Assembly (NCBI RefSeq): GCF_036321535.1
Contig: NC_087458.1
Location: forward strand, 10,850,001-10,914,000
Source: Camelus dromedarius
Lineage: Eukaryota
Length of the DNA: 64,000 bases
Reading direction: 5' to 3'
Under the pieces are notes generated by a model. That model saw nothing but the letters and a program-made list of their open reading frames with translations, ran no database searches and had not been told where the DNA came from. Positions 1 to 64,000 of the stretch are shown piece by piece; position 1 is the stretch's first letter; the number at the start of each line of letters is the position of its first letter. The translations under genes were made by a program, and so were the position numbers.

Positions 1-19
1 GATCCACAAAATGTTCCCA

Positions 20-110
20 AGAGGTAGGCGTTATTATCACCATTTAACAGATGAGGAAACTGAGACCCAGAGAGAGGAAGTGACTTGCCTAAGGCCATAC
101 AGATGGTGCC
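20..110. mobile_element. MIR core
   Basis: cattttaacagatgaggaaactgagacccagagagaggaagtgacttgcctaaggcc. Confidence 0.7.
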
Positions 111-2803
111 TGGAAGAGTCACACCCTCTCCCAGCCCAGGACTGTATCCTGAGCTACTGAAGGTGGGAGGCTATAACAGGAGGAGAGGCCCAGCCTCTGC
201 CCTCAGGGAGTTTAGGGAAATGGATTTTATTCAGGGGTTGGGAACAATTGGTGTCTGGGATAGGGCATGTAGGGGAGGAAGGGTCCATCCCGGTAGGCCC
301 TTCAGAGCATTCTTTTCATGGCTTGAAGATGAGAGACCTGGATTCCCAGAAAGAAGAAGGTGTTCTATGTGGGAGGAATGGCACGAATGGAGGCTCAGAA
401 GCAGGAACAAGCAAGTCACTGAAAACAGAAAGGCCCCAGGTCAGAGGCCCAGAGAGATGAGGTCAGGACAGACACACAGCAATGGGGTCAGAACCATGAG
501 CCAGAATCAGAGGACAGGAGTTAGGGACCAGCAACAAAGAGTGAGTGTTTTGTACCTTGACGAGGAACGGTATGAAGCACTCAGGGTATCTATCGTGGAG
601 CTTTATCTGCTAAAAAGGATGCATTTCCTGCACTTACAGAATCTGAGATCTGGAGACAGATATGGAAATATGTGTGATGGCTTCTGATTTAGTGCTTAGT
701 GGCATGTTGCAGGTTAGTTGTGGAATGGGACAGTCACAGTGGTCCTGAGTCATGTGTGAGGGCCTCAAGCATGAGTTGGGTAGAACCAGGAAGGGGTGAG
801 ACCGGAAAAGGGGTCCCAGATGGGGGACCAAGGTGGGCAAACCCCAAGGAGGCAGAGAGGCTGGCTGGTTCAGGAAGCAGAGAAGAGGGGACACTACTAA
901 GGCAGAGTGGAACATTTGGTTGGAGTAAAATCACCCAGGACCTTCCACGCCAGGCAAAGGAATTCAGATTTGCCTATGAGGAAGGAGGGAGTCACAAAAG
1001 CATGAAGCCAGTGGGCATGTGCCCTCTAACTAGAAAGCAGGGAGACTGGGAACAGGAGACTCACTAAGACGCTGCAGCTACAGCCCTGAGCAGTGCTGCC
1101 GGGGTGGAGAGGAGGGGACAGTTCCTGGGGGAAACCCGGCAGGATTTGGTCACTGACCAGAAAGAGAGAGGAAAGACCTGAAGACAACTCCTAGGTTTCT
1201 AGGATGAGTACCTTATGAGGAAGGCAGAGCCAAGGAAGCTGGTGGCTAGGAAGAAAGAAATTTGGAGTTGTGGAACAAAGCATGTGAAACACAGGGCTGG
1301 AGGCTGAGGGCTGGGTGTGAAGGCTCTCTGGGATGGCAAGGGCTCCTGCCTTGGAATGTTTATACAGCAATTCCCCAAAGTTCAAAGCTCCTGCCTCTGG
1401 CCAGCACTTCACACACCCTGCTGTCCCTCACCTCGCTCATGTTATGCTCCTGCCTGGAACGCCCTCATCCCTGTGTCTGGTAGCTCCTACTCATCACTGT
1501 CTGGATAACTCCTACTCATCCTTGAAGACTCTGCTTAGACATCACTTCCTCCTGGAGTCTCCCTCCCCCCACCCCCACCTCAGGCAGGGTTAGGTGCCCT
1601 TCCTCTGGTCTCCTCCAGCACTCTGCTTTGACCCATCATAATACTTTATACCATGGGTTGTTTTGCTATTTTCTTGTCTTCCACCAGACTGAGAGCCTCA
1701 AGAGTAGAAACTGGGTCTCACATCGCATATGGAAACATGGTTTCTGGCCTAGTGCTCAGTGGTCTGCATTCCTGGCACATAATTTGTGCTCAGCTAATGT
1801 TTACTGACTGACTGAATGAATGAATGAGTGGGTAAATGAATAAATGAGAGAGACAGGCGGAAGAAGGAAGGGGTAGAACAAGGAGGAGTGAGCAGCCTTT
1901 GGTTGGGCTGGACAGGTAGGGGGTTGACTTGTCAACCTTAGGGTGGAGACAGGATAGGCTGCCTAGCCTGGTTCTCTGCCAAAGGGAGCACTTCCAGACT
2001 GGACATGGGAAGAAGGGAGGGGATGGAGGGGGATAGGCATGGAGGGAGAAAGTGAAGCCCCACTAGAGTGGACCAGGGGGTTCCAGTGAGGTAGAGCATG
2101 GAGCTGAGGAAGGGGATCCCATGGCCCTGCTAGCAGGGGAGGAGGAAGGGAGGATGCTGTTGGCAGCTGGGAGTGCCTGAATGGGATGGGACAGACCTGC
2201 AGGGCCAGATACCAGGGCCCTGACCAGCCTAAGCTGATGTTGGTCCCACCCAGCCCAGCCTGGGAGTCCAGCTAACTACCCGCACCCCTCCCAGGCACCT
2301 CCTCCTGGCACTGGAGGGAGCAGGGCTGCCAAGGAAGGGTTGGAGGTGGGTTTGAAATAAGGGCTTCTGAGCACATCCTTTGCTTCAAAAACTAGTGTCC
2401 ATGCAGGCCAGGGAGTCCAAGCCTGCTCTACTGGGACACTCAAACGCTTCCAAAGACTCTTTCCGGGACAATGTCAGGTGACATATTTTCTATCCCCATC
2501 CCTACACCTGCCAACCAGGGATTACTGTCCCTTCCCCATCACTAATCATCTACATTTCCCCCCAAAAAAACACCATCTTAGGGTACAACATACATCAGGT
2601 CCCTAATATATGTCTGAGTCCAATTCTCCACATCCCTACCTGTGAGTCCAGGATCCCCATTATCCCAAGGGATAAACCCAAGCTTTGCTTTGCAGGATGA
2701 GGAACCCAGTAAAACAGGAAAGTCCCTTTGGATCTCACCCACAGCCCCCCATTGTCCTGAATCCACTATTCGTGGGAGCATGTTAGCCTGAGCAACACCT
2801 TCC

Positions 2804-2805
<2 letters not shown>

Positions 2806-2835
<30 letters not shown>
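2806..2835 (+). repeat. (CA)15 microsatellite
   Basis: Read directly from the sequence. Confidence 0.95.
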
Positions 2836-2838
<3 letters not shown>

Positions 2839-4724
2839 ACAAGAGAAGGAAAGGAGAACTTGGGTTCTAGAATCCCTGTCCTGGGCTAAATGGACCCAGA
2901 AGCCCAGACACCCAGGGTAGGGCAGGCTAGGACTGTCTCCTCCTTTTCTCCCCCACCCAGTGCCCGCCCGGCGTCAGCATGATGATGTCACCAGAGCAAA
3001 GGAGACACACCGCCTGCCGGGTGAGGTCACCCTGCGGGCATGTAGTGGCCAGGCCAGGCCAAGCCCACGGACCCTTCTGCTGCAAATTGTTTGCTGAGGC
3101 TGGTGGACTCTGCTGGCTGGGCCTCCTCCCTCTGCTTCTCCCCACCCCTCCTTCCCGGAGCACCAGGACGCTGGTCAGGAGCCTTGGTGATTCAGCTGCT
3201 GCTGCACAGCAGGCCTAGCCTCAGCCGCCACCAGCCACCACCTTGCGCAAGGGAGAGAACAGGCCCAACTGGCCAGACGGGATCCCTGCCCTCGGCCTCC
3301 CCCACCCCTGGCCAGGCCCCCACGGGCCTCTTTGGGGCCCTGCCCTCTATGTACCCCGCCTGCTCCCAGGCAGGCCCTCCATTCCTGGCTTGGGCTGGCT
3401 GCCTGCTCCCCACCCTGTGCCTGGGTCCCAACCTTCCTATATTTGTGAAGCCTGGACTCTGATCTCAGGAGGGGAAACTGAGGCTGGCAGCTGCAGATAA
3501 CAGCATCTCTGGGGAAGGAGGCTTTTCTTTCTGAGGGCGCTTTCTCCATCAGCATCCCCTGCTCAGATATAGAGGGGTACACGTTGGGATCCTAGAGATG
3601 GGCCTGGGGGGAGGAGGAAGGGAGTAAGTGTGAGCCTCTTGTGCCTGAATGTACATCTTTGAGTGAGGGCTTGGGGGTCTCAGTGCTGGCTCACATGCAT
3701 GAGAGGCTGTCTAGGCAGGAATTTGGGTGTGTTTTGCACATACATATATTCGTGTCTCATCTTCAAGAGAATGTGTGTGCTCGTCTGCATCCAGAGAGAG
3801 CTATGCAATGGCGTGTGTGTGAATGTGCTCCCATAGTAAATATTTTGATGTCGGTTTCTCTTGGCTTCCGCATGGCTGTCTGTCTCAGCTGCCTTGGTCA
3901 GCGGTGTGTGGCTCTGCGATTTGCTCCTGTACCTGTCTGGAGTGTCGCCCAGGCATCCTTCCCCACCTCACCCCAGACTTGAGGGCAGATTCAGCTCAGG
4001 TGGAGGTACCCAGAGATGAGGTCACTGTCCCTCCAGGTAATGGGAAATTGCTATCAAGGACTCCCCAACAGAACAAAACAAAGCTCTCTCTACCCTTGCT
4101 CCTCAGGTTCCTCCTAGAAGGACCCCCCGCCCTTCTCACCCCACAGCCAAGCCCCCAGGCCCCCCAGCACCTCTGGCCCCCCAAGAAGGCCTCTCCCTGG
4201 GAATCTCTGTCAGGCCTCCAGCTGCTTCCACCACCAGAAAAACCAGCTCTAGCTCCAGGCCTGGGGTGAGGGTTGTCTGGTGGAGGTTTGGTGGGAAGTA
4301 GAGGAGGGGGGTGGATCCTGCCTGGGGCTGGGGGAGGGGTCCCAGCTCTCTAGGGTCTCATTCTCCTCTGTTAACTCTTGCCTCCCCTCACCCTACGGCA
4401 GCAGCCTCCACCAGAGAAAGCTGGACTATGTGGGTGAGTTTGGGGAAAGAAAAGACCTGGAAAGGGACCCCTGAAGCCCACTACTCAGGACAGGTGACAT
4501 AAACAACTCAGCACTTTTTTTTCCATCCTTCCCCCCATGACCTTGGCCTTGGAGTGCCAAAGAACTTTGAAAACCAGCAGATTCTCCTTCTGCCTTCATC
4601 CACCTCACTCACTTACCCCCCATTGTCCTAAGCCCCCCAGCTTAGCAAGAGCTTCCCAACCTGGGCAAAGCGCCCACCACAGATTAGTGTCTGGGGAGGG
4701 GGGCCACATCAATCACAAAGGGAG

Positions 4725-4921
4725 NNNNNNNNNNNNNNNNNNNNNNNNNNNNNNNNNNNNNNNNNNNNNNNNNNNNNNNNNNNNNNNNNNNNNNNNNNNN
4801 NNNNNNNNNNNNNNNNNNNNNNNNNNNNNNNNNNNNNNNNNNNNNNNNNNNNNNNNNNNNNNNNNNNNNNNNNNNNNNNNNNNNNNNNNNNNNNNNNNNN
4901 NNNNNNNNNNNNNNNNNNNNN
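4725..4921. other. Assembly gap (197 N) in NECTIN4 intron 1
   Basis: N run. Confidence 0.99.
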
Positions 4922-6214
4922 AATCCTGCCAGCCGACAATCCCCCCACCAGCCCCGCCCCACCCCACCCCAAATCACAGCCTCAATCCAGCTCTCAGGAC
5001 ACACCAGTTTTAAAGGCAAGGTGGGAGGGGGATGGCCTGAAATCTATGGGGAAAACTTCTGAGGCTAGAAGTCCCCTGTCCCAGTGAAAGAGTGATCCCA
5101 ACCACCTCCTGCATGGCCCTCCTCAGGGAGGGCTGGTGGCTGGCCTTGGGTTCTGAACTTGACCTTTGTATTTTAGATTTGGTCCCCAGATTCAGCCCCT
5201 AGGCTCCTCTCCTCCCTTTCCTCCTGAATCAGCTCCTCACCCCACCTCCATCCCTTCTCTCTGCCTTGACTTTGGTCAGCACAGGGCAAGTTTGGGAGGC
5301 CAGAAAGCCCAGGCATTCTCTCCTCACTAGGCTTGCTCCCCACAGTGGCTAGCCCCCCCTTCATTTTGCCTGGAGGACCCCAGGATCCCAAGGCTGCAGT
5401 CTAGAGCTGGGGTTGTAGACTCCACTATGAGCCCCTCACTGCCATCTCTGTGGCTGGGGTCCCCTGAGCCCAGCTCCCTGAAACACTGGGGTGGGACCAA
5501 GGTCACTAGGGCTGCTGGGTTTCCCTGGGATTCTCCTAGTTCTCCCCACCTTGGGCGGGGAAGCCAGCTTCTCTTTCTGGCTTCCCTGGGTTTGGGTAAG
5601 TCCTACAGGAAAGGGCCTGCCCCCCTCTGTAAACAGGAGTAGAAAAACAGGGATGGAGCCCCTCCCTTTCTAGGAAACTAACTTCAGACAGAAGGCTGGT
5701 CCTAACCCTCAGAGGACAGACCTCAGAATTCAGAGAATCCTGTGCCCTCTGGTCCTGCAGGACCTAGTTGGGCCCAAGTAAATGTCAAGGAACTAGGATC
5801 TTATTGGAGGGGTAACTGTAGATTTGGGCCCTCAGCCCCAGGGCAGGAGATGGGGAGGGAGAAGGGAGGGGACCTCACCCGGAAACTCATCCCATTAAAG
5901 AGAGACAAAGAGCTGTGGTGTGGAGGTGCCTCCCCAGCCTGGGCTCCTCTCTCTGTTAGGGGTGGGGCAGAGCCCTGGGGCTCAGAGCTCTAATGGCCCA
6001 GGACTTGGTGGGGGCACTAATTTGCAGTGCAGGGGCAGGAGGCAGTATCCAGGGTAAAGCTACCCTCGGTCCCACTGAGAGATGGGGTCAGGACCTTTCC
6101 TCTTCTGTCACCACAGCGAGACTGACGGCCTCTTCCAGCACCCAGCACCCAGCACCCAGCACCCACCTTCAGTCAGGGGCCAGACATTCACACAGCCACA
6201 GGATTTCAGAGCTA

Positions 6215-6350
6215 GAAGGCTGGTAATGATCATCTGTTCTTACCTCTTGGTCTACTGAAGTCTGCTTTCTTAGTTGCCCAAGGTCACATAGCAAATTAAT
6301 TGCAGAAACAGGGCCAGAATCCAAGACTCCTGACTTCCCAGTCCAAGGCT
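6215..6350. mobile_element. MIR relic
   Basis: ttagttgcccaaggtcacatagcaaatt...gggccagaatccaagactcctgacttccc. Confidence 0.55.
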
Positions 6351-8274
6351 TTTTCAGAGACAAGAAACACTTCAGCTTCCTGGAGGCATTGAGGAGATGC
6401 CTACACACAGAGGAGCCAGGATGGGGGTGGCAGTAAGGTGGGCCCATCTGATCCTTGGGCTGGGAACTTGGGGTCTGAGTACCAGTCCTCAGAGCACCCT
6501 CCAGCTCTGTGAAGGTGGTAGCAGCAGCAGGGTGTGTCTCCTTGGGCATTAACCTCCTGGGGCAATCCTGGAGCCAGGCTGCTTCCCTAGCCACAGCACC
6601 TGTCCATCAGGCACTGGGCAAGGTTGGGGTGACGCCTTAACTAGAAGGGGTCCCCTCTCCCCTTCCCTGGGCTTCTCTTAGAAAGAACAGCTTTGTGTCA
6701 TGGAGAAAGAAGACAGGGATCATGTCTCATTCACCACTGCATCTCCAGCATCTAGTGCCCTGGCTATACCCAGCCTGCACTCAGAGGTACTATTCTTTAA
6801 TGAACTAGGAGACCAGGACACCAACCCCCGTTATGATTCTAATGCTGAGAAATCTAGAGATCTCACTTGCCTATCTGTTTCTTTTAGTTTTCCCATCTGT
6901 AAAATGAGGGAAATTGGAGCGGTGATCTCTTTGATCCCTTCCAAGTCCTGAGACATCATGGCTCCATTCTTTTGGTGTGGGTAGATCATACAGGAAAGTG
7001 ACTGCCGAGTTCCCTGGCCCCAGCAACCAGGCCCCACCCTCTTGGCCTAAACAAGTGAAAAGTGTTGTCTGGAAGATGGGAATTAAGATGTAGGGGGAAT
7101 GGGGGATGGCAGGGGTTGGAGTTCAATATCCTGCGATTGGAGGCTGGGCCAAAGACCCTTCCATTATGAGATCAGAGTAAAAGCACCCCCCCACCTATCC
7201 ACACATCTTGAGTCTCACTCTCTCCCTGACAGCTTCAGCTGGGGATGGAGGTTGAGGAAATCACTGCTGGGCCCTGCTGGACAACTGAGGCTTCATCGCT
7301 CCTGCTCCTGGGACTGGGAATCAAACTGCCCAAAGTAGATAAGGCCCTGTCTTTCCAAGGAGAAAGATTTCTCGGTTACCCATTACCCTGGGAAGAGCCT
7401 ATGGAATCCCACCGTGGTCTCATTGTGCACACACACTTTACACACACACTTACGCACACACGTATTCTTTCTCCCACTCTGAAGATTATAAATTCCTGTA
7501 ATTTATAGCTGCTAAACATACATTAGAAAGGAGTAATACAAGGCAGCTAGTTGAGAAAATGGGGAGATAAACAAAAGGGAACCACACCCTATCTAGTAGG
7601 TGCCCTGCCCCAACCCCCTACTCATCTAAGTAACCACCTTGTTCCCACCCTGGCACCTCACAGTGCACCCAGGGAAAGAGGGGACCAGAATGAGAAAAGC
7701 TTCCAGCTCCAATGTAGTCCCCCAACAGGTGCCCCAGTCCTGGTATCCTAGGACCTGGAGAGAGGAGAAGGTGACAGAAAGACCCTGTCACCTCTCTGGG
7801 CATCACCCTGATGACTGTGGAAACCAGCTCAGCCCTGAGTCAGCCCCAGCCCCAGTCAGCAATTCTGGAGCCCAGAGGGGTAGGCGAGGGAACCTCCAGG
7901 ACACCCTGAGGTGAAAGGGTCCCCACCAGTTTTACCTCCCTGCCCACCTGCACTGATTCACCATACCTCTTCCCCCAGAGGCAGCTCCGGCCCAGGCAAG
8001 GCCTGGGCTAAGGTGGTCGGAGACCCCAGACATAGTGACCTGGCCTGGGGCTGGAAGGGGACAGGGGACTTGAGGCAGAAGAGCTACAGTGGCTCTTCTG
8101 GGGGCTCTTCTGGGGGCACTACTGGCAGCTGGAGGTGGGAGAGAGAAATTGGTTCCTCAGTCCAGAGTCACAGGAAAGAGAATGTGTATGTGTTCGTGCG
8201 TGCGTGTGTATGTGCTTGTGTGTGTGTGTCTGTCAGCCTGGGCTTCAAAGCAAGGATCCTGAAGCAAGTCCTAC

Positions 8275-8350
8275 CTGTAAATGATGCCAGGAGCAGCAGC
8301 AGCAGCCAGGCCTCAGGCCCCAACATCTCGGCTCCCAGGGACAGAGGCAT
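8275..8350 (-). CDS. NECTIN4: Nectin-4 coding exon 1 (signal peptide); the rest of the gene lies left of the window, so 1-8274 is intron 1
   Basis: ATG at 8350 gives [26 protein letters not shown], matching the recalled NECTIN4 N-terminus. Phase-1 donor CAG|GTAG at 8275/8274. Synteny with KLHDC9/PFDN2. Confidence 0.95.
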
Positions 8351-8730
8351 TGGTCGAAAGGCAGAGCCGCCCAGTGTTTCTGAAGTTCCACCGAGTTCTC
8401 CCTGGGAGCCGGCTCTAGAGCTGGGTAGGGCACCAGCCCAAAAGGCAGGAAGTCACGGAGTCCTCAGGCACTGCGGCACCTGCCTATCCCACTGGGGTCT
8501 CCGCTAGGGGACCCGGCCCCGTCCGCCCACCCAGCTGAAGCTATCCCCAAGAAGCCGTGATCGGGAGCTCAGAGCTCCCCCAGAGCGGCTTCCCACGCTG
8601 TGGCCAACAACGACGGCAGAAACTTGGGAACCTGCTCAGCAGGTCAGAACAGGTGCGTCTCTGGGGGCCGGGCCTGGCACTAGGACTCGGCAGCCACCGC
8701 CCCCACGGCTTGGGCTGGCTAATGGGCGCC
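8351..8730 (-). promoter_or_regulatory. NECTIN4: NECTIN4 5' UTR and proximal promoter (CpG-enriched)
   Basis: CpG-enriched sequence directly 5' of the ATG. It resembles the recalled human 5' UTR up to about 8645. TSS position is approximate. Confidence 0.6.
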
Positions 8731-11700
8731 AGGGAGGGAGGGAAGGAGGGAGAGACCCAGGGGGTGGGATCCCATCGACAGCTTCAGGCTTTACCTGGCC
8801 GTGTGTGGAAGGGGCTGTGACAGGGAGAGGCAAGGGGGAGTGGGGGAGGGGTAGGAGAAGGCCAGGGTGGCTCAAAGAGGGAGGCACCAGGCCAGGAGGA
8901 ACAGGGGCAAGGCCCTTGTGGGTGGAAAGGAACCCAAGCATCCCACACCCCAGCCAGCCTTGCTGCCTTCCCGGGGCCTTGCCAAGTTCCCCGATCTCCT
9001 GGAGGGGTTCAGCTTTGGAGCCACAGAGTCAGAGAAGACCAGAACTGAGGATAGTACTGGCCCAAACACCTCATCCATCAGATGAGAAAACAGAGGCCCA
9101 GAGTGGGGAAGGGGCTTGCTGGAGGACACACAACTTTGATAGTGTCATGGTTTGCTCAGAGAGCTCTATACCTGAGGCACAGGGTTAGTTCAAAGACCCC
9201 TGAGAAGGAGTTTGAGTGACCCCCTCCCCAACATGCCTCCTTCTTATAGGAGAAGCAGAGGGATTGACTGAGGAATTAGCCACACAGATTCCTGGCCTCC
9301 CTAGCAGGGCCCTCCCTCAGTGTCAACACCTTCTTATTACTGGCCAGGAGTCTCAAAAGTGCACCAGCGCTACTTGAATGGAAAGGGGTTCCTTTCCGTC
9401 ACCTCCTTGGTCATTTTATCCATTTATCCATGGCCATTGGACAAAGCCACATGTCTGGACTTTGCAAGGAAAATCTTGATTTCTATAGGTGTATTCATAC
9501 TCTCAAAACCTCCTGTTTTCATCTTGGATGCATGTACTGTAACCACCAAGTTACACAAAATCTTACTGGCCTATCTGGGATAGCCAGAGGAGAGGGCAGA
9601 CTCTGGACTCCCTAAAAACTGAAGGAAGGGAAGGGGCAAGGTCACTGACAGACCGGGACTAAAAAAAATATACGGGAAGACACGAGAGAAAAAAAATATA
9701 TATGGGTTAAAATCTTGCAACAAGATCCTTTGTCTGGAGAGGGGCAGGAAGGAGGAGTCAAGAACAGTAAGGAGGGGAGGGTCATTTCATGTAGAATATT
9801 TTCTACACACACTCCTCCTCCCAACTCTACCTGTCAAAATCTTACTCATCTTTCAAAGCTGACCTCAAATGCCACATCTTCCATGAAGCCTTCTCAGCTC
9901 CTCCCCCCTAAAATTAATCTTTCTCCCTTCTGTTCTTCCTCGGCCTCTGCTAGTCCCTTTATTATAGCTTGTGTCCTCATAATTTGTGCACATCTTATCT
10001 CCTTAACTAAATTGTATGCTTCAATTCAAGAAACATCGATTGAAGCCTGCTGTGTGCCAAGGATTCTGTAAATGTGTTAAAAGGAGGGGCAGGCTGAGAG
10101 CTGTGCTCTGTGAACTCCCTGAAAGTCAGGCTTGTTTTTTAATCTTGTCTCCACCATCTGTGCTAGGACAGTCCACAGCACTTAATGAGAACTGAATACA
10201 TTTCGTCCAAGGCCTAAAGTTATGAACGGAAAAGGTGGTCAGGTGGGATCAGTGAAGCAGAGATCCTGACTCTCCTGAAACTGGTTAGTGACCTGGACTT
10301 TAATCCTGCCTCTGGACCTGGACCCCAGTTCTGGCTCCAGATCCTAGATCTCAGCAGTGTACATGGCAGTGACCCCTTCTTCAAGGGCTAGTTCCCATGG
10401 GTCATGGGTAGCCTAGGGGCCAGGCTGAATGCCAAAGCTCTGGTTTCTCTCCACCTCCACCTTGGTGAACCCCTTCCCCTCTTCAGGACCCACATCCCCA
10501 CCTGTGCTGGGGGAGCAGCCCCACCCCGATGCTTCTTTGAGATCCACTGTGGCAGGGGTGGGGTAGAGCCGGGGGGAAAGGGAGGAGGAGCATCCTGTGT
10601 TATAATTATAATTATCACACCTTGGATCCTATCGCATGATTTCAGAGGAGCTCCTTTCCTTCCCACGGATTTACCCCTCCTGATCCAGGAAACCACAGGA
10701 GAAACTGAGGCACAGTGGTGGGAAAGCAGTTAGCTCATGTGGTGGATACCCAGCCTCTATTTCCCCTTCAGCCTTTCCACTCACAATACACCACCACACC
10801 TCCACAGTGCCACCAGTCAGGAAGTCTGTGAGCCTCTGGTTGGGACCCTCAATCATTCACTTCTAATTCCAGCCATAAGGAACACCAGAGGGAGGCTGGG
10901 ATTTCCAGAGATGTTAAGGCCAGGACGTATCTGATATTTTTTCAGGGGTATGTTCAGGTCTTAGTAAACACCAAAGGTGGCCTTCAAGGAAGGGTTAGGG
11001 GCATCACTGTGCCTGAAAGGGAACACTTGGGCCTGGCAGTCACTCCAGACCTCTGCCTGAAGTAGAGATCTTTTACCTCTCATCTAACAAGTTTCTGTCT
11101 CCAAGCCCCCTGCCCTCTTGTGCCCTCAACCCTGTATATCCGACAAGGGCCATGCTCTTAGGGAACACACACTCATTCTTAGGCCCTTCCTTTCCTCTTC
11201 TGAGATGATGCCCATGGAAGAAGGCAAATTCCAATGCTGGGGCTGAAAGAAAACATTGGTTAGGAAAGACTTTCCAGACCAGCACCTGGTCTCCTGGGTT
11301 CTGTTCTTTCTTTCTCATTGAACCCCCATTCCCCTCATGCCTCACTACCTACCTCCTCCCACCCACATTCTGGGACCTAAGAATGGGAACAATTCAAGTA
11401 AAGGTGGCATCTTTAGCAGGTATATTGTCTGAGTGGCATCACTGCGTGCACGCCTGCATGCCTGAGTTCATTCGACAGATATTTAGTGAGCACCACTTCG
11501 TGCCAGGCTCCAGGGAGAGGACAAAGACATAACACGTGGTCCCTGCCCTCAAGGAGCCCTCAGTTAGGAGAGACAGACACGTAAACAGCTGTAACAGTGT
11601 ATATCCCTCCATTATGTGTTCCCTCTGTGTCTCTGTGTCCATACTTGGGGCCGTCTCTGTGTGCATAACTGCTGATGTTCATTACCTGCGTGTGTCCAAG

Positions 11701-12819
11701 CATCCGCTTGTAACCTGTGTCTGTCCCCATGGCAGGCTGCACACCTAAGCTAAACCGGTTGGAGTGGGTTGTGCTGAAATTTTTGTTTGTGTCAATGGGG
11801 CTTGGAGGTGAGTCAGGGAGGGACAAGGATGGGTGGGGTGGTGTGGGGGAGAAGAGTAGTGAGAGTGAGGGTCAGATTGAGTGAGCAGGGAAAGGAGGGA
11901 GTGGGTCAAGCTTGGAAGGGTTGGGGGCAGGTATCAGAAAGATGGGTTGGGGGAAGGAGAGATCTTCTTAGTGAGTAATATCCTGTTTGTCTGTGGTGAG
12001 AGCCCAGGTCAAAGAGTCAAAAGCTGGCAGGGAGACCCTTGGGCTTTGGGAGAGTCGAGAGTGGATAATAAATCAGAGTGGAACTAGTTGGAAGCCTGGG
12101 TGTGGACAAAATGTCTGCAATCCATTTCTAAATGGCTTTGTTTCTCTGTGTGATATTAAGCTATTCCTGATCTGCTCACTGCCTTGGTTTCTGTAGTTTG
12201 CACAGAGAGTAGTTTGTAGTTTCTTGTGGGCTGACTGACATTATAGTGGAAGATTACTGATAGGGGACTGGACTCCCTCCCCCAGGACCAAGGTTATTTT
12301 AGATAGAAGCTTCAAAGTCTCTCCTCCTGCTCCTCCCTAGGATGCTCCTCATCCACGGAAGGGTGGGGAGGGACCCTCACACAGAAAACAGGGGCTCTAG
12401 CAGTTTTTCCTCCAGTGGAAAACACCTTTGCTCCCCTCCAACTGGAGCTTCACTGTGCCCAGTATGAGGATGGTGGTGTCTTGCTTTCCAAGATTCCACC
12501 TAGACATTACCATGTGCTGTGTGCCGTGCCGTTCCTATCTGCCTATCCTGCAGACCCATGGATCCCCAGTATCCAGCCCCATCCCTTAATGACAGCCACA
12601 CTTCCTCGGGGCCTAACAATATCCCTTGGAGCTCAGGGGACTGGATTTGCTTGTCCTTAAAGAGCCCTAAAGCTGAAGTGAGGAAGTAGCTGAACATAAG
12701 GCATATTTGGGCCTTGTTTCTCAGTAGGCCATTGAGTGCAGAGCCCCCCTCCTTGCTCTCACCCCATGAACTCCCCAAGCTTCTGTAAATACATAATCAC
12801 AAGATCAGGGACCAGGGCG

Positions 12820-14326
12820 TGGGTTAAAAGAGAGACACGTTTATTCTTTGACCCCATGTCTCTGGGTGGAATAGCACTTTTAGAAGGCTAGAAGTAGGTC
12901 CTGGCTAATGCAGGACAAGAGTAGAAGCCCTTGTGGAAGTCATAGTCTTCCACGTAGTAACAACAGCAGTAGGTGGGGCAGTGGTAAGGGGGAGGTAAGA
13001 GCAACAATTAGGCGGGGTCCTAGGACACAGAGTGTATTCTAGGAAGAACCCAAACTATGCTCCCCTGCATTCTCCCCATCCCTGTCCCCACCCCCGTCCT
13101 CAGAAAGAGCCAGGCTCCTCCCAGAGAGCCCACCTGTCAGGGAACATGTAGGCAGCCCCCAGGGGCCAGCTCAGGCTGCAGGACCTGCACCACCAGGGCA
13201 TCTTCAGGTAACACCAGGCCTCTGTAGCCTCTCACTCATGTCCCCAAGTATCCACCTTAGAGGCTGAAAGTGTGGTTCCTCTCTGAGCCAAAGACTGACA
13301 CTTCCTGGCCATCAGCCTGGGCTCCTGCCACCACCCAACTTAGCTTCCCCAGGGAAAAGCCTCCTGAGGCCCTTCAGTCAAGCATCACCTTCGGACCAGG
13401 CACTGGGGCTGGCAGGACAGCTACAGAGAAGAACATGCGGGAAGAATAAGAAAGACACCATGAGACCCAGGGGGGAAACAGTGGGGAAGACTGTGAGGGG
13501 AGAGGGCAAGTGTTGAAAGGACCCTGAGGGAAGACGTTGAAGGAGAGGGGCAGAAGCAGAGAGGACACAAGCGGGAGGTGGGAATCAGGGGGACTAGTAG
13601 GATCAGGGGGTTCTTGTAACTGGAAGGTAGATTTTCCTTTTGCAATTTGTTAGCATAGTCCTCCTCCTGTATGATCCAGGAATATTCACCTCTCCATCAC
13701 GTCAACACTAATCCCCTTCTTCCTCTCCACACCAGCACCGAAGTTACCTCAGACCTGCAGCTCCACCTGTTTCCATCATCAGTGCTCAGCACTCAGCAGG
13801 CAGGTGTAGCTGCCCTGGTCAGAGGCCAGAATATGGGGCAGCTGCAGAGCCCCAGTGCTCCAGGCTGTCTCTCTGCGTGGCCCTGGAAAGCAAGGGCCAG
13901 GTCTTCAGGTTCCAAGACACCCCCAAGGCCCCACTGCAGCAGGACTAGTTCTTGGCTTCACTCCCACTGCACTCAGAGACTTGGACCCTGTGCTGCATCA
14001 GTTTTCAGTTCCAGAGATAGCAGGGTTGGGAGCCTGTGAGCTGAGGATGGAGGAGGGAAGTCCCAGTCTATTGGAGAAGCAGGGGTGGAAACCGCGTAGA
14101 GCCCCTGACTCCCTTTTGAGCATCTTCCACATCATCTGCCACATCTCATGCTTTCCTTGCAGAAACCTCTAGTAACTGTCCTCCAGCCCCACCTTGAAGC
14201 CTTCCTGAATGTCAATTTTTCCTTCAGTTCTAGGAGTGGTATAAAAGAAGGGCTAGGGATCAAGAAATAGAGAAAGAGGCCCTTACCTGTGATAACTAGC
14301 AAGAGTAGGAAGCACTGGCTCATGAG
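12820..14326 (-). pseudogene. Unprocessed Ig-superfamily pseudogene (signal-IgV-IgC-TM; B7/butyrophilin-like)
   Basis: Exons (-): 14326-14287 (ATG 14323, MSQCFLLLLVIT-G|gtaagg); 14067-13748 (IgV, ALQLPHILASDQGSYTCLL, DxGxYxC at 13820-13800); 13420-13134 (IgC, MLD*RASGGFSLGKLSW...NHTFSL...VQVLQPEL); 13019-12940 (GPRLIVALTSPLPLPHLLLLLLRGRL*). AATAAA at 12845-12840. All introns GT-AG. At least 8 in-frame stops and 2 frameshifts. Confidence 0.85.
12840..12845 (-). terminator. Poly(A) signal AATAAA of the Ig pseudogene
   Basis: TTTATT on + at 12840-12845, about 95 nt after the TM-exon stop, followed on - by a GT/T-rich tract (cgtgtctctctttt). Confidence 0.6.
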
Positions 14327-17300
14327 CTAGAAGGAAAGGGTAGAGGAACAGAGACTGGAGACAAATCTTTCCTTGCCAGCTGGCTTCTCTCCCTGGGCCT
14401 AGGCCTCCATGCTCTAAGGTCCTCTGTGGGGAAATCTGACTCCCTGAAAAGACTCTGTATGTTGAAGCTCACTCACATCCTCATCAGTAATCAATACCCT
14501 AGGACTGTGCCCAGGGACACCAAACTGGTTCTACAATTCTAGAATACAGCCAAAGGAGAGAAGCCTGGCCACTCCTGGAAGGTTCCAAAGCTCCTTGCAG
14601 GAAAGTCAGAGAGCTGGCTCTGTTTCAGGAGAGAGAGGATAGGGAGGACAGAAAGGCAGAGACCCAGAGAGAAAACATAAAGTAGAAATGGTGAGAGAGA
14701 TCCCAAGGCACAATGAGACAGGATGAAACCTAGAGATAGAAAGATACAGAGAGACAGGGAGAAACACACACATACACAGACGGGTTATTGAAGAAGGGCA
14801 ATTCAAAGAGACAAGAAGCTGAGACAAGCTCTGAAACAGACAGAAAGACCTAAAGCGAAATTTCTGGATGCCCATTGCCCAATTCTGGGATCACTTAGCT
14901 ACTGCCCACTCAGCTACTTTCCACTTCCACCCTCAGTTTCCACCACTCAACAACGACCCATTTGATACTTTCCTACTTAATATCACTATGTCCCTCAAAA
15001 ACTCAAGTTCCTTCCCATCCTCATCTCGCCTCCGATCATTCTCTAACTCCCCTGATTCTCACTCCCCTCCACCCCCAAGTCGGCTTACAGTTCTACCTTT
15101 CTCTCAAACTCCTTTCAGCTCACGTCTCAAACATATCTCAAGATCTGGTCTCTTGGAGTCTCTTTTCCTGGTCATTCCTCTGTCCTTCTGTTTGTCCATG
15201 TCCTTATTCCGGCTGAGCTGAGAGCAAAGAGCCAGAATTGGTGCCAAGAAAGCATGGGGCCAGGAAATCAAGTGGCCAGAATGAAATGTGGGAAAAATGT
15301 AGAAAGGTCAGTGGACAATAGAGGAAGAGCCAGAGAGAGGGCCTGAAGGATGGGAGAGCCTGGGAGATGTAGGCAGAGGGAACTAAGAGAGTCTTGAGAG
15401 TGTGACTAAGACCCCTAGGGTCCAATTTTTCACTTTCTAGGTGTATTGAACAATGCTGAGAACCAGGGATGGTTCCAGGGTCAGAAAATGGAGTTAAGGG
15501 AAGGAGAAGATAGACCAAGAGTTTTGTGGAGGTTTGAGACAAGAGGGTACAGGTTTGGGGCTGGACTAAGACTGGAAAGCTGAGCTGTATGGATCCTTGC
15601 TTGCCAGAAACAGCCATTTGAGGAGACCAAACTCATGGATCACATCAGGATTCTAAGACTTTCAGGATGATCTGCTCCCATCCCCACTCCTGGACAGAGA
15701 TTGTCCCTGTACATTGTTAGCAGGTGAAAGCAGGTCCAGAAGAGGAGCCCTGGTTGCCCTTCTCCCTGTCTCTAACAATTCTCTCTCAGGTGTGCCTTTC
15801 ACTTTATTTTAATGCCCTTTCAGTTTTTGTTTTTCTGTTTTGTTTTGTTTTTTTAATCATTGACAAGGTCATTATAGACCATTTTAGATGCTGCCCTGGG
15901 GAGTCAAGTATGGATTAGACAAATGCAAATAGGCTTGTTTTCTTTCTCTCTCTCTCTTTTCTTCTTCTTCCCCCTCCTCCATTTCTTTTCTGCCTTCTTC
16001 AAAATATGAGCTTGAGTCAGACTAAACTGGGGAGGTAGGAGTCCTTCCCCAGGAGCAGAAATGGATAGACACCTCTAGCTACTAGTTGGAAGTGGAGGAG
16101 GTGCAGAACTGGTAAGGGGGAGGATACACTCAAGGAATATGTGAGGCTCAGGCTCCATGTTCAAGTGAGATGCCAAATGCTGAGGACTCAGAGTCAAAGT
16201 GGAAGCTGAGAGGAGAAGGAAAACAAAGCTGGGAGAGAGGAGCTGGAAAGGCCCCTGTGGTGGGGAGTTCCCTGTTCTATCCAGAAGAGGCAGAAAATGA
16301 GTCTGGCAGAACAGCCAAAGACTTAAGCAAAAGTAATAGCCTAAAATGGGCATATAAGCCAATAAGGTTTAAGCAAAATGACACCACCCCCCAGGCAGCT
16401 CCTCGCCTAAATCGTAGGAGTGTGACAGATCCAAATCCAGCTGTTGGGAGGTTAGCCAGTCAGAGCCTTAGGGAAAAGACTAGCTTTCAGATTTCAACCA
16501 AGGACATTTGAAGTTAGTGATTTTTTTTAAGACATTTTTTTTTTACCATGATCTGGAAAACTGAGGATCCTCTTTGTCAGACTCAGAGGAAGCTATAGTT
16601 GGGTGGATAGAGACTTTCTAAGCTACTATTGGGTCTCAGCTTTAAGGTTATAGGTGGGAAACAGGTCCTGGTACCTTCTTGCCCATACCCTCCCCATGCT
16701 GTTTTCTCTAAGGACTGAGAGTTACCATCAGGAGTAGGAAAAGCCCTGTTATGCTGTCAGATCCCTGAATTACATGCCCATCCCCAGTGCAGCCCCAGCC
16801 ACTCTCTATGCCCTAAATTTCTTGGGCATGATGGGGATCAAGTTGATGTGTAGAAATCAAAGGCAAAAGTAAGCAGTCATCACTCTTATTTACAGCCCAG
16901 CCTTGGGGGACACAAGCCCTGTTTCTGTCCCACCCCAGCTGTGCTGGGAGTAGAAATTTGTCTACATTTTCACCTGTAGCTAAAACTAGTCAGCTTGGAG
17001 CTGGGCTTCTTTATTCTTCATTGGGTCTTGGAGGGATAGAGTTAAGAAGAAGCTCATGGACTTGGCTTGAATAAAAGGAAGATACCAGGGAGGGGCAGGA
17101 GTCTGTTCTTCTCACTCCTCCCCTACCTCACTCCCATCCAGCTTCTAAGGCTGGGCAGCTTCTGCCCTGGATCTTATCAGGAGAAACTCCCTGACCTTAA
17201 TTCTGAGTTCCAGATGCCACAGTACCTCAGTTTCCTTGTGCTGTGTAAGCCTATGAGACAGGATGAAATAAGGAATTACTCTTCCTAGAACTCAATAGTG

Positions 17301-17869
17301 AAAAGTTCTCCAAGGCTCAAGTATGCCTAAGGTATTTTCCTTTCTTCACCCCCACCCCAATCTCTCTCTCTTTCTCTCTCTCCCCTCCCCTTACAATGTT
17401 CCCTGACAGACTAGATTCTACTACCCTCTAGTGGCCAGAGAGGAAAGGACTGTCCCACTCAGTCAATTAGGACCTTCAAGCCTTTACTACGGGATAGTCG
17501 GTCTGGAAGACACCTAAGGGAGAAGCCAAAGGTACACTTTATAAATGAGAAAGAGAAGACCTGGAGAAAAATAATCACTCTGAGAGACAAGATATAGTTG
17601 GCACCAGAACCCAAGTCTCCTGACTCCCAGGTCAGTGCTTAGTCCACTTTCACTGCCTTCCCTCTGACTTTTGCCTCCTCTAGCTCATCTCTGGGGAGGT
17701 CAGTACGTATTAGAAACGCCAAAGCCAAAAGGACTTGGTTCCCTCCTCATCCCCCCAAATGTCATAATCCCAAGTGAATTTGTAGTTTAGATAACAGGGA
17801 TCTTTCTCACGAATTGGGTATCCTCCGACTTTCGGAATTTAATCTTTCAAGATTTTTCTTTAACTCGAA

Positions 17870-18147
17870 AAGCTCCTGTCGCCATGGTGACAACACTGTG
17901 TGGTTCCTGGTGGCTACCCAAGTCTCCTATCTCCACGGTAACCAGTGCTTTGCGACCTTCAGTTTGCAGCGGTGGTGCGGCAGCCGCGGCAGTGGTTGCT
18001 GGGCAACGGCGGAGCGAAGCCGGTGGCCTGTGGTGGGGACCCGGAACGGCTTCCGGTAGGGGAATAGAGGCTGTTCCGGGAAAGCCTGGGCCGCGATGTA
18101 GGGGGGTTCCGGACTCCTGGCGCCGCAGCCCGCCACTCCCTGTACCC
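17870..18147 (+). promoter_or_regulatory. KLHDC9: KLHDC9 CpG-island promoter with RFX X-box motifs
   Basis: CpG-rich. GTCGCCATGGTGAC at 17878-17891 and GTTGCTGGGCAAC at 17995-18007 fit the X-box consensus. Confidence 0.65.
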
Positions 18148-19800
18148 ATGGCCGGGGCGGTGGGTGGGGCGGGAGGCTCGGGCTGGACCTGGCGGCCGGT
18201 GGCGCGGGACCCGCTGCTGGCCCGGGCCTTCCATTCATGCACCGAACTGCGGGGACGGTTCTATCTGGTAGGGGGTCTTCTAGCCGGAGGAGCGAGAGAG
18301 CCGAGCAATGATACGGTGGTCTTTGACCCGGCTGGAGGCCAGGCCGTGCGGGTAGGAACCCAGGACGGCCCCAGGCGCAGCCATCACGACGCAGCGCCAG
18401 TGGGCGGGCGTTGGCTCTGCGTGGTGGGCGGCTGGGACGGGTCGCGTCGCCTGGCCACAGTGGCCGCCCTGGACACGGAGCGCGGTGTGTGGGAGGCGTG
18501 GAGAGCCGCCCAAGGCAACTGCCCCCCTGCTGGCCTCAGTAGTCATACCTGTACCCGCCTCTCCGATCGAGAGCTGCGGGTGGCAGGCAGGGAGGGCGGG
18601 ACCCGCACTCAGCGTCGTTATGGAAGCATCTACACGTTAAGGCTGGACCCTGGCGCCCGCACTTATTGGTACGACACCGTTGCCCAAAACCCTTTGTCTA
18701 CGTAGATTCGCACACAATTTATCCAAATCTTCCTTCCCCAGAACTCTTTAATGTCTAAGATAGCTAAACTCTACCAATATTACCCTCCCTTCTCAACCGA
18801 ACTGCTGCACTGAATCCTGCCTCCTTTCTACAAGGTGGGTGGGAATCGGGGAATGGCAGTACAGCACTTAGATTTTTCAGAAAACCCAACTCAGGGCTGC
18901 ATTTCTGCATATCCACAGCTATAAGGAAGAAGGCTGCCATACAGTCTCACGCTCAGGTCACTGTGCTGCCCTGCTTCAAAGTCCTGGGCTCCACCAAGGT
19001 CACCAGCTATTGCTCTTTGGGGGATGCAACTCAGCTGAACCAGAAGTAGCTGGGCGTTGGAGTCATGGGAGGATTAAGGTATTATCTACTCACATGCTAA
19101 GGGTGGAAGGGAGCTAAAACTGTGATGCCCAAATGCCTCCAGACAGTCCCTTCTTTATCCCTCAAGGAGGAACCACTTGTTGCCCCCCGTTTGACGGAAC
19201 AGCTTGCAAGGCTGGTGAGCAGTGGCCAGGGGTCTCGGCAGGGGCCTCAAGGACTACGGCATCACTCATGTTCTGTGGTTGGGCCTTTTGCTGTGCTGTT
19301 TGGTGGAGAAACTCTGACCAGAGCCAGAGACACCATCTGCAATGACCTCTACATCTATGATACCCGTGAGAGCCAGTTTAATGGTTCAGAAGGGTAAAAG
19401 GTGGGAAGATAGGAGAACCTGAGGACTACAGAAAGAAAGAGGATGGAGGAATGGGTTAGGGAGGAGGAAGAATTAGTCAACAAGTTGAAGGAATAAACAG
19501 AATATTAAATATTTTAAAGGCCCATAAATCAAGTGAGGAGAAAAATAACGGGCAAGAATTTGGTCCTGTTAAGAGCCCCATGGGGACCAAAATGCTACTG
19601 CCTCAATAACCACCCTCCGCCCTTACCCAACAGGCAAGTCTCCTTCTCTGTGGTTCCACTTTCCCTGTGCAGACCATGGGCTAAAACGCACGGGCCATCG
19701 GACCTGCCTTTGGAATGATCAGCTTTACCTGGTTGGGGGTTTCGGTGAGGATGGCAGGACAGCTAGTTCACAGGTTTGCATCCTGGACTTCTTTATCTAA
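18148..19800 (+). CDS. KLHDC9: Kelch domain-containing protein 9 (348 aa, 4 exons)
   Basis: Exons 18148-18668, 18919-19078, 19167-19365, 19634-19800; all GT-AG, frame-consistent, 1047 nt. Translation MAGAVGGAGGSGWTWRPVARDPLLARAFHSCTELRGRFYLVGG...QVCILDFFI* with kelch GG motifs matches recalled KLHDC9. Confidence 0.96.
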
Positions 19801-19888
19801 AGAACAGTGCCAAGATATATTGCCAAGCCTCTGTTTTGTTGCAAACTCATAAAGCATTGTCACCAGATCTGCCTCATTTTGAAAGCTC

Positions 19889-19894
19889 ATTAAA
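19889..19894 (+). terminator. KLHDC9: Candidate KLHDC9 poly(A) signal ATTAAA
   Basis: ATTAAA about 90 nt after the stop codon. Confidence 0.5.
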
Positions 19895-20131
19895 TTTCAT
19901 CCCGAGAGTCAACGTTTGTCTCTGAATCTTCTTGGGAGGAGGGCAGTGAATAGGGTATGTATCTTTATTTGCAAGGGAAACGGTAAAATATGGGACCTAG
20001 TCTGATATTGTGAGCCATTAACCTGATGGAAGCAAAACCACAAATTATATGCTTGTCCGTGCCCCATGCAAATTCTGCCTCTAGTACTGGGAGAAAGCTT
20101 CATACTAGAGATAAACATTCTGACCAAAACA

Positions 20132-20137
20132 TTTAAT
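20132..20137 (-). terminator. PFDN2: Candidate PFDN2 poly(A) signal ATTAAA
   Basis: TTTAAT on +, just left of the N-gap that hides the PFDN2 stop. Confidence 0.5.
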
Positions 20138-20150
20138 TAACAAAAAAAAT

Positions 20151-20317
20151 NNNNNNNNNNNNNNNNNNNNNNNNNNNNNNNNNNNNNNNNNNNNNNNNNN
20201 NNNNNNNNNNNNNNNNNNNNNNNNNNNNNNNNNNNNNNNNNNNNNNNNNNNNNNNNNNNNNNNNNNNNNNNNNNNNNNNNNNNNNNNNNNNNNNNNNNNN
20301 NNNNNNNNNNNNNNNNN
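20151..20317. other. Assembly gap (167 N) covering the PFDN2 stop and 3' UTR
   Basis: N run. Confidence 0.99.
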
Positions 20318-23300
20318 CTTCCCCCATGAGACGAATGTTGTGCTTTTCCCGAAATTCATTTAGTTCTTTTCCCTTTGCCTGAAGCTGCTGTGTCAGTGTC
20401 TCAATGATCTTCTGTATCTAGAGGGCAAACAACAGGGATTACATAAGGATTTCAGGACTCCTTTCTCCCATCTGTTATGGACTATGACTTGGGGAAATGA
20501 AGGAGAGATGATACCTCTAACCTCACCTTTAACCAACTATTAATATTAGAGCCCAGACACTAAAAGTATTCCTTTCTTTAAAACAATGATTTATAAACCT
20601 TAGTGTGCAGAAGAAGCACCTGGGCTGCTTATTTTTAATATGCCACTTTATGGGTCCCATCCCCAAAGGTTCTGAATCAGCAGATTCAGAAAGCTGTATT
20701 TTAAATTAGTCATCCAGGTGATTTGGATGCAAGGATCCATGGACTACAGTGTGAGAAACACCATTCTATCCACCTCCCCTCTTCCAACCCAGCCAGGTCA
20801 CAGAGCCTATGGAAAGAGGCACACAGCAACTCTTTTGCCTAAGGAGTTAGACTTAGCATAGCCTAAAGAGCAAAGGCTACTAGGCTATTTATGCTGTCTT
20901 CGACGTGAGTTCCTACCCAGACTTTCCTCCCCCATACTCCCTAAATCCCTGGCCTCCTCTTCCTTACCCCTTGTTGCCCAGAGCTTCTACTCAGGGATTC
21001 TTGCTTACCTGCTCCCTGTTGTTCTCCAAGGCAGGCAGCACCTCTTTGACGGTCCGCTCCACCAGCACCCCTCCAACCATGCGGTAGCACTTGCGGGTTT
21101 CATCTACCTCCTTCAGGGTATCGATCACTAGGCTGAGGAAGGAGGACAAGGCAAGATCTGAGAATTCCATCCCACTCTGCAGCAACCCTCTCTTACAAAA
21201 TGGCCCATCCAACTCTCCAACTGTTTGCTTCTCCCGGCTTCCTCACCTGTGCTCATTCAACTCCATCTCCAGTTCAGCTGCTTTCGATGCCAGGCCCCGC
21301 TGTTCCTGCCGCAGGCGGTTAAAGCCAGCAATTACCTAAGAAGGTGAGAAAGAGATAAAATTGAGTGAACAGTGAAAATGGCAGAGGGTCAACATACAAC
21401 ATAGGATGCCAGGCTTTACAAAGATGCAGTAGTAGACACCTACCTTGGAAAAGAAGTAGAACACAGTTTGCCGTTTCTAACTTAAGTCTGTCTGGAATTC
21501 CATTCACCCAACACTGAATGCCTACTAGGTGTGAGACATTTGCTGGGCCGTCTCGCAGCTTACAGTTTGGTGAGGAAAAGGCGTTTATAATATAGGAATG
21601 GGGGTAGAGAGCCACTGTAGCACCTACAGGGGAACTTAGACTTGCAGCTAAAGAGGGCTATCAGGAAAGGCTTTGTAATGAGCGATTCTTGTTTGGATCT
21701 GCCTAGCATCCCTCCCATTGGGGAACTGCCCCTCCTTAATTCAGTGGGGTTCTTGTGGGGCTACTAATCACAGAACGCTTGCTCCTTGACCACAGGGACA
21801 TTGACCTATTCTATGCTAGACTCTCTGCAGGTTGAATTTTGAGTAGAGACAAACAGGTACAGAAGGCAGCTGGAGCTAAGATACCTTATAGAGATGATCC
21901 CCTATCCCTGAAATCCCCAAAGATGCCCAAGTTCTTGAACTTTGTGTGGCTTAGCTGTTTAACCTTTCTTTTCATTGTGTTCAGTTCTACCTACCACCAT
22001 CTTTCTAAAACACTCCTTTAAAAAAAGTTGCCCAAAGTCCATTTTTGTAGCCTCTAAACATACAGGATTCCTGAGAGAAAACACCTTAACTGAAGCCTGA
22101 GGGATGACAAATTGGGCGGGGTGGGGGGCAGGGGAGGATGCTAAAAAGGCACAAGAAATAACATATGTGAAGGCCTAGAAAAGTGATTACTACCAGCATC
22201 TTGTTCTCCAGAAACTGAGCAGAGAATTAAAACTGTGAAAACCAGAATTTAACTCTGGAAATCAAACTGGATACTAATACACCACCACCATCACTTCCAG
22301 TATATGGCTCTGATGACTGTATTTGGAAAGAAGTAGCAGATGAAAGAGAAAGACCAGGTTTCAAGTTTTGCGCCTGCCACATATTGGATTTATGGCCTTT
22401 GACAGACCTCTCACCCTATTCAGTCAACCCTTGCTGCATCACTACATGTTAGAATCACCAGGGGAATGTTTTTAAAACACAAATAGTGGAGCCTAAAAAC
22501 AATTTCACAATCACTGGGAGTGAGGCCCAAGCCTCTGTATTTCAAAAAGATCTCCCACAAAATTCTGATGTGCAGCCAGAACTGAGAACCACTTGGTTAA
22601 TCTCTCTGAGCCTTAGTTTTCTCACCTGTGAAATGCAGACAATACCTACTTCACAGAGCTGTTGTATCACATGAGTGAATTAGTGTGAAATAGCTTTGTA
22701 AGCAGTGAAGTACATTAATTACTATAACGGCCTTCTCTCCAAATCCAGAAGTGCCCCCTTGTACCCTCCAAATCAGCTGAGAGCAGTGGGCCTATTCATT
22801 CAAACAGCTGCCAAATCTCTCACTCCTATTTACATCATCTCTAGTCTCATTACCATTGATGACTAACCACCTCATCTTTATTAGGATCCCTTATCTCTAG
22901 CTCTCTCTGCAAGGTTCATATGCAGCTGATAATCCAAATGGCTGTCCTGTACCACCCCTAGTCCCTTCTACTGCCCAATGAATGAAGGAATAAATTTAAC
23001 TAGGAACCTGTCATTCTAGCAACTTGCTTCCTTCTCCCATCCACCATCCTCTCATCTCAGTCTATTTCATCCACTCATTTTGGCAAATGCCTTGGAAATC
23101 TCGCTCACTACAAGCTACTTTCCTTCACCTTAATTGCCTATATCAAAACTACTCCATTTATAATTAGCATTTTCACCACTGTCAATGTAACACATCAAAA
23201 TACTTTCATTTAAAAATATTCTACAATTAAACTAGATTCTAGATGTTCTCCTAGCATCCAAATGACCCACTCTTCTGGATGGATGTTGTATTTAACATAC

Positions 23301-26300
23301 ATCAATGAAATCAGCTAAAATGTCTAAAATTTCTGAGGCCTGAACTTATTTCCTTAGTAACTAATAGAAATCTACTTTTCAACCACCAATTTAACACAAC
23401 TAAAGGTAAAAATATATTTTTTAATTCCAACTTTTCTTCAAACTCTCTTGCTAATTAACAACCCCTATTTCCTCTTGGTCCAGTTTATAGAGTTTTAATC
23501 AAATACCAAACTAAAGTAAATCTATTTAAGTATATGAGCTATCCCTAGTTATTATAAAAGTTTCAGCCACTGATGCACTTGAAGGAAATGAAATCTCTTA
23601 GCAGCTAAATGAAAACTGTTAGTTAAATGCAAAATAAGCTGATATTAACCTGCCATCTCTGGGGTCTGCCAGGTAATGAAGACAGAGAGGCTGTGCTCTA
23701 TTCCCACATTCTTGCTCCTAAAATACAACTTTTCTAATGATCTTCTCTCCTATGGCTCGACCTAATTTTCCTTCCCTTTCCTTTATCCCCTGTTCTCCTA
23801 AAGCTGCCTGTCATGAGCAGGGATGGCCAGGTCACTGCTGACTCTCTCAACCCTGTTAAATCATTTTACACATAAACATCAAAAAAAATCCAGTTAAAAT
23901 ACCAACTACTAGGCGGAGTTACAGCTCAGAGGTAGAGTGCGTGCCTAGCATGCATGAGGTCCTGGGTTCAATCCCAGTACTACCATTAAAAAATTAATAA
24001 ATAAAATAAACCTAATTACCTCCCCCTAAAAAAAATACCAACTACTTATCCTATTCTAAAGTAACTTCAAGCCCTGAAACTATACAGAGCTCTTTACATT
24101 CTCATAACTGGCATGTACAAATAATTTTACAAGGGATGTGGTCTTTTTTTGCTGCTGTTGTTCCCAGTTTTATTAAGATACAATGGAAGGGGGAGGGAAT
24201 AGCTCAGTGGTAGTATGCGTGCCTAGCATGCATGAGGTCCTGGGTTCAGTCCCCAATACCTCCATTAAAAAAAAAATTTAATAAATAAATTAACCTAATT
24301 ACCCCCTCAAGATATAATTGACATATAGCATTGTGTAAGTTTAAGGTATAAAACATTATGATTTTATAAGTGAGATGATTACCACAATAAGGTTAATTAA
24401 TACATCCATCACCTCAGTTACTTTTTGTGATGAGAATTTTTAAAATCTCTTCTCTTAGCAACTTTCAAGTGTCCAATATAGTATTGTTAACTATAGTCAC
24501 CATGCTGTACATTACATCCCCAGAACTTAATCATCTTATAACTCCAAGTTTGTACTCTTTGACCACCTTCACTCATGCCCCCACTTCCCCCTCCAAGCAA
24601 CCATCTATCTACTCTGTTTCTGTGAGTTCATGTTGTGTTTTGTTTTTGTTTTTTGATTCCACATATAAGTAAGATCATACAGTATTTGTCTTTCTCTTAT
24701 TTTCACTTTACATAATGCTCTCAGAGTTCACCAATTTTGTCACAAATGGGAGGATTTCCTTCTTTCTTATGGGTGAATAATATTCTTCTGTGTGTGCGTG
24801 TGTGTATGTGTGTCTTGTGTGTGAAAGGGAGAGAGGGGGAGGGAGAGATTTTCTTTATTCATCCACAGGATGTGGTTTCTTTTTTTTTTAAGGGCTATAA
24901 TAGCATTTTCACCCTATTGATATATTTTTAAGAACAGTCTATTCTTCTGTTACTGGGACATTTAGGTTGTTCCCAATTTTTCTGTAATAAATAGCATTGA
25001 CTTTAAATATCTGGACAAAGAGTACAAAAATTTTACAGCCATTTTTATTGAATCAGATTCCCAAAAGTGAGATGAATGAGTCAAAAGGGATTAACATTAC
25101 TATAGCTTCTAATTCCTGCTGCTGTAAAGCTCTCCAAGATGACCAGATGACTTTACAGTGCTATCAGAAATATCATGATTGCACCTGTTGCCTCAGAGTC
25201 CTAATGGTAGCTTATATTATTTTTGTTAATTTAACAATTTTTAGAGAAGGAAGAGATCTTAGTTCCAGAAACCTGGGAATCATCCTTGACTCACTCTCCA
25301 CACCCAGTTACTCTCTAAATCATACCCATCTGCTAAATACCTCAAATCATCCACTTCCGTCTCATTATCCTCTCTCACCTGCACTAAAGCCTCCTGAGTT
25401 CCACACTTGCCTCCAGATCTGCCCCCTTCAATCCGTTCTCCACATTCAGCACAAATAACCTAAAATTTAAAACTAACCATATTATTCCTACACATAAAGC
25501 TTCAATGATTCCCACTGCTCAGGGTAAAAGATCCAAACTTCTGAACACAGCAGAAAAAAATCCTATGAAGACCTGGTTCCTGCTGACCTCTCCCAATCAG
25601 CCTTTCCCCACCTCTTACACTCAGGTCTCTTGCCCTGTGGAACCACTTGCAGTTCCTCTAATCAGCTGCCTTTGACAGGGCAGAATCCACATGCTACCTA
25701 GTACACTTACCCAGACCTCTCTCATTCCCTTTGCCCTGCCTGATTCTAATTCTTCCTTCAGGTTTCAACTTAGATTCTTCAAGGAAGCAGTTCTAGCTAT
25801 TCTCTACCCCCATGTTAATTCCTTCTATGTGCTCATATATAAATGCATATCAATGCCTTACATTTTTTAATAGAAAACCTTTTCTATTTTTACATATTGT
25901 GTTCCTTACTTTCCACCAGGCAGCCTGCCTTCTAATCTTTATCACTATATTCTTTGAAAATTTCAAATATGCAGATGTAACCTCTTTTAAAATACCTATT
26001 TCTTTCATAGTCCTATAATAACCTGCCTTCCTTCAATTTGCATAGTAAAGGAACACTATTAGGTGCCAGGTACTGTGCTAGACTTTTTATTTCATTTAAT
26101 TCTAATCCATGCAAACAACAATAATAAAAAACATAAGACATGTACTCTCATCTTATAGATCAGGAGACCAAGGCTGGTGGAATGTGGAGGGTGGATAAAA
26201 TAACACAGTAAACTGCAGAACTGCGACTTCTACCCAGGTTTGTCTAACTCTAAGAATCCGTTTTTTATGGATGTATTATTCCTAGCTTCCTGGCTTATCA

Positions 26301-29300
26301 CATAATAATCTCTTATGAAAGTCAAACTATTTCCATTTGATTTATTTTTGTGTTTTTTGTTTGTTTGTTTTTTTAATCAATACCATATAACTCTGGTAAC
26401 TTTGGGGAAAGTATACAATCATTACATTTATCCCCCAAATGTCATCTGGTCTTCTTATCTACATGATATGTACTCTTACTGGGTTCAACAGAAGAATAGA
26501 AGAGATATAGAATTACGTGTAGATGCATTTGGAAAAGCATTTTCTGGGCTATCGCTGCACTAAATATCTTCTTTTCAGTTCAGTGCCGCTGTTTCTGACA
26601 AACAGTGCCACTTTTTCTGACAAGTTTTTTAAAACTTGATCTTACTACTCCATCAAATGATGGTTCTCATCCCTTCTCTTCATCAAATTTTTTCAGGACT
26701 AGTCTATACTCACTGTCTCACCTCTCATTCACTCCCAGTCGACTTTAAATCGCCTTCTGATTGTCTTCTGTCTATACTAGTTATTAAACTATTGTTACTT
26801 ATTAAACTATCTTCTCAGACAGAGATCATGAACAGTCTCCTAACTACCTGCATAATCCAGTGACCTTTTCTCAATCTACAATCTGCTTCTTGAAACTCTT
26901 CCTTCAACAAGCAATGTGGCATGGTGGAAAAAGCCCAGACTTCTGACTTTCTGACCTGGGTTCAAATCCTAGTTTTGCCATTTACTTGCTATATGACCAA
27001 GTTACTTCTCTTTTTTTTCACTTATAAAATGGAGCTAATATACCATAGGGTAGGGTTTCTCAACATTAGCACTACTGATATTTTGGGCCAGGTTATTCTT
27101 TGTTGTGGGAGCTGTCCTGTGCACTCTATGTTTAGCAACATCCCTGGCTTCTACCCTCTAAAAGCCAGTAGTAGTTCCTTCTATTTGTGACAGCCAAAAA
27201 TGTCTCTAAGCATTGCCAAATATCTCCTAGGGGCAAAATCAAACAGGGAAGAGAACCAACACAAGGTAACAATGAGAACTAAACCAAGATATATGTCAAG
27301 TGACCGATATAATGTAGGTACTCCATTCTCCTTTAGTTTCCAGGACCCTTCAGTTCTCTGGTTCTCCTACCTCTGTCAACCGCCTTTCTCTTTTCTAAAG
27401 ATTCCTCTCACCCCTACAATGGAGACCGAATCTAAGATTCTGTTCATAGGACTTCTCCCTTTATTACCTGAACTATTTCCGTTGGTATTCTTAGCTACTT
27501 CCATAGTTTCAACAACTGCCTTTATTGTAATTGCCTACAAACTCAGGCTTTCTCAGAAATTCCAGATCCACACTTCCAAGTTAGAGGAAGAAGCTCTGGA
27601 GTCAGAAACGGCTACAAAGTCTCACCATGAGCAAGTTACTCCTTCTTTTGTAGTTGTTGTTGAACTATAGTTGATTTACAATATTGTGTTTGTTTCAGGT
27701 GTACAGCAAAGTGATTTGGTTTTACATATATATGTATGTATATATGCATAGTTTTTTTCTCTTTTCCATTATAGTTTATTACAAGTTACTTCTTTTTTGA
27801 ATCTAAGTTTTTCACCAATAAAGGAGAGATAATATCTGTCTCAGGATGTTGTGAGGATTCATTAATTACATTAAGGACTTAGAACAATATCCAGCATACA
27901 ACAGATTGTCAGTAAATAGAAGCTGCTATTATTACAAAACATCTCCACCTAAATGTCCTATGGAGACCTTAAACTCAGGCCATTCAAAGCTAAACTGATC
28001 ATCTTTTGCCCTGTTTTAAACTGCTCCTCTTCTTGTCTCCCCTATTTCTGCTAATAACACCACTCTAACCTTCAGACAGGAAACCCTGGTTTCGTCTTTG
28101 AACACACCCTTATCCCATTAAAAGCCAAATTTATTGCCTCTACCTTAGCAACTTTTCTTAGGCTCACCAACATCACCCTAGTTGAGACCTTCATTACCTC
28201 TTCTCTGAACTACTGCGAATCTTCTACATTATCTCCTTTTTGGACTCTCCAAATCCATCATATACACTGCTGCTAATTTAATTCTGCTAACACTTGGATG
28301 ACGTAGAAAGATATTCATGATATATTACTAGGCTTAAAAAGCAGATTACAAAACAGCACATACTGTATAATGCTCATTTTGTAAAATATGTAAATGTGTA
28401 CAATACACATGCCCTCCCTTTCTATTTACACACACATATACAAAAACATAAAGGGGGGGAAACTCTTGAAGAATATACTACAAAATGATAAGAATAGTTA
28501 TTTATGGATAGTAGGATCGTGGGTAATTTCCTTTTTTAAAAATTTTTTTTTGGGTGGGGAGATAACTGGGTTTGTTTGTTTATTTTTAACAGAGGTACTG
28601 GGGATTGAACCCAGGACCTTGTGCATGCTAAGCATGCACTCTACCACTGAGCTACTCCCACCCCCCAGTTACTTATTTCTTATTTTGTACTTTTTCTTTT
28701 ATTTTCTAAAATGAACATATTGTTTTATGTAATGAGGGAAAAATCAATAGTATAACATATATTCTGTGACTCTGTTACTACTTACATTAAAAAGTCCCAA
28801 ATTCTTTGCCATGCAAAGATTCATCTTGCTTTAAAGACCACATCTTTCTAACTTGCTACTACTCATGATTTGGCTAAACAAACCAGTAACTGCACCTCAT
28901 GTCAATCTATGGTTTCCCGAGTTCTCCTCTTCTTATCTTATTTTGTATATTCCATTTTCATTGCCACTTGTTCACATCTATCCAATCCTTCAAGCTCAGC
29001 CGAAATATCTCTAATATGGTCATGGTATAAGTAGAAAAAAATAGGTCTGTCTTATTCTCAAGTCCCTCAATTAAAAGCCCTGCTCTTCTAGTTACTAACT
29101 TTGGATAAGTTAACTTAAGTGTCTAAAACTTGAATATCCTTATCTGTAAAGGGAGGACAATACAGCTACTTCAAATCATAGTAATTAACAGAAGATAAAA
29201 CAAGTTAAAGTGCTTGGTACAATGTGTTATTGCTTCCAGCTTGTCTATATGGGATATATGTGGCTCAAATTTGCAGCAATGATAAATATAATATTGTTTA

Positions 29301-31419
29301 CCCAGTGGTCTGTCTGGAATACAAACAAAAGCCAGAGAACGTTAAGCAAGGAACAGCCTCAGAACTCAATTATCACAATTCTTCAGTCTCTTTTAAGGGC
29401 TTCTCTTTCTCTATCACCCCTTAAATACTGATTTCACTCTTGTTCTGCTTCTTTTTTCACTTTCTGTACAAACCCTAGATGATTTCATCCCCAACCACAG
29501 CTTGGTCTATCATCCATAAACTCGTAATTCTCTAATCTGTATCTCCAACTCAGATTTCTTTTTGTAACTCAAGATTTATAAATAAAACTTCCTACTAAAT
29601 GTCTCTACCTGGATGTCCCACAAGATGCCCAAACCCAAACTTATTTTCTCCCCAAATTTATCCAACTTCCTACATTCCCTATGGCACCATCAAAGACAGA
29701 AACCTGAGGGACACCCCAAATTCCTTTTATCCCTTTTTCCTCACATTCAAGTTTTGCAGTCCATCCCAAACCTTAAGTTCACCTGTATCCCAAACATGTT
29801 GGGCAGTCTCATGCTACAGTGTTTTTAAACACATTATTCCTTCTATCTAGAAAATTCTCCATTTCCTTCTTTGTTTGACTAACTTCTCTCATCCTTTATA
29901 ATCGAGATGAAGGATTCTCTTCTAGAAAACAAAATAATTAGCATTTATTAAGCACACAGTATATTCCAATCACTGTGCAAAACACTTTGCATGCGTTGTC
30001 TAGCTTAATAATTGAAATACAGTGAAGTAGGAATCATTATGTCTTCCCAGGAGACCAAAAGAAGTAATTCACGGGAGGTCATGTATAGATAGTAAATGGC
30101 AGAAATGTGATTCAAACACAGATCTATCTGACCCCAGTGCACTCCTTCACTTAGCCACCCCACTGTACCACACTTCCCTTTCCCACTTGGCCCCCCAATC
30201 TCATAACCTCCTGCTTAGGAGGGGTCCTTCCTCTAGCCGACATTGAGAAAGCCAGCGAGGAACACTGTGAAGCTTATTGCTTGGTTTGTCTTTTCTGAAA
30301 TGAGTCTGTCCATTAACTTGAAAACAAGGTCTATTTCATGTATCTGTTTCACTGTACCCAGCAGAGTATCTGACACATAGTAGACCCTCAAAAATATTAG
30401 GTTCCTTCTCCCTTGCCTTTTCCCCCAAAATCAGAAACTATCTCTTCTTACCTCCCCAAAATTCCAAATAACTTTATACCTCTCTTAGGTCTACTCCTGC
30501 CTCATATTAACATTTTGTATGTCTTATTTTCCTCACCAGACTAAGAGCTCTTTCATTGCAGGTGTCAGTTTTAAAAATCTTTATGCAGATACCTTTGCCT
30601 GTAGTAACTGTTCAACGAAAAACTGATAAATGAACCTGTAATTAAAAGAGCTGTTGTTTTAACTACGTTCCCCTTCCTATTATGTAGATTTCTTCCCACC
30701 CTTAGTAAACATTAGCCCCTCTATTAGCAAACCACGGTTCCCAAGCCACAAAGGGCTTTCTGATTAATTTATCAAACGTTACCGATGGGAGAAAAGCAAG
30801 CTCGGATTAGAAAAGGGTTTCTGCTCTCTTAAGAAATTCAACCTAATAATGACTCCCGAATCAAAACAGTATGGAACACTAGACTGTTCGAGTATGGGAG
30901 TCACGTGGCTCTGCAGACTGACGACGACTGTCAGCGAGGTTTCGGGGTCACGTAACAGACTACACAACCAGCCCGTTGACTAATCCCCTGAGGTTCGTTA
31001 CGAGCTGCCTTGCCCAGCCATATCCTGTTTGAGGGTGCGGAGAAGTGGGGAAAGTGACCACGCATCTTCTCTTAGACCTGTGCATCCTCCCAGATTCTGC
31101 TTCTCAGAGTTTTCCTCTCCCCTAGGCTCACCAAACGCCCCAACGGAGGCGTGGCTTTCACCTACCAATCCGCCTACTCTCTCCCCGGGGGCTCGGCTAT
31201 CTTCTCTTGGACCCTCCCCTCTCTGGGTGGCCACGCTAATGTGGGACTGAAGTAAAGGCCTGCGCCAGTCGCAGGCTCCCGGCTCTTCTCGAATCGACTC
31301 CAGACCCAGCCGGGTTGCTCTCCTTCGCCTTCCCCGCTCCTCACCTGCTCTGCCGACACCGCCCCCTTCGCCGCGCCGCTCCCGCTGCTCTTGCCGGCGC
31401 GACCGCTGCTCTCCGCCAT
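20241..31419 (-). CDS. PFDN2: Prefoldin subunit 2 (4 exons; end of exon 4 hidden in an N-gap)
   Basis: Exons (-) 31419-31345 (MAESSGRAGKSSGSGAAKGAVSAEQ), 21335-21247 (VIAGFNRLRQEQRGLASKAAELEMELNEHS), 21132-21009 (LVIDTLKEVDETRKCYRMVGGVLVERTVKEVLPALENNREQ), 20417-20318+ (IQKIIETLTQQLQAKGKELNEFREKHNIRLMGE..). The stop at about 20241 is inferred from the recalled 154-aa length. Confidence 0.95.
20583..20765. mobile_element. MER5-like (hAT-Charlie) DNA transposon relic
   Basis: Ends resemble MER5 (aaaccttagtgtgcagaag..cacctggg / caggtgatt..gatgca..tgagaaacac). Confidence 0.5.
22425..22725. mobile_element. MER5A-like relic followed by a MIR
   Basis: gttagaatcaccaggggaa...gattctgatgtgcagccagaactgagaaccact, then tctctgagccttagttttctcacctgtgaaatg (MIR core). 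Confidence 0.55.
23911..24031 (+). mobile_element. tRNA-derived SINE (camelid Vic-1-like) with perfect 15-bp TSD
   Basis: A-box-like CAGCTCAGAGGTAG, B-box GGTTCAATCCC and an A-rich tail. AAAATACCAACTACT at 23896-23910 and 24032-24046. Confidence 0.85.
24150..24870 (-). mobile_element. L1 3' UTR fragment (L1MA-like), interrupted by a SINE
   Basis: Typical antisense L1 3' end text (tttattaagata..aattgacatatagcattgtgtaagtttaagg..., ttaactatagtcaccatgctgtac). Boundaries approximate. Confidence 0.65.
24189..24308 (+). mobile_element. Second Vic-1-like SINE, nested in an L1 3' end
   Basis: TAGCTCAGTGGTAG...GGTTCAGTCCC with the same tail (AACCTAATTACCCC). TSD-like AAGATA(C/T)AAT at about 24175 and about 24309. 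Confidence 0.8.
27052..27260. mobile_element. MER20-like DNA transposon
   Basis: agggtttctcaacattagcactactgatattttgggccagg..ctttgttgtgggagctgtcctgtgca..aaaatgtctc. Confidence 0.7.
27641..27790 (-). mobile_element. 5'-truncated L1 tail inserted into a MIR
   Basis: tatagttgatttacaatattgtg..tttcaggtgtacagcaaagtga, flanked by CAAGTTACT at 27632-27640 and 27782-27790; MIR text continues on both sides. Confidence 0.6.
28543..28666 (-). mobile_element. Third Vic-1-like SINE
   Basis: Reverse complement GGGAGTAGCTCAGTGGTAGAGTGC...GGTTCAATCCCC; T-rich tail on +. Confidence 0.8.
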
Positions 31420-31569
31420 CTTCACCGCCTGCTGGGCTTCCGGCCTGCGCAGTTCCGCCCCCGCCTTGCGTCACGTCCGGTCTCCGAGTTACCGCCCACT
31501 GGCTCCGCCGCCTCAGTCTTCAGGTCGCTCTTCGGTTCAGATCCTGCGATTGGTTTTGGCCGTATCTTC
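31420..31569. promoter_or_regulatory. PFDN2/NIT1 bidirectional CpG-island promoter
   Basis: The divergent start codons are 150 bp apart. ETS core TTCCGG at 31438-31443, GC-box at about 31455-31465, and CRE-like TGCGTCA at 31467-31473. Confidence 0.8.
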
Positions 31570-34185
31570 ATGTAGGACCTACTACTTATCCTGCCCGCCG
31601 CGGTGAATTCCACCTGCGGTGCTTTAACTTGGTGCAACAGAGGCTCTGCCCCTGAGGGAGGCGGGGAAGGACGGGTTAACTGGAGAGAGGGGCGCGGGTT
31701 GGGATCCGAGTGCTAATTGTCCCCTGCCCGCCGTGAGGTGGTGAGGAGCGAGGGAGGGTGGACTTCCCCTCAGAGATTCTTGTGGAAGGGGGGAAATATG
31801 CTTTGAGTCAATAAAATTGTGCAAGTGCACAGTCGAGAAGAGCGGCTAGGAAAACCAAGGGAGTATCTTGGAGATGACTTTTGAACTGACGAAAAGTTTG
31901 GCTGAAGAAAAGGGCTTCAATTTGATGTGAGATCTCTGGAAGTCGGGATATTCAGGTGCCGAGCAGAGCCCTTTTCTCCATCTCCCCACTTTATGATCTC
32001 TTCTGGTAGCCCATACTTACTTACGGTAGAGAGTGTTTTGAAGACTTGGGGGTTTTTACAGGCAGGGCCCTGATTGAGCCTCACAGCATGCAGAGAGAAG
32101 TCAGAGGATCTTAGAAATTTATTGCTTGAGGGAGGGGCTGGTGTCCTGATTTCCTCACCTTCTTCAGGCTGGGCTTTATCATCAGGCCTCCTCACCAGCT
32201 CCTGTCCTTTCTCTTGTGTCCTGGACTGCGGATACCTCGACTCTCAGTACTTTGTGCTCAGCCAAGGTAACATGTTTTGTTGGGTCCTCAGTGCCTGGCA
32301 CATAGTAGATGCTCAATAAATGTTAAATGAATGGGTGGTAGGAAACACTAGGGTGCCAACCATCTACAGAACATTTGATAAGTGGGTCATTGTGCCATGG
32401 GTCATTGTGCCCTGTAAGAGAAAAATCAAAAGGAAGTCCAGCCTTCCTGCCTCCTCATTTAAGCCCTTATCATTAAACTTGGATTTCCCCATACTAGGAA
32501 ATCAGTCCTGCCTATGCTATTCACAGACCCAGAGACATGGCTATCTCCTCTTCCTCCTGGGAACTGCCCCTGGTGGCTGTGTGCCAGGTAACGTCGACAC
32601 CAGACAAGCAGCAGAACTTTAAAACATGTGCTGAGCTGGTTCGGGAGGCTGCCAGACTGGGCGCTTGCCTGGCTTTCCTGCCTGAGGCATTTGACTTCAT
32701 TGCACGGGACCCTGAAGAGACGCTACGCCTGTCTGAGCCACTGAGTGGGAACCTTTTGGGAGAATATACCCAGCTTGCCAGGTATCAGGGAAAGGGGGAG
32801 GGAGAGGTAGTTTCTTTTGGGGTAATGTCCCAGGATTGCCAGATATGAGGGTAGAGCCTTGAGAAGAGTCGTCAGTGTCCCCTCCCCCTCAGGGAATGTG
32901 GACTCTGGCTGTCCTTGGGTGGTTTCCATGAGCGTGGCCAAGACTGGAAGCAGACTCAGAAAATCTACAATTGTCATGTGATTCTGAACAACAAGGGTGA
33001 GACCTCAAAATTCTTTAGCCTGCCTCTTCTCAGACTCTTCTACCTAAACTAAGATTCTCCAGAACACTGTTGTCTAAACTCTGTTTCCTTGTCCAAGGGT
33101 TTTAGGGGCCTTTGTACTTCTTTACGTACCTCATAAGCTGCCTCCTCCTTGGGAGGAGAGGAACTAAGCTGGGCTTCCAGATCACCAGCCCTGAGTACTC
33201 TTTCTCCCTCTTACTCTAGGGTCAGTAGTGGCCACTTATAGGAAGACACATCTGTGTGATGTAGAGATTCCAGGACAGGGACCTATGCGTGAAAGCAACT
33301 CTACCATACCTGGGCCCAGTCTTGAGTCTCCTGTCAGCACACCAGCAGGCAAGGTGGGAGATGCAAGAGGATGAGGGTGGGAGAGGAACATGAGGGAGGG
33401 GAATAGGAATACTTGAAAGTGGTAGTGGAGGATAGAAAGCCCTAAGTGGGGTAGCTGAGATTTGACTAGATGCTGTGACAGATAGGGCAGGTGGACTAAA
33501 TAGGCTGTTTTTCATTCCAGATTGGTCTGGCTATCTGCTATGACATGCGGTTCCCTGAACTCTCTCTGGCATTGGTTCAGGCTGGAGCAGAAATACTTAC
33601 CTACCCTTCAGCTTTTGGATCTGTTACAGGCCCAGCCCACTGGGAGGTAAGAGGACACCTCTTCAGAACATAAGCGCCTTCTCTGAACCTTATTCTCTCC
33701 CCTTGGCTCTACCATTTGAAAGATTTTCTTCCCGTTCCCACCTACTGGGAAAATTCATTTCCACAGATCATTGTCTCTCAGAATAGTTAAGATAGTAAAT
33801 CATTCGTAGGCAATTATGAGAATGGTCACAATGGGTAGACAGGCCTGTAATGTCCATTGCCTATCACTTCCCGACTAGTTGTTCATGGACTTAAGTGAAT
33901 GCCTCTGTTTGTCCCCAGGTGTTGCTGCGGGCCCGTGCCATTGAAACCCAGTGCTATGTAGTGGCGGCAGCACAGTGTGGACGCCATCATGAGAAGAGAG
34001 CAAGTTATGGCCACAGCATGGTGGTAGATCCCTGGGGAACTGTGGTGGCCCGCTGTTCTGAAGGACCAGGCCTCTGCCTTGCCCGAATTGACCTCGGTTA
34101 CTTGCGACAGTTGCGCCAAAACCTGCCTGTGTTCCAGCACCGCAGGCCTGACCTCTACAGCAGTCTGGGTCACCCATTGTCTTAA
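31570..34185 (+). CDS. NIT1: Nitrilase 1 / deaminated glutathione amidase (328 aa, 7 coding exons)
   Basis: Exons 31570-31571 (AT), 32168-32266, 32527-32781, 32893-32996, 33220-33353, 33521-33646, 33919-34185; 987 nt in frame. Nitrilase motifs [14 protein letters not shown] and ICYDMRFPE are present; ends ...LGHPLS*. Confidence 0.96.
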
Positions 34186-34384
34186 GACTTTTGACTTCTG
34201 TCAGTTGAGACCCCCATTGTGAGCTGGTGTTGCTGTGACTTGTAGGCAGGACCCAGGCGCAGCTCCCCTCACTTGGAGAACCTTCTCTCTCTTGACGGAA
34301 CACAGGCTCAGCTTCTTGGGAAAGAAAAAACTTTCGCCTGAGCTCAGATTTCAGTTTCAGAAAGGTGGAATTTTATAGTCACTG

Positions 34385-34390
34385 TTTATT
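34385..34390 (-). terminator. DEDD: Candidate distal DEDD poly(A) signal AATAAA (inside the NIT1 3' UTR)
   Basis: TTTATT on + at 34385-34390. A second minus-strand signal lies at 34757-34762. Confidence 0.5.
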
Positions 34391-34570
34391 TCATGAAAAC
34401 TGAAGTAATGCTGAGGGCTGAGCAGCACTGGCATTGAAAAAAAATATAATAATCATAAAGTCTGTGTCTGGACATCACTTTGGGGAGCTGAAAAGGAAGG
34501 TGGTATTGTATCAGCTGGACTAGGCTCCAGTTCTGTGCCTCCTGGCTCATTCAACATGCCTCCCTACCCA

Positions 34571-34576
34571 AATAAA
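34571..34576 (+). terminator. NIT1: Candidate NIT1 poly(A) signal AATAAA
   Basis: First AATAAA on + after the NIT1 stop; another lies at 34779-34784. Confidence 0.6.
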
Positions 34577-35562
34577 AGTGCGACACTCAGTGCATGTCCC
34601 AGCCCCAGTGCATGCTCCCAAGCTTGGGAGTGAGGATAGAGGGTGGGGGAGGAAAAACAAGAAAGGAACTGATACTGAATTACTTCACTTTCACCTATGA
34701 TGCCCTTTGCCCAAGCCAGAAGAAAGCAAAGGGGCAAAGGGCTGCAGGGTACATTATTTATTTTCACTTGAACATGGAAATAAAGTGTCACACTCCTCCT
34801 TCCCCTTTTCAGGGGGAGTGTATTTGAATCAGCAACCTCTTCTCCACCCACCCTGTGTATGTGTGCAAACACACAAACACCACAGTTGGGAAGGTGACTG
34901 GGCTGACCTAGTCCTCTTACCTATTACTCATTTGAAGAGGTATGACAAAGGGGCAAAAGGATGGAGCCACACCAGACAGGTTTGAAGCTATGGAATGGAG
35001 GGAATGAGGCAGAGGAGCAGCACCAGAGGCCAGGATAGAGTGGAAAGGGCCACAGCTTCTTTGTTTTTTAAAAATTCTATAATTTTGGAGAGGGTGGTGA
35101 TTAATTTCCAAAATACACTTCAAAGTCCCACCTTCCACACAGCTCCCTACTCACAGCCCTTTGGTTTTTCAGACAAAATTTAAGAGCCCTCATAAAGCCA
35201 GAAGTACTGAAAACCCCTCAATGCACCCCAAAGCAGTGTTCACTTCAATCCCTTACAAAGACTATGTTCTATAGACTTTGCTTCTCCCTATACATTTGTC
35301 TTACGGCTCAGTGGCAAGGTGGCGGTAGAGACACACATCAGGGGGTTAAGTGGAAAAGGGACACAAAGGGGAAGCCCAGGCACATGGGTGCAGGGAGGGG
35401 TGGGGAACACCACTTCCATTTTTCCTTTGTCTTTCCTTTAAAAAAAAAAAAAAAAGGCAGGGGTGTGATTGGTTGGAAGGGTAGAGAACAAACCCCAGAA
35501 CAGTATGTAAGCTCCAGAGGTGGGTGGGAACAGTCCCCAGAGAAGTGAGAAGGGGGAAAAGG

Positions 35563-37576
35563 TCAGGGCAATGCTTGCAGCATCAAGTTCCTCAGGAGTT
35601 TCTGTCGGCCCAGCTCATAGTCCTCCTCGTCCACATTGACCAGCAGCTTGATAGCTTCATGGCCCACAGCCTGCTTGAGGGAGTCTGTGATGAAGACACC
35701 TTTAAGTGCCTCTAGTAATGACCCATTGATGTAGTCNNNNNNNNNNNNNNNNNNNNNNNNNNNNNNNNNNNNNNNNNNNNNNNNNNNNNNNNNNNNNNNN
35801 NNNNNNNNNNNNNNNNNNNNNNNNNNNNNNNNNNNNNNNNNNNNNNNNNNNNNNNNNNNNNNNNNNNNNNNNNNNNNNNNNNNNNNNNNNNNNNNNNNNN
35901 NNNNNNNNNNNNNNNNNNNNNNNNNNNNNNNNNNNNNNNNNNNNNNNNNNNNNNNNTATGCAGAAGAGGTTGCAGTGAGGGCTGAGTTCACATGCAAGGT
36001 TGAAAAGAGCAGCAGAGTAGCAAAGTTGGGAATATCACAGGACAGCTTCTCTCTCTCTTCCCAGAACCAGTTCCTTTCTATGTACCTCTGAAATCCTTGC
36101 CTGAACTCAAGAAGTTCCCTTAAATGAGCCATGCCCGGCTCAGATTATTTCCATCACTTACAGGTAGCACCTTGATTCTAGGAGATATCTTCCTAATTAA
36201 CACACAGAAGTTCACTTTAATACTCTATCATGACTTGGTTCATCCTACAATAAGGATGGCGTAACGGCATCTCTTTCATCTGGTATTAACTAGAAAGAAC
36301 TGGAATGTACTCTGCCACAAAGTAGAGGAATTCTCCACCCAGAGACTAAGCCATTCAACCTCACTTTGCAATAACAATCAAAGTGAGCCTTGCACTGAAT
36401 AGCATAAACTGCCCAGCAACCCAGCAGTTCTTTGTATTTCCCCTCAAGTCTACTCCACACCTAGAACCCTTGAACTTTCTCACCGCATGTCTGCTTTTCC
36501 TTGGGATCTGGTGTCACTGACTTCCGGCGTTTTCGCTGGCTCCCAAGTGTGGCTCTCCCTCGAGCTGGCCGCTTGCTACACATCTGAGGGCCCGAAGTGG
36601 GGCAGCACACCACAGGATAGTGGGGAGGCACTGACCAGAGGGTAAAAAGGGAGAAGACATAGCAGGGTAAAAGCAGAAATTCAAATACTTCCTTGGAATG
36701 AGGAAGGAATCATTTAGACTTAGCACTAGGAGCAGTATCAATAATGTGACCTGAAAGGTGGACAAAATGTGGGAACAATTACAGGACCTGATGAAGCATT
36801 AACACCTCATCTGATTTTTATGCTGCCAGATATGGGGGGGGGACAAAGTCCTTTCTTTAAGCTGGCAAAGCTGGGAAAATGACAGGTCCAGTGTCCTCTT
36901 TCTTGATTACAGACATTAGGGGGAGTTAATATCTTCTCACCTGTTTTAGGGGGGTGGGGGGGCCTCGGTTCTGAATCACTGAGGGCTCTGGGTGTCACAT
37001 AGCGAATTGATGTTTCCTCCAGATACTTGTCTACAAGATCAGGGCACACTGTAGAGAGAGAAGGACTCATTTAGGAGAAGATACACCCTTCCCTTCTCCT
37101 AGTCCAACCCTCCAATGGGCCTCACAACTTGTTCTCCTTGGTACTTCCCGGGGTCAATGCCTCCTCCCGCTTGGACTCCTACGCTGCTCACTCATGGCTT
37201 CCCACAACTCTTCCCTGACTCCAGTGTCCCCAGCCCCTGCTGCACCCTCACCAGCCCGTCTCCTCTTGAGGGTGACGTAGGGCAGCAGGTCATGGCGAGT
37301 GATGATGCGCAGCAGCTGCAGCACCTGGCGGAAGTTACTCTCATCACAGCGGCCCTGGCGCTCCAGCGCCAATAAGAAGTCACGTCCATTTCGGATGAGG
37401 CCACGCTCGTGGTCATCAATGACATCAACGAACAGGAAGGAAAGAACGCGCACATCTCTNNNNNNNNNNNNNNNNNNNNNNNNNNNNNNNNNNNNNNNNN
37501 NNNNNNNNNNNNNNNNNNNNNNNNNNNNNNNNNNNNNNNNNNNNNNNNNNNNNNNNNNNNNNNNNNNNNNNNNNNN
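35563..37576 (-). CDS. DEDD: Death effector domain-containing protein DEDD (4 coding exons, two partly in N-gaps)
   Basis: Exons (-) about 37576-37252 (visible RDVRVLSFLFVDVIDDHERGLIRNGRDFLLALERQGRC...), 37048-36941 (VCPDLVDKYLEETSIRYV...), 36630-36484 (VPPHYPVVCCPTSGPQMCSKRP...), about 35939-35563 (visible DYINGSLLEALKG...LMLQALP*). The start and the last acceptor are inferred across gaps from the recalled 318-aa protein. Confidence 0.95.
35737..35956. other. Assembly gap (220 N) covering the 5' part of the last DEDD exon
   Basis: N run. Confidence 0.99.
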
Positions 37577-37602
37577 NNNNNNNNNNNNNNNNNNNNNNNN
37601 NN
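37460..37602. other. Assembly gap (143 N) covering the DEDD start codon
   Basis: N run. Confidence 0.99.
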
Positions 37603-38299
37603 CTTTCCAGAATTCCCACTCAGCAGCTGCAATCCCCACTATACTGTAAGGGCAAGGAAAGAACCTGTGAGCCACTCAATGGCAGGAGCTAGTCTTATGC
37701 GTTCCTATATTCCCAGAGCCTAACACAATGCCTGGCACAATGTAGTGTTTAATAAGTGTTTCTTAAATTTTACAAAGTATTTATTAAAAAATAAAACCTA
37801 CGACTCTCCACACCCAGCGGATGCTGCCCTATGTCCAGACCCAACTGGAGAAATATAGTCACTTCCTCTAAAAGAGACTGTTATATGCAATTTTAGTGCT
37901 ACATATTCAGCAGAAATGGCTATTAGATATTACCCCAATTTTTCCCCCAGCCTCCAAAATACTGCTTTTGGTCCCTTGTACTCTCCCTACCAGCCTCCCA
38001 CCCCAATCAATTCATTCCTTAAATGAAAGGTAGCCAAAAGTGAAGGGAAGTAGAGAATTCACTCTTAATTCTAACATAGAAGCTGCAGCAGATGAACTTA
38101 GGGACAGCAGGGCCAGAACTAGAACAACGTTACTAAGCCCCTGCATTGAGCATTCTTGCAATTCTCCTATGCCACTTGTACTCCCCTGATGTTCACACAT
38201 CATCTGGATATACCACCTTCTAACCCTTCCTCATCGTTGTCATTTACCAGTCCTGTCAATGACCAATCACATCCCTACATTTATTATATATTTTGCCAT

Positions 38300-39230
38300 T
38301 TGATACACAAATTTCTCCATTATCCTGAGTAATGTAAGTGACCAAGCCAAAAACCAATCCTCAAGTCCAACAACTTTCACTTCCACTTTAGCCACTCATA
38401 CTTACTGCCTGGCCAGGCAGAACCACCTGATACTGCTCCATCTTCTGACCACAACCTCCAATCACCCAATCAATTATAAATTCCTGCTGATGCTACTTCT
38501 AAACATTTCTTAAATCTGCCTCACCTTTCCACCGCTACTACCACAGCCCTGGTTCAGGTCCCAATTATCTCTCACCTGGATTACTACAACAGCATCCTTA
38601 AGGACTTTCTTTACCACCAACCTTAACCTGGCTAAATCTATCCCCTACATCCAGCTGCATTAACTATTTAAAATGTACAACTGACCACATCACTTTTCTG
38701 CTTAAGAGCTATCTACAGTCCCCCCCTACCTATAAAAACACTCCAAACTCCTTATACAACACACCAAGATGCCTACCTTGTCAACCTCATAACTTGCTTT
38801 TTTCCTCTAACATTGTCAGTCTGTTTATAATTCGCATATATCATGCAATTCATTTCTCTACAGCTTTCTTCAGGTTCCCTTGGCCTGAATGCCCCTCTCC
38901 CTTCTTTTCCATCACCACCCTTTTTCAGATGGCTAACTCCTACTCAACCTTTAAGATTCAGCTCAGATGCCATCTTCAAATTCATTCTCTACACCCCATG
39001 CTGAGATAAGTAGTCCTCTTCTGTGCTCCTATAGAACACTGTGTGCATTTCCTTTAAACCATTTATCAAAGTGTACTAAAATTGTTTGTGTATTTACTAT
39101 CCTATTAGATCTTAAGTGACTCATGTAGAAGGACTAAGTCATATTCCTCTTTATATCTCTAGTGCCCAGCAATGGATGGAGGCTGGCACATAGTAGGAGC
39201 AACCTGTTGTTGAACTGAACTGAATCTCCA
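38300..39230. mobile_element. L2 relic
   Basis: L2-type text (ctggttcaggtcccaattatctctcacctggattactacaacagc..., cagctcagatgccatc..., tggcacatagtagg). Approximate. Confidence 0.55.
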
Positions 39231-40353
39231 AGAGATCACCACAAGCAGTATCAATTAAGGAAAAAACTTAAGTCCAAGAGTGAGAGGACCCCATTAAAAA
39301 TTCACTCAATTCGACACACAACTATGCCCATACTAAAAGCCATCGAACTGTATACTCTAAATAGGTGAATTATGTGGTTTATGAACTATATCTCAATAAA
39401 GCTATTTTAAGAGGGAAAAAAAAATACACATAACTCAGGCACCCAGCATATATTCTAACTAGCTATAGCCTCCCCAACACTGCAGAGCTACCCATTCCAC
39501 AGCACCCTACTCAACAATGAGACAGGTTGCTCTGTCCATTTTATACTCCAAGAAACTGAGGCTAGGTTAAGAAAGAGAAGAAAATGATGAACTACTTCAG
39601 AAAAGTCAAGCTGTTGGGGACTCAAAACACTGAAGAGCAAGTAGGACCTGGTCCTCTCTTTCTTCGTAATCCTAAATGGAAGCACAGAAATACTCAAACC
39701 CCAGAGAAAAGGGGAGGTACACCCTGGAATCACCTAGCCCTACACCATGGGTTCGGACATGTGGACAGGAAATACAGCCCATATCTAACTATGAGAGCCC
39801 AGATGCCCCACCCAAAGCATAGGAAACAACTGGGAAAATACCTATTCAACTATTAGCTGGTTTTCCTTGTCTCTTCCTCTCGTTTCACCTGCTGCAGTCA
39901 CAGGGTACAAATGGAGGGGACTGAAAAAAAATAACTTCTTGCTCATAGCAGGCAATATGAGAAGACTCAGCCTCCTTGGAGCCCCTACAACTTCTTCTTG
40001 TTCCCTATCCCACCTGTTCCCCTTGGTCAGCTGTTGATTATGAGGATACCAGAAAAAAACAGATAGGCAGGTTTCACATTCAACCAATCAGAAAAGCAGG
40101 TTGCTCCAGAGCTCCCTAATTCAGTGTCCTGACTACAAACTCTGGGAAATTAAGAAATATTGTCCCCACGTACCTGGTTACTGGAAAATGAATACAGCAA
40201 AGCACTGTGGCCCTAATTATGTATCAATGGATGCAATTCTACAGCAGGCCTCAACCGTTAGGGCTAACTCCCTAGATTTAAGGGGAAAACAGCCACCTTT
40301 AAGTCCTAGGTCCTCAGCTAGATCAAAGTGCCAGGATTGTCACAACTTGTAGG

Positions 40354-40580
40354 TCAGTGGTTCTCAACCAGGGGCGATTTTGTCCCCCAGGGGACATTCA
40401 ACAATGTCTGGAGTCATTTTAGATTGTCGTAACTGGGGGATGGGGGTGGTAAGGAGGGTGCTACTAGTGTGAGTAAAAGTGATGGAGGCTGCTAAACACC
40501 CTATAATGCACAGGACAGCCTCCCACAACAAAGCCGCATCTGGCCCAAAGTGTCAATAATGCTAAGGATGAGAAACCCTA
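40354..40580. mobile_element. MER20-like DNA transposon (opposite orientation to the 27052 copy)
   Basis: cagtggttctcaaccaggggcgattttgtcccccaggggacatt...gatgagaaaccct. Confidence 0.75.
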
Positions 40581-42291
40581 TTCTAGATGGAGCATGATGA
40601 AGGGTCTAAAGAAGAGACAGAATGTCACTATCCACCCTAGACCTGGATAAGGAACCCATCTGGTCCCCCCAACCCAAACCCATCAAACAATATTTCAGAA
40701 GGAAAGAAAAGCCAGTCAAAGACTCATTTAACTTAACTAAGGAGTTCCATTCCACTCCAACCTTGGCTTCTCTATCACCTGCTGTTGCTATTCAGGTGAA
40801 CAGCAGGTAATAGGGCTACACTCCCTTCTGCCCCCTCCCAGGAGGTCTAATTTGACCTAGTTCAATCTGGATTTCTGTGAAGATTAGAGAAAAGCCATCC
40901 CCTGCAAGACAGACAGAAAGGATCCTGCACTTAACCCTTGCAGTCATCTTTAAAGTCCCAAAACTAGATCAGTAGCAGACTCTTCTTGTTAGGTTCCTGG
41001 TCAGACTTACACTGCTTATGGAATGAAGCAAAACGTAGAAGAGGTAGAAGTTCCCCAAGGCCATGTCCTTGGGAGAAATGTCAGGAGGCTGGCATGCAGG
41101 CTAATAGGCAGCCCTCCCCACTTAATTATCGTTTAGGATGGTGAGTTCACTCACTCAATAATTCAGATGGGGGTTCCAAGAATCTAACTTCGGCACTAAA
41201 AGAATGTGACCAATTTCCTCTTAAACCAAACTTTCTGTGGCAGTGAATCGAGGGAACTCAGCTTAAAGTATACTAGATGTAAGGTATCAGAGCAGTGAGG
41301 AGAATGTACCCCCTCTAAACAGAAGATCAGAAAGAACTTCTGAATCTCGGTGCCTGAAATACCGTCAGATACCAGGAGACAAACACTTCAGTAAACCAAA
41401 GTCCTGATCCTGCTGGCTGATTTGGGTCCATTTGAGAGCCTAACATATGGATCCCCCAAAGAGGTTCCCCAAACTAATTCTTTATTCAAATGAATTGCTG
41501 CATATCCTGGAGTTGAGGGTTTTGTTGTTGTTGTTGTTTTCTTTAGGGAGGTCCAAGCCAGCCAAGGGCCAAAAGACAATCTATATGTATCTACAGGACA
41601 TCCTCTTGATTGATTTTATTGATTGTTCATCTATTAAGTTTCTACTTTCAAGCAGAGTCTAGCCCCATCCCAACCAGGAATGAGATGTGTATTTTTTGAG
41701 GTATTTGACTCTCTCAGAAGCCCTCAGAGAGGGAAAGTCATATGGAAAACTAAAGAGTGATGTCTTGAAACCTGAAACGTAAAGGGCATGGAAAACCTTA
41801 AAGATGGCTAAGACTAACATAGAGAGCTTCCTTGTTAGTAGCACCAAGAAAATGTAACCAAATATCTGTAAGTCAGAATTACATAGTATGTTTTCAAAAT
41901 GAAGATTCCAGAACAACTGGAAGAAAGAGTAAGCTAAAGGAAAAGCCTTCCCATGGCAGGTGCCTCAGCAACCCTCCAAGGGCAACATTTAGTAGACTAG
42001 AGTACAATGTTCCGTATGTTTAAAAATGTTTCTCTCAGAGCTGACCAAGAACACTAGATAATAACAAAACAAAGCTGGAGGCTTGCCCAAGGCACCTAAT
42101 TTCTGCTTTCCTTTCCCTCCTACCAATCTCCAGTTACCCAAAGGGACAGTGACTACAACAGATCTTATGTACTTGGGTGGGTAAAAACCTATTTTCCCTG
42201 ACATCTAATGTGGGCTCAACCCACATTACATTTCTACTGCCATTTCCATTCCCTTCTATTGTTAGAAAATAATAAAAAGCTCCAGACTTAC

Positions 42292-42324
42292 CTCTGCAAG
42301 AAACTTAACTTCCCAGGTCTCTTC
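42292..42324 (-). other. DEDD: DEDD 33-nt 5' leader exon 2
   Basis: tgtgctag|GAAGAGACCTGGGAAGTTAAGTTTCTTGCAGAG|gtaagt; resembles the recalled DEDD mRNA leader. Confidence 0.8.
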
Positions 42325-44087
42325 CTAGCACAAGGTTCAAAGCCAGCAGCAAAACAAAAACAAACGGGGGGCGGGGGTGGGGTAAATTTTCAAGCTTTAT
42401 TTTGAAACCTCAGAGACCCAAAGAGTCAGTCAATCTCAGTTGCAAAAATACATAGACAAGCCTAAAGCCATTTCAATTGAAATAATCCACTCTAAGCTAA
42501 ATGAGAGAACTCAGTTCTAACAAAGTCCCCAGGCTTCCCTAACTCTCTACTACAGAAAAACAATACCAACTCCAGGAACTTCTAGCCTCAGTGGCTCAGG
42601 GCAAGAAACATTCCAAATTCAACAACTTCTGGGAAAACCAATTATCCTCTGACATCTCACCTGATTCCTCAATTCCTTAAGAGACCACCTATTTTGTTAC
42701 AGCATTAACGTTGACTTTCATCTTTGAAAAGAATTAGGAAGAACGTGGTTAAAGCCAAAGAAGGCACTTTATTTCCATCACTTCACTTATAAGATCACAA
42801 CTATCCTCCAAATTCTATCTTCACTCTTTCCCTTACCTGGCACACAACAAAATATCCACTGGGGCAGTATCCACTCAAACATACACATTTCATCAAGAAC
42901 ATTTTTCATATATGGATACCGACCCCTCCCTCCTAGCACTTAAACAGCGAAAGAAAGGTCTGGAAACTAAACCACTCATTTAATTAGCATGGCTGCCTAG
43001 ATGCAATCCTGTGTTTTCTGTTTCCCGTCTCAGACTTCCAGAGCCACCACTTTAGCAGACAGGACTCCAACACAGCATGGCTGTTTCCCCATTCTGGCAT
43101 TGCTAATTACTTAAAACTAGGAAAGCCCTTCACTCCTTCCACACTCCAGCATACCAGCCTCCCCACTTTCCCTTCCTTTGGTAACCAGGGAAAACAAGGG
43201 AGCAGCAAGCTAGGGAGCTTTTGGAAAGCAAATCCAGTTGAACCCTCATCCAACCCCAATTCTCCAAACCCACATGACCATTCCCTTCTGCCCTTCCCAC
43301 TCGAGTAAAAGCTAAAGGCCTGGCAATTAGAATTGGTTGCAACTGATGCTGCTCAACTCTGCTCTCTCTCCCTTTCCACAGGGGAAAGGGAAACTCCCGA
43401 ACCTCTATCACCCGTGCAGCTCCACCGTCCTATCTCCCATCCCGTCCCCCTTCCTCCCAAACTTTCCTCCCAGACTCTCACTTTCTCCATTACCTCGTCA
43501 CACCGACACGCTCTCCATTCCCCAAACCTCCGTTCTCTCCTTTTCCACCCAAAGTCTCCCCTAGGCCCTTCCCCCTCCACCTTCAATTTAACACTTAAAG
43601 AACCTCCCTCCAAACGTCTCAAGTCCCATCCTCACCTTTTCCCACCTCTCCACAACACCCCTCACAAGAGTCCAGTCCCCCTTCCAACCACAAGCCACCA
43701 GCCCCCTTCCCCTTCACACCCTCAGCCTCTCCCTCCCGCTCCTACCCCCTCAGCCCGGCGGGATCGCAGCCCCACTCCCCACCTCGGCCTCTCTAATACC
43801 CCTAGCCCGGCCCAGCCTCGGCCCTTGTTTACGCCCCTCCCCTGCCCTACTCCTCCGCCTCGACCCTGCCCTCTCCCACAGTTGCCACCTCCCCCGCACG
43901 CCCCCCTCGGCCGCTCCCCTCCCCCACCTCGCAGCGTCCCGTCACCTCCCTCTCCTGAGGTTCTCAGGCTGGACGTCGCCACCGCCTCCCCCTCCACTTT
44001 CCTTCCCCAAGCCCTTTGCGGCCCCGCCCGGCCCCGCCCCGTCCCGCTCTACTCCCCCTCCCCACCCCGGCCGCCCCGCCGCCTCAC

Positions 44088-44400
44088 TCTCGGCTCAGGC
44101 TCGGCGCCGCCATGTTGGATCCATCCGCGCCGCTCTCCCGGGCCTGTCTCACGGGGCCGCATCCGGGCTCCAGCCGCCGCCGCCGCCGCCGCGGGCGTGG
44201 GGGAGGGGAGAGGCGGGCGGGGGTGGCTGCATCCTGAACAGCGCCTCCCGGAACCTGGCCGGTTAGCGGCGGCTTCGAGACCATAGTGAGGCATGAGCCG
44301 GAGTAGCCATGCTAGGTGAGGGCAGCCTGGCAGCGGCATTAAACGGGGAGGGGATAGCTTCACTTTGGTAGCAGAGAATAGGGATTGGCAGCCATCTTGC
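44088..44400 (-). promoter_or_regulatory. DEDD: DEDD exon 1 and CpG-island promoter, with (GCC)6 at 44173-44190
   Basis: CpG island. Donor CCGAGA|GTGAGG at 44088/44087 and upstream ATG at 44113. TSS is approximate. Confidence 0.75.
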
Positions 44401-44411
44401 TTTCGGGCAAG

Positions 44412-46646
44412 CTGGCAACGCAAGTTGTTCTTCAGGGCGGCTTCAGGGCCGTGTAAAGGCATGAGAGAGGGTGGCATTCTTGAGTGTGGAAACATTGGTG
44501 GGTCTGGAGCTGGTTGGTGTCGACTTCAAGACCAGCTGAAAGACTGCGACTGGTACCCATGACGCATAAGGGCGGAACATTACGGGGTCAGGGTTGCCCT
44601 GCGAACTTGGGGAAAGGTTCATGCTCTGGATTTGACCTTTGCTCTGAGCTTCCTGGTAACCCGGACGTTCTGTAAACCTGAGTACGGAACAGAAAGCGCT
44701 GCTCAGATACCCTCTCAGATTTCACTCTTTGAACATTTACCTTTTGAACACGCGCTTCCTGAAGTGTCGCCTGGGCTGAATCCTGGACTGTTGGGAATTG
44801 GGGGTGGGGGGCCAGGTACCATCTGGAATTGCCAGCAGTCTGGTATCATTAAAAGAGAGGTAATAGATGAGGCCTGGGAGGTTGGAAGGGGCCGGTTAAC
44901 GCGAGGCGTTGTGAATTAATTGATTTTATCCTAAGGGCGATGAATACGTCTTGAAGAGTCTTAGCGGAGGTGTGAACCGATATATTTGCATTTTAGAAAG
45001 ATCACTAGTTGCAATGGGGAGAATGGATTGGAGGGGACGAAATTAGAGTCAAGAACAATTCGGAAGCTCTTACCAGGTAAGATACGACTGTGCTCTGTCC
45101 TATGAAGGGGGAATGCAAATGGGGAAAAAATTGATCGGAAGTGGGTATGAAGCAGAGAGAGGAATCCAGGGTATTTCCTAGTGTTCTGACTTGGGGCAAA
45201 TGGGGAATAATAATACCATTTTCTTTGTGCTTTGGGAGGTGGGGGAAGAATGAGTTTTAGGCGCCTGTGGGATATCCATTAGACAATGGAACATTAGATA
45301 ATGTTGGGTGGGAGTCCCAAAGGAGGGTTTGGAGTGTGTGCACGCCTGAGTGTGTGAATATAGAAGGTTGTTAAAGCCGTGGAAGTGAGTAAGAGCCTTG
45401 AGAGAGAAATATCTGCATTTAAAGAATGAGATGAGGGAAGGGAACAGAAAAGAGGACACTGAGAAGGGGTAAATAGGAAGGAAATAAGAAACCAGGAGAG
45501 AAGTGTCAAGGAAACTGATCAAAGTGTTAACATACAGTTCAGGTAAGATGTGGCTAAAATGTATCCATTGGATTTTGCAACAAGTAAGTCCTTTCGTAGT
45601 TTTGGAGAAAGCTGTTTCAGAGATATGGTGGGGTAGAAACAAAATTGAGGTAAACTGAGTGACTGGTAGGCACAATGTATAAAAACAGATTTTTTCATGC
45701 TGTTGACTGCAAAAAGATGCTAGCCATACGATATATATAAAATATATAATGAGATATATATATATATATCATGAGGGAGATAGATATATATATCATAAGG
45801 GAGAAGTCCAAAGAAAGGAAAGTTTTAGATACCTATGGGACAGCCAGATGGAGGTGCGCTAGTGGTAATTGAATACACAGATCTGAAACATAGGAGAAAA
45901 TATATTAAACGGAAAAAAAGCAAGTGCAGAAGAATATGTATGGCATATTCATACAAGTGTTAAAAACAAACAAACATGAAGATTAGGCCTGGGAGGGATG
46001 AAACTTACACTTTTTATTTTAGATCCATCTTTACTGTTTTAATTTGTTTAGTATTGCTTTTATAGAAAACTACTTTTTAAAAACTCCAGTGTTGTACAGG
46101 CCAGAAATTCTGAATTATGAACATTTCAGTGGTAGCTGAAGCCATAAATTTGGATAAACTCCCCAGCGAACAACAGAGGGCTAAGACAAGTGCCCTGGTG
46201 AATTTTAACATTTAAGGCACAAGTAGAAGAAGAAAATCTTCAAAAAGGAACAGCCAGTGAGGAAGGAAAAACACTGGATGGTGATTGTCACAGAAACAGA
46301 GGGAAGAGAGTCTTCCAAGAGGATGAAAGTTGTTAAAAGTGTCAGATGTCCCCAGAAAGGCAGCTAGCAGGAAAGGTTAAAAGCTAACTCTAGACCCAGG
46401 TTTCCAGGACGCTTAGCATAAAGGTCAAATCCAGATCCTGAACCTTCCTCCAAATATCATGTGGAATTCAACCCCCATGTATTCCATTCTTCTGTGTCAG
46501 GGCTGCCAGTTGCAGTCTTTCAGTGGGTCTTGAACTTGACACCAGCCAGTTCTAGCACCACCAATATTTCCACACTCAAGAATACCACCTCTCCCATTCC
46601 TTCTTATGGCCCTTAAGCTGCCTTCAAGAAAAACCTGTGTTGTCAG
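44412..46646. repeat. Inverted repeat pair, arms about 250 bp (44412-44663 and 46393-46646)
   Basis: Manual alignment: about 80% identity over the first 159 bp of the arms (32 differences counted); similarity continues to about 44663. Confidence 0.85.
44860..45680. mobile_element. L2 relic
   Basis: ttttagaaagatcact..ttgcaatggggagaatggattggagggga..; approximate. Other L2/MIR relics at about 1480-1850, 11450-11620, 25240-25820, 46140-47000, 48950-49900, 53800-54020, 57750-58900 and 62340-62460. Confidence 0.5.
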
Positions 46647-49600
46647 AAATGGCATAGTTAAGGAATCAAAAGTAGGAGTATAAATTGGAGTTGAGAAGGT
46701 CGAGAACTAACTAGAGATTGTATGGATTTTCCTAAAACCACCCAGAATGATAGGAAGAGTTGGCGCAGAGAGGTTATCTAATAGGCACTCAGTAAGCATG
46801 AAGGATTAAGAGTAGTACAGCCAAATGGCATAAGCTTCAAAGAGGGAAGATTTTTTGCAAGAGGATGAAAGCACAGTCATCTGAAGGTAGCAGTGGATAG
46901 CAGAGAAGAATGATAGCCTGCCACCCTTTCCTACAGGAGTGGGAGAAAGAACAGCCTCTACTTTAGAAGACTGAAGAGAAGAGATACCTATTAGAAAAAG
47001 CTAAAAATGTCTACAGCCCCAGTCCCTCCCTCCGATACTGGAACTGTTCATTTGCAAACAACCTTCCCTATATTCTCATTTTCTTCACAGATTACTCCCT
47101 GGCTTTTCAGAAAGGAACTCATCAGGACAGAACTAGCTGTGATGTATGGAAGGGGGATGTGCCCCACCACATAAGCCCACGAAAGAGGCAGACCCAGACC
47201 CTACTTCTTAAAATAGAATCATATTCTCTCTATACCCATATCCAGAAGTGATTTAACACCTAGCAGTCTTGGCATCACAGTAGTAATTCCTTTCCATGAG
47301 CCCATCTCCTCTCTAACCTAACCCAACCCCATTTGGAGGATAAGAGAGGAGAGTCCATGCGGAGGACTGCCATCTCTGACACTATGGTGTCCTGTCTGCT
47401 CTTTGCAGCCTGCGGGGAAAAGACAGATTGCCCTCTTCACTCAGAATGGAAAGCTAAAGCAAGGGCTGGGATTCTTCATTAGGCATTCAAAGTAATCCCT
47501 CTTCCTCTACAGGATTTGTAGGACTTAATCCTTTGCCCTGGGGCCAAACCTTAACTAAATTTTACAAATTCCAGACATTGGGACAATTGCTTGGCCAGCT
47601 GTTCCTAAATCAGTCCATTTATGACTACATTTGTAGAAATGTTTTCTGTTTGGGGGACCCTTGAAGTTCACTCTTAATAACATGAAGGTACAGGTGGTAT
47701 AGGTGCTGAAGAGATCATAATGCCAATAAAGAGCGGAGCAGATATCCTGAGGTGAAATGGAGTAAATAACTAACCCAAGGAGATTTGCGTAGAGGTGGGC
47801 ACTCTCATGCCCAATACGGAGAAAAATATTTCAAACAAGATTTTTTGTCATTTGAGGCTAAACAGCTGTTCCCCTTTGGATTAAACTATACATCATTTCT
47901 GCAGTTACAGCATAAACCTCATCTATTGCCTGATGTTTTTTCCACCCTCTCCTTGCTTCAGCTAAAAACTTGAGAAAACTCTATTGAGAAGTTTGAGAAC
48001 CCTGTGTAGGATTCTCTTGTTCGTCTGCCTTGTTCCTCAGTTCCTGTCTCTTCCTTCAGGCCTCAGCTGAGATAACATCCCTCTAGCCTTCAAACATTGG
48101 CCCCTCCAACTGGACCCTGACTCCCATCTTTTCCTTCTTCTTAATAAACTCTGTTCCCACAATTATCTCTATCCTTCACTAGAATCTTTAAACTGACATC
48201 CTTCTGCTACCTTTCACATGCCTCTATTTCCAGTATGTCTTGCACTAAAATTCTTAATTCACTGTAATTTTCAGTGATTAGAAAAGCCTTTTTTCTGTAC
48301 TTAGAAAAATCTCTTTGTAACTTCCACTTTCTGGTCCTTTTTTTTTTTTTTCCCCCTCTCTGAATCAATACATCATAGTTACATGTCAGCCCTTCAGATA
48401 GCTAATATGTCCCTACTAAATTTTTTTTTCCAAGTCAATGGTAGTACCAACTCAAATTATAATAGATCTATTATCTTCCTTGATCTCAATACTCTATTAA
48501 GGCTGCTTGTCCCAGTCCATGCTGTTCCCTAGTTCTGCCAGAATTAAAGTCTTAAAACCAGACTTTCCCTTAAAGAATTCTGCACGCTGTTAGCAACCCA
48601 TCGTCCCAGGTACCCTCTTGAATCTTCCAGGCCCACTCTGATCCCTGTGGCCCTGCCTGGGCTTTACTCTTGAACTTTATTCTACAGTGACTTGCTGACC
48701 TGACAGTCCTTTCTAGTTCTTGGTGCCCCCATTAACTCCAGTTACCAAGCTACTCCAGTTACTCATTTTCACCCAGGCATCATACTGGCTCCTAATTTCA
48801 CTCGTAATTCCTAACTAGCTGTAAGCCCTTAACTAGAATTCTGGTGACTCCTCCCTCCTAGGGAATAGAAGAATAGGGACCACAATCAGTCACTGACTCC
48901 TAATGATCTGTCCAAAATTCTCCTTAACTTACTCTCTTTTCTTTGTTTGCCAGCTCTGACCCTCACTAATGTGACTTTAGGCAAGTTTCTTAACTTCTCT
49001 GAGCTTATTTTCTCATCTGTAAAAGCGACAGATATAAAATAACATCGATCTCATAGGTCATTGTTCTAAGACTATATTAAATAATATATGTGAAGTATCA
49101 CCACAGGGCCTAGCTTTGTAAGTACTGGATAAATGTTATCTAATATTTATATATAACAATTTTCACCAGATTTCAGAAGTTCAGGAGGGTCTTTGTTAAT
49201 GCTTTCTGCTGCCCCCATGGGGATGACTTTTTCCAAGTCATTGGTTATCATACAGGCAGGCCATGATGGGAAAAAAATTTAAAAATCCCTGTCTTACCAA
49301 CCCCACCAGCTACTTAGAGAATTAATCATTTCTTTGGTTGGTTGTTTAATCGAATAAAAATGCTTCTATATTCTAGCCAATTCATTATCCTTTTCGAAGA
49401 ACATATCAGGAAACTGTTAGGTTTTTCTGAAATCAAGATGTACTGTATCTGTGATGTCCTCCTAGTCTGTTAATCTAGTAATACTGGCAAGGAGAGTTAT
49501 TCAGTCATTTATTTAATAAATACATGGTAAACATTTACTAATGTCAAGTACTGTGATAGGCATGTAGGATAGGAAACACGTGGTAAACAAAACAGACATG

Positions 49601-50189
49601 GTCCATGTCTTCATGGAGTTCACTGTATACAGGGGTAGACAGACACTAAGGAAAATAGCAAATAAATCATTTTAAATTGAGATGGGTACTATGGAGGAGA
49701 AGAACAGAATGCTGTTACAGGAAGATGAATGATTGGGGAAAGCTTCTCTTTGAGGAGGTGACATGGAAGCTGAGACCGGAAGGAGACAAAGGAGTCAGCC
49801 TTCTTGTAAAGAAAGGGAGAAATCTCTTAGGCTGAGAGGATGCCTGCAAAAAGCCCAGAGGCAAGGAAGAGCTGACACTTGGGGAGACTGAAACACATCG
49901 TGCTGAACCCCTGTAGGCATCTGAGGATCACTGCTTTCTTTTCTCACTCATAAAACACTCTTTAGTAGCTATTCTATAGTTTTACTGAGAATCAGTAATC
50001 TCAGTTTTTTGGTTTCCAGAATTCACTATCTAGAATTTCCCTATTTGAAAATGTGGACATTTGCCATATTGTGAATTCCTCAGAATACCTGAAGGGAGTA
50101 CAATTTCACTTACGTAGTGTTTTTGATTTCAAAAACACCATGTATCCAGGCCTTGAACTCATTTAAAATGCTAAAAATCCTATTACTAT

Positions 50190-52990
50190 CTTAGCTAAAC
50201 ATTAATGAAGTTATAACAAAAAGAATTTTCCTAACTCATATTACCTCATTTCTTCATGTTTTCTTCCAAGCTTTAGCTATTTATACACATTTATACATGG
50301 CTAAAATAATGTAATTATCATTTTTGCAGATGATAGCTTATTTACATAGATAATCTTGAAAATCAACTTTAAAATTATTACAAATAATAACAATTTAGTA
50401 AAGTGATGTAGGGGGACGAAACATGCAGAAATAAATATCCTTTATATATATAAACATGTAAAAGATAAAACTGAAGAAAAGACCCAATAGCAACAAATCA
50501 GATAAAATGCCTAGGAATAACTAACAAGAATGTACAAGATCTGTATGAATGGAATTCTAAAATGCTACCAACATAAAAGAAATCATGATCAAATGGAAAG
50601 TAACATCATGTTCTTGGATAGAACATATGTTGTCAATTTCCCAACACTGCCTATAAATTTAATGTCTAGATCAAAATATCAGCAGGATTTTTAAAAAAAT
50701 CAAACAAATGTATTTAAATTCACATGGAAAAATAAGGAATAATTGAAAGGAAAATTCTGAAAAAGATAAGTAATGAAGCCAACTCAACCAGATATAAACA
50801 TATATGTAAATCTACAATAATTAAAACAGTGGGTTAATACCCTGTGAGTAAACAAATTAATGGAATAGAATGGAAGGTCCAAGGACAGACCCAAATATGT
50901 GTGGAAATTTTGTATTAATAAAGATGTCACCTTAAATACCCTTCAAAATTAATTCCATATGCATTAATAGCTAATCATAGTTAATATAAAGTACTAGAAA
51001 CTAAAATATAAGGGTATGAAAAGGTTGAAAGTAAAAAAATGAGAAAAATACACTATGCAAACATAAACCAAAAGAAAATTATATAATAACAAATACAGTA
51101 GGCTTGAAGGCAAAAGCATTACTAGAAATAATGGCATTTCATATCAGTAAGTCCAATTCACTGGGAAGTTATAAATTTGTATGCACTGAATAACAAAATA
51201 TATAGAGCAACAGAGCTACAAGGGAAAGATAGACAAATTCACAATCAGGAGATTTATCACGCCACTCATTCACTGATAAAGAACTAATAGACAAAAAAAT
51301 TTAGTACATAAAAATCTTAACATGAGCAAATTTCATTCAACAAGCAAATATAGTCACTATACCCCCAAACTGCAAATTACTAATTATTTTCAAGCACACT
51401 TGGAACTTTTAAAAAACTGATCGTATTGTGTTATAAAGCAAATTTCAACAAATTTCAAAGTATTGAAATTATACAAAGTGTGTTTCTTGCCCTCATTGCA
51501 GTTAAACTAGAAATAAGTAGCAATAAGGTAACTAGAAGTTATGAAATAAACTTCTAACCCACACCCCCAAAAAAATCACAGTGGGAGTAGAAAATAATTG
51601 GAACTGAATGATAATAAATATACAACATACCAAAACTTGGATATGGCTAAAGCTTTGCTTACAGAAAAATGTATAGTCTTAATTACACATACTAGGAAAA
51701 AAGAAAAGCTGAAAGTTCTGAAGTTTTGCATCCATCTCAAAAACCTATATAAATCCAGAGAATGTAGAAGAAAGGAAATGTGTACATAGAGATGTCTGGA
51801 AGGATATATATTTAAAGTGATAGTTTTTAATCTCTTGAGGTAGGATTTTGAATTTATTTTTCTGTATTGTTTAAATAAGCTGGAACAAGCAAAGCCACTT
51901 TCAGTTTAAGAGAAGAAGTACTCTAGGAAAATGGGATAATTTTTTAAAAAAATAATATAGACTTTTGTGATATCTCAGCACCAGAAATTATAAGCAAAAA
52001 AACTGATAACTTCATATATGAAAATTTTCTACATGGTTAAAAAAAAATACCATAAATAAAAGCAAAGACAGATGACAAACTGGGAAAAATATTTACAACT
52101 CATCACAAATGGCTAATCTCTTTAATATAAAAAAAAAACTCATGCAAATCAGTAAGAAAAAATGGATGATAATCAAAAAGGAGCGAAGGATATAGGAACT
52201 TACAAAAAAAGAAATACAAATGGGTACTAAACCTATGAAAATATATTCAGCCGTACTTATAATAAGAGAAATGGACATTAAAATTTTCTTGCGATTCCAT
52301 TTCAGTCATGAAATTGGCAAAAAAAAAAAATTTTAGAAACCCCAACTCTGTTGTTAACATTGATTTGTTTTGGGGGAAAGCTTGTCATTTCATATATCAC
52401 CAATAGGAATAAAAATTGATTTAGTCTTTATAGAGGGCAATTTGGCAATATTTAACAAAATTTAAAATGCACCAATCTTTTGTGGCAACAGTTCCATATC
52501 TAAGTATTATACATGTGCAAAATGATGAGTAGACAAGACTATAAACTGCAACATTGTTTGTAATAGCAGAAGACTGAACACAATCTAAATATACATCCAT
52601 GAGGGTCTTGTTGAATAAATCATGGTAGATCCATACAGTGGTGTACATCTACTAAAGAAGAAAGGAGGGGAGAGGAGAAGAATGAGGTAGTTTTATATAC
52701 ATTAATTTGGAACAGCCTCCAAGATATGTTATCCAGTGAAAAAAGCAATGTGCAGAAATGTGTATAGTATGCTGTGATGTGCATAAAAAGTTTTAAAAGA
52801 ATGCACGTGTGTGTACATATTGGTAAGTGCATAGAATATATCTGAAAGGATATATAAAAAACTAGCTGGAGGGGAGGAACCCCTGGGGAAGGGTACTAAA
52901 TAGCCAAGGAATGGGATAAGAAACTTGTGTTTCATTCTATATCCTCTTGTACATTTTGAATTTTGAGTAGATATGTGCATTATCTATTTA
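50190..52990 (+). mobile_element. Old, fragmented L1 (ORF2 and 3' remnants)
   Basis: A-rich + strand with L1 ORF2-like phrases and no intact ORF. Boundaries approximate. Confidence 0.6.
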
Positions 52991-54019
52991 AGAGTGAATA
53001 TTTTAAAACCATATGTGTGTAAAATTTTGCGGTCTGATTTTATGCTTATTTTATAAATATTTGTATATAGCATATTGCATATAATTAGTATAACATTAAT
53101 GGTTTCTAGGAGCTCTCTTCCCCCTTCTGTTACAAATAATGATCTGGATATTTGCTGTCATTAATAACTGTATTCCCTAATGCCTTCCAGCCTTTTGTAT
53201 GCTCTTCTGTCTGCCTAGAATACCGTACTTACCTTGCTCTCTCCTTGCCTGCACATTCAGTGTATTCCTCCTAAGAGGTCCAGTTCAAATACTACTAGCT
53301 TTACCTTATTCTCTCAGGCATACTTATTCAGGCAGTACTTTGTATACCTCCAGAATAAAGATTTTTTATTTTATGGTAATTGATTGTGTATTAGTTTCTC
53401 CTCCCCAAAGACTACATCTTTTCATCTTTGTTAACAAAATCCTCTGGCACCCCCAACCCTTGCCAAGATCTTACTAGCTAGTAGAGAACAGTTAAACTCA
53501 AAGTCCATAGTTCCAAAGTCCCTGGGGGTGATACCAGAGGGTCCTGTGCACAATTCAGCCCATTCCAGGGAGGGTTTGATTGTCTCATTTGTGTTCCTGC
53601 AGCTCTACTGCTTGGTTCAGAACCATCAGTCTTTGTGTTTTCAGAAACATGGGTTCATTATTGATAGCTATATGCCCTTTTAAGGCCTTGACCAGCCCCC
53701 TGCCACCACTTCCAAACCCCCCACCCCCCAGATCCATGCTGCTAATTTCACATTGGGCTAGAAATGATAGAAAGGCTTATCAGTTGGTTAAGGATGTAAT
53801 CTAGAGCCAGACTGTGCCTGAGAGTGAATTCCAGTTCTACAAGTTAGTGTCTGTGTGTGTTTCTTTCATTGAACTTGACTATTCCTCATTTCTTCAAATG
53901 TAAATGAGGATAACGGAAGTCACTATCTTAAGGTTGTTGCCAGAATTAAAGGAGCTAATTTTGCAAAATGTTTAGGACAGTACCTAGCACATAGTAAGCA
54001 CTGTGTAAATGTTAGGGGG

Positions 54020-54020
54020 T

Positions 54021-54059
<39 letters not shown>
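54020..54059 (+). repeat. (TTTA)10 microsatellite
   Basis: Read directly from the sequence. Confidence 0.95.
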
Positions 54060-54060
<1 letters not shown>

Positions 54061-55389
54061 TCATTCTCTTTACCAAGTTCTCTAAGTGTGGACCCAATTC
54101 CCCACAGCATAACAGAGACCAAGTTATAACTTACAAGAATTCTTTGCTGAAGTGTCCAGAATAATTAAAGGCAGTAACAAAAGAGAAAAATTTCTAAAAC
54201 CCATCTACACTGATCCTCTAAAGGGTGGCTACCTCCCTGTAGTAGAGCCAGCATTTCCCTCACCATTCTGAGTTATCTTCCAGAATATCAGAGTCCAGAT
54301 TAACCCCTTAAAGACCAGAGGGAGAAAAAAATCTAAATTCCTTCCCTAATTCAAGATTTCTCCTTTTGTCCCAGGAGTTACCTTTCCCCATGGTGACCAA
54401 CAGTGGGATTTTCAACCATTTTCAGGTGCTCCCTGTGTACCCAACAGTACTATCCCATTAACAATGGTCTGACATCAGTGCATTTCTCAGAATTGAGTTT
54501 TCCAATCAGTTCTGTCCAATTCCTTTTTATAGCTGTTCTAGGACAATTTCCATGAGGGCAAGGACTCTGCCTGCCTTGTGCTTGAATGTAGTAGGAACTC
54601 CATAAATATTTGCATGTGAATGAGCTCTTCCTTTGAAAAAAGATGAAGTTCCAACCTATACACTCTTCTTCAGTCTTCTCAAACTCTTGTGAGAATTACT
54701 TAAAGCAAGAATAAGCTAAGCTTATAATTTAAAAAGAAAAAAGAATCTCTAAAAGAAATATTCAGAGATACAACTATACTTATGAGACAGCCCAATGTCT
54801 AAAGAAGAGACAGCCTTTTGTATTATCATGTACATTATGAGCTCTGCTTTATAAAGTGCTCTAGTAAGGTGATGGGGGTGGGGCAGTAAGATGCAGATTT
54901 AAGAAGACAGCTTTTCTGATGCTTAACTTACCTATCAAGATATTCCTTTATTTTGAAAATATTCATTGAGCATTTACTTTGTGTCAGGCATTATGGCATT
55001 TGGTTTTAGAGACACAGCAATAAACAAGATTGACATGCAGTCCATGTTGTGAGCTTCCAGTCTTTCAAAACAATTAAAGGTTACAATAGGGGAAGTATTC
55101 TAAAGCTAGAGGTCTTCTGCCTGAACTTGAACAAGAGTAGATCTGCATTGGTCATTTTTGTATTTTGAAATTTCAAGAGAGAGTCTGCTTGTTAACCTGG
55201 CTCTAGTATTTTAAAAGTTTGAAAATTAATGGCTTATATTTGATACGAATTTCATCCTGAAAGTCTATTATGTGAATGAATGAAGACACATTGCACATAT
55301 AGTTACAGTCACCCTATAAGCATTACTATCCTCCTTTTATAGGTGAGAAAATGCAGTTCCCAGAGTTAAAGTAACTCTTCAAAGTCTTT

Positions 55390-55750
55390 TCCCTCCAATT
55401 TTATTGAGGAATAATTGACAAATACACTTGTATATAATTAAATTATTTGATATACATGTATATCATATACCTGTGATGATTTTATATACATATACATTAT
55501 GGAATGATTACCAAGATCAGTATAATTAACAGATCTGTCACCTCACATAGTTAACGTGTGTGTGTATGTATGTGTGTGTGTGTGTGCTGAGAATGCTTAA
55601 TATATACTCTCAGCAACTTTCAAACATACAATACATACAATATCATTTTAGTAACTATAGTCATGATGTACATTAGATCCTCAGAATTTTTTCTTTTTAT
55701 AACTGAAAGTTTATATCCTTTAACCTATATTTACCCATTTGTCTCTCTCT
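55390..55750 (-). mobile_element. L1 3' end (L1MA-like) containing a (GT)n tract
   Basis: ttttattgaggaataattgac...gagaatgcttaatatatactctcagcaactttc...taactatagtca; similar to the 24150-24870 copy. Confidence 0.6.
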
Positions 55751-56639
55751 CCCCATCTCCAAAGTTTTATGCCAATTAAATTGCAAGCCTCATTCCAAAT
55801 CTCTGCATCTGCCATCTCACAGTGCCCACACCCAAAAGGGAATAAACCTTTACTTCTCAAGGAGAGAGATCTCTAGTGAGATATTACAGAGCTTTGCCTT
55901 AGCCTTATTGAATATCCAATATTTTAAAGAAAGAAATAAAAGACAAAGCTCACATCATCATCTCAGTGATTAAAGAAAAAGTATTTGGGAAAAAAAATCC
56001 ACATCCATTCTTGATTAAAAAACCTTTAACACTAGAAAGAGAAAGGAACTTCTGTAGCCTGATAAAGGGCATTCACGAAAAGCCTACAGCTAATATTACA
56101 CTTCAGAAAGACAATGCTTTTCCTCCTAAAATCAGAACAAGACAAGGATGTCTGCTCTCAACATTGTAATGGAGGTTTCAGCCATTAGAAATTAAATTTT
56201 GTAGATAAGACTATAGAATTTGATGGTTAATGGGCTCTGATCCAAAGTTACTGACACTGGTTGAAACTATCAACATTGTAAACAAGACACTTAAATTAAG
56301 GCTAAAAATAATGCTCTTGGGTTTAAAAGCCAACTTAGGAAGATACAACATTCTGCAAAGGATTACTGAGTACCTACTGTGTGTCGTGCACAAGAGTCAG
56401 AGACGTGACTCCTTCCTAGAGAAGTTAATTCCAGAAGCAAAAATGTCTAGGCTAGAGTAAGGCAACTCATCTTGCGACTTCTGAACTCCTTTGACACTTG
56501 TTAAAAATTGTTTAATTCTATTGTATTAAATCTAAACAGCCAAGACTGTATATTGTACTTTGATTCTCCACGGTTTCCAATCATTACCAGGAGCTCAATA
56601 CCCTCTTACTGGATGACTGCATGCCTCCCTGCACACCCC

Positions 56640-57080
56640 CCGGCCCCCCGCTATCTCACCCGGACTACATGGAAGTTAAGGAAGCTTATTCCAAGCGTTA
56701 ACGTGTGAATCTCGCGTTTTAAGAAAACAGTGCCTAGAACAGACTGAAATTCTAACAACTCTAAGTTTGGGAAAGTGGCCGGAAGGGTTTTCTGAGATTA
56801 CGTTTCTGAGCATGAACGGAAGTCACTCTTTGAGCAATTTGCCGTTTATTAGGTGCCATACTCAGAACAGAGTAATCCGTTTCCTTTCTGTTCCTCTCGT
56901 TGTACCCACAAGCTGGTGACCAGGTGACAAATTTGTCTTCGTTACTAGAAAATAAAGATCGCATTCTAGGAAGCCTTAAGGTAGCCCAATATCCCATCTT
57001 CCCATAGTAAAGATGGAGGCACTCTGAATGTAAACTACAGGTAATGCCACTTCCGCATTTCACTTGCGCCCTGGACCAAG
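56640..57080 (+). promoter_or_regulatory. UFC1: UFC1 promoter
   Basis: CpG-enriched; ETS cores (CCGGAAG about 56780, ACGGAAGT about 56817, CACTTCCG about 57049) and ACTACA elements upstream of the ATG. Confidence 0.6.
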
Positions 57081-60000
57081 ATGGCGGACGAGGCCACCCG
57101 GCGTGTTGTGTCTGAGATCCCGGTGCTGAAGACTAACGCCGGACCTCGAGATCGAGAGTTGTGGGTGCAGCGACTCAAAGAGGAGTATCAGTCTCTTATC
57201 CGGGTCAGTAGTGCTTCTGCTGCGGACCGCATCGCAAAAGGGTTGCGGGCAATCAGGTGTCCTTACGAATCGGCTCCGTGTGGAAGCCGCTTCCGGTTTT
57301 AAAGTTTAACTTCCAAATTCATAGGTATTAGACGACTGCGGGGCTGAGGGGCTTAGGGAGGCGCGGAGGGGAGGAGGTAGAAGAGACTCAGGTTAGAAAC
57401 CACGGTGGAACCAGACTTTGGCTAAAAACAGCAGTTACTTTAGGGATACGCTGCCCTGGAAGATGACGTGTTCTTCTGGCCCCAGATGTTTGCTCTCCTG
57501 GATGTAGGGGAGGTGGTCAAAAGGAATTCCTGATGCTCTAAGTCCTGGTCCGCTTCTCTCTGCTACCTCCTTTATTTGTCCTGAGGAAGGAATACACGTT
57601 AAAGCTAAAACCTCAAGCAGGTATTAGTTGCAGAGAGTTGAGGAGCTGAGCTCGTAGTTAGGAATGAGCCATGTTCTCAGCTAGTCTCCCTTCTGTGGAA
57701 GAAGAAAGTTTGACTTCCTTGCGGTGGTCTCTGTTTCAAAGACCAGCAGCTTTCCTGGTACATGTATTCATTTCATTAAAATATGTATATATTGTACATC
57801 TAGTACCACTTGGGAAGGCCAAATAAAGTGGAGCCAACCGAGATAGACAGAAACAGATCATTATAATACCTTACAAGGTGAAAGAGGGAAAGGGAGTCTG
57901 AGAAATTGCTAGAATGTTTGAAGCAGGAGGTGAGATACCTAATCCAGCTTGAGTCTGGTCAAGAAAGTCTTCCTAGAAGAGGCAATGCTTGAGCTGATAC
58001 TTAAACATAAGTTAGCCTGATAAAACATGAGGGTAAGAGAAGAACACTTAAGACAAAAGAAACGGCATAAGCAAAGGCATAGAAGCTAGAAACACCATGA
58101 TGTGTGAAGAAACACAAGTAGTTCAGAGTTGTTAGAGCATCAAATGTGTGGCAGGGTGTGGTAGATAAGACTTGAGGAATAGGTTTGAGCACTTGAATTT
58201 TATCTTGGAGGCATTGGGATACCTTTAAAGGATTTTAAGTGGAGGAGTAACATGGTGAGATTTGAGTTTAGATTGATTACAGTGGAAGTAGGGAGGAAAA
58301 CAGAATTGACAGGGATAAGACTAAAGTTAGGGGGCTGTCATTAATCCAGGCAAAGGANNNNNNNNNNNNNNNNNNNNNNNNNNNNNNNNNNNNNNNNNNN
58401 NNNNNNNNNNNNNNNNNNNNNNNNNNNNNNNNNNNNNNNNNNNNNNNNNNNNNNNNNNNNNNNNNNNNNNNNNNNNNNNNNNNNNNNNNNNNNNNNNNNN
58501 NACTCAGTAACTATAGTGAAGTTAGGGAGAAGAGATAGGTTTGAAGAATATTCAGAAGGTAATATCAGCAGGACATCATAAAGGACTGGTTTGTAGAGTA
58601 AACGAGAGGGAGGGTCAAGGATGACTCCCAGATTTTTGGCTTGGTTTTTGACTGAATGCTAATATTGCCACCTGAGATTGATACAGTGGAGAAACAGATC
58701 TGAAAGACTAGGGGGAAATGCTGAATTTCAGGTACCTGTGAAATGGAATTAGAAATTCCAGTAAACAGATGAATAATGGAGTTTGAAGCTCTGAGAAAAG
58801 GTCTGGATTAAAGATAAAGATTGGAAGTCATCAGCATATGGGTGCTAGTCAAAACCAGGACTATATGAGGTCCTCCAGCGAAGGAATATACCGTAAAATG
58901 AATTGTGGGATGAGGGCAGACACTGTCAGAAGTGAGAATAGGACCCAGAAAATATCATAAAGTGTTTTGTGCCAGCTAAATTGAGTGGAACCCAAGCATT
59001 CTGTTCTCTGCTCAGGATAAGTCCCCTACTTACCATGTAGATTTGTCTTCAGCTTTACTTATGCCAGAAAAGTTGGATAAACATACTAAGAGAGGAAGTA
59101 ATCACACACTTTTCTTTTGAGGGAGTGGGGACTGCCCTTGGTCCCAACTCCCCCCTCAAAGACCTTATTCTCTGCTTTTAGTATGTGGAGAACAACAAGA
59201 ATGCGGACAATGATTGGTTCCGACTGGAGTCCAACAAGGAAGGGACTCGGTAGGCAGACCCTCTTGGGAGGTGTGGGGGTGGGGATCTTACATAGTTTGA
59301 GCATTATGATGTCCTAAAGCACATTGCTAGGCCTTTCCTTTCCCTTTCTGGTCTCCACTGTCACAGTTCCAGAGTTCCCCAATTCGTACCCCATGAGGCT
59401 CCCAGGCTGGTCACCTAAACCAAGAAAGTGTCATTTGAGAATTAGAAGAATGTGAAGATTGGACTGAGGTTTGGTCTTTGTTACAGGTGGTTTGGAAAAT
59501 GCTGGTACATCCATGACCTCCTCAAATATGAGTTTGACATCGAGTTTGACGTGAGTATGATGGAGTAGGGAATATGGAGGTTAGTAGAACAGGAGGGATT
59601 AGGTAATTATTCACAAGCTAACCTCTTTGAGGGACCAAAGAAAACTTTTTAAATGGGAGGGAAAGGCTGAAGTTTGAAGCAAGTGTAGGTTATAGTTACT
59701 CTTCTCCATGTCCAGAATCCTGGTATGTACATGCTGCTTGGGGAGTTCGCAGAGCATTTCATTTAAGAAATGTGTATGTCTGATTAGATTGGTTCCTTTC
59801 TATCTTGATTCTGTTTCATTAAGGCTTTATAATTCTTCCAGATTCCTATCACATATCCCACTACTGCTCCAGAAATTGCAGTCCCTGAACTGGATGGAAA
59901 AACAGCAAAGATGTACAGGTAGGACTGAAAAGGAGATGGGAAAAGGTCAAAGAAGGCTTTGGAGAAGAACTCTGGAAGGCAGGAATTTTCCCAGAGTCTG

Positions 60001-60529
60001 CTGGCCTAGAGCTGCTCCAGGTCTTCTGCCAACCCTGGGCAAAAGCACTTAGCTGAACTTGTTCTCAGTTCTGATCACTGGTAGTCTTCCTGTGCTCCCA
60101 AGAACCTGCTATGCTTTATAGCATACCTTGCATGTCAACACCTTCTTCATCTTGTCCCTCTTACAGGGGTGGCAAAATATGCCTGACCGATCACTTTAAG
60201 CCTTTGTGGGCCAGGAACGTGCCCAAGTTTGGACTAGCTCATCTCATGGCTCTAGGGGTAAGTCTGGAATACAGAGGGGGAGGGGGAAGTGGTTAGGTCC
60301 TAAGCAGTGTAATAAAAGTAACTGAGAGTACAAGGAATAACTGTTCTCCTTTGGGCGTGTTCTCCTAGAATATCTCTAGGAAGGAGCTTCTGTGGAATAA
60401 GAGGTATTGATTGGGTGGTAGTAATCTCACAGGGTCTCCCTTCTGTTGCAGCTGGGTCCTTGGCTGGCAGTGGAAATCCCCGATCTGATTCAGAAAGGAG
60501 TGATTCAGCATAAAGAGAAATGCAACTAA
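57081..60529 (+). CDS. UFC1: Ubiquitin-fold modifier-conjugating enzyme 1 (UFM1 E2), 166 aa, 6 exons
   Basis: Exons 57081-57203, 59182-59249, 59487-59550, 59842-59918, 60167-60257, 60452-60529; 501 nt in frame. [24 protein letters not shown]...[16 protein letters not shown] (catalytic Cys)...HKEKCN*. Confidence 0.97.
58358..58501. other. Assembly gap (144 N) in UFC1 intron 1 (L2 region)
   Basis: N run. Confidence 0.99.
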
Positions 60530-60849
60530 TGAAGGATGGAGCCACTGAGGCAGGACAGAGGGACCTTTGATAGGCTACGTTCCTGTTTTCCTGTGCATCA
60601 CTCTTCTTACTCACCTAACTGCTTACCCCACACCCCTTCAGCCATAATTGTAGCTGCAACAGACACTGCTGAAAAAAACAACAGTACTGCTACTGAATTT
60701 CTGAGTTGGGCTACACAGGGAGGGGAAAGACTAGGGCCTTGAAAAACAGTTTATATCCCTTCTCCAGGTGGAGCAGTGTAAGGTGCTGGAGGGATGGGGG
60801 TGACTGAAAGTGGATACATAGTCTTTTTAGTTTCTGGAGATAACTCATC

Positions 60850-60855
60850 AATAAA
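60850..60855 (+). terminator. UFC1: Candidate UFC1 poly(A) signal AATAAA
   Basis: AATAAA about 320 nt after the stop codon. Confidence 0.6.
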
Positions 60856-61419
60856 AGCTGATTCCTCAGTGGCTTGTGGTTCTCATTGGTGGCAGTTAAT
60901 AGAGGGTGAGCAGGCTAACGGTCAGCAGGCTGAGACCCAAGGCACCTGTACAATTACACTAGTTCCGGAAGGAGAGGGAAATGGAGGATGCTCTGGTCTG
61001 GAATTGGGGAATGAAAGGAAATCTTGACTGCTCTCTCTGCTGTTGAGTTCTGCTCTTGTCCTTTAGCAGGGAGCCTACTGCTTTGGCCTGCAAGATGCCT
61101 GAGGAATGGTTTTGCAGGGCTAACATTCTTTGCCCACCAGGGATCTTTCCAACCCTATGTGGATACTTCTTCACTGGTCTGTGGGCTGGATCCAGGCCCT
61201 GCAGCTTCCCACATTCACACCCCTGCTCCCTGGGAATGATATGTGCTGGAAGTCGGAGGGCCATACCATGATTGTCGTATCTACATCCCTAAAGGCCACA
61301 GGATGGGGCGATGGTATTCTGTACTTTAGGGACTTGCTTTGGAGCGATGATTTAAAGACAATCCTGGGCAGAACAGGGAACTGGCGGTCCTAAAGTTGGC
61401 TGTGTTTCCATGGTGTCGG

Positions 61420-61702
61420 CGGCGGAGCCGAGGGGGCGGGTTCACGCAAGCGCCATGAAAGCGGGTGGGTGGACTCCGAGTGTGGGTGCGCAGGCGCTGT
61501 GAGAGACAGTGAAGCCGGTGGCCGGTGGCCGGGCGGGACCAACAAAGATGGCGGCGGCCCCTGCGGCGGGAGAGATCTGGGCGACAGCTGCTGCTAAAGC
61601 TGCAGCCGGGCCTGCAGGGGGGCTGCACGAGGGTAGGAGGGGGTGGCCCTGAGCTGGGGCCTGGCCCCGGCTGGCCTCCCCCACCGCCTCACCGGGGGAC
61701 AG
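61420..61702 (+). promoter_or_regulatory. USP21: USP21 CpG-island promoter and non-coding exon 1
   Basis: CpG island with a GC-box at about 61434. Donor GACAG|GTACGG at 61702/61703; the next acceptor CCCAG|GTCC is at 62530/62531. Confidence 0.7.
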
Positions 61703-62551
61703 GTACGGTCCGGGGCGTTATGGCGTGGAGGGGGGGGGAATGCCGAGGGAGGACTGCTCCAGACCCGAGAGATCGCCCTCCACCAAGGCAGAGCCGCGGG
61801 GAGCCCAGCAGGCCTGGGAGAACTGGGCTGGAGCGACAGCATCCGTGGATCGCGGAGAACACGCCGCCGGACTCCGTAGCCAATCAGCGGCCTCGGCCTT
61901 TCTGCCCTCGAGGGGGGCGGACCCGGTTAAGCCTGCTGTGGTGGGAGAGGTGCAGAGATTAGGGGTCAGGGAGTTGTTTGTCGTCCCTCCCGGCCACTGC
62001 CCCTGATCCCCGACACCACTTTGGAGCTCAGAGGTGGGGGAGGGAGTGATTCGCAAGTCACCCTTTTAGTCGGCTTCATTTGCAGCCCGGAGGGGCAGGG
62101 GTTTGAGTATTGAATGCTGTCTTATGGACTGTTAGACTTGCATCCACACCCTCATTTGACCAGAGGTCCTAAGTCACCCAGGGCACATCCCACTTGACTA
62201 GCCAGGTATGGGGGACCTTCATGAGCATTTAGATTATAAAGACAGCCAAGATAGAGACTACTATTGGCTCTCCAGTAAAGCTGTGTTCTGAAGGAAGAGG
62301 GTGAGGAATGTAGAAAGAGGCAAAGCCCTGGGCTACTACCATTCATTAATTCATTTACTTAATGGATACTAAGTATTTACTTTGTGCCAAACACTATGCT
62401 GGGTACTGGGGATACAGTGACTAACATCATAGACATGGTTCCTGCCCTCCATACATGTAGAAACTAGTATGGTAGCGTATGTTCTCATCTCCCTCCATAT
62501 TCAAATATTGACCCTCTCTTCTCCTCCCAGGTCCAGTCTGTGGTGTCCACA

Positions 62552-64000
62552 ATGCCCCAGGCTTCTGAGCACCGCTTGGGACGGACCCGAGAGCCACCTC
62601 TTAATGTCCAGCCCAGAGTGGGATCCAAGCTACCATTTGCTTCTCGGGCCCGGAGCAAGGAGCGCCGAAGCCCAGCCCCTGGGCCGAACCCTATGTTACG
62701 ACCTCTGCCTCCCAGGCCAGGTCCCCCTGAGGAACGGCTCAAGAAACTGGAGCTGGGACGCGGACGGACCTCAGGCCCCCGTCCCAGAGGCCCGCTTCGG
62801 GCAGATCATGGAGTTCCCCTGCCTGGCTCACCACCCCCAGCTGTGGCTCTGCCTCTCCCATCCAGGACCAACCTAGCTCGTTCCAAGTCTGTGAGCAGTG
62901 GAGACTTGCGTCCAATGGGGATTGCCTTGGGAGGGCATCGTGGCACTGGAGAGCTAGGAGCTGCACTGAGCCGCTTGGCTCTACGGCCTGAGCCACCCCC
63001 TTTGAGACGTAGCACCTCTCTCCGCCGCCTTGGGGGCTTTCCTGGGCCCCCCACCTTGCTCAGCATACGGACGGAGCCCCCTACTTCCCATGGCCCTTTC
63101 CACGTGATATCTGCCCGGCCCTCTGAGCCTTTCTACTCCAATGACAAGATGGTGAGGACTTGCCAGCACATACGGTCTTCCATGCCCGTGTTCTTCCATG
63201 CCTCCAGCTTTCTTGCCATCATATGGCTTTCCTTTCCCCCTTTTCCCCAAGTTCTTTTTCAACCCCTCATTACAGCAGTTTGGACTTTCCTCTCCCTTAC
63301 TTAAGTACCCTTGAGCCTCATAGGCCCTTTTCGGGGTTGTCTGTGACTACCCAGCATGATGTGCCATTTCAGTCCCCTGGGAATTAACTCAACCATTTGG
63401 AATTCTTCTTTGGGTCCCCAGGCCCTTACTTTCCCTTGCTGTACCTTCTCTCCTGGGATGCAGCCTAGGCCTAATTAATCTCTGGAGCCCAAGAGGGGCG
63501 GGCTTAGAACATCTGAGCTAGTGTGGTTGCCCATTTCCCAAGCTAAGTAAGCTAGGCTGATTGCAGTTGGAGCCATCAGGAGAGGGTGCAGGAAGTGGCC
63601 ACGGGTGCAGGAGGGGGTCTTGGGGGTAGCAAGGTTGGGGTGGGGAGCAACTGGGCAACCATGCCAGTGCTTGGGGAGTTGCCCCAGGAGCTGTATCGCC
63701 GGCTAGCTGGGCAAAGGAGTAAGTGGGCAACAGGTGGGACAGCCATGGCTGAGTCCGTGGTACACTCAGCTGTGATGGGCTTACTGCTCATGGCCAGTGA
63801 GGTAGGGAGACCCCAATACCCAGTGAGGGAGAGTGTGGAGTTTGGGGGTGAAGGCTGGGGTTGGGGAGGCAGTGGGCAGCATGCTGTCGAAAGGTTAAAG
63901 TGCCAGGTGGGATATATGGGAACCCGCTGACTGTACTCTGACCTTCCAGGCTCATCACACACTGCTTCTGGGCTCCGGTCATGTTGGCCTCCGAAATCTG
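62552..64000 (+). CDS. USP21: Ubiquitin carboxyl-terminal hydrolase 21 (5' part; truncated by the window end)
   Basis: Exon 62552-63151 (MPQASEHRLGRTREPP...SNDKM, 200 codons, donor GTGAGG) and exon 63950-64000+ (AHHTLLLGSGHVGLRNL, start of the USP Cys-box). Confidence 0.96.

Follow-up and report, generated by a model that had tools for sequence, protein, structure and literature searches.

Sequence evidence for the decayed remains of a two-domain immunoglobulin gene between NECTIN4 and KLHDC9

Domain content and decay of the fossil gene

The stretch of DNA that was analysed (the window, 64,000 nucleotides) contains exon 1 of NECTIN4 near position 8350 on the minus strand and KLHDC9 near position 18100 on the plus strand. 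The KLHDC9 of the window has at most 91% identity to any database protein, and its best named matches are those of hippopotamus and macaque (83%). The original prediction placed four exon-like blocks on the minus strand between both genes, and we were able to reproduce their coordinates, translations, stops, frameshifts and GT-AG borders. The blocks lie head-to-tail with NECTIN4, 4.5 kb upstream of it and in the same orientation, and they are divergent from KLHDC9. As proposed, they read as the fossil of an immunoglobulin (Ig) superfamily gene with signal, V and C exons and possibly a transmembrane (TM) exon. On sequence grounds, the spacer holds what is left of a gene for a cell-surface protein with two Ig domains, and the locus encodes nothing today. 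No named gene is known at this position, gene annotation of the eight genomes inspected has none there, and no predicted protein matches the fossil. Literature searches on a NECTIN4/KLHDC9 pseudogene, B7/nectin paralogy, NECTIN4-AS1 and unitary Ig superfamily (IgSF) pseudogenes turned up nothing on this locus. The fossil is a real pseudogene that is apparently unreported.

The putative signal-peptide exon (14287-14326, minus strand) has its ATG at 14323-14321, reads MSQCFLLLLVIT and ends in phase 1 before a GTAAGG donor. Rhinoceros, lemur and cat share the ATG with the window, and rhinoceros also shares the hydrophobic run. The donor, GT in the window, is GC in lemur and rhinoceros. Of the first three exons, this one is the weakest.

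The decayed IgV-like exon (13748-14067, minus strand, 320 nt) is bordered by an AATAG acceptor and a GTAACT donor. Its landmarks are a C-strand Trp codon (TGG, 13966-13964) that is kept in four of the five species, an FQG(H/R)AE segment at 13888-13871 in which a lemur CGG (Arg) codon gives FQGR, and WKQVELQV as the G strand. The stretch LQLPHILASDQGSYTC ends in the F-strand Cys (TGC, 13802-13800), which closes DQGSYTC at 13800, and the D.G.Y.C motif occurs only once in the six frames of the window, at the fossil. The expected place of a B-strand Cys is about 15-17 residues ahead of the Trp and some 75 residues ahead of the F-strand Cys. The candidate position at 14017-14015 precedes them by 17 and about 75 residues, and it is TCT (Ser) in the window and rhinoceros, ACT in lemur and TGT in cat. 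The B-strand Cys is missing in four of the five species, and the window codon is one nucleotide away from Cys, which is compatible with decay. Stops occur in the window at 13975, 13960, 13781, 13778 and 13752. The frameshift originally assigned to this exon does exist, but it is an 11-nt deletion near 13850 that is private to the window.

The decayed IgC-like exon (13134-13420, minus strand, 287 nt) has a TGTAG acceptor and a GTGGGC donor. Its B-strand Cys codon is TGA in the window (13376-13374) and TGT in rhinoceros, lemur and anteater. It is followed by RASGGFSLGKLSW with a Trp at 13337-13335, by ERNHTFSL and by further stops at 13259 and 13234. The F-strand Cys (TGT, 13213-13211, within EATEAWCYLKMP) is kept in four of the five species, and its frame is shifted by indels in the window. 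Spacing from Cys to Trp is 13 residues and from Cys to Cys about 55 (the lemur frame plus six codons that lemur deleted), within the expected range of about 52-60. A C1-type [C]xVx[H]xxL motif had been proposed here as YRGLVLPEDAL. That segment is out of frame, and the true F-strand Cys is the one at 13213-13211.

A possible transmembrane exon (12940-13019, minus strand) begins at a CCTAG acceptor, reads GPRLIVALTSPLPLPHLLLLLLRGRL and ends in a stop at 12942-12940. The stop occupies the identical aligned position in all five species, and the acceptor AG is present in four of them. The hydropathy maximum over 19 residues is 2.05 in the window, 2.03 in cat and 1.0-1.3 in the other three species, and the TM identity of this exon is weak. 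About 95 nt past the stop is an AATAAA polyadenylation-like hexamer (12840-12845, minus strand) that is intact in the window and rhinoceros and at least one change away in cat, lemur and anteater. The predicted phase-1 layout of signal, V, C and TM exons stands for the signal/V and V/C junctions, but the TM exon is weak and indels obscure the phase of the C/TM junction. AG and GT are ancestral at most exon borders. Both the domain content of the fossil and its decay can be read directly from these exons.

If the gene was once intact, it would have encoded one module per exon: a short signal peptide, a V-type domain, a CD80-like C-type domain and probably a TM segment. The protein would have ended almost without a cytoplasmic tail, as is the architecture of B7/butyrophilin-type ligands. 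From this architecture only, we infer that it once served as an immune or adhesion ligand.

Similarity to Ig-superfamily proteins

When the V and C exons of the window are read through with X at the breaks, a PDB search returns CD276/B7-H3 (E = 1.1e-4), and 60 of the 60 matches listed belong to the IgSF. The reversed sequence has a best match at E = 0.37, to importin. The reading frames were picked by eye and with tblastn, which inflates significance somewhat. A five-species consensus of both exons matches CD276 (1.6e-6), nectin-4 (8.7e-5), BTN3A2 (1.8e-4), MOG (8.9e-4), BTNL8 (E = 0.0035) and CD80 (E = 0.16) in a phmmer search of the PDB, and single alignments span the V domain and continue into the B-C strands of the C domain. 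Three CpG-aware ancestral changes improve the MOG match from E = 0.0085 to 0.00085. These well-supported changes were used instead of a liberal CpG-restoration rule, which over-corrected (for example, Trp to Arg).

The HMMER check that had been suggested finds no Ig model at its Pfam gathering score. The V exon reaches 17.2 bits with Ig_3 (E = 0.0075, gathering 30) and 12.7 bits with V-set (gathering 26), the C-exon consensus reaches 14.5 bits with C2-set_2 (E = 0.038, cutoff 21), and C1-set gives no match. A plain majority consensus brings no gain over the window's own sequence (15.8 versus 17.2 bits). Single stop-free pieces mostly match nothing in Pfam or the PDB, the exception being the F-strand piece, which matches Ig_3 and V-set weakly. 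A language-model feature search of the unedited lemur piece ranks CD80-like C2-set_2 clusters at 0.84-0.88, below the 0.9 lead level, with C1-set lower at 0.80. With the V piece of lemur and with a 38-aa C piece from the window, the same search yields noise or nothing. The second domain resembles the CD80-type C2-set_2 kind and is not demonstrably C1. The predicted CD80 likeness thus persists at sub-threshold level in Pfam and in the features, but the C1 type does not.

A profile built only from exact translated pieces (A2, V exon) retrieves 21 proteins at E ≤ 1e-3 among 1.84e9, and all eight that were tested are Ig-rich; strong significance in this search is a sum over repeated domains, and single domains score about 20-25 bits. 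Two matches are near full length: an opossum butyrophilin-like protein (P0119, BTNL2-like), which is the best of this kind, and a CD276/VTCN1-like protein from sole (a fish). Profile A2 and a second profile, A3 (C exon), span only part of each domain, with the G-strand and C-exon F-strand pieces left out. Profile A2 retrieves Ig proteins only from the 1.84e9 sequences, and profile A3 matches only the Ig B-C strand region. A word-indexed protein search with the consensus has no matches.

Orthologous loci and age of the loss

Anteater, lemur, cat, rhinoceros and squirrel all have an orthologous locus that aligns along the entire NECTIN4-KLHDC9 spacer, and it is broken in each. In the vampire bat it is mostly deleted. 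The syntenic homology that was anticipated in other species exists as an intron-containing, non-processed, disabled copy in five further placentals, and it has no close paralogue. Mean pairwise identity is 0.75 for the V exon, 0.72 for the C exon, 0.70-0.72 for the introns and 0.77-0.79 for the flanks. Because exon identity equals intron identity, the exons evolve neutrally without constraint. Ancestral codons from the other species restore canonical residues (TGG in both domains and the F-strand Cys in both domains). The locus is likely the neutrally decaying remnant of a type-I membrane IgSF gene with a signal peptide, a V domain, a CD80-like C domain and probably a TM segment.

Several stops appear to be shared. 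TGA at 13781 is found in the window, rhinoceros and anteater, and the exon-final stop is found in all five species. TGA at 13234 is common to the window and lemur, and in a separate protein-level alignment squirrel has a stop in frame at the corresponding place. For some of the shared stops, such as those at 13960 and 13778, CpG decay of CGA codons could have occurred in parallel.

The original prediction described a unitary pseudogene and allowed for an intact orthologue in other vertebrates. Disabled orthologues without a close paralogue are present, and no intact syntenic orthologue was found, so that the strict sense of the term is not supported. In Tasmanian devil and alligator, the two non-placental species compared by synteny, blastn, tblastn and profile searches of the 10 kb upstream of KLHDC9 find neither a homologue nor an intact orthologue. 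In alligator a V-ATPase A-subunit-type gene occupies the upstream position, and synteny is hence broken. Among 1.84 billion representative proteins there is no intact orthologue and no single-V-domain protein at about 35 bits or more.

SKINT1-like, inactivated in hominoids (PMC4382165), is an example of an immune IgSF gene that became a unitary pseudogene. Like the fossil, it is a non-processed relic that has kept its introns and its syntenic position and that has no close functional paralogue. SKINT1-like has intact orthologues in related species, whereas the fossil is broken in every sampled placental and no intact orthologue was found anywhere, and its loss must consequently be far older. 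Since some stops appear to be shared across placental clades, the death of the gene probably dates back about 90-100 Myr or further. It would have been inactivated before the boreoeutherian ancestor, and probably before the placental ancestor, and each lineage has since gathered its own stops and indels.

Relation to B7, butyrophilin and nectin genes

In the best reading of these comparisons, the nearest likeness of the fossil would be to the B7/butyrophilin immune ligands, and a nectin-like origin is not separable from it. CD276, MOG, BTN3A, BTNL8 and the opossum BTNL2-like protein are at or near the top of the matches, and nectin-4, FGFR3, DSCAM, JAM-A and CD200R follow within a few bits. 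The proposed B7-like assignment is compatible with B7-H3, MOG and butyrophilins being among the best matches, but the score of the nectin-4 V domain differs from that of BTN3A2 by only about 1 bit.

B7-H3 and other B7 family members (CD80, PD-L1) share with the fossil a signal-IgV-IgC-TM layout in which each domain has its own exon, and their V domains also show its pattern F-x-G-R ... L-x-L ... D-x-G-x-Y-x-C ... V-x-L-x-V. CD276 has the best PDB E-values and is colinear with the fossil across the V/C junction (VELQV-x-A-VLPAPVPGPKVMLD versus VSLQVAAPYSKPSMTLE), at an identity of only about 25-30%. Its top rank is aided by a duplicated V-C pair, and the 2-Ig mouse chain 4i0k matches at E = 0.011. 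The C domain is CD80-like in the Pfam and feature searches, yet CD80 itself is a distant match. The MOG alignment is colinear and spans almost all of the V domain (query 26-107, E = 8.5e-4), and the Trp-to-GR spacing of MOG, 29 residues, equals that of the fossil. The BTN3A and BTNL8 alignments pass from V into C. Unlike butyrophilins, the fossil has no B30.2/SPRY exon and no long cytoplasmic tail, ending right after the putative TM segment, and it lies outside any BTN cluster and outside the MHC.

It is rather unlikely that the fossil is instead a nectin/PVR-type remnant, an ancient and possibly partial (signal, V, first C2) tandem duplicate of NECTIN4 or of its ancestor. NECTIN4 is immediately downstream in the same orientation, and few single-domain PDB matches are as good as its V domain (25.6 bits and E = 8.7e-5, versus 24.5 bits for BTN3A2), but the alignment to the nectin-4 V-C2 chain 4frw ends with the V domain (query 34-116) and those to B7-H3, BTN3A, BTNL8, CD200R and CD80 run on into the C domain (query 47-140). 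For the V domain alone, MOG and CD276 rank above nectin-4, which has E = 0.047 against the V domain with CpG-aware changes. C2-set_2 is the only Pfam match of the second exon and is placed by Pfam on the bat NECTIN4 product too, whereas the near-full-length best matches among 1.84e9 proteins are butyrophilin-like and CD276-like. Nectins also have a V-C2-C2 structure and a long tail with an afadin-binding motif, whereas the fossil has two Ig-like exons followed by a stop and AATAAA. The interval from 13134 to NECTIN4 showed no third Ig-like exon, and the fossil profiles and a motif scan found no Ig-like piece elsewhere in the window, a search that a decayed third exon could escape.

The decayed exons could also serve now as non-coding RNA or regulatory DNA for NECTIN4 or KLHDC9, which is compatible with a pseudogene origin and which we consider improbable. 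Reproductive-tract RNA-seq contigs cover 59-83% of the sampled words of 12700-14500, but for intergenic DNA taken as a control (15000-16800) the same runs reach 36-78% of the words, and the RNA signal is therefore pervasive or unspliced rather than specific to the fossil. An identity at the fossil (0.70-0.75) below that of its flanks and the loss of most of the locus in bat also speak against such a role. That neutral intergenic DNA with Ig-like motifs and GT-AG pairs was never a gene is highly improbable: the Pfam matches are all sub-threshold, the exons are conserved no better than introns, several stops appear ancestral to all sampled species and a scan of many windows should meet rare motif coincidences somewhere, but two adjacent blocks each have Cys-Trp-Cys at domain-appropriate spacing with exon borders at domain borders, forward searches give exclusively IgSF matches (E = 1.1e-4 to 1.6e-6, versus 0.37 reversed), orthologues restore canonical residues, the unedited lemur piece yields a CD80-like C2-set_2 and D.G.Y.C is unique in the window.

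If the B7/butyrophilin assignment is correct, the ancestors of placentals lost a gene for an immune or adhesion ligand beside NECTIN4, and the fossil provides a data point on the origin of the B7 and nectin gene neighbourhoods. The 1q23 position given originally holds by homology only, as the window is not human DNA. The 1q23-homologous region is regarded as MHC-paralogous, and other nectin-bearing paralogous regions keep B7 genes (CD80, CD86 and HHLA2 with NECTIN3; ICOSLG on 21q22). That the fossil is a lost member of the B7 group from the 1q23 paralogon is a doubtful proposal. If it is true, the fossil would provide direct physical evidence of an adjacency of B7-type and nectin-type genes that predates the vertebrate genome duplications, and an intact orthologue, an undescribed immune ligand, might survive beside nectin4 in some non-eutherian vertebrate. 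Under the B7/butyrophilin assignment, the locus would offer a syntenic address at which to seek an undescribed living relative in marsupials, reptiles, amphibians or fish. Its value is evolutionary and not physiological, there being no present-day protein function. The fossil also accounts for the Ig-like open-frame fragments in the spacer, which gene predictors might mis-call.

Structure and neighborhood of the relic

An IgSF V-C pseudogene that is genuine, non-processed and very old lies in the interval separating the first exons of NECTIN4 and KLHDC9; its architecture is B7/butyrophilin-like. Re-reading and translating 12600-14600 reproduces the four minus-strand blocks of the original prediction, with their coordinates and GT-AG boundaries at all three introns. 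The putative signal exon (14326-14287) has an ATG at 14323-14321, a hydrophobic MSQCFLLLLVIT segment and a GT donor. Translation of the minus strand then gives a 320-nt V exon (14067-13748), a 287-nt C exon (13420-13134) and a possible TM exon that starts at 13019 and ends with a stop at 12942-12940, 3' of which an AATAAA is read at 12845-12840. This last exon is weak. Among the five species compared (camel, rhinoceros, lemur, cat and anteater), its hydropathy is convincing only in the window and cat; the position of its stop is conserved across species. Neither a third Ig exon nor a B30.2 exon was found at the relic.

From left to right, the window contains NECTIN4 exon 1 (8270-8350, minus strand, with the protein reading beginning at 8350), KLHDC9 (17884-19400, plus; exon 1 approximately 18100-18700), PFDN2 (near 21000, minus), NIT1 (32500-34200, plus) and DEDD (35560-36130, minus). 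The first base falls within NECTIN4 intron 1, and the V exon of NECTIN4 itself was not detected in the window. KLHDC9 here has at most 91% identity to database proteins. Five masked runs of N are present (4725-4921, 20151-20317, 35737-35956, 37460-37602 and 58358-58501), none of which overlaps the relic.

Immunoglobulin identity and family placement

The spacing of Cys and Trp residues fits Ig domains in both exons. The position expected for the V-domain B strand precedes the Trp by 17 residues and the F-strand Cys by about 75; Cys-Trp and Cys-Cys distances in the C exon are 13 and about 55. Codon by codon, canonical Ig residues are restored in other species. Where the window has TGA at 13376, rhinoceros, lemur and anteater have TGT (Cys). 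Most species have TGG for the C-strand Trp in both domains, and the F-strand Cys is conserved at 13802 in the V domain and at 13213 in the C domain. The window FQGH is FQGR in lemur; change of CGG to CAG or CAC is the usual CpG decay. At the B-strand position of the V domain, the window and rhinoceros have Ser (TCT), and only cat has Cys. Because of window-private indels in the C exon (2 nt near 13238 and 1 nt at 13199), the true EATEAWCYLKMP segment, with the Cys at 13213, lies in another frame from the one originally guessed for the C-domain F strand.

Translated in six frames, the window contains the motif D.G.Y.C a single time. Single stop-free pieces mostly have no match in domain and structure searches. 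Pfam matches Ig_3 to the window V exon with X at every break (E = 0.0075) and C2-set_2 'CD80-like' to the five-species consensus C exon (E = 0.038); both fall under their gathering scores. An unedited 52-aa piece of the lemur C exon recovers CD80-like C2-set_2 clusters (0.84-0.88) in a language-model feature search. When the window V+C translation is read through with X at each stop or frameshift, its PDB search finds CD276 (E = 1.1e-4), and all 60 matches listed are IgSF chains; the reversed control string gives importin at best (E = 0.37). The consensus V+C matches CD276 (1.6e-6), nectin-4 (8.7e-5), BTN3A2 (1.8e-4), MOG (8.9e-4), BTNL8 (0.0035) and CD80 (0.16). For B7-H3, BTN3A proteins, BTNL8, CD200R and CD80, one and the same alignment extends from V through the junction to the B-C strands of the C domain, and the MOG match becomes tenfold better after three CpG-aware ancestral changes.

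Searched against 1.84 billion proteins, a profile made only of exact translated V-exon pieces matches 21 at E <= 1e-3. Its E-values are inflated by repeated domains (single domains reach about 20-25 bits), but its recovery of Ig families exclusively is still specific. All eight matches checked by Pfam are Ig-rich, and no single-V-domain protein reaches the listing threshold. Two proteins cover nearly the whole profile, a sole 'CD276/VTCN1-like' protein and, as the best near-full-length match, opossum 'butyrophilin-like protein 2'. The opossum protein has three tandem, nearly identical V-set domains and lacks a C domain, an unusual layout among butyrophilin-like gene models.

A B7/butyrophilin origin, as originally proposed, is the best reading on four grounds: the relic has a suitable architecture, the alignments continue colinearly from V into C, the V-only searches are led by MOG and CD276, and the best near-full-length profile matches are butyrophilin-like and CD276-like proteins. 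The assignment is tempered by nectin-4, whose score comes to within roughly 1 bit of that of BTN3A2. NECTIN4 is also the neighbor, in the same orientation, and the C2-set_2 type of second domain is common to both families, so that a nectin-like tandem duplicate is a plausible, though less likely, alternative.

Decay in placental mammals

Orthologous DNA was taken from the 10 kb upstream of KLHDC9 in eight genomes, located via KLHDC9 proteins. The entire spacer, including the relic, is alignable in anteater (67%), lemur (72%), cat (66%) and rhinoceros (77.5%), and the squirrel spacer aligns partially. The vampire bat spacer is just ~5 kb (4904-10001 of the Desmodus locus) and retains ~185 nt of the relic, matching window 12782-12966; this deletion of the rest argues that the relic is dispensable. 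No gene is called at the orthologous spacer in any of these six species. Stops and frameshifts are present in every orthologous copy. Mean pairwise identity is 0.75 in the V exon and 0.72 in the C exon versus 0.70-0.72 in introns and 0.77-0.79 in flanks, which indicates no coding constraint during placental evolution. The relic is without function now.

Some stops are common to several species. A TGA at 13781 occurs in the window, rhinoceros and anteater, the V exon ends in an in-frame stop in all five species, and the TGA at 13234 is common to the window and lemur, while squirrel, in a separate protein-level alignment, carries an in-frame stop at the corresponding position. At 13960, 13778 and other codons in 13748-14067, some species have TGA and others CAA or CAG. 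This pattern is the signature of an ancestral CGA or CGG that decayed independently, so that stops which look shared in old pseudogenes can have arisen through CpG events in parallel. For the apparently shared stops at 13960 and 13778, CGA decaying in parallel is the better explanation. The balance of evidence puts the death of the gene before the boreoeutherian ancestor and, probably, before the ancestor of placentals.

Transcripts and living relatives

RNA-seq contigs represent most words of 12700-14500, and they represent a control intergenic stretch (15000-16800) just as much. In assemblies labelled 'reproductive system metagenome', introns and intergenic DNA are covered alike in both stretches, which suggests that transcription is pervasive or unspliced, or that DNA was carried over into those libraries.

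The intact orthologue suggested for other vertebrates was not found. The consensus has no match among 5.8 billion predicted proteins, and no homologue was found within 10 kb of KLHDC9 in Tasmanian devil or alligator, so such an orthologue is hypothetical. No mention of the locus was found in the literature searched. Synteny is broken in alligator, where a V-type ATPase A-subunit gene (1-5945 of its locus), not NECTIN4, lies upstream of KLHDC9; the NECTIN4-KLHDC9 adjacency is thus not universal among amniotes.
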